From assembly GCA_000004985.1 (NCBI GenBank), contig GG738876.1: a DNA stretch of 64,000 bases; one strand, given 5' to 3'. Each line of letters begins with the position of its first letter. The first letter of the stretch is position 1. This document shows, piece after piece, positions 1-64,000 of the stretch. This DNA is from Naegleria gruberi (taxonomy: Eukaryota). The notes under the pieces were generated by a model that was not told the DNA's origin, searched no databases, and worked only from the letters and a program-made list of their open reading frames with translations. Position numbers and translations under genes: made by a program.

Positions 1-24
1 GAACACAACACACATCACAAGGAA

Positions 25-909
25 ATGACTTTGATGAATGAACATACAAAGGCTGACATGTTAGAAAAAATCGCTCACAAACTTGTTGATATTGAAATGA
101 GAAAGAATGATTCTGAAATTTTGAGTGTTAAAGCTTTATACGGACAATTATTGGCTTTCAAATCTACTAAGGATTCTTTGAAGATTTTTGAATTGTTGGA
201 ATTGAAGCACGGAAGAGATGTTAAATATCATTTTAACAGAATTGTTGAAGGTTCATTCTATGAAAAGTTGAAGAGTAATCTTAAATACATTCCTGATGAA
301 GATGCTACCATTGTTGCTATTTACTTTGGAAAGCAAGTTGAAAAGGAAGAAGATGGTCAACAAGTTATGGCTGAAAAGAATGAAACTATCACCTTTGAAG
401 TTAACAAGTCAACAGGAAAGTTGGAACAAATCAAGAAGAACGAACACACTAGGAATTATTACACTTTGAACTATGTTACTCCAATAACCAAGGGACGAAC
501 AGAATTGAACGATTTCAAGATTACCATTGCTAGTTATGTTCCAAATGAAGTTGAACAAGACGAAAAGAAGGCAGAAATTGATTCATTCTTGAGTGGATGT
601 ATTAATACTTGGGATAACCAAAATAATACTCTCAATACTGAATTGTTGAAGAACCCACCAAGCCCTTACAGATTCAAGGGAACTATTGTCAAGTTCAAGA
701 AACACTACCACTCTGAAGATGGTGCTATCAAGGTTACTCTCCACGAAATTCACGATCTTGATACTAAGGCTATCAACTATGAAGTTGTTGTTGTCAGTGA
801 AGAACTTTACAGATACTTGGATGACAAGGAACTGAAGCCAGCTGACAAGAAGAAGAAGTATAAGGAAAGTCTCGAAAAGTTGACTGACTGGTTGTTCACA
901 AACCAATAA
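25..909 (+). CDS. hypothetical Lys/Glu-rich protein, 294 aa, apparently single exon
   Basis: Complete ATG(25)..TAA ORF preceded by a CA/A-rich leader. No recognisable family motif. Coding-like codon usage. Confidence 0.4.
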   Translation: MTLMNEHTKADMLEKIAHKLVDIEMRKNDSEILSVKALYGQLLAFKSTKDSLKIFELLELKHGRDVKYHFNRIVEGSFYEKLKSNLKYIPDEDATIVAIYFGKQVEKEEDGQQVMAEKNETITFEVNKSTGKLEQIKKNEHTRNYYTLNYVTPITKGRTELNDFKITIASYVPNEVEQDEKKAEIDSFLSGCINTWDNQNNTLNTELLKNPPSPYRFKGTIVKFKKHYHSEDGAIKVTLHEIHDLDTKAINYEVVVVSEELYRYLDDKELKPADKKKKYKESLEKLTDWLFTNQ

Positions 910-1038
910 ATTTACACAACTGCTTGAGTGTTTAATTTATTATCATTTCAATTATCCATTTTTTGTTATCCTATTTCAATTCAGTTTTCAAGTGTGGAGA
1001 ACTTGTGTTCATAGTACTCTGAACTTTAAATCAAAAAA

Positions 1039-1320
1039 ATGACTAACAAGTATAGCCTGCATAGTGACATGAAGATCTTTAGAACTCGTTTATTATTTGT
1101 TGGATGGGTGTTTGTCTTTCTATTCCCACCTGCTGTTCCTTGTCTATTGATGTATTATGAGAAGAGAAAGGTTGAGGCTGAGCACACTGAGACTGGAATT
1201 GGATGTTGTACGAATTATTATTTTGTTTGTGGAATGGTGGATGTTTGTACCATACTGTTGACAATACTAGGTTGGCTTCCTGGTTCAATATTCACAGCAG
1301 TACTATTATCTGGAATATAA
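1039..1320 (+). CDS. Pmp3/UPF0057 (YqaE/Rci2) family small membrane proteolipid with an unusually long inter-helix loop
   Basis: FLFPPAVPCL...ILLTILGWLPGSIFTAVLL matches the two-helix signature of the family (FLPPxxVFL...ILLTILGYIPGIIHA). A 93-aa ORF with about 25 extra loop residues containing a CC pair. Confidence 0.5.
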   Translation: MTNKYSLHSDMKIFRTRLLFVGWVFVFLFPPAVPCLLMYYEKRKVEAEHTETGIGCCTNYYFVCGMVDVCTILLTILGWLPGSIFTAVLLSGI

Positions 1321-1553
1321 TCATCTCCAACACAAAATTATACACTCACCCTATGAAAATAATTTGAAGAAAGAATAACAATTTTGAAGAGAATATTTAG
1401 AAAAGAAAATATTGCCATGGAGAACAATTCATAGCAATCATGAAAAAGTACCTTCCGATACCATTTGATCAAGTAATTAATTTGATAATAATAAATATCA
1501 TACGGCAATGATAATTTTAAAAATGATCAAGTATTGGAGATGAACTTAAAAAA

Positions 1554-2867
1554 ATGGAAAAGCAAGAAGAAATAGAAATTACAAACAATAACTTTGATTC
1601 GGAGGAGAGAATGGATCAACGAATGGATCAAGGGAAGGAAGGAATGGCTGATCATTATGGTTCTAGTGAAGATGAAGATACATTGTCTGATCAGTTGGTT
1701 GTTGAAGATGAAGAAGAATATGCTTATTATGATTGGGAAACGGTTGGATCTTCCTTACAAAATCAAGAAGAGGAACTAATTGATTTGTGGATGAGAATTA
1801 ATGATGCCTTTTCCGATAGGAAGAAATCCCTTGTCAACAAGTTTCAAGGAATTTCTAATAATTTGAAAAGAGAATTGGAAAATCAAAAGTTACAACTCAA
1901 ACAAAAGAAGGAAACATTAGTAAGGGAAATGAATCAGCCAGAGAATGTCAAGACCAAGGACAAGTATGCATTTACAATTGGTGTTTTGATTATGGTTTCT
2001 TCAACTTTCCTCTTGGCAAAATATCCCTACCTATTACCAGATTATTACATTGTAATGAGTGTAATTCTGATGGTGATTAGATTCTTTCACTATCATGGAA
2101 TGGGATTCCACTACTTTATGTTAGATTTTTGCTATTTGGCCAACTTTATCTTGATCTTTTATTTGGGATTTTATACAAACAGTCCTCACCTGTTTTTACT
2201 GAACTTTGTAAACAGCAGTGGACCTCTTGCAATTGCCATTGTAATGTGGAGAAATTCATTGGTATTTCATTCGATTGAAAAGGTAACTTCAGTCTTTATA
2301 CACATCTTCCCAGCCATTGTAACATTTGCGTTGAGGTGGTTAATGTTTAATGACAACACTCAAACACCAAAAATTATAACACCAATTGGGGAGAGCTACT
2401 CTATTTGTGTCAATGAAGATTGTTATGTATCATTGGTTGACATTTACGTACCTCACATTTGCTTATTCATATTTTGGCAATTAAGCTATACAATCAAGAC
2501 ACATTTCCTTGACAGAGAATATCTACAAAAACAAAATAATATTCAAACCAGCTACAATTACCTTATCAAGTCTAAAGCGTTCATTCAAACATTGAGTGAC
2601 AAGTTGTATGGAAAGGAACATAGACTTTTAGGATTCATTTCTTTACAATTTTTATTTCATATGTGTACTTTGATTCCTATAAAATTTATGTTTGACCATT
2701 TTTGGGTTCATGTGGCTGTGTTGACAAGTGTATTCTTGGTTTCTGTTTGGAATGGAGCCAACTTTTACTTTGAGAGATTTGCAAAGGTTTATCTTCATGA
2801 CTTGAGAAAGATGGCAGAAAAATTGGAGATGGAAAACAAAGAACAAACTTCAGCAATCACTCAATGA
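1554..2867 (+). CDS. polytopic membrane protein, DUF2838/Gpc1 (glycerophosphocholine acyltransferase)-like
   Basis: 437-aa ORF from ATG 1554. Acidic N-terminus, then about 8 hydrophobic helices, with an HYHGMGFHYFMLDFCY motif that I recall as typical of DUF2838. Assignment is from memory of the family signature. Confidence 0.4.
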   Translation: MEKQEEIEITNNNFDSEERMDQRMDQGKEGMADHYGSSEDEDTLSDQLVVEDEEEYAYYDWETVGSSLQNQEEELIDLWMRINDAFSDRKKSLVNKFQGISNNLKRELENQKLQLKQKKETLVREMNQPENVKTKDKYAFTIGVLIMVSSTFLLAKYPYLLPDYYIVMSVILMVIRFFHYHGMGFHYFMLDFCYLANFILIFYLGFYTNSPHLFLLNFVNSSGPLAIAIVMWRNSLVFHSIEKVTSVFIHIFPAIVTFALRWLMFNDNTQTPKIITPIGESYSICVNEDCYVSLVDIYVPHICLFIFWQLSYTIKTHFLDREYLQKQNNIQTSYNYLIKSKAFIQTLSDKLYGKEHRLLGFISLQFLFHMCTLIPIKFMFDHFWVHVAVLTSVFLVSVWNGANFYFERFAKVYLHDLRKMAEKLEMENKEQTSAITQ

Positions 2868-3106
2868 TAGCGACAAGCAATTTGTAGAGATGACATAATT
2901 TTTTCCAATATTATACTTTTCTAGATAGTACGGTTAAAAAAGCCCTTACAATTTGGAGCTGAAGAACTGATTTTTCTTACTAATTCGTCTAATATTTGCC
3001 ATGGCAGGATTTTTCAGTGATTCTCAGGATGATGCGGTGAGGACACTCTGTAAACTTTTATGAATGTACTCAGGAGTTTGACAGATATTAATAATTCAAA
3101 AAGAAC

Positions 3107-4006
3107 ATGTCGACAAGGGTGACTGAAAGTATTCACAGGTTGCTCTCCTCCTTCAGATCTCTTGACTCTCTGTTGGAATCTTCAGGAGTGGAACACAAAC
3201 ACGAATCACTCAATGTTCTCAAAGGTTATCTTGTAAATAGAAGGAATAGCGAATTGATGGAGTGTATTCTCTTCATCAGAAATTGTAATAATAATGTATA
3301 TACTGTAGATAGTTTCATAGAATTTTATAGAGAGTTTATCAATGTAAATAGTAACAAGTCCTTGAATTTACCAAGCCAAGCAATTCAACAAGCTTTTGAT
3401 CTCTATCAACAATTAACCTGTACAAAAGTCATTTCAAATCATCAATTAATTTCACTCAAGATTGAATCAATTATAAAGAATATTTTCAATCTTATTGAGT
3501 ATCAGATAGATATTGAAATATTACCACAATTCAGAAAGTCAACTGAATACAAGACATATATTTTAGAGAAAGTCATCGAGTTGGGAAGTGATAATCCGCA
3601 ACAACCATCTGGTTTATCTTCTTCACAGAGGGGAAGTTGCCATGACTTGACAGCACATTTAGATGATGCACTTTCGGATTCTGATCAAGATCAGCTCGAT
3701 AAGTCAACAACTATCGAACATATGTTAAAGGAGGGTAACATGTTGGAACATCTCAAAGCATTCCAAAAGAAAAAATTAATTCATCTCTATCAGATTAAAG
3801 ACTTTACAACGCAAGATCTAAAAGACAAGATTGGTATTAAAAAGATTGGACATTTGAAAAGAATTGTACGTCTAGTTAATCAACATTTCAATAATAAACC
3901 CAACGATCTTTCATTGTATTGGTTTGGCTCATTCTCTTTTCACATTTTGTTCCTAACATTTCTCATTGAGAAAGAATGTATTCAGTCTCAATTAGATTCT
4001 GATTGA
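3107..4006 (+). CDS. hypothetical protein, possible C-terminal SAM-like helical domain
   Basis: 299-aa ORF from ATG 3107. The C-terminal segment LIHLYQIKDFTTQDLKDKIGIKKIGHLKRIVRLV resembles SAM-domain spacing. Otherwise unassigned. Confidence 0.3.
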   Translation: MSTRVTESIHRLLSSFRSLDSLLESSGVEHKHESLNVLKGYLVNRRNSELMECILFIRNCNNNVYTVDSFIEFYREFINVNSNKSLNLPSQAIQQAFDLYQQLTCTKVISNHQLISLKIESIIKNIFNLIEYQIDIEILPQFRKSTEYKTYILEKVIELGSDNPQQPSGLSSSQRGSCHDLTAHLDDALSDSDQDQLDKSTTIEHMLKEGNMLEHLKAFQKKKLIHLYQIKDFTTQDLKDKIGIKKIGHLKRIVRLVNQHFNNKPNDLSLYWFGSFSFHILFLTFLIEKECIQSQLDSD

Positions 4007-4332
4007 TTCTCAAGGTTTTACGATAATTCCTTCCCATTGAACGTTGATATATATTTAAGTAAATAATTCAATTCAAAACTCTCCAAATATTTCATTGTAA
4101 TGGCCAGCTCATTCCAAATCTCAAATGTCTTTCCTTATAAAGGGAGATTTCTGGATGCCCCTAATTACCTTTCTCTACAAATTCAATAAAACGGTAAAAT
4201 CTATTTATTAATACATTATAGAAACTAGATGTATTTACTATTTCACTCCAAAGACCAAATACAAATTGATTCAATTCTGCCTTAAATAGTTCGATTTCCA
4301 GCAAACTATTAGAAAACAACAAAAAAAACAAA

Positions 4333-5310
4333 ATGAAAACAAGTTTAATTATTGCAGCAATTGCAATTCTACTCTTCATTGCAGTTGTACAAGCAACTGA
4401 CAGCTATGCTCCAAAGCCTGACAGTTATGCTCCAAAGCCAGACAGTTACAAGCCACCTGTTAAGAGAGTGTGCAAGAAGAAATGTGTTGCTCACAAGTAT
4501 GTCAATGGAAAGTGTTTGAAACATAAGATTGTTGGTCAAAAGAAGGTCTGTGATAAGTATGCTATTGTTGGTGCTGGAAAATGCTTGAAATACAAAAAGT
4601 TCTCCAAGTGTGACAAGTACAGTAAGCCAATTAAGAAGTGTGTTAAGCATGCATACAAGAAGACTACTTGTGCTAAGAAGAAGTACTGGAAGGTTTGCGA
4701 TTCTTATGGAAGTAAGAAGGTCTGTGCTAAGAAGGCAAGCAAGAAGTATTGTGCCAAGTATGAAAATGTCACCAAGTGTGTCAAACATGCTACCAAGAAG
4801 GTCTGTAAGAAATTCAAGAAGGTTCCAATTAAGAAGTGTGAAAAGAAGAAGGTCTGTGACAAGTACACCACTGATTCATATGCTCCAGCCAAGTGCAAAT
4901 ATGTTAAGAAGTGTAAGGTTGTCTCCTATGCTAAGAAGTGTTGTCAATATAAGAAGATTAAGTATTGTAAGCAAAAGAAGACTTTCAAGAAGTGTTGTCA
5001 ATATAAGACTAAGCATTATTGTGCCAAGCATAAGACTATCAAATTCTGTAAGCACAAGAAGACTTTGAGCAAGTGTATCAAGTACAATAAGAAGAAGTAC
5101 TGTTGTCAATATAAGACCATTCCTTCCAAGTGTATCCATAAGAAGCATTGGAAGAAGTGTGTTAAAAAGTCAAAGGGAAAGAGAATTTGTAAGAAGCACA
5201 AGTTGACTGGTGGAAAGAAGGTCTGTAAGAAGTATGCTCAAAAGAAGGTCTGTGCTAAGAGAAAGAAGGTCTGTAAGAAGGTTGACTCTTATTTTGGTAA
5301 GAAGTGGTAA
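4333..5310 (+). CDS. secreted, highly basic Lys/Cys-rich repetitive protein (signal peptide, 3x DSYAPKP, then many KKVC/CVKH/KKC repeats)
   Basis: N-terminal MKTSLIIAAIAILLFIAVVQA looks like a signal peptide. About 325 aa with roughly 50 Cys and 90 Lys. The DNA shows imperfect tandem repeats (gacagctatgctccaaagcct x3; aagaaggtctgtg recurring). Confidence 0.6.
   Translation: MKTSLIIAAIAILLFIAVVQATDSYAPKPDSYAPKPDSYKPPVKRVCKKKCVAHKYVNGKCLKHKIVGQKKVCDKYAIVGAGKCLKYKKFSKCDKYSKPIKKCVKHAYKKTTCAKKKYWKVCDSYGSKKVCAKKASKKYCAKYENVTKCVKHATKKVCKKFKKVPIKKCEKKKVCDKYTTDSYAPAKCKYVKKCKVVSYAKKCCQYKKIKYCKQKKTFKKCCQYKTKHYCAKHKTIKFCKHKKTLSKCIKYNKKKYCCQYKTIPSKCIHKKHWKKCVKKSKGKRICKKHKLTGGKKVCKKYAQKKVCAKRKKVCKKVDSYFGKKW
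4390..5290 (+). repeat. imperfect tandem coding repeats (Lys/Cys-rich units) inside the 4333..5310 gene
   Basis: Recurring aagaagtgtgt/aagaaggtctgt nucleotide motifs. They generate spurious overlapping ORFs on both strands in the track. Confidence 0.6.
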
Positions 5311-5417
5311 GGTGAAGGAGATGAAACAATTTTGAAAATTTTGTAATTTTGAAATGAAATAGTGAGAATAAATGTGTTCACCTTAATATATATTCGAAAT
5401 GATCATATCATGCTTCT

Positions 5418-5913
5418 CTAATCAATAATTGATTGTAAACTTTGTAAATGAGCCTCAATTCGAGAAGATTTCTTTTTCATATCTTCAATTTCCTTATTAA
5501 ATTGTTCAGTGAGAGGTTCCACTAGCATCATTTGTGATTTTTCAAATCGGAGTCGTATTGTTTTTTTCTCATTCTCTAGTGAACTAATTACTTTTTGAAT
5601 GGTGGCATGATTTTTTTTGGATTTGATGATTTCCTCTTGTTTTAATTCGAATAGTTCGAGAAGGTTCATTTTGGCGACTGTGTAATTCTCTGCTCGAATG
5701 ATCGTGAATGATTTTAAGTGGTACTTTCACAATAATTACAATTAATTTCGAATAACCTTCCAGCAGATTCCTCCAAAATATTTCGGAATTAATTAATTGA
5801 TCGTGAGTTGATTTGTCGATAGAGAGAATACTTCCAAGATGTTTCACGGAGAGGAATGTAAATATTTCTATTAGAATTTCTGTTGGTAAAGAGATTGACA
5901 TTTTTTTAAACAT
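5418..5913 (-). CDS. F-box-like protein with C-terminal coiled coil. Two exons, with a short intron around 5700-5750.
   Basis: The N-terminal LPTEILIEIFTFLSVKHLGSILSIDKSTHD is an F-box motif. The downstream ORF 5418..5669 is coiled-coil-like and in another frame. The best donor/acceptor pair found is gtaatt...gcagag (about 51 nt). Exact junction is uncertain. Confidence 0.4.
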
Positions 5914-6076
5914 GAAAACTAACCTAACACGTTCGAAACTTTAATTTTGAAGGTTTGGATGGCTTCATATCATTTTCTTGTCATGGTGATAGAACATGTA
6001 CCAATTTCTTCAAACACATAATAAACATTTCGTTTTTGTTTCATTGAAATCATAAAGATCTCAAGTACTTAGTTTT

Positions 6077-8014
6077 TTAAAGCTCCTTTTTAATGAAAAC
6101 TGAATGATAGGAACGAAATGGATTTCTAATATCTTGATTTCTTCTATAAGAAGATGATGAGGATGTTTGTTGTGATATCTGATCTACATCTTCACTATAG
6201 TCCACTTCAAATCCATATAATTTTTCACCATCTTGATATTTGAGAGAGCTAATGAGATTGGACCACTCTTCTCTAGATCTATATTCTGCATAGTATTCAG
6301 TGCAAAAATTTGGCATTTCTCTAGGAGAAGACCAAACCATAGAGTACAGTCCGTGCATAATGTCCAACACGAGTGAAATCTCTGTGGGTGTGCAATCGTG
6401 TTCTCTAATAATGAATACACCACCAGGTTCTAAAACTCTGTGAATTTCCTTGATGGTCTCCTCTACATTCTTAATGTGATGAAGAGACATAAGGGCTACC
6501 ACAAGAGAAAACGAATTAGACTCATAGGGAAGCTTATTATTATCCTCACTGATGAGTGTAAAGGTAAATCCTGTTGTGTAACTCTTTCCAATATCTCTGA
6601 CATCGCAGCCGTGAATGTTTTCCTTACTTAATCCCAATTCAGTACCAACTACAGCAGTAATGGATCCTTCTGAACATCCAATGTCTAACATGTTTCTTAT
6701 TTTTGCATTGCTTGGAAGAATTTCCTTAATCTTACTCGATCTATTGTTTGCTCTATATGACGTATCAACAGATGAATCAGATGTCATTTTGGTTAAATTC
6801 ACAGGATTTTCTTGAAGATATTCACGTGATTTGAATATTTCGTTCTGAAACAAGTTGTAAAGTTGATCATAAATTTCCTGATCCTTCTCGTATTGTTCTA
6901 TAATTTTTCCAATCTTGTTTTGTACAATTTCTTGTTGCTTGAAACATTTCCTGAGCATTTGTTTTGAAAGAATTTGAATAAATCTCTTCTTGATATCTCC
7001 AGCAGAATTGAACCAAACATAACTGAATTGTTTTTGGGAGAGTACAGTTGGAAGACCATTCTTATCCAAATCCGTTTCCTTATCTGTATCTGATTCGAGA
7101 ATTGGCAATATAGCTACCATTGTATGGCCATCTTGAATGTTTCTATTTTCAATGATTTTTCTCGTTTTGCATTTTCCCTCTATTTGTTTCACCAGAGCTT
7201 CTGATTCTTCGTCTCTACCTCTGAAAATAAGTAAGGGACATTCTAAATCTTCCAAAATCTCTCTACTCATTTCACAAAGTGAATTAGTTTTGTCCTCAGC
7301 AGATTCGAATAATTTTGTCTTTGAAAAGAGGTCAATGTCAACATATATTATAGATTTGAAATATTCTACTTTTGAGTAGGATTCCCTCATCCAATCCATG
7401 AAATCCTGATTTACACAATTTACCAAATCATTAAATTTGAAGGATTTCAAATTATCTTTCAAACATTCAAATATTTCTCTATTATTTTCTACAGCCACAA
7501 TATTATCAAAGGATCCACTCTTTCTAATTAATAATAAACTTGTAGCTCCAACTCCAGCAAAACCATCTATAAGAGTATTCTTACTTCTACTCTTCTTTGA
7601 ATAGCTGAGTAATGGACAATTTTCATCTCTTACATCCAAAATCCAATTCATCATTAAAAGTTGTGATTCTTCTGGAACGAAACTCTTATAATCCAAACCA
7701 GCCAACTTGGCTAATTTATAATCACGGAATGGAAAGGCATCCTCCAAGTCTCTACATTTACTTGCTCCAATTTTATTCCTCTTATTGTAACTTCCTCTAT
7801 CATTGTGATGAGAAGATGATGAAGAAGAGTAATTCTGTTTCTTTCCATCATGATTATATTCATCTTTATTGTATTTTCCATAATCATCATAATTTCTCTT
7901 CTTATTGTAGGAACCATATGATGATGTCGAGTAATTATTCTTGTTATTACTTCGTCCCGAGGAATTATTGTATGAAGAATTGGATGATGAATTGTGATGA
8001 TAATTTCTTCTCAT
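6077..8014 (-). CDS. two-domain SAM-dependent methyltransferase. An N-terminal SY/N-rich low-complexity region is followed by an RsmD/TGS1-like N-methyltransferase fold and a C-terminal Methyltransf_11-type domain.
   Basis: LIDGFAGVGATSLLLIRKSG...VAVENN is a DxFxGxG motif of the m2G/TGS1 type. The C-terminal NMLDIGCSEGSITAVVG ... GCDVRD ... LEPGGVFIIREHD supplies motifs I, post-I and III of class I methyltransferases. 645-aa single ORF from ATG 8014. Confidence 0.6.
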   Translation of the reverse strand: MRRNYHHNSSSNSSYNNSSGRSNNKNNYSTSSYGSYNKKRNYDDYGKYNKDEYNHDGKKQNYSSSSSSHHNDRGSYNKRNKIGASKCRDLEDAFPFRDYKLAKLAGLDYKSFVPEESQLLMMNWILDVRDENCPLLSYSKKSRSKNTLIDGFAGVGATSLLLIRKSGSFDNIVAVENNREIFECLKDNLKSFKFNDLVNCVNQDFMDWMRESYSKVEYFKSIIYVDIDLFSKTKLFESAEDKTNSLCEMSREILEDLECPLLIFRGRDEESEALVKQIEGKCKTRKIIENRNIQDGHTMVAILPILESDTDKETDLDKNGLPTVLSQKQFSYVWFNSAGDIKKRFIQILSKQMLRKCFKQQEIVQNKIGKIIEQYEKDQEIYDQLYNLFQNEIFKSREYLQENPVNLTKMTSDSSVDTSYRANNRSSKIKEILPSNAKIRNMLDIGCSEGSITAVVGTELGLSKENIHGCDVRDIGKSYTTGFTFTLISEDNNKLPYESNSFSLVVALMSLHHIKNVEETIKEIHRVLEPGGVFIIREHDCTPTEISLVLDIMHGLYSMVWSSPREMPNFCTEYYAEYRSREEWSNLISSLKYQDGEKLYGFEVDYSEDVDQISQQTSSSSSYRRNQDIRNPFRSYHSVFIKKEL

Positions 8015-8089
8015 TTTTTTTAATAATTAAAAATAGAAATTATTTACAAAATTAAATAATTAAAAGTAAAATAAATATTATAAAATGTA

Positions 8090-9754
8090 TTATATCAAAT
8101 TAACGTAGGATTTCTTTCTATAAATTCTACAATAAATAGTGGTCACTGAAATGATTAGTCCAGCCACCAGTAAAGCTCCAATTATACTAAACGAAACTGA
8201 AAGAGGAACAACTAGATCATTCACTGGACTTGGAGTATAAACTTGGAATGAGAATGAACACTGCTCAGATGGATCAGTACTTGAACATTGCAAAAGGAAT
8301 GCGATATTTTTGGTGGTTTCTGAAATTGGTAAGTTGAATTTTCTCTTTTCTTGTTTTGGTAATAAGGTAAACTTTTCTGAAAAGCTAACAGGAGATGGCA
8401 ATGGAATGCTATCATAAACATCATCTTGGATATAAATTTCCAGTTTTGTTTCATCAGATTTTGAGAGGGTATTGAAATTACCTTCCATAACGAGCTTTCT
8501 TGAATTTGAGATTGGAATTGCAAAGTAAATATTTTCTCCCACCTTGATAGTACCATTGATTTGTTCGTAAACTTTGTGGATGACCGGGGATGGTTTGAAT
8601 TCTGTTTGACCCATGATTGATAGGACAGTTTGATTCTTAATTGGATTCAATTCGAATTGCAAAATTTCAGATGTGTTGGAGGCAAGTTTAGTATAGCTAG
8701 ATTCGTAAAAGACTCCTTCGAATTGTGTAGCTACCAATAAACTATCATCTAGTAAATTCACTTGTTTTCCATTAATATCTGTTCTTGTGTTGTTAATCGA
8801 TTCAAAAGTATACTTGATGGTAAGTCTTGAAATATAATCTGGAATATTTGCTGTTCCATTATCTGTTTTGAAAGTGAATGAAAATGCATCCAGGAAGATA
8901 TACTCTCGATTTCTAAAACGGTGGAATTTCATATCTTTGGAATTGTAAGGGTTAAGATTAAATTGAATTGGAATGCTTGGTTGTGAAAATAATAATCTCA
9001 TTCTTCTATCAGGAAATTGAGTGAGTGGCAATGAGAAGGAAGAATGATAGGATAAATCAACATTCTCTCCCATTTGAATTTCCTTCTCAATTGGCTTACT
9101 ATTAGACACAATTTGAATAGTAATATTTTCAATGTTCCATTTTTCAAGTGCACCCAAATCAAATTGCAAACCATCTTTGAAACTGGAAGAATCTATTATT
9201 TCCTCCTTGTTTCTTACTAGAATTCTCATAGATTTTGGATCCACATTCAATACACCAATTTTATCCCAAACAATAAAACCCATTGTCACATTGTGTGAAT
9301 TATTGAAAGATTCCCTCGGGAAGTAAAATTCATACGAATCCATCAAGTAATAAGTCGAGTTATCAATCATTGAAAAGCATCTCCCTTCACAATTCTTTGT
9401 CGCCTCAAATTCAATGATTGGTTCGGAACTGTTTCCTTCAGGAATTGGAGCTGCAAAGATCAAATTGACACCAGCCAACTCTGACAAGGCAGATGGTAAG
9501 AAGAATAATTCACTCAGTGCCGTTTCATTATTAACACGAAACCATTTTGAAACTCTGCCCAACTCGCCAATATTACACGAATCAGCCTTCACCATATTAT
9601 CCATTCCATTCACTATCATCATCAGCAGCACTATTGCAATCATCAACATGCTTGAAATCACAGAATGCTTTCCCAATCGGTGATAATCAACTAGAGCACG
9701 ATTATTTCCTCTTCTTCTTGTTACAGCAGCTGCTCCGTTAAAATCTTGAATCAT
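8090..9754 (-). CDS. type I membrane glycoprotein of unknown family, with a large N-glycosylated ectodomain
   Basis: N-terminal hydrophobic signal/anchor (SSMLMIAIVLLMMIVNG), many NxS/T sequons, and a C-terminal TM (IIGALLVAGLIISVTTIYCRIYRKK) followed by a short tail. The true ATG is at 9754; the track starts 6 nt upstream at TTG. Confidence 0.45.
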   Translation of the reverse strand: MIQDFNGAAAVTRRRGNNRALVDYHRLGKHSVISSMLMIAIVLLMMIVNGMDNMVKADSCNIGELGRVSKWFRVNNETALSELFFLPSALSELAGVNLIFAAPIPEGNSSEPIIEFEATKNCEGRCFSMIDNSTYYLMDSYEFYFPRESFNNSHNVTMGFIVWDKIGVLNVDPKSMRILVRNKEEIIDSSSFKDGLQFDLGALEKWNIENITIQIVSNSKPIEKEIQMGENVDLSYHSSFSLPLTQFPDRRMRLLFSQPSIPIQFNLNPYNSKDMKFHRFRNREYIFLDAFSFTFKTDNGTANIPDYISRLTIKYTFESINNTRTDINGKQVNLLDDSLLVATQFEGVFYESSYTKLASNTSEILQFELNPIKNQTVLSIMGQTEFKPSPVIHKVYEQINGTIKVGENIYFAIPISNSRKLVMEGNFNTLSKSDETKLEIYIQDDVYDSIPLPSPVSFSEKFTLLPKQEKRKFNLPISETTKNIAFLLQCSSTDPSEQCSFSFQVYTPSPVNDLVVPLSVSFSIIGALLVAGLIISVTTIYCRIYRKKSYVNLI

Positions 9755-10053
9755 TTTCAAAGATTTGGTGTGGGACTTTTTTTTTTGGTTTGAGATTTTT
9801 CAAAAATCGTTTTTCTAGAATGCTTCCAATTTGTTTTGACTGAATTTTGATGAGCCAAGCAAAGCGCGTAAAATAGTATTGTAACACAACAAAATTGTTC
9901 CATTGCACAATGAGAAGATATTGAGGGTAACCATCTAAAAGATAGGTTAGGACCTAGATATATGGTATAAGGCAGGTTGACTTGTATTGAAAATAAATAT
10001 TATTTAAATATTTACAATTTAATAAAATTTAAATTAAATATTCCTTTAAAAAA

Positions 10054-11635
10054 ATGAATCAAGATGAAACTCTAGAAAATTCATCACCATCATCATCCGC
10101 TCTACCCAATTCAACTTCCGATATTAATCCTTCAGCTCCTATTATTAACAATGGTAATAAGAGTTTCTTTGCATTTGAAAAGAGTCCCATCGACATTGAT
10201 AGAGTAAAATTAATTCCAACCCAACATGTTCTCCAATCTCAAGTTTATGAAGCCATTTCCATGATGAATGATAAGAATGATTTAAATAATAACAATAATA
10301 ATAAGGAAATATTATCATCATCATTAATGTTGAAGAATTTTCCATTGTTAGAATGTATTCCACGTGTTCCGATGACAACTTCCTCTCATCAGATGGTCTA
10401 CGTTCCGAATATGAGAAGTATTTTAGTATGGGGAGGAGCAAAGGTTGAAATTAGACCTTTGGATTATAATTTATTGAGTGGAAGATATGTTAATGATGAG
10501 AATAGTGAGAAGGAGATTGGATTGAATCATTGGATTGATTCGGATGGATTGAAGATTGATGTTTCTGAAGTGAATGATAATGTCTTGTCGAGTTATTTGG
10601 ATACTTCATTCTCATGTTTGGATTTGAAGAGTGAGAAATGGGAAACTAGGATACATTGCTCTTTTAAAGAGTTTGAATCATCTATTCAAATGGAAAGTGG
10701 AAAATGATGAAAATGTGGAGACTATTTTCAATTGTTCACCAACTTCTTCAAAGACAAGTCATTCATGTATTTACAATGATAAGGATAATTTAATTTATAT
10801 TTTGGGAGGTGTTTCACATGATGTGGAACAAACATTGAAAATATTTACTTTTTCATTACAAAATAGACAGTGGACTTGTTATAATTTCAAAGATACACTC
10901 AATCCTAATATCCCTTCTCCACATTTGAAAGGTCAAGTTGCCACCTATAGACCACAAACAAACACTATCCATGTCTATGGAGGTCAATATATAGATGACT
11001 ATGAATTAATATCAAACGATTGTATTTATGTTTACAATTGCACCACTAGTAAATGGGAAAATAGGTTGGTACCAGACTTACCTATTCTAGGTCGTTCCTT
11101 TTCCACCTGTGCATATTGCAAGAAGGCAGATTCCATGTTTGTATTTGGTGGTGTTCTAAATGTTATTGGAGAATTGACCAATGAATTGTGTCAGTACAGT
11201 TTTTCAGAAAACCAATGGACTGTCTACAAATACGCCTCCTCTAAGCCAATTAAACCAGTTTATGGACATTGTATGTGCTTAATTGACGATCGTTACATGT
11301 TCATTTATGGAGGTTGTGAACAAGCATTGACACCAATTCCTTCCTCTCAGTGTATTGTTTTTGACATTCTTGCTCAGAGATGGTACGATTTGAGTGAAGT
11401 TTTACAATTATTCAATTCAGTAGAAAATCCAGCTCAGATGCCACCTCTCAATTCTTCATCAATAATTTTCGATGAAAATAGTAGAAGAATTATCATTTAC
11501 GGAGGAAATGAAATTGAAAATGGAAACAAGACTTCCAATACCAGATTTTTATTCTTACTCAAAGATGGAAATAACAATTTAGAAAATATGATTGGAAAAC
11601 CAAAACTTTCAGATGTTCTAGTGGAGACCTTATAA
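10054..11635 (+). CDS. Kelch-repeat (beta-propeller) protein. The gene spans two track ORFs joined by a short intron or a frameshift near 10630-10760.
   Basis: Repeated ...(I/L)YxxGG... and W-containing blades (ILVWGG, LIYILGG, IHVYGG, MFVFGG, MFIYGG, IIIYGG). The 5' ORF (10054..10707) and the 3' ORF (10631..11635) overlap in different frames. The best candidate intron is 10671..10758 (gtttga...acaag, 88 nt). Confidence 0.6.
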
Positions 11636-11712
11636 AATGTCTATTTTCTATGTGAAATTCTTGATACTTCCAGTATCCACTCGAACTTCGTTCTCATACA
11701 CAAACCAAAAAA

Positions 11713-12213
11713 ATGCCAAAACCTGCACCGAGCAGAACTAAATTAACAACATCAATCGTATCCCATCCCTATGCAAAAAAGAAGGAAGAAATTAATCAAA
11801 TCAATTCAAAAATTCAAAAACTCACCACTTTTCAGAAAAGAGTGTATGTTGCATTAACTAGAATTCCTTCGGGTCGGGTTACAACTTATGCCGGGTTGGC
11901 CAATTACTTGGATTGTAAATCGTCACAAGCAGTTGGTCAGGCATTGAAGAGAAATCCATTTGCTCCTGAAATTCCTTGTCATCGTGTTATAAAATCCAAT
12001 ACGTTTCATATTGGAGGATTTATGGGGAAAACCGAGGGAGATGAAATTGTAAAAAAGACAAGGTTATTGAAAGAGGAAGGAGTTGAATTTGATTCTAGTG
12101 GTGTGTTGATTGATAGAAAATTGATTCATTCCTTTGCAGATGATTCTGAATTGGAGAAGGATGACAAGGAGCTTGATTCACTTCTTTGTGATTTGTTAAA
12201 TTTCAAAAAATAA
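11713..12213 (+). CDS. MGMT: O6-methylguanine-DNA methyltransferase (suicide alkyltransferase), active-site Cys present
   Basis: TTFQKRVYVALTRIPSGRVTTYAGLANYL...NPFAPEIPCHRVI contains the PCHRV active-site motif and the helix-turn-helix DNA-binding region. 166 aa, single exon. Confidence 0.8.
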   Translation: MPKPAPSRTKLTTSIVSHPYAKKKEEINQINSKIQKLTTFQKRVYVALTRIPSGRVTTYAGLANYLDCKSSQAVGQALKRNPFAPEIPCHRVIKSNTFHIGGFMGKTEGDEIVKKTRLLKEEGVEFDSSGVLIDRKLIHSFADDSELEKDDKELDSLLCDLLNFKK

Positions 12214-12250
12214 TATTGTAAATAGATTCCAATATTTGTAAATAATTACA

Positions 12251-13326
12251 TTATTTCATTTCCATCTTTTCTTCATACTTTTTATATTCTATAATTTCGT
12301 AGAGCTCGCTTCTAGTTTGCATTGTAGAAAGTACAGGTTCAACAGTTCCATTCTTGGAAATTGATTCGTACACATTCTTTGCAGCTTTAGCCATAGCTCT
12401 AAATGCACTCAATGGGTGGAGAACCATTGAAACACCAACACTAGCCAATTCTTCTCCAGTAAACAGAGGTGTTTTACCTAAAATTTAGATATTGAAATAT
12501 TGAAATTCAAATCTTTGAAATATTCGAAATAATACTTACCAAATTCTGTAATATTGGCCAAAATTGGAACATTTACTTGCTCTACAAAGGCTTTATACTC
12601 TTCCAGAGTTGTGCATGCTTCAGGGAACAACATATCTGCACCAGCATTCACATACTGTTTTGCTCTTTCAATTGCCTTTTCCAATCCTTCAACTGCCAAC
12701 GCATCAGTTCTAGCAATAATGACAAAATCCGAATCCACCCTAGCTTCACAAGCTGCCTTAATTTTCTCCACCATTTCCTCCGTACTAACTATTTGCTTAT
12801 TAGGTAAATGTCCACAACGTTTCACACTTTGAATTTGATCCTCAATATGAATAGCTGCTACTCCAACTCGTTCCATCTCTCTTACACACCTCATCACATT
12901 CAAAACTCCTCCAAATCCTTTTTCAAAATTAATATTTATTTCCATTCAATATAAATATAATATTAAATATAATATAATAAATATAATAATTAAAATATCA
13001 ATTCCATAAAAACACATACCAGTATCCACATCCACAAGTAATGGCAAATTAGTACATGATGTAATTCTCCTTGCATCCTCCAAAACATCACTCAAATTAG
13101 TCATTCCCATGTCTGGTAATCCAAAACTAGCTGTGGCCACACCACTTCCACTCAAATAAATTGCCTGATGACCACATTCTTCTGCTAACAAGGCTGTAAA
13201 TGCATTGATGGTTCCGACAATGTGGAGTGGTTGTTTATTGTTTTGGTTTTGGTTTTGGAGGGAAAGTTTGAATTTCTTCCCTGGAGAGAGTTTGGTAGAG
13301 GGTGATTGGCAAATTGTGTTGAGCAT
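12251..13326 (-). CDS. isocitrate lyase/PEP mutase superfamily enzyme (2-methylisocitrate lyase / carboxyvinyl-carboxyphosphonate phosphorylmutase-like), 3 exons
   Basis: Exons are about 13020..13326, 12540..12917 and 12251..12477 (minus strand). Splicing restores the DVDTG|FGG (DxDTGFG) and ITEFG|KTPLFT family motifs. Donors are gtatgt and gtaagt, acceptors aaaaag and ttttag; introns are 102 and 62 nt. The N-terminus SPGKKF...[11 protein letters not shown] aligns with PrpB-type proteins. Confidence 0.8.
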
Positions 13327-13854
13327 TTTTTTTTTGGTTTTGGAAATTTGGAATTGTTTTGAATTTCGAATAGAGGAATCGCTTAATATTTGGAGGATTA
13401 TTTGGTCAATATTCTTGAGGTTAATGAGAAGTGTTGAATTAATAAAGTTAGCTCTTAAAATTTATTCTATTTGTTTCAAGTTCTTGTTTGAACTATGTGA
13501 GGATTAGGATACGAATTTGATGTGGTGCTGTTTTAAACATAAATTCTTATTGGAAAGTTGTTTGATTTAATCAGAAAGGTCAATTGCTAAATTTTGGGTT
13601 TCCGATAGCCAAATTGTGGATTCGAATAGACTTCCTAGACCTGTAAGAACATGGCGACGAACTCTATAGAATTCCATTCCCTCTCCAAGCTCAAGTTCTG
13701 TGCGCTACATGACAACATGTGAAAGAAACTTACTGCAATAAAAACCTTCATATCTGCGTACATTTCGTACCAATAGAAAGAAAACTAAACCAATTTCCAA
13801 ACACCCAAAAAAAAACGAAACAAACTCTCAAGAACCCAACAACAAATTCTCAAA

Positions 13855-15183
13855 ATGAATCATCTTAAACGATTGATTGTTTTGGCTCTTGTAGTTGTAC
13901 TCATGTTTGTCGTCTCACTTTCACATGCTCAAGACGAACAACAGGAAAACAACAATAAGAGACCACCAAGACCTTTACCTTCAGGTAGACCACCAAGACC
14001 ACATCCAGATCATTCTGGAGGGCGACCACCTCGCCCATTCCCATCTGGAGGAAGACCACCACGTCCAGATCATTCAGGAAGAAGACCAAGACCAGATCAT
14101 TCTGGTGAGAGACCACATCCACCAGGTCCACAACCAGATCATTCAGGAAGAAGACCACCAAGACCTGGTCCACATCCTGGTCAATCAGGATTACCACCAC
14201 GTTCTGATGAACAAGATGGTCAAAGTGAAAATAGACCTCGTCCACCAAGACCTCATCCAGAACGTTCAGGTGAAAGACCACATCCAAGACCTTTCCCATC
14301 TGGAGGTAGACCACCAAGACCAGACCACTCAGGAAGAAGACCAGGTCCACATCCAGATCATTCTGGAAGACCACCTCGTCCACATCCAAGACCAGAACCA
14401 TCTTCTGAAGATGACGAACACTCTGATAGACTTGAACAAGGAAACAGACCTCGTCCACCAAGACCAGATCGTTCAGGTTTGCCACCTCGTCCATTCCCAT
14501 CTGGAGGAAGACCACCAAGACCAGATCATTCAGGAAGAAGACCACATCCAAGACCTGAACACTCTGGTGAGAGACCACATCCAAGACCAGCTCACTCTGG
14601 TGAAAGACCACCAAGACCAGATCATTCAGGAAGAAGACCAAGACCAGGTCCACAACCAGACCAATCGGGAAGACCACCTCGTCCTTATCCAGAACATTCT
14701 GGTGAAAGACCAGGCCCACGTCCTCAACCACAAGAATCAACTTCATCCTTAATAGGTGAAAGACCACCAAGACCTGATAGATCTGGAAGACCACCTCGTC
14801 CATTCCCATCTGGAGGCAGACCACCAAGACCAGGCCCATCTGGAGGAAGACCAGGTCCTGGACCAGGTCCACAACCTGATGTTTCATCTGTTGAAGATCC
14901 ACTCATTGATGCTCAAAATAATACCAAGAATGAAATTCCAAATGGACCATCCAATGGTTCTGATGCTTTGGCCATTGTCTTTGGTGTTATTGGTGCAATT
15001 GTTGTCATGGCTGCTATTGCTCTTGTCATTGGAAGTGGAATTGCTGTTTTTGTTTTGAAGAAGAAGGGTTATTCACTCTCATTGAAGAAACATCAAATGT
15101 TGAGAGATGAAGACGAATTTGAATATCCACAACAAGACCAAACTCCAATTTACTCTGTCAATCAACCAGTTGCTCAAAATTAG
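13855..15183 (+). CDS. type I membrane protein with a Pro/Arg-rich tandem-repeat ectodomain (GRPPRPDHSGRRP-type units)
   Basis: Signal peptide MNHLKRLIVLALVVVLMFVVSLSHA, then more than 20 imperfect repeats of RPPRPxPxHSG(E/R)RP. Near the C-terminus is a TM (LAIVFGVIGAIVVMAAIALVIGSGIAVFVL) followed by KKKGY and a roughly 40-aa tail. Confidence 0.6.
   Translation: MNHLKRLIVLALVVVLMFVVSLSHAQDEQQENNNKRPPRPLPSGRPPRPHPDHSGGRPPRPFPSGGRPPRPDHSGRRPRPDHSGERPHPPGPQPDHSGRRPPRPGPHPGQSGLPPRSDEQDGQSENRPRPPRPHPERSGERPHPRPFPSGGRPPRPDHSGRRPGPHPDHSGRPPRPHPRPEPSSEDDEHSDRLEQGNRPRPPRPDRSGLPPRPFPSGGRPPRPDHSGRRPHPRPEHSGERPHPRPAHSGERPPRPDHSGRRPRPGPQPDQSGRPPRPYPEHSGERPGPRPQPQESTSSLIGERPPRPDRSGRPPRPFPSGGRPPRPGPSGGRPGPGPGPQPDVSSVEDPLIDAQNNTKNEIPNGPSNGSDALAIVFGVIGAIVVMAAIALVIGSGIAVFVLKKKGYSLSLKKHQMLRDEDEFEYPQQDQTPIYSVNQPVAQN
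13960..14880 (+). repeat. about 39-nt imperfect tandem coding repeats (Pro/Arg-rich) within the 13855..15183 gene
   Basis: Recurring ggaagaccaccaagaccagatcattcaggaagaagacca units. They produce the artefactual track ORFs 13895..14752(+) and 13901..14902(-). Confidence 0.6.
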
Positions 15184-15579
15184 GTTCAATTTAAGTTTTT
15201 CAAAGATTATCGAGCGATAATAACACATTAATTTGCACTACTCTAAAGTGTGCATTCTCTCCTTGTGAGTACAAATTTACAAAATAAATACATTATTTCA
15301 TTGGTAAATTGATTGGTCTGAAAACTTAATTGTAATCTTTCCTTTATTAAAATCTCAAAGTAAAATTCCAACATCATCAATTTAAAAAATTGTCGTTAGA
15401 GCTCCTTCTCTTTGTTCATCATCATCAGTAATAATAATACTTGTGCGTTGAGAAGAATTGTTCTTTTGGTGGATCATCACAATTTGACTTGAGGAATTTA
15501 AATTATCTTTCACAAACAATTCAACGTTTTGATTAAACCTATTGCTTTTTTGTATATTTGTGGAACATTAGGTATTAGG

Positions 15580-17409
15580 ATGAAGAATAGTTATTCCACA
15601 TCAACGAGTGGTGGAATTTTATATAGTTCCGAATTTATTCAAGTTAATTTAGCTGCTGATGCAAAGGGTGATGAAGAAAATGGTTTTCAACCCAAGGCTG
15701 CATGTGTCTCTTGTAGAAAGCTACATCGTCGATGCTCAAAGGAATTTCCGAAATGCTCTGAATGTGTTACTCATCACAGAAAGTGTATTTACATGGATAC
15801 AAAAACAAAAGAAAGAAATCTAGCCTCATCATCATCAACAGATCGCACTACTAGTAGAGATAGTAGGGGTAATAACCAGAATAATAATAACAGCAAACGA
15901 TCAATGAGGAGAGCAGCGTCTACAATTGAAGAACCTCAAATTGCAATCACAGAGGGACTAATTAAGAAAAGTATCAAGAGACAAACGTTCAATGTCTATA
16001 TGGACTTGGTTTGTATGGGACTACCATTCATTACCCCTCAAAATTTTGAAAACATGCTCTTTTCTGAGAATATTCTGAATCAAAACACTAATGCAACCAG
16101 TATTAAGGCATTATTTCTATCAATACAGTCATTGTGTGATCAACGGTTTGGAAGAAGGGATGCTGCTATTGCTGCCTTCAATGAAGCAAAAAGTGAGCTA
16201 CATCAAGTTTTTGAAGATTACGATAACTATCTAAATATTTGTACATATAATAATTTAGCTTACTTTTCTGGTGCTGAGGGAGAGGATCAAATGTCACAAT
16301 GGTTCATGTCACCAGTAGAGTATTACCTATCAAAATATTCTGAATTGAATTTTAATTCCCATAACGAGCTGATAGGACTTGCCTTTGAAAATTTGAACAA
16401 AGGGAGTGGAATAACTAAATTATTTTATTTTGATAATAGATACAAATGGACAAGTCTCACTTTTGGAGATTATATAGGAATACCTTTCAAGTTATCTACT
16501 GGGAAAAGATTACCTCCTGAATTGAAGCAATTGGTGGATCGTGATTTGAATGAAAACACAGCACAAGCTGAGTCAGCAGTTCTTCAATGCATTCTTCAAT
16601 TTATGAAACAACACCATCAAAAGCTTGTGCATTCACCTGGTTTTCTCAACTTGTCTCGCATAGTGGATGTATCTAGTTTTACCAAAACAAGAATAGAATC
16701 ACTCCGAGTACTCTATTCAAAAGCAAATAGCCAAGAAAAGAGAGAGTTATTTTTCAAAGAAATGCTCAATCTTGCAAATACGACTACTGAACTAAGCAAG
16801 GATGATCTATTCCCATACATTTTACCTACCAATATTTTTGGTTTTGCTCTAGCTGCAGAAATTCATTTGGAAGCATTGTCTAATTTTTCTCATTTAGTAT
16901 CTGTTAGCGAAATTTTAGGGCATCTCAAACAAGATTTCCTAGCCCTTACTGTCCTTGCAAGGAAATATGGAAGAGTGCAGAAAGTTTATGGGTACATCTA
17001 TGATGAAATTCAGTCGGTATTGTTAAATAATGGAGTTCCTGCTGAAGAGTTATTGAACCTCATTTCTAATAATTCATTCAAAACACCATCTACCCCTAAA
17101 TTATATCCCCCTATTACTGTAAATAATCAAACCCATACAATTTCTCCCACCAACAACTCAACAGATCAAGTTATAACTTCTGAAAACTCTTCGCCCACTT
17201 CTGAAAATGTATCAAAGAAGAAGGATTTTCCATCGGCAGCTTTTCTTAATAATACGCTTCGTAATTTCAAGAAAACAATTTCCAACCAAGAAATTTGCAC
17301 GATAACTCCTCGAAGTTCTACAACATCAGATAGCCCAATTAATGAGGAAGAAATATCCTGCTTGAAAAATCAAACACTCTCAATACTGCAACAAACATTT
17401 TCAAAATAA
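15580..17409 (+). CDS. GAL4-type Zn(II)2Cys6 binuclear-cluster transcription factor
   Basis: ACVSCRKLHRRCSKEFPKCSECVTHHRKCIY has the CX2CX6CX5-6CX2CX6C spacing, followed by a basic/N-rich linker and a long helical middle-homology-like region. The true ATG is at 15580; the track begins at an upstream TTG. Confidence 0.75.
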   Translation: MKNSYSTSTSGGILYSSEFIQVNLAADAKGDEENGFQPKAACVSCRKLHRRCSKEFPKCSECVTHHRKCIYMDTKTKERNLASSSSTDRTTSRDSRGNNQNNNNSKRSMRRAASTIEEPQIAITEGLIKKSIKRQTFNVYMDLVCMGLPFITPQNFENMLFSENILNQNTNATSIKALFLSIQSLCDQRFGRRDAAIAAFNEAKSELHQVFEDYDNYLNICTYNNLAYFSGAEGEDQMSQWFMSPVEYYLSKYSELNFNSHNELIGLAFENLNKGSGITKLFYFDNRYKWTSLTFGDYIGIPFKLSTGKRLPPELKQLVDRDLNENTAQAESAVLQCILQFMKQHHQKLVHSPGFLNLSRIVDVSSFTKTRIESLRVLYSKANSQEKRELFFKEMLNLANTTTELSKDDLFPYILPTNIFGFALAAEIHLEALSNFSHLVSVSEILGHLKQDFLALTVLARKYGRVQKVYGYIYDEIQSVLLNNGVPAEELLNLISNNSFKTPSTPKLYPPITVNNQTHTISPTNNSTDQVITSENSSPTSENVSKKKDFPSAAFLNNTLRNFKKTISNQEICTITPRSSTTSDSPINEEEISCLKNQTLSILQQTFSK

Positions 17410-18062
17410 TTCATGAAATAATACACCAAGTGACTTGATACATGATTGGTTTCAAGTTGGAGATTTGGAAAAGGAAAGAGAATATGATATTTAAAATAAT
17501 TCTTCCAACAAAATTCTCAGCAACTCATCCCTTCCCTTCTTGTCCAATATAACAAGAGAAAAAGTTTTTGCTGATTTCAGCAAGGAATTGAATTGGAACG
17601 CACGTTTAAAGCTAAAGAAAATTCTATTCCATAGATTATTGTAAAATGTTTTCAATTATACTCTTAATAAAACAAAACTCAAACTGGACCACCCTTTACA
17701 AAATCTTCACAACCTGTACAAAGATTCTCTCTCCTGAATTTCCCGTTGATGTCCTTCAAGCAATTTTTCAGCGATTGGCGACGGAAAATTAAAATCTAAA
17801 CATCGAAAAAAAAAATTCTCTCTCGTTGATTCTGTGTTTTCATCAATCATCACATTATCATTTTGTGCGGAGAGGATATCATCAAGAACAATAACAACAA
17901 CATCATTTCTCTCTCTGTGTGTGTAGACAAAGTAGAACAGGAGAAGATTTTATAGTAACAAAACCCGACGAGTGATTTTGATATCATCACGAAAGATTGT
18001 ATTTTCGATATTATACATCATCAATATAATTTATATAGTAGTACTACATTATTTAAATAAGA

Positions 18063-20207
18063 ATGCCTGCAACACACTCAAAAGTAGAATTGCCAACCAA
18101 GAGTGATTATTGGCTTGAACAAATGATTCTTGATATGATTCATTCGTTTGATGGACTCACCGCTAGGAAAGTACTCACAAGTAAATATACATACATTGCA
18201 ATTGCACTTGCTGTTGCTGTCAAGTTTGGTTCATCCTACTTGTTAAAAAAGAAGAAGAAGAATTTACCAGCACACAACAAACCACGTTCCTCAAATACAT
18301 CAAAAGATTCCACTTTGAAAAAGTTCTGGAGTTTGGTTAAAATTGGTCTTTTTAATCCAAATGGAGCAGGAAATTCTAGTGCAATGAAATATAAAACAGA
18401 TCCTGCCAATGGAAGAGAAATATGGATTATGGTTGGCCTTGCTTCCCTTGTTATCTTCCAAACATATATTGTTAATAGAAACAACAGTGTCAGTGGTGAC
18501 TTGATGGCTAGTTTAGTTGCCAGAGATTCTGCAACTTGTATTTATAGATTACTCCAAATTACAGGTATTTTAATCTTACAATCTCTGGTCAATCCATCCG
18601 TTACATCACTTATTGAAACACTTGCTTTGAGAATGAGAAAGAATTTGACTATGGATATTCATGATCGTTATTATACAGATATGGTTTACTATAAGATTTT
18701 GAATTTGGATAAGAGAGTTGGTGCTCCAGATCAAAGAATTACTCAAGATGTTGAAGTTTTCTGCAAACAATTCTCTGAATTATTTATGGATCTCTTGAAT
18801 CCAATTGTAGAAGTTTTATTGTATACTTACGAGCTTACTAGATTGATTGGTTCTGGTGGTCCACTCAGTATTATTTCATATGTCGTCATTGCCTTTGGTG
18901 TTTTGGGTATGGTCACACCAAACTTTACAAAGATGTCATCTGAAGTTCAAAATAAGGAAGGTAAATTCAGATCCATTCACAATAGATGTAAGAATAATGC
19001 CGAACTTGTTGCCTTCTATGCTGGTGAAGAAACTGAACGTTTGAAGATTGAAAAACAATTCGAAGAATTGACATCATACAGTGACTATGTCATTAACAAG
19101 AATTTCTTATTCGGTGTTGTTAATGATTACTTTACCAAATATTCTCCTCATGCTGTTACCTCAGTCATTGTTGGTATTCCAGTCTTCTTTGGTAGATTAC
19201 GTCCATTGCCAAAGGACAAACTTATGGGTCAATTGAGATATTTAATCTCTGTTGTTGCATTTGAATTCTTTGCTTTGGGTAAAATCATTGAACTTTTCAG
19301 AAAGATTTTGAAATTGTCAGGTATGACACAACGTGTCCACTTGTTGTATCAAGTCATGGATGAACTCAAGCATGGTAACTCTGATAATGTTAACTTTAAG
19401 TTAAAGTCTGCCAAGGCTGGTGGTTCAGGAGGTGAAATTCTTGAAAGTGATGAAATCAAATTTGACAATGTCATTATCAGAACACCAGATAATATTACAT
19501 TGGCTCGTAATTTATCTTTCAATGTTGGTAAGAATCAACACATTGTTATTACTGGTCCAAATGGAGCTGGTAAATCATCATTGTTTAGAATTTTGGGTTC
19601 TTTGTGGCCTCTTCACAGTGGTATTGTCTACAAACCACAAGCTAAGGGTTCAAATGCTCAAGGTTTGCACAAGGAAATCTTCTACTTACCTCAAAAGCCA
19701 TACAATGTTATTGGATCTCTTCGTAGTCAAATTATCTATCCTGATACGCAATTGAAGGATGGATGGAAAGATTCTAATTTGAAGGAACTTTTGGATGACT
19801 TTAGTATTGGTTATTTGGCAGGACGTCACTCAGATGGATTTGATGGTAAACAAGATTGGGACACCTTGTCAAGAGGTGAACAACAAAAATTGGCCATGGT
19901 TCGTCTTTTCTACCACAAGCCAAAGTATGCCATTTTGGACGAATGTACCTCATGTATTTCTGCCGACTCTGAACAAGAATTATACGGAAGATGTGCCAAG
20001 AATGGTATTACTTGTATCACTATTTCACACAGACCAGCCCTCGAAAAGTATCACACTCAAAGACTTGTTTTCAATGGTATGGGTGGTTGGAAATGGGAAG
20101 CCATTAAGGAATGGACTGAAGAAAGTTCTAGTTATGAAGTTAAGGGTGAAGATAATACATTCCGTGACGATAAGGAAGAGGAAGCTGTTGAAGCAACCAA
20201 AGAATAA
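18063..20207 (+). CDS. peroxisomal ABC half-transporter, subfamily D (ALDP/PXA-like)
   Basis: An N-terminal TMD is followed by an NBD with Walker A ITGPNGAGKSSLFRILGSLWP, the ABCD-type signature LSRGEQQKLAMVRLFYHKPKYAILDECTS, and an H-loop ISHRP. 714 aa, single exon. Confidence 0.9.
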   Translation: MPATHSKVELPTKSDYWLEQMILDMIHSFDGLTARKVLTSKYTYIAIALAVAVKFGSSYLLKKKKKNLPAHNKPRSSNTSKDSTLKKFWSLVKIGLFNPNGAGNSSAMKYKTDPANGREIWIMVGLASLVIFQTYIVNRNNSVSGDLMASLVARDSATCIYRLLQITGILILQSLVNPSVTSLIETLALRMRKNLTMDIHDRYYTDMVYYKILNLDKRVGAPDQRITQDVEVFCKQFSELFMDLLNPIVEVLLYTYELTRLIGSGGPLSIISYVVIAFGVLGMVTPNFTKMSSEVQNKEGKFRSIHNRCKNNAELVAFYAGEETERLKIEKQFEELTSYSDYVINKNFLFGVVNDYFTKYSPHAVTSVIVGIPVFFGRLRPLPKDKLMGQLRYLISVVAFEFFALGKIIELFRKILKLSGMTQRVHLLYQVMDELKHGNSDNVNFKLKSAKAGGSGGEILESDEIKFDNVIIRTPDNITLARNLSFNVGKNQHIVITGPNGAGKSSLFRILGSLWPLHSGIVYKPQAKGSNAQGLHKEIFYLPQKPYNVIGSLRSQIIYPDTQLKDGWKDSNLKELLDDFSIGYLAGRHSDGFDGKQDWDTLSRGEQQKLAMVRLFYHKPKYAILDECTSCISADSEQELYGRCAKNGITCITISHRPALEKYHTQRLVFNGMGGWKWEAIKEWTEESSSYEVKGEDNTFRDDKEEEAVEATKE

Positions 20208-20235
20208 CTCGATTCAAAAAATACAATTAAATTAT

Positions 20236-22694
20236 TTATTTCAAATTCTCCAATTCATCGAGTGGGATATCCTCCTCATAAATATCTCGATTTCTCTTCT
20301 TTCCAGTTTCTTCGATTTCCAATGAAAAATCAGCATCAAGAGCAGCATTAGGTGAAGTCAATTGAGCAATTTCATCCTCATCATTTTGTTTTGGAATTGT
20401 CTTAATCTCGAGTAATTTGGTCTTTGGAGCTGCTTGTTGCTTCTTAGGTTTGTGGGTTCTATTATTGAGCTTTGTTTCAACAATCGAAAGCTTGTTTGCA
20501 GTTTCATTCATATGAGAAACAACTCCATTCTTCAAATTTTGTAAATCAGTAACACTAACATTTCTACCAAACGTTTCCTCGCAAGATTTTAACAATGCCT
20601 CTTCTGCTTCCAGACCAGAAGAAGCATTTGTTGATAAAATATTTCCAAATGAGCAAATATATGATTCTAAAACATCTGTCAGCACATTGAGGGCACCTGC
20701 TTTAGCTCCTTCAAATCCTTCATGACATAAAATCATTGATGTAATGCAACTGAGAGCAGAATGTGCATTCTCTTTGGAAAGATTTTGCTCTAACATTTCA
20801 TCTGGGCTCGAACTACTAGCTGAACCTTCAGAGCTTGCACTTACTGCTTTAAGGGGAATGAGAAGGTTCTTTTTCTTTTCTCTTAATTGAATAATCTTAT
20901 CTACATTTTGTTTAACTAGAGTATTGCTTGGCGAATAAATAAATGTGTCATCTTCATTGGAAATGGATGAGATTTGTTTCTTTCCTGGTGGTGGTGGACT
21001 TGTTGGCTCTCTACTCATTTGCAATGTTTGCAATAAATTATTACTTCCACTATTGCAAGAATTTTTGAGAATAGTTTGGGCCAAGTTCTGAAGTTTTGGT
21101 TCCTGTTGAGCTTTGTGAGATTGGCTATATATTTTCTTAATGGTTGACACATCTCGTAATCCCAATTTATATCCTAGATTGGAAATTATACTTAATTGTT
21201 GTTTTGCAAAATCTTTTGAGTTGTTTCGTGTTGCTATCGATGTTAAATGTGAATTTGAGAGACTTTCACCATAATCTGGCAATGTCTCATCATATGTATA
21301 TTCTGGGAAAATACATCTACTATTACTACTTAGGTTTTCAAAATAGAATGAGCTTAGAGAGTTCTCGTGGATACATTTTTGAGTTGATTTTTCTCCTCTT
21401 AGTTTCTTTTTAAATTATTGTTAAAATTCAAATAAGCTATATTCAAACTTACTAATTTTGGAAGTCTAACTTGTGCTGTTGATAAATTCCATCTTTCTTC
21501 CCTGTCGAAAATATCTACATTTTTAATTTCTTTTTGATTCTCTTGTTGAATTTTTTCCTTCAAATCTAAATAAATATCCAAATCCTTTGATGGAAGTATT
21601 TCTACAGTATTTACCTTTTGAGCCATCTCTGTATCAATTATATTCCAAGAATCTGGATCTGAATCCTTATCCTGTAAAGTGCTGAGTTTTATCTTTTTTC
21701 TTGGCTTTGATGTTGATGGCACAGTTGGTGTTTGTTCAGATTCAGAATCAGACATTGGTAATACCATAGAGCTGGCATCTTGCATTTTGGAGAGAGCATC
21801 CAATTTTTCCTCGTCATAGATAGCATTTATAGATGTTGTAGGATTATATAAATTAGAAATGATCATTTGATCAATTTGATTATACTTGTAGAGATCCACA
21901 ATATTTGTATTTTCATCATTTTGCAAATGCATATTTTCTAATAAATCCCTATCTTTTTCCAATGTGTGAAATTCACTCATTTGGAAATATGGCAATAAAG
22001 AAATGTCATCATCGTACAATACATGATTTGTTACAAATGAATCGTATAAAATTGATCTCAATCTCAAAGATAATTCCATAATTAAATTATGTGACACTTC
22101 TCCAGAGGCTTGATTATTGTTCCAGAAATTACCAAATGTATCCTTATTCACAGTAACTTGTTGATACAATTTATACAATTTATCATTGCTAGCTTGTTGA
22201 AAAATGTTGGAAATCTTCTTTTTAGGAGATCGATCCAATTCTTGAACAAGTGAAAACCACTGATCAGATGATGATGTTTGTAGCATACAAGGAGAACAAC
22301 AAGAAGACGAAGTAGGTGAATAATCAGATGGTGATACAACAGCTCTCCTTCCTCCAACAACAATACCTCCCGACGATGATAACAGTGGTGTATTATTATT
22401 ACCAGGCTTTCTCTTTCTTCGTGTATTTGGTGTTTTCAATTGTGTATTATTATTATTACTAATGCTGCTACTACCACAACTCGTTGAAGATGGTGGAGTA
22501 TTATTTCCACCTCCTTGTTGTTGTTGCAATGTTGTAGTACCATGAATACCACTTGTATTGACCGTCAGTTGATGCTGTTGCTGTTGTTGCTGAAGTAAAG
22601 AAGAAGCTTCGCCAACTTCTTTGCCCGTTATTATTGTTGGTGTTGCTTCATGTAAATGGTTGGGCATTTTTTGGAAATGATAGGTTGGCGCCAA
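20236..22694 (-). CDS. Gln/Asn/Ser-rich hypothetical protein, probably 2 exons (track ORFs 21399..22694 and 20236..21282), with an acidic C-terminus
   Basis: The upstream ORF ends next to a gtaagt donor (aaattaGTAAGT, around 21410 on the minus strand). The downstream ORF's frame is open for about 90 nt upstream of its TTG, consistent with a short intron. The joined product has a poly-Q/N N-terminus. The exact junction is unresolved. Confidence 0.35.
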
Positions 22695-22989
22695 ATAATA
22701 TTTTCCTTTTCTCTTCTTGCTTCTTGTGATGGTGATGATGAATTAATTGTCATCATATTGAACAAGAGGATAGATATAATTTGATATGTATGTTAGGAAG
22801 ATGGTTGCTGAAGAAGAATTTTAATGTGAGGATTTGAATTTTGAGTTTTTTGCTTCACCTTCAAGAGAGAAGGTTCTTCATTGAAAAATTAAAGTTAAAA
22901 AAATGTATTGCAATAGTATGTAGGAGATGTTTTTGAAGATTGTTCTAATGTGTTGTGTTATTAATCCTTGTTGTTGTTTGTATTGTGTG

Positions 22990-24499
22990 ATGCGGATTCT
23001 AGTTAGTGAAACAGCACCACTTCATCCTGTAATTTCTAAAAAGACTGGACACTTGTTTGAAAAGAGTTTGATCTTAAAGTATATTGAAGAACACGGAAAG
23101 TGTCCAATTACTGGACAAGATTTAACTCCTAATGATTTAATTGATGTAATTTGTAGGTATCGGATCTTTAATTTCTCTCATCATTGATCATCTTGTATTA
23201 TTGTTCATCTGAATAATTGTTTTAATAGATAAGAAAGGCACTGAATCATCGGTGAAGCCTAGTCAAGCTATTGCCAGTATTCCAAGCATGTTACAAACAT
23301 TCCAAAATGAATGGGACTCTGTAATGTTGGAAACTTTTACTTTGAGACAACAATTGGATAAATCAAGAAAGGAACTTTCACACTCACTTTATCAACATGA
23401 TGCTGCTTGCAGAGTTATTGCAAGATTAATGAAGGATAATGATGACACAAAGAGTATTCTCAGAAAAAATCAAAATAATATGGAAGATGAAACTTCTAAT
23501 ACTCTCTCAGAGACTGTTTCAGAAAGACTTACAAATACTGCAGAAATTCTCTCATCAAATAGAAAACAAAGAACTATTTCACCATCTCTTAAATCACCAG
23601 AGGAAATGTCAAATTCCAACACTCGTTTGTTAAATAGTGAATACAGACTCCATCAAGGAAAGGGTATTCAATCCATTGACGTTTTAAATTCATTGATTTT
23701 AACTGGAGGTAGAGATGGATCAATTTCAGTTTTTGATAAGCAATATAATACTTGTATTGGAGAGTTGAATTCTAATTCTGGACCTGTAAATTGTGCCATT
23801 TTCCACAATACTCCTGAATTTGCCTTTTCAAGTCACAATAGAGATGTTAAAATATGGTCTCTTAAGGATTCTACCTGTCTTCACACTATGGAAAAACTTC
23901 ATTTGGAACGTGTTACTGGACTTGCCTTGCATCAATCTGGTCACTACTTCTTGACATCATCTCTCGATCAGACATGGTCTTTCTGTGAAATTGAAACTGG
24001 AACTAGTTTGTTAAAGAGTAGCAATGATGAATCAGGATATACTTGTATTCAATTCCATCCAGATGGTTTATTATTTGGTACTGGTCTTCAAAATAATGCT
24101 GTAAAGATTTGGGACGTCAAGTCTCAACAAGTAGCTGCTACATTACAAGGACACTCTGGAGAAGTTACCTCACTTTCATTCTCTGAAAATGGTTACTATC
24201 TCGCTTCTTCATCAAAGGATAAGACTGTTCGTATTTGGGATTTAAGAAAAGTGGTACCTCTGCACACATTGCAATTCAATTCACCAGTTAGCAATGCTTC
24301 CTTCGACTATTCTGGTATTTATCTAGGTGCAACCTGTACTGATGGTACTGTTGGAGTTTATCAAGCTAAGGTTTGGACTGAACTCATTAATACAACAGTT
24401 CCAAACACCTGTTCTCCATCAAGCATTCGCTTTGGACCTAATGCTAGTTTTATTGCTGTTTCCGGATTGGAGGACAGCACTTTGCGATTCATTGAATAA
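22990..24499 (+). CDS. PRP19: pre-mRNA-processing factor 19 (U-box E3 ligase plus WD40), 2 exons
   Basis: The MRILVSETAPLHPVISKKTGHLFEKSLILKYIEEHGKCPITGQ U-box aligns with the Prp19 N-terminus. An intron at about 23146..23233 (gtaatt...ataag, 88 nt) joins ...LID|KGTESSVKPSQAIASIP. Then come QNEWDSVMLETFTLRQQLD...LYQHDAACRVIARL and C-terminal WD repeats. Confidence 0.85.
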
Positions 24500-24559
24500 A
24501 AAGAAATTGTAAAGTAAACGAATTTAACACGAACTTCGAGATCAAAAAACAAGAAAAAA

Positions 24560-25478
24560 ATGGGTGTAGACGTTACCGTGCTAATGGTCAATCTGGACCA
24601 ATTTGAAGATTTGGGTATGCATCTACTTTTTTACTTTATTATTTAATACTTTGTAAATAGCTGAGAAACTTGTCTCCGATGAAACAGAAGATCCATCTTC
24701 CTACAAACAAGATTTGTTAGAATTAGATAGCAGATTTTATATTAACAGTTTCCGCTTGAGAGCTGCCGGTGAATTAGCAAAATTTGCAGCTAAATTCGGA
24801 TTATCAGAAACTTGGTCTGATTCAACCCAATTAGATGAATTGTTGTGTAGTATTGGCACATTTAGACAAGACAGTACAATCATACTAACTCAGGAAAACT
24901 CTGATGAAGTGGAGGAATATGTTGAATTTCCTAACTTGATTGAGTTGGGAGAAGCTTACCAATCAGTTGCAGAGTACACTTTCACATTCATTCATCCACT
25001 TTTGATTGCAGAATTGAGTGCTCATTTCGAACATCAAAATAGCATTCCTATTGAATTATTGGAAAAAGTATTCGAAAATGAATATGAAGAATATGTTCGT
25101 CCAAAGAAATTGAGAAAACCAAATTCCAATGAAGAAAGCATCGATGGAATAAGAGAATGGTTAAGCCATAATGATGAATATGTATTCTTCACCAATATCC
25201 TATTGTATTACAATACACCTGAACGTGTCTTTTCTCTTTTGGAAAAACCAAAAATTGGAAAGGAAAAAGTGAAAAATATTTTACAACCACTGCTGATGAA
25301 ATTTGAAGATATTGCAGATGAATATTGGATTTTAATTATGGAATTTATTGAAGATCCATTTTCATTGACAAGATTTGGAATGGCTCATTCGAAATTCTAC
25401 AATATTCTTTGTAAGAATCGAAAAGAATGGTATGCAGAATTCAAAAGAAATATTGGATTATTCTCATACCTGAGCTAA
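24560..25478 (+). CDS. conserved hypothetical protein, 2 exons (24560..24614 and 24661..25478), family not recognised
   Basis: The first exon MGVDVTVLMVNLDQFEDL ends at a gtatgc donor. The aaatag acceptor rejoins the frame at AEKLVSDETEDPSSYKQ..., continuous with track ORF 24714..25478. Confidence 0.45.
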
Positions 25479-25603
25479 TTACCCTTCAAATGTTCTTCAC
25501 ATTGTACGAATTAGTTCTTGTTTTGCTAGATCATTAAATTTATTAAAGCATTCTCTAATAATTTGTAAGAAAGTATTCAATTAATTTAAAAAGAGTTCCA
25601 GCA

Positions 25604-26338
25604 ATGTATGTTGCTAATCAAGCTGTATTGGCATTGTATTCATCTGGAAAGACTAATGGAATGGTTATGGATTCAAGAGATGGAATTACACATGCTGTTC
25701 CAATTAATGATGGATTTGCCGTTTCAGATGCAATTGTGAGTTTAGAATTGGCAGGCAGTGACATTACTGATTGTTTAATGGAAATGTTGAAGGGGAAAGG
25801 GTTTCCTCAACTCCAATCCTTAACAAACGAAAGAAGAATCTTTAGAGATATTAAGGAGAAGCACTGTTATATTTCTCTTGATTTCAATACTGAAATGGTA
25901 AATGAAACATCTTTATCTATTCAAAGAGAATATGAACTACCAGATGGGTCTATCATTCCAATTGATAAAGAACGATTCAAATGCACAGAAGTTCTTTTCC
26001 AACCAAATTTGATGGAATTAGAATGTGCCTCCATTCATGAAACTATTCTCAGCTCAATTGGTAAATGTAATATTGAAATGAGAAAGAATTTGTTCAGTAA
26101 CATTCATATATCAGGTGGAAATACAATGTTTGAGGGAATTTCTGAACTATTGACCAAGGAACTGACTGCACTAGCTCCATCTGCAATGAATGTTAAGATT
26201 ATTGCTCCTCCTAAGAGGAAATATTCTGTTTGGATTGGTGGTTCGATTCTTGCGAGTTTTATTGAACATGATATGTGGCTTTCGAAAGAGAATTATGAAG
26301 AATTTGGATATGAAGTTGTTCATAGAAAGTGTTATTGA
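25604..26338 (+). CDS. actin-like protein, C-terminal half only (homologous to about actin residues 132-375). Orphan 3' fragment, possibly a truncated paralogue or pseudogene.
   Basis: MYVANQAVLALYSSGKTNGMVMDSRDGITHAVPI...DIKEKHCYISLDF...YELPDGS...KYSVWIGGSILAS...HRKCY is roughly 50-55% identical to actin subdomains 3/4. Homology extends 3 codons upstream of the Met (VPA|MYVA). The N-terminal 130 residues are absent, because the preceding gene ends about 125 bp upstream. Confidence 0.6.
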   Translation: MYVANQAVLALYSSGKTNGMVMDSRDGITHAVPINDGFAVSDAIVSLELAGSDITDCLMEMLKGKGFPQLQSLTNERRIFRDIKEKHCYISLDFNTEMVNETSLSIQREYELPDGSIIPIDKERFKCTEVLFQPNLMELECASIHETILSSIGKCNIEMRKNLFSNIHISGGNTMFEGISELLTKELTALAPSAMNVKIIAPPKRKYSVWIGGSILASFIEHDMWLSKENYEEFGYEVVHRKCY

Positions 26339-26720
26339 GTTCAGTATTCTTCTTGCTGGAATACTATTGATCACCATTCAGAGATGTCAGATGCGAAGAA
26401 CGCAGAAGTGTTTGTTGTTTGTAAAAATTATTACGGAAATATTTACTGAAATTTGTTTTAGTTATTCGAAAGAAATGCATTTACGAATCCACAAAGATGC
26501 ATCATCATATCTTAAAGGATAATAATGCCGATCCAGTAGGGCGGCAATCCTCTTATTTCTAACAATTTGTACGAAACCAAGTTGAAATTGTAGAATCTTG
26601 TTTGTAAATGGAAAGAGATGGTATTTTACAAATTAATTTAAACTGTCCCTAGTACGTACATTTTGTTTGAAATGATTGAAAGAAAGTAAGAGTAAAGGGT
26701 TTATTAATCATTCAAAAAGA

Positions 26721-28520
26721 ATGTCAACAATACTTTCGAATAGTTTATTCATCATTACTTTACTCTTGCTTGTTGTTTCGAATAGTTACCAATCAACCAA
26801 CAACAGCAACTTGACAACCGTTACTTCATTCTACTACCCACAATACGAATGTCTCAAACACACTCCAGTCAACCAATTCTACTATCCTTTCATGTTCACT
26901 CTCGATACTCCCTTCTATGATTATTGTAAATTGCCAACGATTGGAAATGCACCACAAGATTTCTATAAGGACTCTCAATTGATCAGTTCATTATTGGATG
27001 GTTCATTCTCTTGTGTTGATTTCCTGTGTTCCAATGACAAGGAATGGAACCTTTCGAATAAGACTCAGCTCACTACACTTGGAGTCATGTGGAATTATTG
27101 TTTTTATTGTAATACTGAGGGAAGAAATTCATCATCAATTAATTCGACAAGTGAAATATTTAGAGAAAAACTAATGTTGGGTCAATGTGATGCATTTTCA
27201 ATTGCAAATTCATCGTTGAATTTCTTGGAGAATTTCAATCGAGTTTCGAATAGGCATTGTAATGGAGATAGCTATGTGGAGAGACGTCATTTACCATTCC
27301 TTGAATATTACTTTTTCCAAACAGATTACTTTATCAATTCGTTTGCTAGATATAGAAAGAATAATTTCAATGAAGTTTATTCTGATGCAAAGACTTACAT
27401 TTCCAAAGTTAAACTTCAATCCATTCTCACCTTTTATTTTAAAGATTTATTCGAAAGGTCAACACTTGATTCAGCCCCTCTCAACATTCCAGTTTCATGT
27501 TGGTGTGATTATGGATCTAGCTCCAAAACCATTGGTTTTCAATGCTACGATTATTATCAGGGATGGCAATTATTATGTACCTATAGAATATGTGTTGTGA
27601 TATTTACTCTATTATATGGCAGTTGTTCATTGTTTTATTCATTGGTTTTGGTGGTACCGAGAATTGTGGAGAGAATTTCCTCATTCAAACAGAGAAATGA
27701 TATTAGATTAATGGAAACTAATTGTAAGAAACCTCTCTATTTCATTAGACATTTTTTAGATATTGTAACACAACCTCCAATTTTCTTTACATTATCTGCA
27801 TTCTTTGGAATGTTGGAAAACTGTTTCAGATTTCTATTTAATTTTAGTGTTTTTAATGGATTTTTCAATTCTTTCTATTCGGGAATTTTTAGATCGATTT
27901 CAATTGGTTTGGCATGTTGTGGATATTCTGCATTGGTTATTTCATGGGCTCATGTGATTGATTTGGCAAAGAGAAAGACATCCTCTGCTCCCTTTTCAAG
28001 TCAATTGTCAAAATTGAATGTTGTAATCTTGACAATTTGTTACATTGGCATGTTAATATCAGGAATTGTGAGTGCAATCATTTTGATTGTTGTGAAGAAC
28101 TCATCTACTGGTTATATCTTCTTGACAGTTGCTGTACTGATCTATCTCTTTACATTTGTAGTTGGCTTTGCATTTTATGGAATCAAGATTTTACTTTCCC
28201 TCAGAAAAACCTCAGATACTAGCTCAATTATTGAGTATCGTTTCACCAAATTCATTCTATTAGAAACGGTCTTCTTCCTTATTGGTTGGATTGTTTCACT
28301 CTTCATGTTAGTTTCGTACGTGTTTGGTTTCGATTCGATGGGACTTTTCTGGGGACTCAATAGAAATATTTTCATGGATACCATGTTGAATGCAGTTTCC
28401 ATTCTCTCATGTTACATTACTTTCAATAGGAATGCATTCGAAATGGTGTATGGAAAGAAGTTTCTTTCATTGTGTTCATGTGAAAAGAATAATGATACTA
28501 CAAGTGATAATAAACAATAA
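26721..28520 (+). CDS. seven-transmembrane receptor-like protein with an N-terminal secreted Cys-rich ectodomain (putative GPCR)
   Basis: Signal peptide MSTILSNSLFIITLLLLVVSNSYQ, a roughly 300-aa ectodomain with many Cys and NxS/T sites, then 7 hydrophobic helices (LLCTYRICVVIFTLLYG ... NAVSILSCYITF) and a short tail. The true ATG is at 26721. Confidence 0.55.
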   Translation: MSTILSNSLFIITLLLLVVSNSYQSTNNSNLTTVTSFYYPQYECLKHTPVNQFYYPFMFTLDTPFYDYCKLPTIGNAPQDFYKDSQLISSLLDGSFSCVDFLCSNDKEWNLSNKTQLTTLGVMWNYCFYCNTEGRNSSSINSTSEIFREKLMLGQCDAFSIANSSLNFLENFNRVSNRHCNGDSYVERRHLPFLEYYFFQTDYFINSFARYRKNNFNEVYSDAKTYISKVKLQSILTFYFKDLFERSTLDSAPLNIPVSCWCDYGSSSKTIGFQCYDYYQGWQLLCTYRICVVIFTLLYGSCSLFYSLVLVVPRIVERISSFKQRNDIRLMETNCKKPLYFIRHFLDIVTQPPIFFTLSAFFGMLENCFRFLFNFSVFNGFFNSFYSGIFRSISIGLACCGYSALVISWAHVIDLAKRKTSSAPFSSQLSKLNVVILTICYIGMLISGIVSAIILIVVKNSSTGYIFLTVAVLIYLFTFVVGFAFYGIKILLSLRKTSDTSSIIEYRFTKFILLETVFFLIGWIVSLFMLVSYVFGFDSMGLFWGLNRNIFMDTMLNAVSILSCYITFNRNAFEMVYGKKFLSLCSCEKNNDTTSDNKQ

Positions 28521-29047
28521 TGTGATTGGTAAAGGATTGAATATTCTTGATCTCTGTTTCAATTTTCGTTCAAACTTGCACCTCATCTCCCATTTTCCTT
28601 GAAATTCAATTGTTCGGAGATGAGTGGGAGTTATTAATTGAAAATTCCGCAGTAGTAAGCACAATCTGTTCACAAGTCCATTACTTCTCCTCATGAAATC
28701 ATCAATTAATATTGAAAATTATTTGGATGTAGATATTGCAATTTCCTTCGTGTTCTCCATCTTTATTTCTCTGTGCATTATCAAAAACTACACACAGGTG
28801 CGCCCAATGATTGATCAATATTGAACCTTTTTTCATTCCTCCCACACGTGTGTGCTCCCTATCAATCATTAAGAGCATCAACATGATCCATTCAACAAAT
28901 GCAAGAGAGGCTCTCTTGAAAATTTTGGCGCGCAACTAAAATCTATGTGATTGTGTATTTGAGACTGATGGGAAGATGCTTTGAAAAAATATCTTTTTAA
29001 AATAATTTTAAATAAATTATTGTTGAAGAAAATTGATTCTAGAAAAA

Positions 29048-32017
29048 ATGTCTTCGTACGGAACGCACGGCGATGGTGGAGATGGGTTGGAATCGAGTAA
29101 ACAACTCAATGTGCTCCAAAAGATTGCTAGAAATAGAGTGGTGAATATTGTTGGTGCGATAATATTATCAATTATTTTATTATTGAGTATTGGATGTTGT
29201 GTTGTTGTTGGTGTGCTTCATTCACATTTGCTTTTCCAATGTGGATTTGCTGAATTTATATTTATGTTACTTCTTGAAGGCGCTACATTCTTCTTCTGTA
29301 TTTATCACTTGTACAATATTTACAAGTTTTTCAAGACTAGAGCACGACACTCTGGTAAGAAGGGAATTTCCGCTATTGTTGCTGCTTTATGTTCATCAGA
29401 AGTAAATCAATACAATGCATATTCTGATTCCAGACAAGGAAATGAAGAAGATGATTTTGATGATGAAGAAGATGATGAAGATGACGAAGAAGAGGAGGAA
29501 GAAGAAAGCAAATTTTCCAAGTTTGTTGTCGGCTTTTTGAAGATTGCTGCCAATGCTATTGCTGTTTTATGTTTCATCATTTTGGTACTTTTCACAGTTG
29601 TTGTCGTTCCATTGCAACAACAAACCTACCCAACTTATAACGGTACTCTTAAACTTCCAAAGTTTACACCAAAGGGATCTTCTGCTCCTACAATTTCACG
29701 TGAAAGTAATGGTGTTGTTCACATCAAGGCTTCACACGATTATGATTTATATTTCGCACAAGGTGTAGCTGTTGCTCAAGATCGTTTGTGGCAATTGGAA
29801 TTTAATCGTAGATTGTCAAATGGTATTTTGGCTGAAGTTGCTGGTGCTGATGCTGTCAATGTTGACAGTTGGTTCAGAACTCTCGGATTTGCTCGTTCTG
29901 CTGCCAACATTTTACCAACCATTGATGCTGAAACTCTTTCATTCATTCAAGCATATTGTGATGGTATTAACTCTTATATTAATAGTAATCCACCACTTCA
30001 ACCTGAATTTGTTCTCCTCAACACTAAACCAGTTGAATGGACTCCAAGTGATGTTATTGCTTATATGAAGTTTGTTTCATTCTCTCTTTCTGATAATATG
30101 GAAAAGGAAGTTTGGAGATTCAAGATGATGCAAAGAAATATCACAAAGGACAGAGTTAACGAATTGGTTCCTTTCTACCCAACTGATATGCCAACTATTT
30201 TGAGTTTGGAAGAAATGAATTTGCAAAACGTTCCAGTTGAAGAAAGAGAAAAGATTGAAAAGGCTCAACAAGATGATTCTGCTGCTTTTATTCCAAAGGC
30301 TATTCACAATTTGACCATGTCTGTCATGGAAGAAATGTTCGCTTCATTGGAAGAATCTGGTGAATGGGGTAAACAAGCTGTCAGATCAGTTTTGAAGGGT
30401 ATGGTTGCTCCAGATATCACTGGTAACAAGGCCTCAAACAATTGGGTTCTCGGAACCAAGATTACAGCAAACAATGGATCATTGTTGGCTAACGATCCTC
30501 ATTTGGATTTGACTGCTCCAGGTATTTGGTATTTGGCTCATTTGGAAGGTCCAACTCACAATGTTATTGGTTCTACTTTTGTTGGTCTTCCAGGTATTGT
30601 TATTGGTAAGAATGATTTCATTTCATGGGGTGTTACTACTGGTCTTGTTGATGCTCAAGATTTGTACGTCATGTCCGAAGTTGAAGAAGGTAAAACTTAC
30701 AACTACAATGGTAAAGTTCTCCAATATGAAACTCGTACCGAAACTATTAATGTTAAGGGAGCTGCTGCCAAGACTATTACTGTTAAGGAATCTGTCTACG
30801 GTCCAGTTATTAATGACCACTACCAAGTTGATGGTAACGTTTTGTGTTTGAAGTCTTTGACTACCTACACTAATGATACCACACTCCAAGCTTTCCTCAA
30901 GTTGAACAGAGAAGCTAAGGATTGGAACTCATTTGTTGATGTTGTCTCCTTGTTCGTTTCCCCATCCCAAAACTTTGTCTTTGCTGACAAGAGTGGTAAC
31001 ATTGGTTACTATTTGGCTGGTTTGGTTCCAATTAGAAAGGAAGGTCACAATGGTAGATTCCCAGTTATTGGTGATGGTAGCTATGATTGGCAAGGATTTA
31101 TTCCAGCTGCTGAAAAGCCAAGCGTTTACAATCCAAAGAAGGATTACATTGCTTCTGCAAACAACAGAGTTACTCCTGTTGGTTACAAGTACAGTATTAC
31201 CCAAGATTGGTACTCTTTCTATAGAGCTAGCAGAATTGTCTCATTGATTGAAACTGCTATTGAAAAGGGAACTCCACTCAATTTTGAATACATGAAGAAG
31301 ATGCAACACGACGTTCACTCACCAGTCTTTGATCAATTCAAGTTTGTTTTTGAAGCTATTCCAAAGTTCAGAAATCTCACTGAAAATAAGGAAAAGTTGA
31401 GAGAAAAGTTGATTAATTGGGACGGTGATGAAATTTTGTACTCTCAATCTGCTTCCATCTTTGAAATGTGGTACAAGATTATGGGTAACCTCACCAAGGT
31501 TGAAACTGTCAATAGATGGTCTTTCGGTCCATATCTTTACAATGCCTTGAAGAATGGTGATAGTGCTTGTGAAAATTATCACAACACTACTTGTATGTTG
31601 TTCGCTATTGACAGCTTTGAAAATGCCATTGATGCTCTTGAAGCCACTTACGGTTCTATTCCATTGTGGGGTTCTGATATTCACGAATCTGAATTCCCTA
31701 ACCCGGTAATGGATAATACTGTTCTCAAATGTTTGGCTGGAGCTACTCGTACTACTGTTGGTGGTTCTTCAACCATTAATGTTGGTGAAACTCAATATCC
31801 TGCCCTCAATTCAAGATGGGGTGTTTCTTATAGACAAGTTGTTGATTGGCGAGGCAATCAAGCTTCATTCATCATTCCACTCGGTCAATCTGGTAACTTC
31901 TTATCTCCTCTTTACACCAACTTGTTAGAAATGTGGTCTGACCCAACTGGTCAATACTTGGACATGAAATCTGCTGGTTACACTGCAACCAATACCCTTT
32001 CTCTTTCCTCTCAATAA
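29048..32017 (+). CDS. penicillin amidase / N-acyl-homoserine-lactone acylase family Ntn-hydrolase with an N-terminal 3-TM anchor and an acidic (D/E) loop
   Basis: Family motifs ...GNKASNNWVLGTKITANNGSLLANDPHLDLTAPGIWY (Ser nucleophile at the start of the beta-subunit, SNxW) and downstream segments conserved with PvdQ/PGA. The N-terminus has three hydrophobic helices flanking EEDDFDDEEDDEDDEEEEEEE. 990 aa, single exon. The true ATG is at 29048. Confidence 0.8.
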   Translation: MSSYGTHGDGGDGLESSKQLNVLQKIARNRVVNIVGAIILSIILLLSIGCCVVVGVLHSHLLFQCGFAEFIFMLLLEGATFFFCIYHLYNIYKFFKTRARHSGKKGISAIVAALCSSEVNQYNAYSDSRQGNEEDDFDDEEDDEDDEEEEEEESKFSKFVVGFLKIAANAIAVLCFIILVLFTVVVVPLQQQTYPTYNGTLKLPKFTPKGSSAPTISRESNGVVHIKASHDYDLYFAQGVAVAQDRLWQLEFNRRLSNGILAEVAGADAVNVDSWFRTLGFARSAANILPTIDAETLSFIQAYCDGINSYINSNPPLQPEFVLLNTKPVEWTPSDVIAYMKFVSFSLSDNMEKEVWRFKMMQRNITKDRVNELVPFYPTDMPTILSLEEMNLQNVPVEEREKIEKAQQDDSAAFIPKAIHNLTMSVMEEMFASLEESGEWGKQAVRSVLKGMVAPDITGNKASNNWVLGTKITANNGSLLANDPHLDLTAPGIWYLAHLEGPTHNVIGSTFVGLPGIVIGKNDFISWGVTTGLVDAQDLYVMSEVEEGKTYNYNGKVLQYETRTETINVKGAAAKTITVKESVYGPVINDHYQVDGNVLCLKSLTTYTNDTTLQAFLKLNREAKDWNSFVDVVSLFVSPSQNFVFADKSGNIGYYLAGLVPIRKEGHNGRFPVIGDGSYDWQGFIPAAEKPSVYNPKKDYIASANNRVTPVGYKYSITQDWYSFYRASRIVSLIETAIEKGTPLNFEYMKKMQHDVHSPVFDQFKFVFEAIPKFRNLTENKEKLREKLINWDGDEILYSQSASIFEMWYKIMGNLTKVETVNRWSFGPYLYNALKNGDSACENYHNTTCMLFAIDSFENAIDALEATYGSIPLWGSDIHESEFPNPVMDNTVLKCLAGATRTTVGGSSTINVGETQYPALNSRWGVSYRQVVDWRGNQASFIIPLGQSGNFLSPLYTNLLEMWSDPTGQYLDMKSAGYTATNTLSLSSQ
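29441..29506 (+). repeat. GAA/GAT (Glu/Asp) trinucleotide-rich coding microsatellite within the acylase gene
   Basis: gaagaagatgattttgatgatgaagaagatgatgaagatgacgaagaagaggaggaagaagaa. It also yields a poly-Ser antisense ORF (29407..29595) in the track. Confidence 0.6.
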
Positions 32018-32195
32018 TTTAAAGTCATTATTAAATAAATAATCTAGTTTGTATATATTTACTGTTGTTGTTAATATGAAAGAAGCGTTTCTGTGGCGAA
32101 ATTCAACATCTTCAACTGGATTCACTGAGGTTTGATCATTGTCACTTTTCAATATCTTCCTGAAAAGGGCACAAACTAAAGTTGAAAAAAACAAA

Positions 32196-33590
32196 ATGAC
32201 CAATGCCAGTTCTTCCACAACACGAACAACAAGTGCAAGCTACAGACAGCAAAAATTGAAAAGTAAACAAATAGATAATCAACTGTACGGAAATTTATCA
32301 GCACAACTTGTCTCCACCAACAACAATCAGCTCCAACTTGAACAATTACAAAAAACAACGAGACCTCTTCGAATATTATTGATGGGACCAAGAAATTGCG
32401 GAATTAAAACCTTTCTAATGAATGCTCTTGATATGGAAGCTGATGATTTCATGATTCGAACCATGTTATCAATGTCTCATAGAGTGAATCAAATTTCGAA
32501 TAGTAATCTTGCTGGACTTGATGATACAGAACTTACACGTCCATTGACTTTTCAACAAAAGGCAGAGGGTCTCTTTTCAGAGAAGAATAGAAATCTGACG
32601 CTCAATGTGTACATGTATATTTGTAGAGGAATCAAAGTTTTTGTAAAATGGGAATGGAAATATTTTGAAAGATTGAAGAGGAAAATTCATGAAAATTATG
32701 AACATCATCATTATCATGAGGAACATTTTGATTTGGTTTATAATTGGGAAGGTGACGAAGATGGTAAATTATTGGATGAGTTGATAAATGATTGTCGAGA
32801 GCAGAAACAATTGAATTCCAAAATTATTTCAATTTATTCCAAAATTGTGAATTATGGAAAAAAGGAAGTAATGAACGAATTTTACAATTCATTATTAAGA
32901 TCGACAAATATTAGATATTTGGATAATATTCAATAGTATGTTTGTCATAAGTTCAAATTTCATTCAAAAAATTTCAGTTTTTTCACACTTGATGCTTTCA
33001 ATAGAATTACTTCCAATGATTACAAGCCACTCAACCAAGATTTGCTCAAATCTCATCATCCAGACGATAAGGGAATTATTTCAATTCGGAGGGATGAGTT
33101 TGAATTTATTGACATTACAGGTCAATTGAATGAAAGAAGAAAGTGGATTCATCAATTTTCCAACTCTATTGATGTTATAATGTTCTTCATTCCAATTTCA
33201 GATTACAATCTAATCAATCCACTGACTGGAATGAATAGACTTGATGAGGCTTTTCATTTATACAATGAAATTCAAACAACGAAACTTTTTGAGAGAGCTG
33301 ACATTTCAATCATGTTAACAAAAATGGATTTGTTTAAAAAGAAACTAGTTTTGGATCCAATTTCGAATTATTTTGAAAAGTTTCAAGCGTCGAATGGAAA
33401 TTTAAAAGAAACTATGGAAGTGATGAGAGGAATATTTAGTCAAAATTTTGGGGAAGATTCGAATTATAGGAGACTGTTTGTGCATCAGGTTGATTTGACT
33501 GATGTGAATGATTTTAAAGTGGTTTATAGAGGAATTTCCAGTTCTCTTCGATTGGGAACTTTCATTTCAATTTTTGCTAGAAGGAGATGA
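32196..33590 (+). CDS. heterotrimeric G-protein alpha-subunit-like protein with degenerate nucleotide-binding motifs, at least 2 exons (32196..32935 and 32978..33590)
   Basis: Exon 2 aligns to the G-alpha switch/Ras-like region: DDKGIISIRRDEFEFIDITGQLNERRKWIHQFSNSIDVIMFFIPISDYN...RLDEAFHLYNEIQT...ISIMLTKMDLF. The 42-nt intron gtatgt...tttcag joins LDNIQ|YFFTLDAFNRITSNDYKPLNQDLL. However, G1 is GPRNCGIKT (not GxGxxGKS), the switch-I Thr is absent, NKxD is replaced by TKMD, and there is no MG myristoylation N-terminus. Confidence 0.65.
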
Positions 33591-33613
33591 AACCTTTCGA
33601 ATAATTTACAATT

Positions 33614-35056
33614 TTATTGAGAATTTTGATGTTTCATAACCAAACCATGAATCTTTTTAACTCTCATTTCCTTGAGGAATTCCATCGAAAGTTTGAACCT
33701 GTAATGAGAATCCAACATTACAATTTCAATTTCCTTCTCCAAGAAATCAAACAAATCGTCTGGAAGCGACGAAATTTGACGATTCTTATACAATTCAATT
33801 TGAAACAAAACATCATGTGTGGACTTCTTATCAATATTTACAGATTTAGGGCCATTAACATTCAGGAATTCTTCATATATTTCCTGAGCTAATTGGAATT
33901 TCTTTGCTTCAACAACTTCTAATTCAGTTTCGAGTTCTTGAGTAGTTGAAAGATTTTTCTTTCTCTTGGTTGTTGGTTGACCAACACTGAGAGAAGTATT
34001 GGATTTGGAAGACTGATCAACAACAGAGATGGTGGAAGGAGTTGCGTTATTGGAAACTTCAGATAATTCGAAAGAAACGCTACCTAAACTATTAGAACTT
34101 TCAGTTTCTTCACTCAATGTTTGAACCAATTCAATTTGATATTCACACAATCGCTTGTACTGCTGAACTTTTTCAAGGAATTCAAAGTTTTCAGAGTTAA
34201 ATTCCTTCTTACAATGATTCTTAAAGAGATTTCTCAATCTGTCATTATTCATGGTGTGTGAAATGTCAACTGCTAGTGCTTCTCTTAATTTTTGAACATT
34301 GTTGGAGTCTGATCTAATAGCCAACCCAAAAACAAAGATAATGACTGGAACTGTAACTACAACTGCCAAGCAAATAATTGATAATGAAGTTATGGACATA
34401 GCATTAGTGATTTTTGACACTTGTTCTTGAGAAGCAAGTACATAATCAAGTACAACATCTTGTGCAGTTCTAAAAGTGTTTCTTCTTGCGATATAAGTGG
34501 CGGAAGTAAGCAATCGAACAGCTTCCGTAAAGTTTCCATCTCTAATATTCGAAACAGCTTGAGAATCAGTATCAGTCAAATAATTAACAATTCCCTGCAA
34601 ATTATTTCTATACTGCTGCGAAATACTCTGAGGTATCTTTTGAAGCATATTTTCAGTCAACTCATCATTCACTTTCGAATAATTATTATAATAAGCCAAA
34701 TATCCCTCATTTCCCGAATAGGCAGCCACCAACGTATAAGCTTGAATATAGGCAGTATACGTAGATACCTTCGCTCTAGTAGCCAACAAATCAATATCCT
34801 CATTCATCTGACTATTTTCACTATAAATCAGCAAACCAAGGAGAATGAGGAAAGTAATGGTATTGAGGACCATGGCAACCATTGCAAAGATTTTAATGAA
34901 ATTCAATTCGAGTTTGAAGAAACAGCAGTGGACTGTGAAGGTTTTTGGCTGTTTTTGATGTTTACGAAAGGAATCGTCGAGAGAGGATTGCTGGCGTTTG
35001 AGAGGAGGTGAAGATTCAATGCTTGTTTCGATTGGTTTCTTTGTTTCGTTTTCCAT
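33614..35056 (-). CDS. membrane-anchored RGS (regulator of G-protein signalling) domain protein, 2 TM helices plus a C-terminal RGS domain
   Basis: The C-terminal half contains FKNHCKKEFNSENFEFLEKVQQYKRL...AQEIYEEFLNVNGPKSVNID...FQIELY...VMLDSHYRFKLSMEF, which matches the RGS box. The N-terminal part has two TM helices (FAMVAMVLNTITFLILLGLLIY and SLSIICLAVVVTVPVIIFVFGLAI) flanking a roughly 150-aa loop. Single 480-aa ORF. Confidence 0.75.
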   Translation of the reverse strand: MENETKKPIETSIESSPPLKRQQSSLDDSFRKHQKQPKTFTVHCCFFKLELNFIKIFAMVAMVLNTITFLILLGLLIYSENSQMNEDIDLLATRAKVSTYTAYIQAYTLVAAYSGNEGYLAYYNNYSKVNDELTENMLQKIPQSISQQYRNNLQGIVNYLTDTDSQAVSNIRDGNFTEAVRLLTSATYIARRNTFRTAQDVVLDYVLASQEQVSKITNAMSITSLSIICLAVVVTVPVIIFVFGLAIRSDSNNVQKLREALAVDISHTMNNDRLRNLFKNHCKKEFNSENFEFLEKVQQYKRLCEYQIELVQTLSEETESSNSLGSVSFELSEVSNNATPSTISVVDQSSKSNTSLSVGQPTTKRKKNLSTTQELETELEVVEAKKFQLAQEIYEEFLNVNGPKSVNIDKKSTHDVLFQIELYKNRQISSLPDDLFDFLEKEIEIVMLDSHYRFKLSMEFLKEMRVKKIHGLVMKHQNSQ

Positions 35057-35980
35057 TGTGTAAGGTGAGAAGAGATGAATTTGGAGAGAAGTAATGCAAA
35101 TGTGTTGCTTAATTTGTTATTGTTGTTGTGGAGGAGGAGTGAATTTGTTTTTTTCAATGTGGAAATTAATTTTTTAACTTTTTAACATGGAGGTATTAAT
35201 AATATGGTGAGAATGAGGATGAGGATTGTAATTTTGGATTTTATATAATCCGAGGGTCTTTCAACTTACATTCTGGTAATACTTCTCGATATCCTGATAA
35301 AAATCAAAAGATTTAAAAAGTTGACCCCGAGTATCTCTCACACGTATGGAGTCAACTAAGGACTTTCCCAAAATGGATATCAATAACGATGAAAAATTAT
35401 TATACATTCCACATTTGAAAATTGTTGAATTTTATCAGTCTGTTCATTCAGCACGTTTCTTTTATTGTGAAATCCGTTTGTTGACTTTTGGCAGCCAGTT
35501 CTGTAACCAGTATACTTGAGGAGCAGATCATGCACACATAACCATCAAGAATGCAATCTTCGTAGCCGGTGATTATATCCTCAATATTAATAAATGTCAA
35601 GTGCCAATCACAATTTCCAATTCAAGAAAATTACGACAACTAACTTATTTCAAGTATAGAACATGAACATATGGACAGTAAAGTATTGGAGGTAGAATAC
35701 CATACTGTTTAATTTGTACAGCTTTTCATATTAGGACACCTAATTGCTTTTAGTGTAAAACCACATACAATTTCATATCCATAAGTTTCCAACACTTTCA
35801 ACTGTAAATCTTTCAAAAACACATTTGTAAACTGTTTTTTTTACCATCATTCTCCTCTGTTGATTAGTCAAAATCAACTTCACCACATTCACCAATTTCA
35901 TGACAAGTTCCAATCATCACCAACACTCATTGTAATGATGATGAACTATTCTAAAATTTTACAATAATTCAAAAAAAAAA

Positions 35981-36970
35981 ATGCAAAATCATACTTCACA
36001 AGTACAGGGTGATTCTTTCTCATTGCCACCTTCTTCATCACCACCACCACCACCACAAGAAGTCTCTACACAACAGCAAACATCGTACTATTCATGGAGT
36101 CCAACTAGTCTTTCAGAAGCTGCCAAACAACAGCAAACAGAGTATTACAGTGGAGGTTCTCCAAGCTATTCACCAACTTCACCGAGCTATTCACCAACTA
36201 CACCCGTCTATGCTCCAACTTCACCAGCATATTCACCAACTTATACTCCAACCTCTCCTTGTTATTCTTATACCTCTCCATATTATAGTACGATTTTTTA
36301 TCTTCCGAGAGAGACAGTGCTGAGTTTTGATTTGGATCAAAGTGTATTGGAAAGGATTGAGAAGGAAACAAGAAATTGGGGAGTGTTGAGGTGGAGAAAT
36401 CCAGAGTTGGGTGAAAGATTTTGGGGACATGTTTATATGAGTGTTGATTCAAAGATTGTGGAAATTATTAGAGAACATTATGGACCGAAGGGATTAATTA
36501 CTAAAGTTAGGGAATTGTTGGGAGAGGTAGGAGAATCGCACTCTACGGTTGAGTATAATGCATTCTTGTTGCCAACACATTTTACTGTAATTGGGAGTAA
36601 GGAGTGGCAACAGGCATTCTTGGGATTGGAGAAGGAGGTTGAGTATTTTACAGTTAAAAATCCTGCAGAAAATGTATTCGAAAGTTCAATTGAGTTTGTG
36701 AATAGTCCATATAAGAGTTATTCAAAATTGTTTAAGGAAGAGAAAATTCAGGAATTGTGCAATTTTACCTATTTTACAAGATCTGGATTTGCAAATTCAC
36801 TTCCCAACGAAATTGTATCCCACATTAAACAATTTCTAATCATTGATCTGAAAGAAAGTGGACGAAAGGTTAAATTCTCAATCACTGGCCAAATTAGTTT
36901 AGTTCCAAGACAGTTTGGAGAAAAGCTTGGTTTCATTCTCCATGTCGATTGTCCAGAAATGAATAATTGA
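35981..36970 (+). CDS. hypothetical protein with an N-terminal poly-Pro tract and about six RNA polymerase II CTD-like heptads (YSPTSPS-type), plus an unassigned C-terminal domain
   Basis: ATG 35981 follows a 10-nt A-run. Residues about 47-100 read [47 protein letters not shown]. The remaining roughly 230 aa have no recognised motif. Confidence 0.5.
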
Positions 36971-37238
36971 GAGAGAATACGGATTCCAAAGTATGGACTA
37001 TTCCATTCCTTTAGGACTTGATTGGCGTGATTACAAGTATCCTCAATTACCAAAAAAGGTAGTTATTAAGAATTTTTCAAAGAAGAGAACTCGTGACACA
37101 TTTGAAGAATGCAATATTAAATAAAATCTAAAAGCTTTTTAATAATCCATTTTGGTGGAAAACAAAGCAGTATTATTGGAAACTATTTAGAATATTGATG
37201 ATAAATAACACTTGAATAGCAATTTGTAATATTTGAGT

Positions 37239-38905
37239 TTATTCGAAATTTAGATCATCATAACATTCCACAAATTCATCAGAATACCAAAGTGCTCTGA
37301 GAAGAATCTTTCTTGGAAGATTCATCATTTCAGCTTCTTTCAACATTTCCTCAACAATTTGATTCAATTCCAATAGAAATTCTCCCATTCTGTCATAGAG
37401 TGAAGAATTGACTGATAACTCCTCAAGATGATTGGATGCTCTGTTCCAAGCAACTACAGCCTTGTTGAATAATTCATCTTCTTCTCCTACTAAACTGGAA
37501 TAGGTCTGAATAACTTCACTATATTTGTCAAGAACTGATCTTTTGGCCAACTTGAAACTTCCTTTTCTGTTGATGGAATCAATTAATTGGACCAGTTTAG
37601 TTCTGTTTTGTTGAGAATGTTCTGCTGGAGAGTTCAAAACACATTCACAATAATCAATCATAAGTTGGTCAACTGGAAATTCTGGAAGTGGATGCTCTAC
37701 AAAATTGTTGATTTGTTTGTAAACTTGATTTTGTAAAGTGATGAGGGAATAATCTTTTGGAAATAGCTCTTCACTCAAGTCATTTAACATGATGAAATTC
37801 TTTCTCTTCTTTCTACTACTTTCGAATGGTTTAAAAGAAACCTTTGCATTTGGAAAGAGTAATCTAAATGCAAAAGAAATGCTTCCACACACGAAAGGAT
37901 GAGATTCAGGAGAGTGAATCAAATTAATCTGATTAATCTTGGATGGAATCTCCTGCAATGCATATTTAGCAATGTGAAATAATTTGAAACAACTTTCAGA
38001 AATGGTCAACTCTTCACAATTTGGAAACATTTTAGCAATTTGCTTCATTCTAACCCCTTGTCCTTGAAATCAAAATCAAAGTCACCAACTGACAATTTCT
38101 TGACACTTGGCAGTATCTTGTCAACTGAACCAAGGTAATCAACTTTCAAGGTACATGGATTGGAATGTACATGTTCAATAGATGGTACACTGATACTTTC
38201 CATATTTTTGGCACAAGGTGGTACTTTGAAATTTTGTTTTTGGTTGAGGAATTTGACATTTCTGAGATTTCCAATACTTGCTTGAACTAATTTACAATCT
38301 TCTTCAGAAATTGGAGAGTTAAAGACGAGTTTTCTATATTGGGATGATTTCATATCCAAGAATTGAACGATCGAATTGAATGGATTGTGTTCTCTTTGGT
38401 AAACATTCTTAAATGAGATGGATGATAAGGTTGGGGTAATTCTGACAGGTTGTCTCTTTGGCAGTTGACTTGTGTCACATTGGCTATTGCTGAAATGCAA
38501 TTTTCTTAAATTGCAATCATGTGGATTGAGAATGGAGAGTAAAATTCTTGGATTAATTTCACATCCTTCAAATTCGAGTTCTGTAAAACGATTGATAAGT
38601 GACACATGCTTTTCCTTCAGCTGATCAACACCTGACAGTATCAGCTTGGCATCCATTGCAAATTTCTTCAATCCCAAATAATTTCCAACACATTCAATAT
38701 CTTTAACTGTACAACAAGTCAATTCTTCCCTTTCTCTCAACATTTTCCTAATATAGGATTGTTGAGAAGTAATTCCATCACATGCTCGATGACACAAACC
38801 AACCATTCTTCTCAACATGATCAAAATTGCATCATTTGGAATGAAACTCAATATTTGACATGCAATTTCTGGAACGAATAGAATAGAATAATTAATAGAA
38901 TGCAT
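37239..38905 (-). CDS. F-box/LRR-like protein interrupted by a frameshift or assembly error (track ORFs 38045..38905 and 37239..38048 overlap at ATGA)
   Basis: N-terminal ORF: VPEIACQILSFIPNDAILIMLRRMVGLCHRACD (F-box-like) plus Leu-rich repeats. Its TGA stop overlaps the ATG of the next ORF (MKQIAKMFPNCEELTISESCFKL..., also Leu-rich). There is no room for an intron between them. Confidence 0.4.
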
Positions 38906-39426
38906 TCTTTTCTAATATTAATAATATATTAATAAATAGCAGTAGATATATTAATAAAGCAGATCACTGATTGTCTGTTTTTTTTGTGATTTGAAAATCG
39001 AGAAAGTTTGCTTGAGCAAGGTATTTAAAAGGATTTTCATTATTTGTTGTGAATTCAAACGTGATGACGCCAATTTATTTTCGGAAGAGCAAATGTTCAC
39101 GTGAACAAAGCAAAACAAGCAAGAGTGGGAAACGTGTGAATTGGCAATGTTTGAAAAACGAGATGGAAATTAGGAATACATATCAATAGAGCTTTCAAAA
39201 ATATTCATTTCTATCAATATTTGACTTTGAAATGAATCATTGGAAGGTACTGTTGATAGTTTTGTTCAAAAAAGAGCAAATTTCAAAAGAAGAAACTTTT
39301 AAGAACTTGGAACTATTTAATGTTACAAGCAGTGAATTCATTGAAAGTAATCTTAAGATTGCCACACGAGATTGTCACCCTAGATACGCCATTTGGCAAT
39401 AAAAAAGAACAAGGAACATTTCCCAT

Positions 39427-40068
39427 ATGAATAAATACCACTTTCGAATAACATTCTTCAACACAACAACAATCAAAAAAAAAATGTACAATCCAATCAT
39501 GCATATCATTCTCAATAAACCAAACACGAATCAAATCTGGACCACCACAAAACTCTACGATCCTCTCTTATTAAAATCCTTGGAATCTTTCAGAGAATTG
39601 ATAATTGCGGAATTTTATAGAGAACAATTTTTACAAGAATCATCATTGAAAGAGTTTGAGATTCTTGTGGTGAAGGTAAAGATGGAAGATGGCAATTACA
39701 AGACATTGAATGATGAATTGGAATGGGAACAATTTGTTCAACAAATTGTAAAGATGGGTCAAACTTTACAATTTCAAGTAAAATTAAAACCTGCTAGAAA
39801 AGTTTACAAAAAGCAATTGAGGGAAATTGAGCAACGTTTGAAGGAATTGGAACATGAAACTCAACTATTGAAATTGAAAAAGAAGATTATAGAGTTGAGT
39901 AAGATTAAATCTGAAGAGAAACCTCAAGATCCAAGAGATACACTATTGGAAAGTATTAGAAATGGAAAGAAACTCAAGAAAACTCCAACTAGCACCAAAA
40001 TTATAACAAATCCAAGAGATTTGTTGATGAATAGCATCAAGCAGCGTTCCAATAATTCTGAAAATTGA
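39427..40068 (+). CDS. coiled-coil protein with C-terminal WH2 (actin-monomer-binding) motifs
   Basis: RDTLLESIRNGKKLKKTP matches the WH2 consensus (LLxxIxxGxxLKKV). A second, weaker copy is RDLLMNSIKQRS. The central region is a heptad-rich coiled coil. An alternative start Met is at 39484. Confidence 0.5.
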   Translation: MNKYHFRITFFNTTTIKKKMYNPIMHIILNKPNTNQIWTTTKLYDPLLLKSLESFRELIIAEFYREQFLQESSLKEFEILVVKVKMEDGNYKTLNDELEWEQFVQQIVKMGQTLQFQVKLKPARKVYKKQLREIEQRLKELEHETQLLKLKKKIIELSKIKSEEKPQDPRDTLLESIRNGKKLKKTPTSTKIITNPRDLLMNSIKQRSNNSEN

Positions 40069-40235
40069 AATTTCCATTCATTTTCCTCATTGTAAATATG
40101 TAAATATAAATTCTTTATTATTCGAATCATTGATTTGCAGAAATGTTTCACAAGTTGTGGAGTGTGTGCACATTATCTTATTGAGATACCTTTTTGGTCA
40201 GTTTGTGATTATAATCATCTTGTCGAAAGTCATCA

Positions 40236-41946
40236 ATGTTTAAAAAAATGAAAAAACAAGTTTCGTCCACTTTCTTACTGGTTATTTATTGTATTTTCGC
40301 TGCTTGTTTCTTGCTCAGTTCTGCTGAAGGATTAGTTCCATCCACACAACCATACTTTTTATGGCCTAATCCACAAACAGGAGAAGCAACAGTTTATTTT
40401 AAAAACGGAGGTTCGAAACCAGTCGAAACTTTGTGGGTTGGTTATGCTGCTTGGAAAGATGCCCCACAAGTTAAAAGCAAAATTTCCAATTTGATTTCAA
40501 GAGGAATTGTTCCATTCATGTAGGTTTTGATTAACTTATTTTATTGGAAATATTATTGGAAAGTCAATCTTATCATTTTGGAGATAATGGACTCAGAGGA
40601 CAATTCGAATTAGCTCTTGCTTTTGATAGAGAAATTGCTAGTGCTATTGGAAACTCTTTTGCCATTGTAAATTTGGAACCAGAATGGGATGTTGATGTTG
40701 TTTTGAATTTATTCAAATCTTCTCAAGGAACTCAATCATTATTGAATAGAATTCAAACATTTAAGAGTCTGGCTCCAAATTCAGTGGTTGTGAGTACTCC
40801 AGGATTGTGGAAATCAGCTCAGGACTATTCATTCTTTAGCTCTGTAGATTCCAAATTGAATGCTCGTGCCATGTTGATGCATGTTGTGAATTCTGGAGAT
40901 GCATCATGTGCTAAGAAACAAGATGGATCATTGTGGCCATATGGTGTAAAATCTTTGAGTGAGGGAATTTCAATGGTCAAGAGTAAGATTGATGAAAATT
41001 TGAACAAGATGACACAAGCTTGGGGTGGTTCTTTACCATTTGAGTGGATTTTGAGTGATGTTGGTGTTACTAGTTGTGGATGGGGAGCTGATGGACAAGC
41101 TGCTATTGTTAATGAATTGATTAAGGTGAGTAATTTTTTATATAACAATGAATATTCGAATTATTGAAATATTGTGGAATTATTTATAATATCAGAATTT
41201 GGATTGTTTATATGCTAGTGGATTCCGTGGATTTAATTTGAGAAATTCAGGTCCATCTGATTTATGGGAAAGAGCTATGGGTATCAACAATGAAGGAATG
41301 TTCACATTCACCACAAGTGCAGCAACCATGAATGTTATTAAAACTGGATTGACCAAGGTTAATGCATTCCTTGTCAATGGCCAAAAACCTTCATGCTCTT
41401 CAAATAATGGTGGATCAAATTCTGGTTCAACTTCCTCATACAAGGTCAATGTCATTAGTGGAAGTAATGATTGGTGGACTCAAATTGAAGTTTTGCCAAC
41501 TTCATCTGTTCAAACAGTTGTCTTGAAATGTGGATCTGCATCAACTTCATTGGAAAGACCAGCTTGGTCCCAAACTCAATTTGTCAAAGGACTTTCCGCA
41601 CAATGCCCAATGGGATCAGATATTCAAGTTATTGTCAACTCAAAATATACCTATCCTATCAAGTATACTGTTGGAGCTAGCTCTGCAAATACTCTCAGCG
41701 ATATGCCACCTCTATTCCAAAATTCTCCAACCAAATANNNNNNNNNNNNNNNNNNNNNNNNNNNNNNNNNNNNNNNNNNNNNNNNNNAGTTTGAAGCAAA
41801 TTAGTGAAAATACTTGGGAAGGTGAAATGCAAAATGGTTTTTGCCCAATTGGTGCCAATGTTCAATTGTTTGTAGTGTTGAGAAATGGACATGTTGAAAG
41901 ATATGATATTATTTATGGTTATGATAATGTTGCCAGATTGTATTAA
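40236..41946 (+). CDS. secreted multi-exon protein with C-terminal tandem Trp/Cys-containing beta-domain-like repeats (possible carbohydrate-binding). The gene is interrupted by an assembly gap.
   Basis: Signal peptide MFKKMKKQVSSTFLLVIYCIFAACFLLSSAEG. Exons are about 40236..40519, 40564..41125 and 41196..>41747, with the stop at 41946. Introns are 44 nt (gtaggt...gaaag) and 70 nt (gtgagt...atatcag). Repeated C-terminal segments are ...DWWTQIEVL...CPMGSDIQVIVNSKYTYPIKYTVG and ...NTWEGEMQNGFCPIGANVQLFVVL...YDIIYGYD. Family unassigned. Confidence 0.45.
41748..41787. other. assembly gap (40 N) inside the 40236..41946 gene
   Basis: A run of n characters. The reading frame differs on the two sides, so the true gap length is unknown. 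Confidence 0.95.
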
Positions 41947-41991
41947 TAAATATCATTAGATTTTTCAATATTCCTTTGATTTGCCAAGTCT

Positions 41992-43323
41992 CTATTGGTA
42001 TGTCTCATCAATTGGTGAAATGCATGTTTCATGTTTCTTCCCAAACAAAAAACCAATTGTTTCAAAGACAGTCGCAAGAGTAACAGGTGCAAATGTGAAA
42101 TAAGAACAATGACCACAACCAAGTATTGCCAAACTGACACCTAAAGCAAAACGAGACAGTCCAAAAAAACCTACTTTAAGTTTCTCCTTAATATATAGGG
42201 CATTCACTTCCCAACTATCGGCCAATAGTGTGACTGCTATTGGAAGAGCACTCAAACATCCACCTCCCAATTTATAACACGACACTCCCAAGAATAGGGA
42301 TATTATATAATTTGATAGTAAGCTTTGGATAGTAACTGTTGGTGGCACAATCATTTTGAAAATCTTTTTCAACTCACTGATGCTTACAACTCCCAAATAA
42401 ATCCAAATTGGGAAGGAAAGATAATAATTGATCGTATTTACAAGTATATGGGAATAGCTCATCTCAATTCCAAGTATACTATACAGTAATGACTTTACAG
42501 AATACATTCCATATCCATTAAATAGTAGAATGAGTCCAGCAAATACAGGTATTGCCAAATTGGCAACGAATAAATTGACATCCTTATGAAATTTAGTGGT
42601 AAATCTATGAATATTCAATTTTCTCAATATTCCAATCCCTCTTAATAGTGAAAATGCTGTAAATCCACACCAAACACCTCCCAATAGAGTTTGCACGACG
42701 GCAAAGCAATACGGAATCCACCAAAACACTCCATTCCAATCTTTTTCACCAACCTGGTTACTGGAATACTGTCCAACACAAACCTGAGCAGCAATACTCA
42801 TCAATGTGAGTATCACACCAAACAGTACAGTTGGATCTCTCTTTGCCACACGTGCAATCAGCTCCTGAACTTTTCTATCAAAAGCAGAAAATTTAACATC
42901 CATTCTAGCAAAATAAAAAGCATTCACCAATTTCTCCTTTGAATTCAGTGCCATTCTACATTCCTCTCTCTTCTCCTCCTCACTTTTAATTTGCCTCTCT
43001 ATTATGGTGGCAGTGGAGGAGGAGGCGGTCCAGTAATCTCTCACCAAATCATAGATGGTTCCAAATGGTCGTTTTATCAATTTTTCAAATAAGAAACCCC
43101 TTCTCAAGTATTCACTTGTTTCAATCTTGATCATCTCGAATAGATTTATCGATTGATCATCATTTGTACTACTATTACTTGTATTGGAGAGAGAATTTTC
43201 AACAAGTTTTTCAAATCTCCGACAAGTATGAGATAATATGATTAAATCTCTTGGATTCCGAGAGGTAAAATTCAATATGGTGAGGAGCATTTCATCAGGC
43301 AATTCGAGTAGTGGTTGCTTCAT
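41992..43323 (-). CDS. F-box domain fused to a polytopic (about 8-9 TM) membrane domain
   Basis: The N-terminal LELPDEMLLTILNFTSRNPRDLIILSHTCRRFEKL is an F-box. From residue about 170 onward there are multiple hydrophobic helices (VLFGVILTLMSIAAQV, VFWWIPYCFAVVQTLLGGVW, LFVANLAIPVFAGLILLF, ...). 443 aa, single ORF from ATG 43323. Confidence 0.55.
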   Translation of the reverse strand: MKQPLLELPDEMLLTILNFTSRNPRDLIILSHTCRRFEKLVENSLSNTSNSSTNDDQSINLFEMIKIETSEYLRRGFLFEKLIKRPFGTIYDLVRDYWTASSSTATIIERQIKSEEEKREECRMALNSKEKLVNAFYFARMDVKFSAFDRKVQELIARVAKRDPTVLFGVILTLMSIAAQVCVGQYSSNQVGEKDWNGVFWWIPYCFAVVQTLLGGVWCGFTAFSLLRGIGILRKLNIHRFTTKFHKDVNLFVANLAIPVFAGLILLFNGYGMYSVKSLLYSILGIEMSYSHILVNTINYYLSFPIWIYLGVVSISELKKIFKMIVPPTVTIQSLLSNYIISLFLGVSCYKLGGGCLSALPIAVTLLADSWEVNALYIKEKLKVGFFGLSRFALGVSLAILGCGHCSYFTFAPVTLATVFETIGFLFGKKHETCISPIDETYQ

Positions 43324-43444
43324 TTTTTTTTGCTATTGTATGAACTTGTAAAGTTTACAATATTTTAAATATTTATTAAATATAATTAAATTCAATTATC
43401 CATATTAATACAAAAGAAATAATTTTTTAAATTAAAAAAAAAAA

Positions 43445-44275
43445 ATGGCCACACGTTCCGTGATGAAAATATTCATGAAGAGTTATATGCAATTTGCAAA
43501 TCGATACTATGTACCTTTCATGTTCAGGTTTGCATTGAAAAAGGCTTTGAAATTTGATCCGAATGTGATGAGTGGTCGACAATTATTGAAAGATATCAAG
43601 GATGAACAGGATATTTTGCTCCGATCACAAACTACAAGGAGTTTCATGGAGAAGGAAGCTCGTGAGAGGAATATGACTGATGATAGTTGGTTGCCTTTGG
43701 TTTGTCAATATATTGCATCGAATAAGGTGTTGGCTAGGGGGTTATTTGAAGGTGATGAAGCAAAAGCCATGTTGTATATTAATGATAGAGCTATTTCACC
43801 TCCTGTGGAAAGAATGATGCAATTGGTTTTGGGAAAAAAGAATCAGAAAGGTTTACTAGGTGGAATGTTATTTAGAAAGGATGAACAGAATGAAAATTCG
43901 GATGTTTTGGGAAATATGTGGACATTGATGTGTGTTACAAATGAAATGTTGCAATGTTGGATATTATCTCACGAAATTTATAATGAAATTTCTGAGCAGG
44001 ATGGTCATGTACATAGGGTATCTTCAATTAAGGTTCACGACTGTATGCTCAATAGATTTTTCAGAGAGCATGAGGCAACTCATTTGATGCCAGTAATTTG
44101 CTCTTTTGACTCTGTGTGGGCTAGGAATGCTTTTGAGAATACTGGATACAAATACAGAAGAAATCAAACACTCAGCTTGGGAGGAAATCATTGTGCGTTT
44201 GATTTTTCGAAAGGTTTCGAAGAGAATGAGAAGGATGTAGTATTGGATGAATTGGAAAAAATAAGAAAACAATAA
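43445..44275 (+). CDS. hypothetical protein with an HExxH motif (REHEATHL), possible small zinc-metallopeptidase-like protein
   Basis: 276-aa ORF from ATG 43445, after a 13-nt A-run. HEATH is followed 30-40 aa later by conserved acidic/His residues (GGNHCAFDFSKGFEENE). Not assignable to a specific peptidase family by eye. Confidence 0.3.
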   Translation: MATRSVMKIFMKSYMQFANRYYVPFMFRFALKKALKFDPNVMSGRQLLKDIKDEQDILLRSQTTRSFMEKEARERNMTDDSWLPLVCQYIASNKVLARGLFEGDEAKAMLYINDRAISPPVERMMQLVLGKKNQKGLLGGMLFRKDEQNENSDVLGNMWTLMCVTNEMLQCWILSHEIYNEISEQDGHVHRVSSIKVHDCMLNRFFREHEATHLMPVICSFDSVWARNAFENTGYKYRRNQTLSLGGNHCAFDFSKGFEENEKDVVLDELEKIRKQ

Positions 44276-44287
44276 TGAAAATGACAA

Positions 44288-47200
44288 TTAATTTAATTTG
44301 TTCTTTTCCATTTCACTTTTAAGGATATTGGCCAACTTGTAAATATCAGGAAGTTGGAGATTTTGCTGTATCTCTTGAGGTATGTTTAGGGAGTAGTTGT
44401 CCTCGTGATTGTAAGAGTTGTTAAATAAATTATTTGGGTGTGACTGAAATTGAATACTTTCAAATAATTGGTTAGATCTTCTTTGCTTGAACAGTTCCAT
44501 TCTTTCAATAAGATAGGCATACTTATCATTTCCGTATCTATCTTTCCATGTATTTAGCGCATTAATATCCAAATCTATCATATCCAAGAGTTGCTGCTCG
44601 AATTGTGATATAACTTGTTTGTGAGCTAATGGATTTTGAATATCTTGTGCACTGAAAGTTGAACCAAAGTAATTTGAAAGCTCCAAAGTTTCTACAATGG
44701 AAGCAAATGGAAGTTGTGAAATTTCTGAAAGTGCCTCCAACAATTCTAAATGAACCTCAGCCGCACTCGCAACTGAATTCATCAAGTTTGGTTTCAACAA
44801 TTCAAAATTCTCAATAGTGGTACATTTTGTAACAACATTGGAGAGTTTTAAAATTTCAGAATTGAGAAAATGTAAAACTCCCTTATTTGTCATTGTGGAA
44901 TTAGGGGAGGAGTTCTTTTGGGTTGCTTTGGTCTTTCTGTATACTTCCTTAACAAGGAATAACTTGGTACCAAAGACAAACAAGTTGAAAATACACAAGG
45001 CCAATGGTAGCTGTAAATCATTGAATTTTCTTCTCTTTTCATGTTCTCTGTAAATCTTGGAGAGGTTATCGATTATTTCCATGTATGAGGATAGATTGTC
45101 TAGGGTTGGTTGTACCTCTGTTAACATGTGAAGTACATGCTTAGGGATTCTGCCTGTGATATATAAATGCATATCAGCCAAAATTTTACAAAAGTAAGAA
45201 CTGAAAGAATATCTCTTGAAATTGGATGAGTCCATCTTTACAAGTCCATCAGAGAGATGAAAAGTACCCTCTGGACTGACTTTACCCAACAGTGACAAGT
45301 CATTTGATGTTTCTGGTGATTTGATAGCAAATGGTGGATCGATACGTAACATGACAGGATATTGATCCTTGCCACATGCATCAAGAGTAATTCCACACAA
45401 AATTCTAAATTTGAGCAATTTAAAATCAGCCTCCTTTGGAAGTCTCTCATAAATGTGACGAGTAGGTGATGATTGAGTATTTCGAAGTAAGAGCTCAGTT
45501 GAATTAATTCCCAAATTTTGCATAATATTCTTAATATTAGGATCGTCAGCATGTTTGGTCATTAAATCCCTCAAAGAATTATCATTTGAATCTATTACAT
45601 ATTCTTCCAGTCTATCAAAGTCAATCTTGTGTCTATTTCCAAAGTAAAAATCAACAAAGTTCAAATAAAATTTTGCTGTATCAGAATCTCCCTTGCTTGC
45701 GCAATAAACAGACAAATGACAATATGTAGTAGCAACCAAAATATTTGACCAAGAATCAAAGAAATTAGCAAGGCAATTCTTTGCCTTTTGGAATGATAAA
45801 AATCCCTGTTGATCGTGTCCCAATGCCTGACAAGTTACAGCATGAATAGAGTATAACAGAGAAAGAATTTCAGGAGAGTAGTTTGAATTACTGTCAATAC
45901 TTTCGCTCTCAAATAAAGCTTGCTCTATTAAATTAATGTCTACAAGTGAATATCCTAGAGAAATTACTCCTTCATAAAGTTCAATAGTTTTCTTCCTATA
46001 AGCAGCAATATTCAATTTTTCAGCAATTTGATTTTGGAAAAATGGTAATTGTGAAGTGTTTGATAGCATTTCAGTCCAGTTAATTCCATGTTGATCCAAA
46101 TTATTTGAAAATCCCATTTGTGAGGCAAGAATTCGTTTAAGCTCATCTGTAAACTCTAAATGAACATCATTATTCTTACTTGTTTGTGGATATGGTTGAT
46201 ATCTAGAGTTATTGCTGTTGTTTGTAGTTGCTACCACTGTTGTTGATGAACTAGCTTTGGCTGATTTAGTATTTGATTGATTATTATGTCTTCCCTTCTT
46301 TTTTGGTGACCTGTAAAGACAATCAACACCTCTTTTTGTGCATTGCGAACAAGAAGGCCACATTTTATCACACTTTAAAGTAATAAATATTAATTTGTTG
46401 TTAAATTGTTATTCACTTACCTTTTTGTGCCTACTTCTGCAGTTAACACAAGCAATTGGGAAATACATCTTCTCAGGATCTTGATTCAACTCGAGTGAAC
46501 CAGGATGTGGCACGTGTTCATCTTGATTATTATCCATAGGCTTTTCTGTCAAACTTCCATTACTGCTGCTTGTAATCATTTGGTTATCATTTAAATTGGT
46601 AACATCCAAACTAGGGTTTTGGTTATTATTATTAAACATATTGGATGAATTAGATGTCGTTACTGTTGTTGGTTGAAGAGTGTTAATGATTTGTTGTAGT
46701 ATCTCATCGTTTGAATTATTCATATTTACTGTTGATACATTGTCGTTCGGTTTCATATAATTATTTACATCAGAAAGTAATAATTGTGTCATATTATCCA
46801 TATTATTGTTGTTATTCATATTATTGTAATTGTTATTATTATTATTAGAAGGGAAATATTGATTTGTTGATTGTAACAATTGGTTTAAATCGAGATTATT
46901 CAATAAATTATTATTAGTGGAGGGGTTTGGTTGATTAATGGCTTTAGGAGTTTGTAATCCCATCATTAAATTTTGAACAATACTTGATGAATCCATAGTA
47001 CGAGAATTTAATTGACCATTTGATGTTGATGATGGAATTAAGTTATTGTTACTACTTGAATATTCTCCACCATTTTGCTGTTGTTGTTGTTGAGAGAATA
47101 ACAAATTGATGAGCATATCCTGTTGATTGTTTGTTGTATTCATCATTGATTGTCCTCCAACAGTGTTATTATTATTGCTTTGATTTGTTTTAAAGGAGGA

Positions 47201-47623
47201 AGGAGTATTGCCGATGATGTTTTCCAATGATAATGCTCTATTCATAGAAGAGGAGGTTGCTGTTGGATTGTTTAGTTGTGTGGATGGAGATAGAAATTGT
47301 TGGTGTACACTCGACGATAGATTCAAAGTATTGGTGAGTTGGCTGTTCAATCCATGTGGTGGACTATTTTGGGTGTTCGTAAATTGTTGACTATTAATTA
47401 GGTTTTGGAGTTGCTGTTCGAGCAATAAATTTTTATTATTGTTATTACTCAAAGATCCATTATTATTATTATTCAACAGTGTCGTTGTTGTTGATATGGA
47501 CGAATTGTTTGTCGTGAGCATCTGTGATGATGAGGAATGCTGCAGCGATTGTTGCTGTTGTTGTCCAGAGTTTGATGGTTGTTGGTTTGTCCTCATTTTT
47601 TTTTGATGATGTGAAACAATCAT
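44288..47623 (-). CDS. GAL4-type Zn2Cys6 transcription factor with a long poly-Asn/Gln/Ser N-terminus, 2 exons (46421..47623 and 44288..46372)
   Basis: A 48-nt intron (gtaagt...ctttaaag) splits the zinc cluster: ...FPIACVNCRSRHKK|CDKMWPSCSQCTKRGVDCLYRSPKKKGRHN. Downstream is a helical, middle-homology-like region (LLYSIHAVTCQALG..., FYLNFVDFYFG). Confidence 0.75.
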
Positions 47624-47805
47624 GGAAAGGATAAACGTATTTTTGTGGCCAAATTTTCCAGTTTCTATTTTTTTCCTAGAACATATTGGGCATTACATAC
47701 TATTTGAAAACAAGTGGACACATAAAGAAAGTAAGGAACAAAGTTTGGTAAGGATCCTTCTGTGTAATGGAAGAAGAACTAAGCTGGTTGGCCCACTCTA
47801 TGTTA

Positions 47806-49994
47806 CTAACGAGTATGTAAAAATCTGTGAGGATGATTTCTCTTGGTTTCTTCATAAACTTCCAAACAAAATCCAACATGCATTTGAAGGTGAAGATATC
47901 TTCTGTGTAAAAGTGGTGACCTCTCTGTCATTTGTTTGAGGTTTCTCAGGTCTTGATAGAGATATTGAGCGAGCTCTTCTACGTAATCATACAATAAATT
48001 AATGCTTGGATCATTTAGTAGATTGGATAACACATCATAGTGAATCTTGGCAGCAACTTCAACTGAGTAAATAACAGGGAGTTGGCAATACTTGAAAAAT
48101 GGTAATTGGGTTACCTTGGTAATTTCATTGGCGGCAGAGGTTATATCTGCCGAAGAAGATATTCTGTACTTGTGTTGTTTGAATAGAATCAAAGCTTTAA
48201 CTCCAAGACAAACAACAAGGAATGTGTAGGTACGATCAGAATTCATACTTGAAAATACCTTCACAATCATGTCCAATTTTGTCATTATTTGTTGAACTGG
48301 TTCTTCCAAGCTGAAAAGTTGTGGCCTTCCAGAGTGGGACATAATAGATGACCTAAGTTGGTTGAATGTAGGACTGCTCACAGCAGTATTGAGACACGCA
48401 ATGTGCTTCTCAACAACAAATTTAGAATACTCATCAAAATCTAAAATGTCACCAAATGTCAAATTGTTGACAATTTTCTTATTAATTGCATCAATCTCAC
48501 TTTCCACAACATCTGTTAGTGAGGATAATTAGAAAATTAATAACCAAAATTTAACAACATACCACTCAAATAGAATAATTCTGAAACACATAGACCTTGT
48601 CTAATAAAACTACAATGTTCATCCATGTCCTTTTCTCTTTCTTTCAAATACCATGTGCAAATAGAATAGAAATATTTGGATCTTGCCACACAATCCAAAT
48701 AACATTTAGAGTTGGCTGCTTTTGAACATGCTGTGGCTGAAGAACATTTGGATGGACTTTTGCATTCAGCACTCAATAGATAGTATGCCATCAACGTGTA
48801 CGTATAAATGACAGAACTGTCATTGGTTTGATCGAAACACTTGGAAATGTGATCTCTTCCCTTCTCGAAAAATATTTTAGCAAATCCCATATTACCAATC
48901 CTGAAGAATGAAATAGCATGCATTAAAAACAAGAATGCCAGCTTGGAGTTTCCTAGGGGCTCTCTAGGGTCAATCTTGTCTTCCAGCTCGCTCTCTAGGT
49001 CAGTTTTTCCTGTAATAGAAACACTGAGCCAATACATTAATTCATCTCTGTTGGATGGTGGGACCATAGAATAGGAAAGACTCTTATACACATCTAATGA
49101 AATATTGTCAAAATATTTTCTATCAAGCTCAATTTGTCGTAAGTTATTGAGATAGGCTCTTTCATTGATATACCTTGATTCTCTTTTCACTGGAATTGGA
49201 ACTGATGGAGGTGATTCCTTCCTTTTGGATATTGTTTTGCTCTTTCTCTCAGTAATTACAGATGAGTCATCAACAAATTGATACTCTACAACACCTGTCA
49301 ATGAATTATTCGAATTTAGTATGGTTTTTGGACCTCTTTTTCTTGCTTGAGCATAAACACATTGCTTTTGTGAACGTAGACAATTGGAGCAACCAGGATA
49401 AGCCACACGGTCACACTTTTTGTGATTCAACTTGCAAAAGATACAAGCATTATTCATCAATACAACATCTACATTTGTTGATTGAGCTGTTATTGAATCT
49501 ATATTTGAAGGACTTGTTTTATCACATGAATTAGAGGCTTTAGAAGATGCTGTAAATGTTGATGAACTCTCGGATGAGTTGTGTACAAGTAAACCTGTAT
49601 TCAGCATTGTGAATGGAGTATTTACCTGTGTAAGATTGAAGAAGTGATCAGTTGTATTGTTGGTAGTGTTTGTTGGTAATGTTGGAGTCTTCTTCTTCGT
49701 ACTTACAAAGGCTGGATTGAAATTGTTTTCCATTTGATTATTACTCCTCATCACATCACTTGATGAAGTGGCTGATGAGGTTGCATGATGATTAGATTGT
49801 TGCGCCATCATTTGTGTGATGTTATTGTTGGAGAACATGTTTTGTGAATTAAATAAGAGGTTTGAGCCAACATTAGGAAGAGTCACCCTTTCGCTCTGAC
49901 CAGTCCAGGAATTTGTCTGTTGGCATGTTGACGAAGAAGGCTGCTGATGCAAGTTCAAATTAAATTGCTGATGTTGTTGTTGATGATGTTGCAT
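47806..49994 (-). CDS. GAL4-type Zn2Cys6 transcription factor with a poly-Gln/Asn N-terminus, 2 exons (48563..49994 and 47806..48512). It is a tandem neighbour of the 44288..47623 gene.
   Basis: ACIFCKLNHKKCDRVAYPGCSNCLRSQKQCVYAQARKRGPK. A 50-nt intron (gtatgt...taacag) joins ...ELFYLS|DVVESEIDAINKK. The true ATG is at 49994; the track starts at an upstream TTG. Confidence 0.75.
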
Positions 49995-50557
49995 TATCAA
50001 AGGCTTCCGAAATGTGTGTTGATAACGATGAAAAATCTAATGGTGAACACCTCCTAAAAGATATATTAACAAATCGCAAGATGCAGCTGTATGCAGATTC
50101 GCTTTTTTAGAGAGAGGTACAGCTGATGAGAGCAAGAGAGCTTGGAACTTGTATTTTTTTGTTGGAAATCGCCGTTACTCTCGTGGCCAGCAACTCCATG
50201 CTTTGTGTCAGATTGTATCTGAAAATTTCACTATTTTGGAGTTTGAAAGGTGAGATTCAATTTTTTTAAGAGATAAAACAGACGCTTCGTTAGGTTGAAA
50301 TACAATACTAAAAAAGATCTTTTTTTTTTATATAAAACAAAAACTTGGTGAACCGAGTTTTTGAATTATCGACAATTGTATTCAATGTTTGAATAGGAAT
50401 TAACTTTAACGTGAGATATTCCATATTGGAATCAAAGTTATGTTATTATTGGTGATCAAGCTCATTATGAAAAGAATTCTTAATTAGCAACCATTCCAAG
50501 CTAATAAGTTGCCAAGTTGTGATCGAAATTTAGGAGTTTATTGATTTTCGATATGAA

Positions 50558-50932
50558 TTACTTGTCAACTGACTTGGACATCTTTTTGAGAGTTTTCTTG
50601 AATGCTTTTGATGATTCATCCAAACATTGATTTGCTTTCTTTTCAGTTTCTGCATGAAGAATGCATTGTGCCATTGGTAAACTCAAAGCTGATTTACAAT
50701 AATCCAAACAGCTCTGTTGCCATTTCTTCATGGAATCTCCCGATTGTTCTTGAATGGCTTGATGAGATGATTTTTTAATATTTAAAATCTCCTCTCTGAG
50801 TGTTACTTGTTTGTTCTTATCATAGAGAAGGGGAACGAGATGAGAACAAACTGTTTCGCATTGATCTTGGTTGGTTCCTGTTCTTCTCAATTGCTCCTTC
50901 ACTTCTTTGGTGTTCTTTTTGTCTTTGCCCAT
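50558..50932 (-). CDS. small Cys-containing helical protein, 124 aa (possibly FAM136/DUF842-like twin-Cx-C protein)
   Basis: MGKDKKNTKEVKEQ...QCETVC...SCLDYC...AQCILHAETEKKANQC shows spaced Cys pairs in predicted helices. The family call is tentative. Confidence 0.3.
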   Translation of the reverse strand: MGKDKKNTKEVKEQLRRTGTNQDQCETVCSHLVPLLYDKNKQVTLREEILNIKKSSHQAIQEQSGDSMKKWQQSCLDYCKSALSLPMAQCILHAETEKKANQCLDESSKAFKKTLKKMSKSVDK

Positions 50933-51077
50933 TTTTTTTTTGAAAAGATTGTTGTTTGAAGGGATCGTCCATTTTGGGTTTAACTTGATTTGTGTGTTTC
51001 GTATTTGTTGATTTACTTAATGAATTAAAAACCTTACATAGCATTTTCCAACAAGTATAAAGCTAAAAAATTACAAC

Positions 51078-51150
51078 CGCCCCACGTGGGGCTCGAACCC
51101 ACGACCGTTGGATTAAAAGTCCAACGCTCTACCGACTGAGCTAGCGGGGC
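51078..51150 (-). tRNA. tRNA-Lys (anticodon UUU)
   Basis: The minus-strand read GCCCCGCTAGCTCAGTCGGTAGAGCGTTGGACTTTTAATCCAACGGTCGTGGGTTCGAGCCCCACGTGGGGCG folds as a cloverleaf. It has a 7-bp acceptor stem, D-arm GCTC/GAGC, anticodon loop CTTTTAA, and T-arm GTGGG-TTCGAGC-CCCAC. 73 nt, no intron. Confidence 0.9.
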
Positions 51151-51292
51151 TGCTCATGAGTAATGAAAATTAATGTTTCTTGAGGCTAATAACGAAACTA
51201 ACTCTGAATTATTACGTTGCAATTGGTTTGTTATGTCTGAAATTACAAATTATTGCTATTTGGTATCTTCATATGAATAATAGTTTGAAAAA

Positions 51293-51847
51293 ATGATGCG
51301 TAAAGCCACCGTGGAAACGGAACAACCTCTTCATGTACAAACTTTTGATAAAATAATAGAAGATGTGATGAGCAAGGAAGAAATTACTCTCCCAATCGGA
51401 TTGTGTATTGAAGATTTGGAAATTTTGTGTGAGGCAATTAGTAATGTTTCTACTCTCCGAAAATTGACCTTCATCGGAGAACTTTCTGGCATACAACAAC
51501 AAGAATCTAGTTTTGTTGATGAGGAACAATTTGAATTAATTTCAAAATCAATTTTAGGAGGAGCCAGTAGCTTGCAATCCATCGGGTTCTTGGCAATGCA
51601 CTTGAGAGATGATCATTTAAATTTCTTCTTGAATATTGCTAAAAGTTTGTCAGAAACTAGCTTGCCTGTTTCTTCATTGGAATCGATTGTTTTTTGTGGA
51701 AATGAATTTACTGCTGAAATGACAACAACAGCCACTTTGCAAATTAAAGAAATCTTTAAGAATGTTAAGGAAATACATATGGATGAAACAACAAGAGTGG
51801 ATGAATCTGCCTCTATTTCTCAACAAGTTTCAAACTTGGAGCTCTAA
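51293..51847 (+). CDS. small Leu-rich-repeat-like hypothetical protein, 184 aa
   Basis: Repeated LxxLxL-type segments (ITLPIGLCIEDLEILCEAISNVSTLRKLTFIGELSGIQ...LQSIGFLAMHL...LESIVFCGNEF). No further assignment. Confidence 0.3.
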   Translation: MMRKATVETEQPLHVQTFDKIIEDVMSKEEITLPIGLCIEDLEILCEAISNVSTLRKLTFIGELSGIQQQESSFVDEEQFELISKSILGGASSLQSIGFLAMHLRDDHLNFFLNIAKSLSETSLPVSSLESIVFCGNEFTAEMTTTATLQIKEIFKNVKEIHMDETTRVDESASISQQVSNLEL

Positions 51848-52345
51848 TACATTTATATTCTTTAGTTCAAATTATAATACATGTTTCAAAAATTATGCAG
51901 ATTCTATTCCAACATGTTATGGAAATAACTCTTATTCTTGCTTCCTATCTATCTCTTTTCAAGGAGCTGGAAAGTTTTCATCTTTTGGATTACGATACAA
52001 CTCAAAGTTTAATCCATTCTAATTGGAATAATTCTAATCCTCACCAATAATCTGTAAAGACATTTTAAAGTGGTGTAAATAATTATTTGAAAAACTGATA
52101 ATACAATCACTTTCCAAAAACATCCTTACAATTCTTCCTTCCTTTCATGGCTTTCTTTTTAAATTACGAATGTTGACAACAGCAAACCCAAAAAAAACAA
52201 TCGTTCATTACGACGACAATTAATCATCTGTTTTCGTTCTGTGGAAGTGACATTGTTTTCCATCTTACCACACAATCCATTATTCAACAATTGTGTTCGA
52301 GGTGTCAACCACAAGTGTTGTTAGTTGACCATCATCATCAAAAGC

Positions 52346-55300
52346 ATGGGCAACAAGGCCACAAAATTCGAACCAACTCCTAACAACAATCATCATGAGG
52401 AAACTCCACTATCTTCCCTAAGAAAATCCTCCACTACTACTAATAACAACAACAACTCAACCCGATCCTTTCGTTCCAACTTATCGAGAGCAAACACCAA
52501 TTCACTCTCAAGACCAGGAGGACTCACTTCAAGTCGTTCTCAGCCTACATTGGTTCGTTTCAGAGAGAATACTACTGATGATGAAGATAGCAGTGATGAG
52601 GATGAAGACAAAAACCGCCAAAATTCTGAAACTCTAAAAAGAAAAACACCAACAGGTTCATCGCCAGCGGCTGTTACTGATAATTCTTCTTCCTCTTCAC
52701 CATCAAGATCTTCCGTGTCTTCGCCAGCAGCTAGGAACAAACGACGTTCAATTTTATTGTTTTTAGGAAGGAATAATGAAGATGAACAACAACAGGAACA
52801 ACAACAAAATGGGATGCAATATTTGGGGAATGATATAGTGATGAGTGATAAGGTGATGGATAGGAGTACGGAATTGAATGAATCGTTTCTGAGGCAAATG
52901 AAGAGAAGAACATTGAATTTGGGTTCTGCATTGTTTAATAGAAAATTAGTTTCTAATAACTCACCATCTTCGAGCAGTGGTAGGTTACAATCACCTCTCA
53001 CAGCATTGAATAGTTCTACCGTTAGTGTGCTTGCACAAATGCCACTTTCGGATGATGATTCGGATATGGAGGAAGAAACTCCAAAAACACCAACAAATAA
53101 CAGATTATCACTTGTGATAGAGAATGTTCCTACAGTTTCAAGCCCAAATTCTTCTCCTACAACAAATACAATGAATTACAGTGGTGAACAATCAGTCATT
53201 TCCTCTCCTCTTAGTGGTCCAAATAACAAACAACTCAATTCACCTGGTAACAGAAAGAGTCAACTCTTACTCAACCTAGTTATGATGGGCAGAAAGAATG
53301 TGAAAAATGTGGAATCAGCATCTGAAAGTAGTGGAAATTTGAATCAGAAAACAGTTGTGGAGCTAATTCAAATGGAAAATGAAAACCTGTCAAGGACTCC
53401 ACCTTCTCCTTCTGGATCTTCAACAAATTCATCCACATCAATGAACTCTATCCAGATGACATTTAGTCAAGCACAATCGAACAACAAACTTCCATCTCCC
53501 ACTCCTTTGCATGCTACAACATCTAGCTCAAACCTTACAAGACAACATTCCCAGTTGTCCTCTCGAAGAAAGAGTATTGGTGCTTTTGTTTTTGAGCCAT
53601 TAAGATTCAACAAAATTTCCAATCATTCTATATCACCAAATACCAACAGTATCACTTCCTCTCCTAATATTAATAACAGTAATTCTAAAACTACAATTAC
53701 AAATGATGTATCCACTACTAACAGTCCTTTTAGTAATTCTTTACATACCTTACCAACAAGTACTACTCGTAACACTAGTCCTTCAACCTCTACATCTATC
53801 ATTTCTTCACCTAACATTGTCAAGAATACAAGTGCTAACAATCTATTGACAATCAATTTTCCAAGTCATGCAACATTGACACCTACAACATCTCAAAACT
53901 CTATTTCACCTTTATCTCCTAGGTCACCAAGATCACCAATCGATAGAACTCTTGGTGAATCAAGAATAGAGCTTAGAAAGAAAGTCTTCTCAGTTCGTCT
54001 TGAAAATAAGGAAGGATCCAATAATTCTCTCGTTTCACTTGCATTCAATGGAAAGGCAATAGACGAAACCAACCATTCGCATCATCATGAAGGTGTATCA
54101 GATCAGGAGGCTGCAGAAATTGATCATGCCAACCTGATAGATTACAAGTTCCACTTTTTATTTTCAATGAGTACAACTGAAGGACTAATTGATAAACAGT
54201 TGGACTTGGAGGATTTGGAAAATTCATCACTCTCTGGAACTATAGAGACCGACTCACACCGATTGAATCAGAGTATGATATTTCTCTCATCTGCCAGTAA
54301 CTTCCACGATAGGAATAGTAGAAAGGCCTCATACATCAAGGGATTGCAAACCATATTCGAGAAATTATACAAAACCCAAATGAATTTGAACGAGAGCCAT
54401 GTGGAAGATTATGAAATTCACCAACAAGACAGAGATACATTCAAGATGACTCTCATGTTAGGTATTCCTCACCTTGCCGACAAGATGATCAAATCAGAAT
54501 TGGATCAAGTTCTTCAATTTAATGGAGAATATGAAACCTATGTGGAGAAAAAGAGAAAGGAGAAGAGAGACCTAACTATTGCTTTACAAAAAATGGTGCC
54601 CAACACAACAGAATACGAGTTTACAAAGGGTAAAATTGATAACTTTTTAATTTTGAAGAGGGAAGAATTTTTCCTTGCTGGAAGTGATGTTGAATCTTCC
54701 AAGGTTTCTTCAAAAGACAACTCATCCAACAACTTACTAATTGACACTTCAAATGTTTTCAGAATTGATAGAATCGATTCGACATCTAACTTTATTTCTG
54801 AGAAGGAACGAGTTTTAATTGAGCAAGACCAAATCAAGCTCAAACATCCAATCAAATTATTTATCCTCTTTACAACTAACAATAACCAAATTACAAATGC
54901 TCCTAATGTTCCAGGAACATTTGTAAATTCTAAATTTTTCATCAAGTTGTTATCCAAGATTGGTAAGATTACTGGTCTTTTGCCACAGTTTGGATTTTTG
55001 CACATGTCTTTGATAGTATCATCAATGAGATTTGATTGGCTAGATAGTGAGCTGTGTGTTCCAAAGACCAAACTCAAGTCCATGAGGGCTATTGCTTGTG
55101 TGGAGGTTGGATCTGTTGACAACTTTTCAGATTTAAAGAAGGTGACCAAAATTATGGGCAGCAAAATTAGTTTCTGGAATAGAAATATTCACTATTGCAG
55201 AGGAATTGGATATCACTATAACACTAGTACAGTGGAAGAGAAGGCCAATCATCAAGGTAGTTGTCATCAATTTGTATTTGATCTGTTGGATTCTCTCAGT

Positions 55301-56251
55301 TCTGATATTACACTAGTATCAGAAAAACCATCTATTATTGGTATGCACGATTTGTTGAAAGACGATTTGCTGCTGGGAAAGAAAGGATGTATTGGGTCAT
55401 ATCTCGATTGGTGTGCCAATAATCTGGTTAGAGATTCACCTCAACCAGACAATTCAGAATGGTGCAGAATAGAATTGGGTGAAGCAAGGAGAAAGCAATT
55501 TGCCCCTCTACTTAGAAACAAGATTAACCAACTCTCCTCTCAGATGATTATTGATGAAGAGGAAGATGATTCTAGAGAAATCCAACTCACGAGCTATAAC
55601 AAGACTCTCAACTTGATTCTATTTGGTAATTCGTTTATTTCCAGTCAAAAGAGGAGAAAATCCAGAGCTCTTTCGATTGGCATAGTTAGATCTCCAACCT
55701 CCTCTCCATCAACACCATTATCTGAGGATTCTCCACGTAAAAAGAAGAAGAGTGATTCTGTTTCGAGTGGAACTGTTGTTATTTGTTTCCCAACTCATTC
55801 CTCTTTGGATGAATTTGTACGGGATATGGTTGAAGTTTCCAAAGATGAGCAAAAACCATTCAGTATTACTCCAGAATTTTACTTGTTGAAGAGTTTTGAT
55901 AGAGCTCTTTGGTTGAGAAATAATTTTGACAAGAATAAGATTTGTAGAGATTTGGACAATTCTAAACTCCCAACTCATGAATTTCTTGTTGGTGACAATA
56001 GAAAACGAATCATTCAAGGCAAAGACCCTCTTACCTCTCTAGATTATTTAGATGAATTATTGTACAATGATGAGGAAGATTCTGCTCTGGAATTGATTAA
56101 ATCACTCAAGAATGAACCAGCTAAAATCAGAATTTCAAATTCCAAGAACAATGGAAAGGCCAGTTTACCGACTATGAAATGTTTGTGCCCATTCGGTGAC
56201 CCTAGAAGAGAACTTCCCTTCATAGAAAATGCCACAATTCCAACTGATTAA
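52346..56251 (+). CDS. large (about 1300 aa) Ser/Thr/Asn-rich protein with an N-myristoylation-type start (MGNKATK) and an unassigned C-terminal globular region
   Basis: In-frame ATG at 52346 gives M-G-N-K-A-T (Gly2, Thr6). The first roughly 600 aa are low-complexity S/T/N/P. The C-terminal roughly 600 aa are more complex (…FGFLHMSLIVSSMRFDWLDSELCVPKTKLKSMRAIACVEVG…). Single ORF. Confidence 0.45.
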   Translation: MGNKATKFEPTPNNNHHEETPLSSLRKSSTTTNNNNNSTRSFRSNLSRANTNSLSRPGGLTSSRSQPTLVRFRENTTDDEDSSDEDEDKNRQNSETLKRKTPTGSSPAAVTDNSSSSSPSRSSVSSPAARNKRRSILLFLGRNNEDEQQQEQQQNGMQYLGNDIVMSDKVMDRSTELNESFLRQMKRRTLNLGSALFNRKLVSNNSPSSSSGRLQSPLTALNSSTVSVLAQMPLSDDDSDMEEETPKTPTNNRLSLVIENVPTVSSPNSSPTTNTMNYSGEQSVISSPLSGPNNKQLNSPGNRKSQLLLNLVMMGRKNVKNVESASESSGNLNQKTVVELIQMENENLSRTPPSPSGSSTNSSTSMNSIQMTFSQAQSNNKLPSPTPLHATTSSSNLTRQHSQLSSRRKSIGAFVFEPLRFNKISNHSISPNTNSITSSPNINNSNSKTTITNDVSTTNSPFSNSLHTLPTSTTRNTSPSTSTSIISSPNIVKNTSANNLLTINFPSHATLTPTTSQNSISPLSPRSPRSPIDRTLGESRIELRKKVFSVRLENKEGSNNSLVSLAFNGKAIDETNHSHHHEGVSDQEAAEIDHANLIDYKFHFLFSMSTTEGLIDKQLDLEDLENSSLSGTIETDSHRLNQSMIFLSSASNFHDRNSRKASYIKGLQTIFEKLYKTQMNLNESHVEDYEIHQQDRDTFKMTLMLGIPHLADKMIKSELDQVLQFNGEYETYVEKKRKEKRDLTIALQKMVPNTTEYEFTKGKIDNFLILKREEFFLAGSDVESSKVSSKDNSSNNLLIDTSNVFRIDRIDSTSNFISEKERVLIEQDQIKLKHPIKLFILFTTNNNQITNAPNVPGTFVNSKFFIKLLSKIGKITGLLPQFGFLHMSLIVSSMRFDWLDSELCVPKTKLKSMRAIACVEVGSVDNFSDLKKVTKIMGSKISFWNRNIHYCRGIGYHYNTSTVEEKANHQGSCHQFVFDLLDSLSSDITLVSEKPSIIGMHDLLKDDLLLGKKGCIGSYLDWCANNLVRDSPQPDNSEWCRIELGEARRKQFAPLLRNKINQLSSQMIIDEEEDDSREIQLTSYNKTLNLILFGNSFISSQKRRKSRALSIGIVRSPTSSPSTPLSEDSPRKKKKSDSVSSGTVVICFPTHSSLDEFVRDMVEVSKDEQKPFSITPEFYLLKSFDRALWLRNNFDKNKICRDLDNSKLPTHEFLVGDNRKRIIQGKDPLTSLDYLDELLYNDEEDSALELIKSLKNEPAKIRISNSKNNGKASLPTMKCLCPFGDPRRELPFIENATIPTD

Positions 56252-56306
56252 TAATTTAGTCTAAAATTTACAAGTAATGATCCAATAAAATAGAAAGCTC
56301 TAAAAT

Positions 56307-57611
56307 TTATACTCTACTAAGCCAAATATCACTCTTACCAACTCCATTGATAATAAATCTGGCTATTTGATCGTAGGTTGGATTGATAAAGGTTTGGGAA
56401 GGAGCTCTCTTAACGAAAAATCCCCAAACATAACGAGGCTCTTCCAAAACTGTTATTTTGTTAAAACCTGCTTTCATCAAAGCTCCCAAAACATTCAAAG
56501 TATATCTGGTAATTTCCACAACAGTATTATCAACGAGTGGGAGTAATTGTTTACCACCTTCAATCACAGATCCTTCATTTCCTTCAACATCAATTTTAAG
56601 AATTGTAATTCTCTTCTGTTTTTTAATGTGCTCACTGAATGCATCATCCAAGGATACTGATAATATTTGATCATTTGAAACTGTAGTACTCTCAAATGCA
56701 TAGGCAGATCCCTTATTTTGATCATCTCCATATCCAAATGAGAATGATTTACCAGAAACCTATATTACATCCAAAATTTAATTTCCACATTGCAAAATGT
56801 TAAATAATTGTGAATAAATAGATGAATTATTGCTAAAACTTACACTAGTTACAGCATTATTATGGACTTGAATATTCTTAAATCCATTAATTGTAGCAGA
56901 AGCTTTAATTCTCTCAACCATTTCAGGTTGAACTTCAAAAGTAGAAACTTGACATCCATAAGCTGCACTCAACAAGGAGAAGAATCCTAAATTTCCACCC
57001 ACATCAATCATATTACACTCAACATTTGGTTTCTTGAATACGTCATCCAACACTTCCTCAAATGTTTTTTCAATAGCACTTTCCCACCATCCTCTACGAA
57101 CTAATTGATTAGAAATCCAAACATCACTCTTCGGAGATAGTGTCAAAATCAAGAATGAAGGATTTGTATTCGTCTTGACCAAATACAAACTCTCCTTATT
57201 CTTATTAGCATAGACTGGACCTGCCATCTCTACGGCCCAATCAGGTCCATTATACACATAAATAAACCATCTCAATATGAACAAAATTATAAAAACAATT
57301 AATAGGAGAATGAATAATCCCTTTCGAGTACAGAGCAAACTTCTCAACATGCCTCCAATCCTACGCGGAAGTGTTGATGTTTTAATTTGATCGTATTGTC
57401 TTGTTGATGATGATGATACTGATGAAAAACTCTCGGAACGTTGTGTTGATGATGACGGCATATTCTTTTCAATATCGAAAAGTTCATCACCGACATGTTG
57501 TTGTTGTTGTTTGGAGTGATTCTCATCATCCGTATTGGTGTAATTATTCTGATGAGGAGGGTTGTTGTTGGATGATGATGGGGTGATGGTAGAGTTTCGT
57601 TGTTGCAACAT
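56307..57611 (-). CDS. FkbM-family SAM-dependent methyltransferase with an N-terminal type-II signal anchor, 2 exons (56844..57611 and 56307..56759)
   Basis: TM LFILLLIVFIILFILRWFIYVY after an N/Q-rich cytosolic head. FkbM motifs MIDVGGNLGFFSLLSAAYGCQVSTFEVQPEMVERIKASATINGF...NNAVTS|VSGKSFSFG...ILKIDVEGNEGSVIEGG. An 84-nt intron (gtaagt...aatatag) restores the frame. Confidence 0.7.
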
Positions 57612-57746
57612 TTTTTTGTCTTTTGAAATGTTGGTGGATTACAAAATTGATCAGTGATTTGAAAAAGAAAAGAATGTTTTAAATCAGGATAGGTTGATCA
57701 GTTTTCATAAAATTGGTTTAAGGGAGATAAGTGAAAAAACAATGTT

Positions 57747-57819
57747 TGGAGATGCGGGGTATCGATCCCCGTACCTCTTCCATGCTAAAGAAGCGCTCTA
57801 CCATGTGAGCTACATCCCC
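57747..57819 (-). tRNA. tRNA-Ala (anticodon AGC)
   Basis: The minus-strand read GGGGATGTAGCTCACATGGTAGAGCGCTTCTTTAGCATGGAAGAGGTACGGGGATCGATACCCCGCATCTCCA has the G3:U70 Ala identity pair, anticodon loop TTAGCAT, and T-arm ACGGGGATCGATACCCCGC. Confidence 0.9.
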
Positions 57820-57887
57820 TTACATTCATTTTGCAAAAAAAGAACAAAATAGACTTGTTGCCTTAATAAATTACCTTTTGTTTTTTA

Positions 57888-58987
57888 TTAATATACACTG
57901 ATGGAGTTGATAATTTCAATGATTAGATTCTCAATTTTATAACCTAGTTGAGAAATGTCAGATGAGCTGCTCAATCTCTTTCTATATTCAATAATACACA
58001 TTCTATTACTCTTTCTTGGATCAATTCTGAATGAAGCCATTGAAATAAACATGTGCAAACCTTCTCTAGAGGTGAATGTCCACTTATCAATTGTACTTCT
58101 ATCAGAGAGACACTCATTCGATATCTGACTCTGAATATCTTTAGAGCGAGCAATGTTTTTGCAAGATCCATTCGAATCCTCATCCATTTCTCTTTTCAAT
58201 TCAACCACTTTACTATCTTCATTCACAATCATGATATTGAAAATGTCATACTCCAATGAGGCATCTTTCTTTGAGATAACCTCAAATGTGTTGGAGCATC
58301 CAGATGCTGTTGCACAATGTTCCAACATGTGAAAATTGGAAGGAAGCATAAAGTTGTATCCACTAATGGCATGCATTTCCATGGATGCTTGGTTTCTCTT
58401 TCGAAGTGATTTAGTTGGAGCTGATGTTTCATTGAGTGAGAGAGTGAAATGTACTTGGCATGCATTCAATGGTGCTGATGTTGATGCTTTCCTATTACAT
58501 GATGTAGATGGAGTGAGACCTAATAATTGGTCAAGAACAATTCCCTTATCACTTGATGCAGATGGAAATAAATCATTCATGGAGAATGTCATCATTCCCT
58601 CAAACATGTTCTCATTCTAATGCATCATCAAATTTTGAAACGAATTAACACATGTGAAAAACTATTTTTGAAATAACTACTTACTTTTTTGATAAACATT
58701 TTGGTGCATTCCTTGTAAAGTGCAATTGATATGGAATGTGAATGATTTCCTTTGAGAAAGACTTGATATTTAGTCTGAATAGGAACCTTCTCTTCATGAA
58801 CAGGCGAATTGACCAAGTTCATCTTTCCAAACTGTTCCAACGAATAGTTCCACACATGAATCGAGTCCACACAAATCTCCAACTGATACGGTTTCATATC
58901 AAAACTCCAATTCCTACCCTTGAACATTCTCTTATCCATGAATTGCAACACCAATGAATGAACATTAATATTCAACATGTTGTTCAA
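57888..58987 (-). CDS. hypothetical protein, 2 exons (58675..58987 and 57888..58616)
   Basis: A 58-nt intron (gtaagt...gcattag) joins ...KECTKMFIKK|NENMFEGMMTFSMNDLF, making track ORF 57888..58607 continuous with ORF 58628..58987. No family recognised. Confidence 0.4.
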
Positions 58988-59194
58988 TTATTATTCAGTT
59001 GTTGCTTTCTTTTTTTTTGAAAAGATAACTGAATGAATGGAATGCACATGTGTTCCAATGGATAACACATTTTGCTAGCATGGGAATACATCATTTTGGC
59101 AGATTGTCCAAATGTGGAAGTTGCATTTTTCAATACAATGACCAAATATTCACAGACATGGACAAATGGTGGCGTTGAGAGATACTGCTTCCAT

Positions 59195-60130
59195 TCATGG
59201 AAATTTGAATTTCTTCAAGTGAATTTTCAAGCCATGGATGCATGTTACATCAATATCTTCTTCCTTAAACTCCTCTTCTTTCTGTATTAAGGTTTCATGT
59301 TGTTTTGTTTTCTCCTCCGCATTGCCATCCCTATTACTCACATGATGTTGTAATTGATGATGTTCATGATGATGAGTATTCACCATTGGATTGATAGAGT
59401 ATTTTCTCCTATGAAAATCAATGCTATTACTTGTAAATATGTTAGTGGATTGAAAGTTGACATAACTTGCATGCAATAAACCTTCCTCTGATGCTGATAT
59501 GAATGGTAAAGATGAGGAAGGTATCTCCTCTCGTACTGGTTCTTGTACAGTAGAAGCAGCAGTTGCAGTAGCTGAAGATGCCTCAACATCCTCTGTACTA
59601 CTACAGGAGTATAGCAGAGGAGAGGATCCATCATACTGACTCTCACTGAGTGTATTGGTGGAAGAGTATTTGCTGTTTGATGTGGAGGATGAGGTCTTGG
59701 TGGCTATAGATGCATCCTCTATGGAAATAGATTCGGATGATGTCTGAACATGTGGTTCATTCACAACTTGGACTCCAGGAGATGCACTATGAAACCCTAG
59801 GACCATTTGTTTCTTGGAAGAGGATGCTTGTTCAACATTCTCTAAAGTAGCATTCATCTCGTAATGATTAGTGGAATCATCATCTTGTTGGTCTGTAATG
59901 TCTTTTTGAATAACATTCTCTTGATGTTCAGGAGTATTAATTGATGCAATTGTTTCAAACATAAGGAAGGATGAGAATCGACTGACCACTTGTCTGCCGA
60001 AACTCGATAAACCAAACACCAAGAGCAGCATGATTGAGCAAACTCCCTTAATAAACCTCTCTATCCAAACTATCATGTAAATATGTAAAAAATTGATGTG
60101 ATGATTGTTATAAGTGAAGATATTGAACAA
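59195..60130 (-). CDS. Ser-rich hypothetical protein with an N-terminal hydrophobic segment (signal peptide or anchor)
   Basis: 311-aa ORF. IVWIERFIKGVCSIMLLLVFGLSSFG is hydrophobic. The central region is S/T-rich and acidic, and the C-terminus is His-rich. Upstream is a CA-rich leader at 60131..60300. Confidence 0.35.
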   Translation of the reverse strand: MFNIFTYNNHHINFLHIYMIVWIERFIKGVCSIMLLLVFGLSSFGRQVVSRFSSFLMFETIASINTPEHQENVIQKDITDQQDDDSTNHYEMNATLENVEQASSSKKQMVLGFHSASPGVQVVNEPHVQTSSESISIEDASIATKTSSSTSNSKYSSTNTLSESQYDGSSPLLYSCSSTEDVEASSATATAASTVQEPVREEIPSSSLPFISASEEGLLHASYVNFQSTNIFTSNSIDFHRRKYSINPMVNTHHHEHHQLQHHVSNRDGNAEEKTKQHETLIQKEEEFKEEDIDVTCIHGLKIHLKKFKFP

Positions 60131-60966
60131 TCAAGTTGAAGAAAAGAGAGAGTGCGTTGATACTTTTTTAAATACACACTTGTGTGTGAAACAGAATATT
60201 GCGTGTCGTTGTTGATAATCTCGTTTTGTGTCTGTGTGTTGTGGTGTGAGAATTTAACAACCAACAACAACAACCAACTGTTTATGTACAATATGAGACT
60301 GTAAATGCATCATCTTATCAGCATCACACGAAATGGAGACCTTTGAGGGATTATTTGTTAATCATCCTCAAAGTGAAAATACGAATGGCGAAAGCATGAA
60401 TTAATTGGATTCAAAGAAAACATGCAGGGATCATGGCAAGTATATTTGGCAAGTCAAACGCCTTAAAATGTATAAAACAACTTTCCAAAAAAGCATCCCC
60501 TTACTTGCCTTAATAAATTATCTGACCTATCTAACACACTCGGGCTAATAAATTGTATCACCCTTCGCATTCCAATTTGTTATAGCATACATGAAATCCA
60601 TATTGAAACAACAAGCTTATATTTGATGACGAGATTCGGTCATTCGTTTACTTTATACTTTATAGGCGGGTGTTTGATTTTGGATCATGAAATTATCTAA
60701 TAAAGGTTGAATAATTTCCCAATTCATCAATTCATTCATTTCAATAATTATTTGTAGACCTGAAGAAGAATCTACAGCAAGAGAGTGTGATCTTTGACAT
60801 TTTCACATGTAGAGCAATTGGTATTCCTTAAATTTTCTCACATTTGTGAAATTAGAAGAAGAAGATTAACCTATTTCTTTAATCAATTCTATCAATTTAA
60901 TCAGTAATAATCTCAAAGATTATCAATTTCAAATTTTCTAAATTTTGATTAAAGTGTTTAAAAAAA

Positions 60967-62418
60967 ATGGAAATTGCTCATCAAGAAGCGCTCAATGTTG
61001 CTAATTTTCTCGTCATTGATGATATTATTTATGAGGTAATGACCTTTTTACATTCGGAATTTATCATTCGGAATTGTTTGATGGTTTCTAGGCAGTGGTA
61101 TGGTGTGGTGAGGAGAGTTTCTTTAGAATTGAATATTAAAAATTCTGATCAATTAAATTTATTAATTGATGGCTATGATGATGGACTGAATCCAAGAATG
61201 GGTCGATTAAATATTCTGCCACAAGTGAATAGGTTTATTTATGAGTATTATTCAAAACTTGGAAAGGATTTGGTGAGGAAAATAACAAATTCGATGAAGA
61301 ATTTGAGAGAATTGGTACTTGTTGGAGTTGAGTTAGAAATTGATGATGTTAAATGCTTGGTAAATAGTCAATTGACCAGTTTGGATGTTTGCGACAATAG
61401 TATTGGAGATGAAGGGGTTACTCTAATAGCTAATTCATTAAAGCAATTAACAAAATTAGGAATTGGACAAGTAGGAGTTGGAGATGAAGGTGTTAGACAG
61501 TTAGAAAAATTAACTCAACTTACAGAACTCGATGCTAGTTGTAACGATTTCACAATATCTGTTCTTGTACAGGTTATAGATAACTCTCTGAAGCAATTGA
61601 AAACACTTTCAGTTTATTCATGTAACATAGAAGATGAGCATATGAAAGATATTACCACTCTCTCCCAGTTGACATCCCTCTCGGTCGGTATCAATAGAAT
61701 AACCGGAAATTCATTGAAACTTATAGGATATTCAATGAAGGACTTAACATATTTGGAAGTTGCAAATAATGAAATTGGAGATGCAGGTACTGAATACCTT
61801 TGTAATTTGAAAAAATTGAAGGAGCTCAGTATTTCCTCAAACAAGATTAGCCAGTTAGGATTTGAACATATAAAATCCATGGACCAGTTGAGAATACTTC
61901 AATGCAATAACACCAACATAATGAACCAAGTATCTACAATGTCTCATTTGGAAACACTAGTCGTTATTAGCGATTGCAAAATTAATATTGAAATATTTGA
62001 AAGCATGAGCAAGAATATGAAAAGCTTGACGAAATTAAATCTATACAAAAATGCTATCAATGACATGGACTTTGTGAGGTTTATTGCTTCTATTCAGCAT
62101 TTACGTGAGCTGCACCTCGAAAGCTGTTCTATTAACGATAATTCAGTAGAAATTATTAGCTCAATCCAAAATTTAAGAGGTTTATTTGTCCCTTCAAATG
62201 ACATTACAGATGGCGGTGTAAAGCATTTAACAAAATTGACCAGTCTCAGAGAGCTGGACATTTACTGTAATCCTATTGGCCTTGAAGGTGTGAAAATTAT
62301 TAGTTCAGGATTAAAAGGATTGACCTCACTAACCATTAGCAAGAAAGATATTGGAGAAAGGGGACAATATTTGATTCGTTTAATGAATTTGGATACACTT
62401 ACTTATGTGGATAAATGA
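60967..62418 (+). CDS. F-box-like N-terminus plus RNI-type leucine-rich-repeat protein, 483 aa
   Basis: About 14 repeats of ...L(T/K)xLxLxxNxIGDEGVxxL... (LTSLDVCDNSIGDEGVTLIANSLKQLTKLGIGQVGVGDEGVRQL...). The N-terminal IDDIIYEVMTFLHSEFIIRNCLMVSRQWYGVV is F-box-like. ATG at 60967 follows an A-run. Confidence 0.65.
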   Translation: MEIAHQEALNVANFLVIDDIIYEVMTFLHSEFIIRNCLMVSRQWYGVVRRVSLELNIKNSDQLNLLIDGYDDGLNPRMGRLNILPQVNRFIYEYYSKLGKDLVRKITNSMKNLRELVLVGVELEIDDVKCLVNSQLTSLDVCDNSIGDEGVTLIANSLKQLTKLGIGQVGVGDEGVRQLEKLTQLTELDASCNDFTISVLVQVIDNSLKQLKTLSVYSCNIEDEHMKDITTLSQLTSLSVGINRITGNSLKLIGYSMKDLTYLEVANNEIGDAGTEYLCNLKKLKELSISSNKISQLGFEHIKSMDQLRILQCNNTNIMNQVSTMSHLETLVVISDCKINIEIFESMSKNMKSLTKLNLYKNAINDMDFVRFIASIQHLRELHLESCSINDNSVEIISSIQNLRGLFVPSNDITDGGVKHLTKLTSLRELDIYCNPIGLEGVKIISSGLKGLTSLTISKKDIGERGQYLIRLMNLDTLTYVDK

Positions 62419-62980
62419 AAAACAAATTGTAAGATGTAGTTTAATGAGCTGGACTAGTGGCAAAACTATTTATTTTGGAAACATTTCACAAAAAATGGGA
62501 AACAATTCTCAAATCTTGAAGTGAGGTATAGCAAACATTTTGATGAATCAGATGATGATTATGAAACCTCTCTTAAATATTAGTAAGAACCAACTTTTAA
62601 TTTTCCTTGCCATTGGTGAATAGAAAGTTCTTGAAGATTCTTCTAACTTTCTTTGAAACATAGTAAATAGTTGAATTGGTAGCATGTTTTATCCAATACA
62701 GCATTCTCTTAATGTTGCACTTTTCTGCAATGGTAGCATACAGCATGAGATTGTGGCATAGCTCATTTGTGCAAGGAGATTCATCCATGATTTTAAGGTC
62801 TGCCCTTCATTGAATCTTCCCAAATCTATGCCAGCAAAATGACACAAATAGTCCAACATGAATGTTTTGACATTATTTTCAACTCAAAGTTTGGCGAAAC
62901 ATTTGTCGAATAATTTTTGAAAGATGTATGTTTTAATTCGGAAAATTTTAAATCTACATGTGTCCAGTTTACAAAAGATT

Positions 62981-63250
62981 TCAAGTACCAACTCTATAAA
63001 TTTCACTACTCATCAATTTCTTCCGCTGTTTTGCTTTCTTTTCCTGCAAATCTTCAGCAAATTCAAAAAAATCGGAACGAGTGCAAATAATTAGCAAATC
63101 AGAAAATTTCCCAAATTTGAAATTTTCTTCTTCCTCTTCTTGAACTTGCTGAAATAATTTGGTTTTAAATTGAAATTTGGAGTACATTTCCAACATTTCG
63201 GTGAAATAAATTGGTGCACTTCCTATGCAAATATGAACAATTGGTCTCAT
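62981..63250 (-). CDS. small hypothetical protein, 89 aa
   Basis: Isolated ORF MRPIVHICIGSAPIYF...EEEEENFKFGKF... with coding-like composition. No motif recognised. May be part of a larger spliced gene. Confidence 0.2.
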   Translation of the reverse strand: MRPIVHICIGSAPIYFTEMLEMYSKFQFKTKLFQQVQEEEEENFKFGKFSDLLIICTRSDFFEFAEDLQEKKAKQRKKLMSSEIYRVGT

Positions 63251-63440
63251 TTTTTTTTAATATTTAATTAAATTAAATATTTAAGTAGTATAATTTTGTT
63301 GTAAAGTATTGCTGCTTCAATTTAGCTCAACACATGTCCAAGCGCGTATTAATTCATTTTCATAAAATTCTATTACAATAAAATAATTAATACGTACTTC
63401 AAATTCTTAAAATGTAAGATCAACAACATTTCAAAAAAAA

Positions 63441-64000
63441 ATGAAAGCACAAGTCATTAATGATTATCTACAACCTTCTGAATTTAAATCTGATTGGGAA
63501 TTGCCAACATTCGATCCAAAGAGTGACCAAGTGATGGTTCGAATGAAATCATCTTCCATGAATCGTGGCGATTACACAATTAGAAGTGGAGCAGTCAAGA
63601 CTTTTGTTTCCTTAAAGTTTCCATATATTTTGGGAAAGGAAGGCAGTGGTATTGTGGAGAGAGTTGGAGAGAAGGTAAAATCAATTCAGATTGGTGAGCA
63701 AGTTGCTGGAATTTTTGGTGAGGTCACTAAAAATGGAACATTTGCAGAGTTTGCAGTTTTTAAAGAGAAGGAATTGGTTAGAAAACCTGATTGTCTGGAT
63801 TTTGATCAAGCTTCGATAATGCCTGCTATTGGAATGGCTATTGTGGAAATGTGTCGATCACATGATTGGATTTTACCAATTATTGAAAGAGAGGCAGATA
63901 GAATTGCCAATGGTCAAGGGCTGACACCAGAATATGATGAATCTGAAAAGAAATCCATGACCATTGTTGTGATTGGAGCTAGTTCAGGAACTGGATGTAT
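63441..64000 (+). CDS. medium-chain dehydrogenase/reductase (zinc-type ADH / quinone-oxidoreductase-like), 5' part. Continues beyond the window end.
   Basis: ATG 63441 follows aaaaaaaaa. GroES-like N-domain (VMVRMKSSSMNRGDY...FPYILGKEGSGIVERVGEKV...GEQVAGIFGE...GTFAEFAVFKEKELVRKP) and the start of a Rossmann domain (MTIVVIGASSGTGC). The ORF is open to position 64000. Confidence 0.7.
   Translation, partial: MKAQVINDYLQPSEFKSDWELPTFDPKSDQVMVRMKSSSMNRGDYTIRSGAVKTFVSLKFPYILGKEGSGIVERVGEKVKSIQIGEQVAGIFGEVTKNGTFAEFAVFKEKELVRKPDCLDFDQASIMPAIGMAIVEMCRSHDWILPIIEREADRIANGQGLTPEYDESEKKSMTIVVIGASSGTGC

What the first reader, a model, noticed from the sequence alone, without database searches (positions are those of the whole stretch)
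36119..36290. RNA polymerase II CTD-like YSPTSPS heptad array in a non-polymerase protein
About six consecutive heptads ([42 protein letters not shown]) closely match the Rpb1 CTD consensus. They lie near the N-terminus of a 329-aa protein whose remaining domain is unassigned. Rpb1 carries its CTD at the C-terminus, so this is not an Rpb1 fragment. It could be a CTD mimic or decoy for CTD kinases, phosphatases or binding proteins, or a fragment captured from RPB1.
Basis: seen in the sequence. Interest (0 to 1): 0.65.

Follow-up and report, generated by a model that had tools for sequence, protein, structure and literature searches.

The report
Polymerase-tail-like repeats on Naegleria enzyme
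A small protein family found only in Naegleria-type amoebae carries, at its front end, copies of the seven-residue repeat that normally forms the tail of RNA polymerase II, joined to a domain that looks like an RNA-end-trimming (2H phosphoesterase) enzyme; the repeats are real and old, but what they do is untested.

Summary
Window 36146-36289 (+) encodes Y56-S103 of a 329-aa Naegleria gruberi "predicted protein". It contains four in-register YSPTSPS-type heptads, a 4-residue partial unit and two more heptads. No shuffle reproduces this, and it is the only such array in the window.

It is neither an RPB1 fragment nor an assembly chimera. The same N-terminal heptads sit directly before the same domain in a N. 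gruberi paralog, in N. lovaniensis, N. fowleri and Willaertia magna, and in uncultured relatives. Copy number ranges from 0 to 8. The family consensus is Y-S-P-T-S/T-P-x. In this copy the array grew in place by 21-nt and 57-nt duplications, and the units have since diverged.

The window copy has a frameshift at 36965-36977. It cuts off a conserved C-terminal segment that carries a KKRTR patch.

A role as a CTD-like docking or phosphorylation tail is plausible but untested. Neutral low-complexity expansion is a serious rival. Interest is moderate.

The parts
35981..36970 (+). Annotated single-exon ORF, 329 aa (N. gruberi 'predicted protein', P0001). It is truncated by a frameshift relative to its family.
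   Evidence: (100% identity)
35981..36145 (+). S/P/Q-rich leader, aa 1-55. It contains a PPPPP tract ((CAC)6 at 36039-36056) and a diverged 57-nt tandem duplication: 36058-36090 and 36115-36147, 76% identical, encoding [13 protein letters not shown] and [13 protein letters not shown].
36146..36289 (+). CTD-like heptad array, Y56-S103: four in-register heptads, a partial unit YSPT, two further heptads, then YYS.
36290..36967 (+). Conserved globular domain, aa 104-329, probably a divergent 2H-phosphoesterase-like fold. The last helix and strand are missing from this frame.
36422..36436 (+). WGH150VY, a conserved His-bearing strand of the N-terminal beta-alpha-beta-beta unit. W and G are invariant in the family; the His is replaced by N only in Willaertia P0079.
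36569..36592 (+). LPTH200FTVI, a canonical H-x-T/S-x motif. P, H, V and I are invariant in the family. It aligns to the motif-1 region of Pfam 2H-SAK (profile positions 24-50 in P0079).
36935..36952 (+). ILH321VDC, the second His strand. Family consensus is L-H-[VI]-x-[SC], which is not the canonical H-x-T/S-x. It aligns to the motif-2 region of Pfam 2H-SAK (about profile position 93).
36965..36977 (+). Frameshift site at AATTGAGAGAGAA, which includes a short GA run. There are 13 nt where the paralog has 5 codons. The annotated frame ends at TGA 36968-36970.
36978..37124 (+). Out-of-frame continuation, YGFQSMDYSIPLG...KNFSKKRTRDTFEECNIK*. It is homologous to the conserved C-terminus of every full-length family member and includes the basic patch KKRTR at 37080-37094.
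   Evidence: (58% identity to the P0002 tail, E 4e-16)

Best explanation
Anatomy (read from sequence). The locus encodes one member of a small protein family restricted to heterolobosean amoebae: Naegleria gruberi (two copies), N. lovaniensis, N. fowleri, Willaertia magna and uncultured relatives. The family plan has three parts:
1. A disordered N-terminal tail of CTD-type heptads, consensus Y-S-P-T-S/T-P-x, in 0 to 8 copies.
2. A globular domain of about 240 aa with a probable 2H-phosphoesterase fold related to Pfam 2H-SAK. It has three conserved His-bearing strands, one of them a canonical H-x-T-x motif.
3. A C-terminal tail with a basic K/R patch.

Origin of the array (read from sequence). 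In this N. gruberi copy the tail was lengthened in place, by duplication of 21-nt heptad units and of a 57-nt unit. The copies have since diverged. It is not a piece of RPB1.

Mechanism (inferred, not shown).
- The globular domain would bind or process RNA or nucleotide phosphodiester ends, as 2H enzymes do. Known 2H substrates include 2',3'-cyclic phosphates, 2'-5' linkages and cyclic nucleotides.
- The heptad tail would act as a proline-directed phosphorylation and docking platform of the same chemical type as the Pol II CTD.
- That tail would let the enzyme be bound by CTD-reading modules, or join CTD-type assemblies, in the nucleus.

Status of this copy. It carries a frameshift that removes the last structural elements and the basic tail. 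It is therefore either a very recently disabled paralog or the site of an assembly error.
For: Array real and non-random.

Organism and paralog.

Family membership. The exhaustive HMMER search with the domain alone found only 7 relatives plus one spurious repeat protein among 1.84 billion representatives. All named ones are Naegleria or Willaertia.

Heptads in the same place. Of 10 loci where the N-terminus can be read, 9 have heptads directly before the domain. L001 and L002 share one 5' sequence.

Family heptad consensus from 18 exact 7-spaced units:
- S2 in 10 of 18
- P3 in 17 of 18
- T4 in 10 of 18
- S/T5 in 18 of 18
- P6 in 17 of 18
- position 7 variable

In-place growth. There are diverged 21-nt copies and a 57-nt duplication. 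The paralog aligns to the first two heptads only.

Disorder. AF2 pLDDT is below 50 for nearly all of residues 1-32 of the paralog.

2H assignment:
- Pfam PF22547 2H-SAK matches 5 of 9 members. The best is P0078 at 30.4 bits against a cut-off of 27, E 5e-7.
- The partial matches are colinear: the motif-1 region in P0079 and the motif-2 region in P0002, P0077, P0078 and P0083.

Basic C-terminal patch. It is KKRTR, KKRK or KRLKR in most full-length members.

Precedent for a CTD-like motif on an RNA-processing enzyme. The Trf4 NIM binds the Nrd1 CID in competition with the CTD (PMC4186968).

Against: Weak support in this protein itself. The window protein gets no Pfam hit.

Active site not canonical. 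Only one of the His motifs is H-x-T/S-x. The second is H-V-D-C here, so catalytic competence is uncertain.

Heptad number is poorly constrained: about 1 in N. fowleri, 2 in the paralog, 0 in Willaertia P0079, and 7-8 in an environmental relative. That pattern fits slippage-driven low complexity as well as function.

Three loci are disrupted: the window frameshift, an in-frame TGA in L001, and a premature TAA plus a further stop in L002.

Nothing tested. There is no evidence here for phosphorylation, nuclear localisation or binding to CTD readers.

One paper states that the N. gruberi Rpb1 C-terminal extension lacks repeat structure (PMC3646058). If so, there may be no canonical host CTD to mimic.
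Confidence: 0.5

Rival explanations
1. Neutral low-complexity tail. The heptads are a slippage-prone S/P/T/Y-rich disordered leader that drifts in length and has no CTD-related role. The resemblance to YSPTSPS is convergent, because Y/S/P/T-rich 7-residue periodicities arise easily.
For: - Copy number ranges from 0 to 8 among relatives and differs between the sister species N. fowleri and N. lovaniensis.
- The 21-nt and 57-nt duplications show slippage-type growth.
- Many unrelated non-Rpb1 proteins in the databases carry similar arrays.
- Several family loci are disrupted.
Against: - At least one Y-S-P-T-S-P unit is kept at the same N-terminal position across Naegleria and Willaertia, although the domains are only about 25-35% identical.
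- P3, S/T5 and P6 are nearly invariant in 18 units.
- The units have diverged at synonymous sites while keeping the residue pattern.
Confidence: 0.33
2. The window copy is a pseudogene, or a mis-assembled gene, whatever the family does. The frameshift at 36965-36977 removes the last helix and strand of the domain and the basic tail.
For: - All other full-length members continue through EL..LR..YGF....F...G.
- The same sequence is present here, but in another frame: 58% identical to the paralog tail, E 4e-16.
- Two environmental relatives also carry stops.
Against: - The out-of-frame tail is 58% identical to the paralog's tail. This is somewhat below the 69% seen over the in-frame alignment, and it has kept the conserved motifs, so any inactivation would be very recent.
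- A 1-2 nt error at a short GA run in a draft assembly is equally possible.
- This explanation can hold together with either functional reading.
Confidence: 0.3
3. Recent capture of RPB1 CTD-coding DNA, or an assembly chimera containing a piece of RPB1.
For: Only the sequence resemblance to Rpb1 CTDs.
Against: - The heptads sit at the same position in the paralog and in orthologs in three other species.
- Adjacent units are only 57-81% identical at the nucleotide level.
- The frame runs continuously from the array into the domain.
- Composition across the locus is uniform.
- One paper reports no repeat structure in the N. gruberi Rpb1 extension.
Confidence: 0.02
4. Competitive decoy. The tail titrates CTD kinases, phosphatases or readers away from Pol II, and the globular domain is secondary.
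For: The array is CTD-type. Competition between a CTD-like motif and the CTD for one reader is documented for the Trf4 NIM.
Against: Most members have only 1-3 heptads, too few to compete with a full polymerase tail. The tail is always attached to the same conserved domain, which points to delivering that domain rather than to sequestration.
Confidence: 0.05

Closest known systems
RNA polymerase II Rpb1 C-terminal domain (Pfam PF05001 repeats)
   Same: It has tandem 7-residue units with the consensus Y-S-P-T-S-P-x. Y1, P3, S/T5 and P6 are kept and position 7 varies. It is disordered. phmmer aligns it to Rpb1 CTD fragments with E down to 2.6e-19.
   Different: It is N-terminal rather than C-terminal. 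There are 1-8 units rather than dozens. No Rpb1 catalytic domains are present. PF05001 itself gives no hit in the window protein and sub-threshold hits (19.1 and 16.9 bits against a cut-off of 20.3) in two relatives.
2H phosphoesterase superfamily, nearest Pfam model 2H-SAK (PF22547); structural neighbours Acb1, poxvirus cGAMP PDE, CNPase, LigT/ThpR, Usb1
Short CTD mimics on RNA-processing enzymes, e.g. the Nrd1-interaction motif (NIM) of yeast Trf4
   Same: A CTD-like peptide is attached to an RNA-metabolising enzyme. In the case of Trf4 it docks to a CTD-interaction domain in competition with the CTD (PMC4186968).
   Different: The NIM is a single acidic-plus-beta-turn motif (DDDEDGYNPYTL), not a heptad array. 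Binding of the Naegleria tail to any reader is untested.
Other non-Rpb1 proteins with PF05001-type arrays in sequence databases
   Same: CTD-type arrays are fused to unrelated domains: the PF00917 (MATH) domain of a Mytilus protein named USP7, PF13920, PF00651, PF11708 and PF00957. This shows that the motif recurs outside Rpb1.
   Different: They are unrelated proteins from unrelated organisms, most of them unannotated metagenome or draft-genome predictions. None has the 2H-like domain.

Membership tests
Rpb1 CTD (RNA polymerase II largest subunit) | Tandem heptads matching Y1-S2-P3-T4-S5-P6-S7 | tested here: met
   There is one perfect heptad and five at 5/7, four of them in register. None of 20,000 shuffles matched this. 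The family consensus is Y-S-P-T-S/T-P-x. However, the Pfam PF05001 model gives no hit at E<=1 in this protein.
Rpb1 CTD (RNA polymerase II largest subunit) | Array lies at the C-terminus of a protein with the Rpb1 catalytic domains | tested here: not met
   The array is at aa 56-103 of a 329-aa protein. Pfam finds no RNA_pol_Rpb1 domain. The rest of the protein belongs to a different family.
2H phosphoesterase superfamily / Pfam 2H-SAK (PF22547) | Profile match above the curated threshold | tested here: inconclusive
   The window protein has no hit. The paralog P0002 scores 13.5 bits. P0078 scores 30.4 bits against a cut-off of 27 (E 5e-7). P0083, P0079 and P0077 score 23.7, 17.8 and 16.4 bits. 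Membership of the window protein rests on its clear homology to those proteins.
2H phosphoesterase superfamily / Pfam 2H-SAK (PF22547) | Two H-x-T/S-x motifs on facing strands | tested here: inconclusive
   Motif 1 (H200-F-T-V) is canonical and invariant in the family. The His of motif 2 (H321) is conserved, but the motif reads H-V-D-C here and H-[VI]-x-S in relatives.
2H phosphoesterase superfamily / Pfam 2H-SAK (PF22547) | 2H fold (two pseudo-symmetric alpha+beta lobes) | tested here: inconclusive
2H phosphoesterase superfamily / Pfam 2H-SAK (PF22547) | Phosphodiesterase activity on 2',3'-cyclic phosphate, 2'-5' or cyclic-nucleotide substrates | not testable with these tools
   This needs a biochemical assay.
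CTD mimic or docking motif (Trf4 NIM type) | Direct binding to a CTD-interaction domain or other CTD reader, competing with the CTD | not testable with these tools
   Only the sequence resemblance is available. The precedent was read in PMC4186968.
F-box proteins (considered because of LPxEI..I..FL at 36800-36840) | Match to the F-box profiles PF00646 or PF12937 | tested here: not met
   No F-box hit at E<=1 in any of the 9 members. A true F-box in the same window (ORF 41992..43323) is detected at E 1.7e-6. hhalign paired this segment with the beta1-alpha1 start of LigT, but not significantly.

The most novel reading that the evidence does not exclude
The tail is a working 'portable CTD'. It would be phosphorylated by the CTD kinases and read by CTD-binding modules, and so would bring a 2H-type RNA-end-processing enzyme to the transcription and RNA-processing machinery of heteroloboseans. 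If the N. gruberi Rpb1 extension really lacks regular heptads (PMC3646058), the most canonical YSPTSPS repeats of this organism would sit on a non-polymerase protein. That would bear on how the CTD code arose and whether it can work apart from the polymerase.
Probability: 0.12. Interest if true: 0.75.

Novelty: new variant of a known kind. Interest (0 to 1): 0.45.

Why it matters
CTD heptads are normally treated as the private signalling platform of RNA polymerase II. This is a lineage-conserved case of the same heptad grammar on a different protein. That protein probably has an RNA- or nucleotide-phosphodiesterase fold, and the organism belongs to a deep-branching eukaryotic group.

If the tail is read by the CTD machinery, three things follow:
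- it would be a natural experiment on how few heptads suffice for recognition;
- it would link a 2H enzyme to co-transcriptional RNA processing;
- it would give a handle on CTD-code components in Naegleria, a genus that includes the pathogen N. fowleri.

If it is only drifting low complexity, it is a useful caution that YSPTSPS-like arrays arise and persist without polymerase function.

Tried and rejected
- No tool holds the Naegleria genome outside this window.
- Every hit of the word-index protein search was between about 0.6 and 1.7 times the query length. Full-length Rpb1 proteins therefore never appeared.
- Four literature searches yielded only one relevant statement. Yang & Stiller 2014 and Burroughs & Aravind 2016 are not held.

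2. Searches for relatives of the domain outside Heterolobosea found nothing credible.
- The exhaustive HMMER search gave only one spurious repeat protein, P0081.
- IMG/VR viral contigs gave none.
- JGI metagenome contigs gave none.
- PDB sequences gave none.
- NCBIfam gave nothing meaningful.
- PHROGs gave only phrog_12204, of unknown function: 4 members, best E 3e-4, over the same C-terminal region as 2H-SAK.
- A giant-virus origin therefore has no support.

3. Foldseek against the PDB gave no significant match. The afdb50 library was unavailable.

It is not evidence.

5. An F-box reading of [13 protein letters not shown] was rejected.

6. A selection test on the heptads using L001 versus L002 was rejected. 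The two contigs are 100% identical in DNA through the 5' flank and the whole array and diverge only afterwards. The identity therefore says nothing about constraint.

7. Genomic neighbourhood is uninformative. Different, unrelated neighbours flank the gene here and at two Willaertia loci.

8. The paralog's DNA could not be fetched.

Full report
**1. What is in the sequence**

The window is AT-rich (GC about 0.33) and densely packed with long intron-free ORFs. ORF 35981..36970 (+) encodes 329 aa. It is 100% identical to a 'predicted protein' of Naegleria gruberi, so the window is N. gruberi nuclear DNA.

Residues 56-103 (36146-36289) read: [48 protein letters not shown]. That is one perfect heptad and five that match YSPTSPS at 5 of 7 positions. 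Four heptads are in register, a 4-residue partial unit shifts the phase, and two more follow.

Evidence that this is not chance:
- TRF reports a 21-nt period with 3.8 copies at 80% match.
- The repeat finder reports seven 21-nt-spaced copies.
- None of 20,000 shuffles, even of the S/P/T/Y-rich 48-aa stretch itself, reached the observed count or the in-register chain.
- In all six frames of the 64 kb, 7 of the 9 heptads at 5/7 or better lie at this locus.
- phmmer aligns the array with Rpb1 CTD fragments at E down to 2.6e-19.

**2. The array is an old feature of a protein family, not a piece of RPB1**

I searched with the domain alone (aa 105-329) against 1.84 billion cluster representatives. 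It found only the N. gruberi paralog P0002, six more relatives and one spurious repeat protein. The named relatives are from N. lovaniensis and Willaertia magna. Further searches added a third Willaertia protein and the N. fowleri ortholog. The three unnamed relatives come from two ENA metagenome-assembly loci (L001 and L002) plus one separate ENA record, P0076.

The domains are only 25-35% identical between Naegleria and Willaertia. Even so, CTD-type heptads lie directly in front of the domain in nearly all members:

| Member | Heptads before the domain |
|---|---|
| Paralog P0002 | 2 (TPSYSPS SPAYAPS) |
| P0076 | about 4 |
| N. lovaniensis P0077 | about 3 |
| N. fowleri P0084 | about 1 (YSPTSPYY) |
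| Willaertia P0078 | 2 |
| Willaertia P0083 | 3 |
| Environmental loci L001 and L002 | 7-8 |
| Willaertia P0079 and its twin P0082 | none |

For L001, the full ORF 1105..1857 shows that the gene caller had started P0075 at an internal Met.

Over 18 exactly 7-spaced units the family consensus is Y-S-P-T-S/T-P-x. P3 and P6 are present in 17 of 18 units and S/T5 in 18 of 18. Position 7 is free.

The paralog aligns to the first two heptads of the window protein. The extra units here, and a 57-nt duplication just upstream (36058-36090 versus 36115-36147), are therefore local expansions. Adjacent 21-nt units are only 57-81% identical and use different synonymous codons, so the expansion is not recent.

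These facts exclude an assembly chimera and make recent capture from RPB1 very unlikely. The direct comparison with RPB1 could not be run.

**3. The 'unassigned' domain**

Pfam finds nothing in the window protein. Scanning all family members gives PF22547, '2H-SAK, Swiss Army Knife 2H phosphoesterase domain', in 5 of 9:

| Member | Bits (cut-off 27) |
|---|---|
| P0078 | 30.4 (E 5e-7) |
| P0083 | 23.7 |
| P0079 | 17.8 |
| P0077 | 16.4 |
| P0002 | 13.5 |

The partial matches are colinear:
- Profile positions 24-50 cover the invariant strand LP[ST]H[FIV][TS]VI. In the window this is LPTH200FTVI, 36569-36592, a canonical H-x-T/S-x motif.
- Profile positions 65-121 cover ...FLH[VI]x[SC]-EL..LR..YGF....F. 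In the window this is ILH321VDC, 36935-36952.

Two AF2 models were built from the shallow family alignment: P0002 (pLDDT 61, pTM 0.59) and the P0078 domain (pLDDT 67, pTM 0.64). Both have a confident beta-rich core and a low-confidence insertion of about 50 residues.

Foldseek against the PDB and a sequence profile against the PDB gave nothing.

I conclude that the domain is probably (about 0.7) a very divergent 2H-fold domain. It departs from the standard plan in four ways:
- an extra N-terminal beta-alpha-beta-beta unit carrying a third conserved His (WGH150VY, 36422-36436);
- about 60 extra residues between the two motifs;
- a non-canonical second motif;
- catalytic competence that is therefore open.

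The one paralog type without heptads (P0079) has also lost two of the three His residues.

**4. The window copy is frameshifted**

Every full-length relative continues after the second His strand with EL..LR..YGF....F...G and a tail containing a basic patch. In the window the annotated frame stops at PEMNN* (TGA 36968-36970). The homologous sequence continues in another frame: YGFQSMDYSIPLG...KNFSKKRTRDTFEECNIK*, 36978-37124. It is 58% identical to the paralog's tail, E 4e-16.

Thirteen nucleotides, AATTGAGAGAGAA, stand where the paralog has five codons. This is either a very recent inactivation or an error in the draft assembly.

Two environmental relatives are also interrupted. L001 has an in-frame TGA with homology continuing behind it. 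L002 has a premature TAA plus a further stop. The family may be undergoing birth-and-death evolution.

**5. How it most likely works**

Shown:
- the architecture of disordered CTD-type tail, conserved domain and basic C-terminal patch;
- its restriction to Heterolobosea;
- in-place expansion of the tail.

Inferred with moderate support: the 2H fold.

Inferred with weak support:
- the domain acts on RNA or nucleotide phosphodiester ends;
- the basic patch directs the protein to the nucleus;
- the S/T-P-rich, Tyr-containing tail is phosphorylated by proline-directed (CTD-type) kinases and serves as a docking or partitioning element for CTD readers.

A documented precedent for a CTD-like peptide on an RNA-processing enzyme is the NIM of Trf4. 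It binds the Nrd1 CID and competes with the CTD (PMC4186968).

The main rival is that the tail is drifting low complexity. The 0-to-8 variation in copy number and the difference between N. fowleri and N. lovaniensis fit that. The retention of at least one Y-S-P-T-S-P unit at the same place over long divergence argues against pure drift, as does the near-invariance of P3, S/T5 and P6.

A pure decoy role is unlikely with so few units, always tethered to the same domain.

**6. Comparison with what is known, and novelty**

The protein is not a member of the Rpb1 family. The heptad feature is met, but the defining context is not.

It is a probable but unproven, highly divergent member of the 2H superfamily.

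I found no description of this family, or of CTD-like heptads on a Naegleria non-polymerase protein, in the searchable literature.

CTD-type arrays outside Rpb1 are not unique. The same search turned up arrays fused to the PF00917 (MATH) domain of a protein named USP7, and to PF13920, PF00651, PF11708 and PF00957 domains, in other organisms. I therefore class this as a new variant of a known kind.

One paper states that the N. gruberi Rpb1 C-terminal extension 'lacks repeat structure' (PMC3646058). My recollection of a later survey (Yang & Stiller 2014, not held) is that it differs on this point. This needs checking, because it decides whether there is a canonical host CTD for the tail to resemble.

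**7. Verdict**

This is a real, conserved and previously undescribed feature with an attractive but untested functional reading, sitting in a copy that may be disabled. Interest is moderate (0.45).

The most novel reading still open is a functional 'portable CTD' on a 2H RNA-end enzyme. I give it about 0.12 probability and 0.75 interest if true.

Noticed in passing
window 36965-37124: The annotated 329-aa model ends at a frameshift in AATTGAGAGAGAA. The conserved C-terminal about 50 aa of the family, including KKRTR at 37080-37094, continue in another frame (ORF 36993..37124). This is either an assembly error or a very recent inactivation.
   Followed up: yes
L001 1105-1959 and L002 1000-1533 (ENA metagenome contigs): Two environmental relatives are 100% identical in DNA through the 5' flank and the whole 7-8-heptad array, then diverge by several percent. 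L001 has an in-frame TGA (1855-1857) with homology continuing behind it. L002 has a premature TAA and a further stop. The last 32 bases of L001 are Illumina adapter sequence.
   Followed up: partly
one search hits P0032, P0054, P0057, P0058, P0063, P0071 and others: Many non-Rpb1 proteins in public databases carry long PF05001-type YSPTSPS arrays fused to unrelated domains: PF00917 (MATH; named USP7), PF11708, PF00957, PF13920, PF00651 and a zinc-finger type. Some may be gene-model artefacts. I found no survey of them in the literature searches.
   Followed up: no
window 36773-36832; family alignment A5 columns about 185-215: The conserved segment F.YF[KT]RS.FA..LP.E[IL]...I..FL looks like an F-box helix but gets no F-box profile hit. 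It also resembles the beta1-alpha1 start of LigT-type 2H domains (LFFAIDLPAEIREQI), as does the start of the domain (ITFDLP..L). This hints at internal repetition of a 2H half-unit.
   Followed up: partly
window 37239-38905 (-): Two ORFs of 286 and 269 aa on the minus strand overlap by 4 nt (38045-38048). Neither has a significant Pfam match. They may be one gene split by a frameshift, or two tightly packed genes.
   Followed up: no
window 33614-35056 (-): The upstream neighbour encodes a 480-aa protein with an RGS domain (E 2e-8) whose matched stretch (aa 267-460) is interrupted by a long S/T-rich insertion. Its N-terminal part contains a hydrophobic stretch.
   Followed up: no
window 13855-15183: This is the GC-richest stretch of the window (0.41 against about 0.33). 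It has overlapping long ORFs on both strands (442, 285 and 333 aa) and no Pfam match, which suggests a low-complexity or repetitive coding region.
   Followed up: no
window 29033-32017 (+) and 43445-44275 (+): Two ORFs match enzyme families. One is a 994-aa penicillin-amidase family protein (E 9e-180). The other is an L-2-amino-thiazoline-4-carboxylic acid hydrolase-like protein (E 2e-10). From general knowledge both families are mostly bacterial, so they are possible lateral acquisitions.
   Followed up: no
C-terminal tails of P0076, P0077, P0078, P0084: Several family members also have a Y-S-P or Y-T-P motif in the C-terminal tail (RYSPC, CYSPYY, VYSPRY, SYSYTPSFTP). CTD-like elements may therefore flank the domain on both sides.
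   Followed up: no

What the first reader, a model, noticed from the sequence alone, without database searches (positions are those of the whole stretch)
41992..43323. F-box domain fused to a polytopic membrane domain; four F-box-like genes in the window
An N-terminal F-box (LPDEMLLTILNF...) is followed by about 8-9 predicted TM helices. This would place an SCF substrate adaptor in a membrane, an uncommon architecture. The window also carries F-box-like N-termini at 5418-5913, 37239-38905 and 60967-62418, indicating an expanded F-box repertoire.
Basis: partly seen in the sequence, partly recalled or inferred. Interest (0 to 1): 0.5.

Follow-up and report, generated by a model that had tools for sequence, protein, structure and literature searches.

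The report
Membrane-embedded F-box protein in Naegleria
A single-exon Naegleria gruberi gene encodes a genuine F-box (the handle that plugs a protein into SCF ubiquitin ligases) joined to about eight membrane-spanning helices of no known family; this design is rare and unstudied, and its function is inferred only.

Summary
The window is Naegleria gruberi. ORF 41992-43323(-) is exactly the annotated protein NAEGRDRAFT_69101 (XP_002675804.1, UniProt D2VJN3, "F-box domain-containing protein"). The main observation holds. The N-terminal F-box passes both Pfam gathering cut-offs. After a ~120-residue linker, residues 165-427 hold about eight hydrophobic helices. Charge distribution favours both termini, and so the F-box, in the cytosol.

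The membrane domain matches no Pfam family and no solved structure, and AlphaFold failed on it. An exhaustive HMMER scan of 1.84 billion proteins found only two weak relatives, both fragments: one covers the F-box and linker, the other the membrane domain. A metagenome scan found two intact 461-codon genes with the same F-box, linker and 8-helix layout under strong purifying selection. Their membrane part is not demonstrably homologous to this one.

The "four F-box genes" claim is only half supported: two pass HMM thresholds, the LRR gene is sub-threshold, and 38045-38905 has no support. An expanded repertoire cannot be judged from one window.

Best reading: an integral-membrane SCF substrate receptor or sensor. 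The architecture is shown; the mechanism is inferred. It is a new variant of a known kind, of moderate interest.

The parts
41992..43323 (-). Whole gene: single-exon ORF of 443 codons plus stop, equal to NAEGRDRAFT_69101 (XP_002675804.1, UniProt D2VJN3)
43192..43311 (-). F-box, aa 5-44 (LLELPDEMLLTILNFTSRNPRDLIILSHTCRRFEKLVENS). The LP, the hydrophobic core positions and the C-R-x-(W/F) motif are present. It has F37 where the consensus has W, and a 2-residue insertion relative to FBXW7.
   Evidence: Pfam PF12937 28.2 bits (cut-off 24.3) and PF00646 21.5 (cut-off 20.5). 32.5 and 25.7 bits on the N-terminus alone. Best PDB alignment is the FBXW7 F-box.
42832..43191 (-). Cytosolic linker, aa 45-164, charged and predicted helical. 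It holds a conserved L(R/W)RG...RPF.T(I/L)Y...RD motif (aa 73-96, window 43036-43107) shared with P0003. It ends in the positively charged juxtamembrane stretch RVAKRD.
   Evidence: alignment to P0003 runs over aa 3-112; helices only from a low-confidence AlphaFold model
42043..42831 (-). Polytopic membrane domain, aa 165-427. Best model has 8 TM helices: TM1 165-185 (42769-42831), TM2 198-227 (42643-42732, preceded by the conserved interfacial WWIPY, aa 201-205), TM3 249-271 (42511-42579), TM4 293-313 (42385-42447), TM5 327-348 (42280-42345), TM6 353-373 (42205-42267, the weakest), TM7 384-404 (42112-42174), TM8 409-427 (42043-42099). A conserved amphipathic segment lies at aa 272-292 on the predicted non-cytosolic side.
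   Evidence: Hydropathy. K+R 19 inside against 3 outside. No Pfam hit at E<=10 and no PDB hit. Homologous to the L001 membrane ORF (Smith-Waterman z=19.8; phmmer 45 bits).
41995..42042 (-). Short C-terminal tail, aa 428-443 (GKKHETCISPIDETYQ), predicted cytosolic
5418..5913 (-). Separate small F-box gene. Exon 1 is 5757-5913 and exon 2 is 5418-5689, joined by an inferred 67-nt GT-AG intron at 5690-5756. The product is 142 aa: an F-box followed by a charged, possibly coiled-coil tail.
   Evidence: PF12937 23.8 bits on the ORF and 26.3 bits on the N-terminus. Intron inferred from the sequence. The exact spliced product is not in the protein collection.
60967..62418 (+). LRR protein NAEGRDRAFT_50099. 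It may carry a divergent F-box at aa 18-52 (61018-61122), but this is below threshold.
   Evidence: LRR_4 at 4.7e-24. F-box-like 13.2 bits, E 0.08, and F-box 12.9 bits, E 0.11. hhalign not significant. Identity.
38045..38905 (-). ORF whose N-terminus looks F-box-like by eye (VPEIACQILSFIP) but has no statistical support. It is not counted as an F-box gene.
   Evidence: No Pfam hit at E<=10. hhalign probability 1.3%.

Best explanation
NAEGRDRAFT_69101 is an integral-membrane F-box protein.

Shown: a bona fide F-box at the N-terminus, a ~120-residue linker, and a C-terminal domain of about eight hydrophobic helices belonging to no described family, all in one exon.

Inferred topology: TM1 acts as a signal anchor. 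The N-terminal 164 residues, including the F-box, and the C-terminus stay in the cytosol.

Inferred mechanism: the F-box binds Skp1 and so recruits Cul1-Rbx1 and an E2 to the membrane surface. The 8-TM domain takes the place of the usual LRR, WD40 or Kelch substrate-binding module. It would either recognise membrane-protein substrates within the bilayer, or sense a lipid or luminal ligand and couple that to ubiquitylation on the cytosolic face. In function it would resemble polytopic RING ligases such as Hrd1, Doa10 or RNF145, but be built on the cullin-RING chassis.

It belongs to a very small, fast-evolving, apparently lineage-restricted family.
For: - F-box passes both Pfam gathering scores. 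It aligns position by position with the FBXW7 F-box, including the LP, the hydrophobic core and the CR-x-aromatic motif.
- The F-box is conserved in relatives: P0003 scores 38 bits and L002 31.3 bits.
- There are 8-9 hydrophobic helices. K+R is 19 on the predicted cytosolic side against 3 on the other, with a positive flank before TM1, which places the F-box in the cytosol.
- The ORF is single and uninterrupted, so the fusion is not a gene-model artefact.
- The same order of F-box, linker and membrane domain appears on ENA contig L001, whose membrane domain is clearly homologous (z=19.8).
- The same layout appears in two intact 461-codon ORFs, L002 and L003. These differ by 54 synonymous and 11 nonsynonymous changes, dN/dS 0.049. 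An F-box plus 8-TM protein is therefore maintained by selection.
- Precedent that a membrane-spanning F-box protein can still bind Skp1: Arabidopsis CFB binds ASK1 through its F-box and needs its TM for membrane localisation and for its phenotype (PMC5853388).
Against: - No direct evidence of Skp1 binding, ligase activity, localisation or expression.
- The F-box score is modest, and W is replaced by F at the canonical Trp position.
- Membrane topology comes from simple hydropathy and positive-inside counting, not a trained predictor. TM6 is weak, and L001 has a 12-residue gap in the TM5/6 region.
- AlphaFold models were unusable, with mean pLDDT 36.7 and 34.8, so there is no fold-level hint of function.
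- The family is tiny. L001 carries two frame disruptions, and P0003 is a 150-aa fragment.
- The L002/L003 membrane domain shows no significant similarity to this one. Their F-box scores only 19 bits at library scale. Shared ancestry of the whole protein is therefore not proven and could be convergence.
Confidence: 0.55

Rival explanations
1. It binds Skp1 but is not a ligase adaptor. The F-box recruits Skp1 for a non-SCF role at a membrane, for example trafficking or recycling, or assembly of a membrane complex. This would resemble yeast Rcy1 or Skp1 in the RAVE complex (from established knowledge, not tested here).
For: The same F-box evidence applies. The protein lacks any classical substrate-binding domain. 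Non-SCF F-box/Skp1 complexes are established in yeast (own knowledge).
Against: Most F-box proteins tested do assemble into SCF complexes. Nothing in the sequence separates the two possibilities.
Confidence: 0.15
2. The membrane domain is the functional unit, such as a transporter, channel, receptor or enzyme of an undescribed family. The F-box then serves mainly to control that protein's own abundance through SCF-dependent auto-ubiquitylation, or as a regulatory dock. On this reading it is not a receptor for other substrates.
For: The best-conserved motifs between the query and L001 lie in the membrane domain: WWIPY, VK..Y...G.E.S, NTI.N.YL, and LG.SL...G.G..SY.T.AP.TL. Several sit on the predicted non-cytosolic side. 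Autocatalytic turnover of F-box proteins is well known (own knowledge).
Against: No similarity to any transporter, channel or enzyme family in Pfam or the PDB. No structure model is available to test for a pore or a pocket.
Confidence: 0.2
3. The F-box is a decayed or chance motif with no Skp1 binding, and the gene simply encodes an orphan polytopic membrane protein.
For: Scores lie only 1-4 bits above the Pfam cut-offs on the full-length protein. The canonical Trp is replaced by Phe. The gene is an orphan.
Against: Two independent Pfam F-box models both pass their cut-offs. The motif is conserved, and scores higher, in P0003 (38 bits) and in L002 (31 bits). In L002/L003 the whole ORF including the F-box is under strong purifying selection.
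Confidence: 0.08
4. It is an annotation or assembly artefact: two genes fused, or a pseudogene.
For: A 50-N scaffold gap lies 200 nt downstream, at 41738-41787. The homologous contig L001 has two frame breaks.
Against: The ORF is one uninterrupted 443-codon frame in 34% GC DNA, with the F-box and TM helices in the same frame and no gap inside the gene. The same architecture is intact in L002 and L003.
Confidence: 0.02

Closest known systems
Arabidopsis CFB (AT3G44326) and its two paralogues: F-box proteins with a C-terminal transmembrane helix (PMC5853388)
   Same: An N-terminal F-box, no recognisable protein-interaction domain, and a membrane-spanning segment. CFB binds the Skp1 homologue ASK1 through the F-box, and both the F-box and the TM are needed for its activity. 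This shows that a membrane-inserted F-box protein can be a working SCF subunit.
   Different: CFB has one C-terminal TM helix used as an anchor, and most of the protein is soluble. Here about 60% of the protein is an 8-helix membrane domain. There is no sequence similarity beyond the F-box: nothing of this kind was recovered.
Lipid-anchored or single-pass F-box proteins: FBXL2 (CaaX geranylgeranylation), Legionella AnkB (farnesylated; PMC2916131 listed), the FBXW7-beta isoform (N-terminal TM). These are from own knowledge.
   Same: SCF substrate receptors brought to a membrane surface.
   Different: Those are peripheral or single-anchor proteins that keep classical LRR, ankyrin or WD40 substrate-binding domains. 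The Naegleria protein has none, and the membrane domain itself is the only candidate recognition module.
Polytopic RING E3 ligases of the ER and endomembranes: Hrd1, Doa10/MARCH6, gp78, RNF145, TRC8 (own knowledge; reviews listed)
   Same: The proposed working principle: a multi-pass membrane domain that recognises membrane substrates or lipids, coupled to a cytosolic module that recruits ubiquitylation machinery.
   Different: There is no RING domain and no homology (no Pfam hit). The catalytic part would be supplied in trans by Skp1-Cul1-Rbx1.
Canonical soluble F-box families: FBXL, FBXW, FBXO
   Same: The F-box motif. The best solved-structure match is FBXW7.
   Different: There is no LRR, WD40, Kelch or other soluble C-terminal domain.

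Membership tests
F-box protein superfamily (Pfam PF12937 F-box-like / PF00646 F-box) | A ~40-50-residue F-box motif scoring above the curated HMM threshold | tested here: met
   PF12937 28.2 bits against 24.3, and PF00646 21.5 against 20.5. 32.5 and 25.7 bits on the N-terminus alone.
F-box protein superfamily (Pfam PF12937 F-box-like / PF00646 F-box) | Hallmark residues: the L-P dipeptide, the hydrophobic helix-1 and helix-2 core, and C/V-x-R/K-W in helix 3 | tested here: met
   The alignment to the FBXW7 F-box shows LP, E, L/I/L/F core positions, DL, and TCRRF against TCRYW. The Trp is replaced by Phe. P0003 keeps the Trp.
F-box protein superfamily (Pfam PF12937 F-box-like / PF00646 F-box) | Binding to Skp1 and assembly into an SCF complex | not testable with these tools
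   Needs a biochemical or two-hybrid test with N. gruberi Skp1.
F-box protein superfamily (Pfam PF12937 F-box-like / PF00646 F-box) | F-box accessible to the cytosol or nucleus | tested here: inconclusive
   Positive-inside counting (19 against 3 K+R) favours a cytosolic N-terminus. No trained topology predictor and no experiment was available.
Classical FBXL / FBXW / FBXO-Kelch substrate receptors | A C-terminal LRR, WD40, Kelch or other soluble substrate-binding domain | tested here: not met
   No Pfam family other than the F-box at E<=1 on the whole protein, and none at E<=10 on aa 150-443.
CFB-type membrane-anchored F-box proteins (Arabidopsis) | A single C-terminal TM anchor and sequence relatedness to CFB, AT2G27310 and AT2G36090 | tested here: not met
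   About 8 TM helices rather than one. The exhaustive phmmer scan returned no plant protein.
Polytopic RING E3 ligases (Hrd1, Doa10/MARCH, RNF145 type) | A RING or RING-CH domain fused to a multi-pass membrane domain | tested here: not met
   No RING-type Pfam hit. The resemblance is functional analogy only.
Proposed F-box-8TM family (query, L001, P0003; possibly L002/L003) | The membrane domain and the linker are homologous across members | tested here: inconclusive
   Query against the L001 membrane domain is clearly homologous (z=19.8; 45 bits, E 7e-7 at library scale). Query against the P0003 F-box and linker gives 38.7 bits, E 5.7e-5. Query against the L002/L003 membrane domain is not significant (hhalign probability 0.2%; z=0.45; block-shuffle z<=1). 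With L002/L003 only the architecture, size, a colinear 8-helix pattern and the F-box are shared.

The most novel reading that the evidence does not exclude
A previously unrecognised class of cullin-RING (SCF) substrate receptor in which a dedicated 8-helix membrane domain of a new fold replaces the soluble recognition domain. Substrates or ligands would be read inside or across the bilayer, and the signal passed to a cytosolic F-box. This would be an SCF counterpart of the polytopic RING ligases, confined to heteroloboseans and related protists.
Probability: 0.35. Interest if true: 0.6.

Novelty: new variant of a known kind. Interest (0 to 1): 0.4.

Why it matters
All well-studied F-box proteins are soluble, or merely tethered by a lipid or a single helix. 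Membrane-embedded ubiquitin ligases are thought of as RING-type enzymes. A multi-pass F-box protein would show that the SCF system also evolved an intramembrane receptor. It would give a tractable entry point in Naegleria, through Skp1 pull-downs, into how early-branching eukaryotes degrade or sense membrane components.

The membrane domain is also an undescribed family, with no Pfam, PDB or usable AlphaFold information. The practical weight is limited. It is one orphan gene in N. gruberi with a handful of environmental relatives, and it has no functional data.

Tried and rejected
- Word-indexed protein searches with the protein, with a 3-sequence profile and with P0002 returned only the queries themselves.
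- The look-up of encoding contigs has no record for P0001.
- AlphaFold2 on the full protein (3-row alignment) and on the membrane domain alone (2 rows) gave mean pLDDT 36.7 and 34.8. No fold search was run, because matches to such models would be meaningless.
- Sequence search of the PDB with the membrane domain gave only chance-level hits to LAGLIDADG endonucleases, at E about 1.
- Pfam at E<=10 on the membrane domains of the query, L001 and L002 gave nothing credible.
- I tried to prove that the L002/L003 membrane domain is homologous to the query's. hhalign, Smith-Waterman against shuffles and global alignment against block shuffles that keep the hydropathy pattern were all negative.
- I had thought the L002 F-box was closer to the query than any other F-box. 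I dropped this after phmmer at library scale gave only 19 bits.
- A viral-contig scan found no relative, so nothing points to a giant-virus origin.
- tblastn found no paralogue in the window.
- Literature searches for the assembly and WGS accessions GCA_041447055 and JAESGV found nothing, so the source organisms of P0003 and L002/L003 remain unknown.
- hhalign of the window's own F-box profile against the N-termini of the LRR gene and of 38045-38905 was not significant.
- The exact spliced product I inferred for the small F-box gene is not in the protein collection.

Full report
**Identity of the window and the gene**

The window is AT-rich at about 33-35% GC, gene-dense, and carries long ORFs. 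ORF 41992-43323 on the minus strand has 443 codons. It is 100% identical over its full length to Naegleria gruberi NAEGRDRAFT_69101. The accessions are EFC43060.1, XP_002675804.1 and UniProt D2VJN3_NAEGR, named 'F-box domain-containing protein', on a 396,977-nt scaffold.

In DNA of this composition about 7% of random codons are stops. An open frame of 443 codons therefore cannot be chance; my arithmetic gives about 1e-15. A 50-N scaffold gap lies at 41738-41787, outside the gene.

**The F-box**

Pfam gives F-box-like (PF12937) 28.2 bits against a gathering score of 24.3. It gives F-box (PF00646) 21.5 bits against 20.5. Both lie at residues 5-44. On the first 66 residues alone the scores rise to 32.5 and 25.7.

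The best solved-structure match is the F-box of FBXW7. The alignment covers the L-P dipeptide, the hydrophobic core and TCRRF against TCRYW. Two small departures are F37 in place of the usual Trp and a two-residue insertion.

**The membrane domain**

Kyte-Doolittle and Wimley-White 19-residue scans find hydrophobic segments at about 165-185, 198-227, 249-271, 293-313, 327-348, 353-373 (weak), 384-404 and 409-427. An amphipathic stretch lies at 272-292.

An 8-TM model with both termini inside places 19 Lys+Arg in cytosolic loops and 3 in the other loops. The flank before TM1 (RVAKRD) is positive. The F-box is therefore predicted to be cytosolic, as an SCF role requires. These are simple calculations and not a trained predictor. 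TM6 is marginal, and the true count could be 7 to 9.

The domain matches no Pfam family even at E<=10 and no PDB sequence. Two AlphaFold2 runs with 3-row and 2-row alignments gave mean pLDDT of 36.7 and 34.8. I therefore ran no fold search.

**Relatives**

Word-indexed searches found only the protein itself. An exhaustive phmmer scan of 1.84 billion cluster representatives found just two other proteins at E<=0.001.

- P0002 (242 aa) comes from an ENA metagenome contig and aligns to residues 175-418, the membrane domain.
- P0003 (150 aa) comes from a 597-nt contig of assembly GCA_041447055.1. It aligns to residues 3-112, covering the F-box and a conserved linker motif, RPF.T(I/L)Y...RD. Its own F-box scores 38 bits.

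The ENA contig is L001, 1580 nt. Upstream of the membrane ORF it carries F-box-like sequence: MGPSLDHLPD, then a frame shift, then LLLHILLFAVNDPIVNIIRYSHINHRMERIL. A linker follows, then a second frame shift just before TM1. The gene order is therefore the same, but the contig copy is disrupted twice. That could reflect a pseudogene or assembly errors.

The query and L001 membrane domains are clearly homologous. Smith-Waterman gives z=19.8 against shuffles, and phmmer gives 45 bits, E 7e-7 at library scale. Shared motifs are WWIPY, VK..Y...G.E.S, NTI.N.YL and LG.SL...G.G..SY.T.AP.TL. There is no paralogue in the window and no relative in viral contigs.

**A second, intact example of the architecture**

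The metagenome-contig scan returned two loci, L002 and L003, from GenBank WGS JAESGV01 (37-39% GC). Each carries an intact 461-codon ORF. Each ORF has three parts:

- An F-box scoring 31.3 bits on PF12937, 45% identical to the query over 47 residues.
- A ~150-residue charged linker.
- Eight clean hydrophobic helices, with the same alternation of K/R-rich and K/R-poor loops and a very short TM7-TM8 hairpin.

The two copies differ by 54 synonymous and 11 nonsynonymous substitutions. This gives dS 0.21, dN 0.010 and dN/dS 0.049. An F-box plus 8-TM protein is therefore kept by strong purifying selection.

I could not show that their membrane domain is homologous to the query's. hhalign probability was 0.2%. 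Local alignment gave z=0.45. Global alignment against hydropathy-preserving block shuffles gave z<=1. At library scale their F-box scores only 19 bits. The link to L002/L003 therefore rests on architecture alone. It may be deep divergence or convergence.

**The other 'F-box-like' genes**

- 5418-5913(-). The 109-aa ORF scores 23.8 bits on PF12937, just under the cut-off, and 26.3 bits when the N-terminus is scanned alone. A 67-nt GT-AG intron (5690-5756) joins it in frame to the downstream ORF, giving a 142-aa protein with an F-box and a charged tail. That exact product is not in the protein collection, so the model is my inference.
- 60967-62418(+). This is NAEGRDRAFT_50099, a strong LRR protein. 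Its N-terminus reaches only 13 bits, E about 0.1, on both F-box models. An FBXL-like reading is plausible but below threshold, and hhalign adds nothing.
- 37239-38905(-). This is two adjacent ORFs in different frames with no F-box signal.

Scanning 46 long ORFs of the window, exactly two hit F-box families at E<=0.01. An 'expanded repertoire' cannot be judged from one window. I found no paper giving a Naegleria F-box census.

**Mechanism**

The architecture is shown. What follows is inferred.

The cytosolic F-box would bind Skp1 and bring Cul1-Rbx1 and an E2 to the membrane. The 8-TM domain is the only candidate recognition module. It would select membrane-protein substrates, or sense a lipid or luminal ligand. 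Several of the best-conserved motifs lie on the predicted non-cytosolic side or at the interface. This fits a sensing or recognition role but does not prove one.

There are three rivals:
- A non-SCF Skp1 complex.
- A membrane protein whose own turnover is controlled through its F-box.
- A non-functional F-box.

An artefactual gene fusion is essentially excluded by the single open frame and the recurrence of the layout.

**Comparison with what is known**

The only membrane-spanning F-box protein I found in the literature library is Arabidopsis CFB. It has a single C-terminal TM, binds ASK1 through its F-box, and needs both parts for its activity (PMC5853388). Four literature searches for polytopic or transmembrane F-box proteins found nothing else.

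Lipid-anchored F-box proteins (FBXL2, Legionella AnkB) and the FBXW7-beta isoform, known to me from general knowledge, keep classical soluble substrate domains. Polytopic RING ligases are the closest functional analogy but share no domain.

The gene is a member of the F-box superfamily by HMM and motif. It is not a member of any classical subfamily or of the CFB group.

**Verdict**

The main observation is confirmed and the secondary one half confirmed. It is a new variant of a known kind: an orphan, already catalogued but uncharacterised protein with an unusual design. Interest is moderate at 0.4.

Noticed in passing
window 29048-32017 (+): A 989-aa ORF with a full-length penicillin amidase domain (PF01804, E 8.6e-180). 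It is preceded by hydrophobic segments and an acidic D/E run, which shows as a tandem repeat at 29442-29502. This typically bacterial enzyme family in an amoeba may point to gene transfer.
   Followed up: no
L001 134-206 and window 51078-51150 (-): A tRNA-Lys(UUU) gene sits about 50 nt upstream of the F-box-TM homologue on the ENA contig. It matches the window's own tRNA-Lys(UUU) at about 96% identity in translated (tblastx) comparison; that gene lies ~7.7 kb from the Naegleria F-box-TM gene. This is probably just tRNA conservation. The window also has tRNA-Ala(AGC) at 57747-57819 (-).
   Followed up: partly
window 13855-15183 (+): A locally GC-rich stretch (41% against ~33%) encodes a 442-aa Pro/Arg/His-rich protein. 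It is built of degenerate ~10-11-residue repeats (GRPPRPxPDHSG) with a signal-like N-terminus and a C-terminal TM helix. Long ORFs also run in other frames because of the repeat composition.
   Followed up: no
window 4333-5310 (+): A 325-aa secreted-looking protein that is extremely rich in Lys and Cys (KKxC repeats), with DSYAPKP repeats after the signal peptide.
   Followed up: no
window 12478-13326 (-): Two abutting ORFs (12946-13326 and 12478-12945) both hit PEP mutase / isocitrate-lyase-family PF13714 (best E 5e-29). They are probably one gene split by a short intron or a frame error.
   Followed up: no
window 15580-17409 (+), 44288-46363 (-), 46409-47623 (-), 48537-49994 (-): Several genes with Zn(2)-Cys(6)-type cysteine clusters. 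Two pass Pfam Zn_clus (one of them is 48537-49994); the others have the motif by eye only. Three lie in a row just beside the F-box-TM gene. This 'fungal' transcription-factor type appears locally duplicated in Naegleria.
   Followed up: no
window 41738-41787: A 50-N scaffold gap lies inside or at the end of the + strand ORF 41199-41804, about 200 nt downstream of the F-box-TM gene's stop codon.
   Followed up: yes
window 37239-38905 (-): Two ORFs of 286 and 269 aa overlap by ATGA in different frames. Neither exact product is in the protein collection, so the public model probably joins them by splicing, or there is a frameshift.
   Followed up: partly
window 43445-44275 (+): The divergent neighbour, 121 nt upstream of the F-box-TM gene, carries an ATC_hydrolase domain (L-2-amino-thiazoline-4-carboxylic acid hydrolase, PF14196, E 2e-10). 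This family is mostly bacterial.
   Followed up: no
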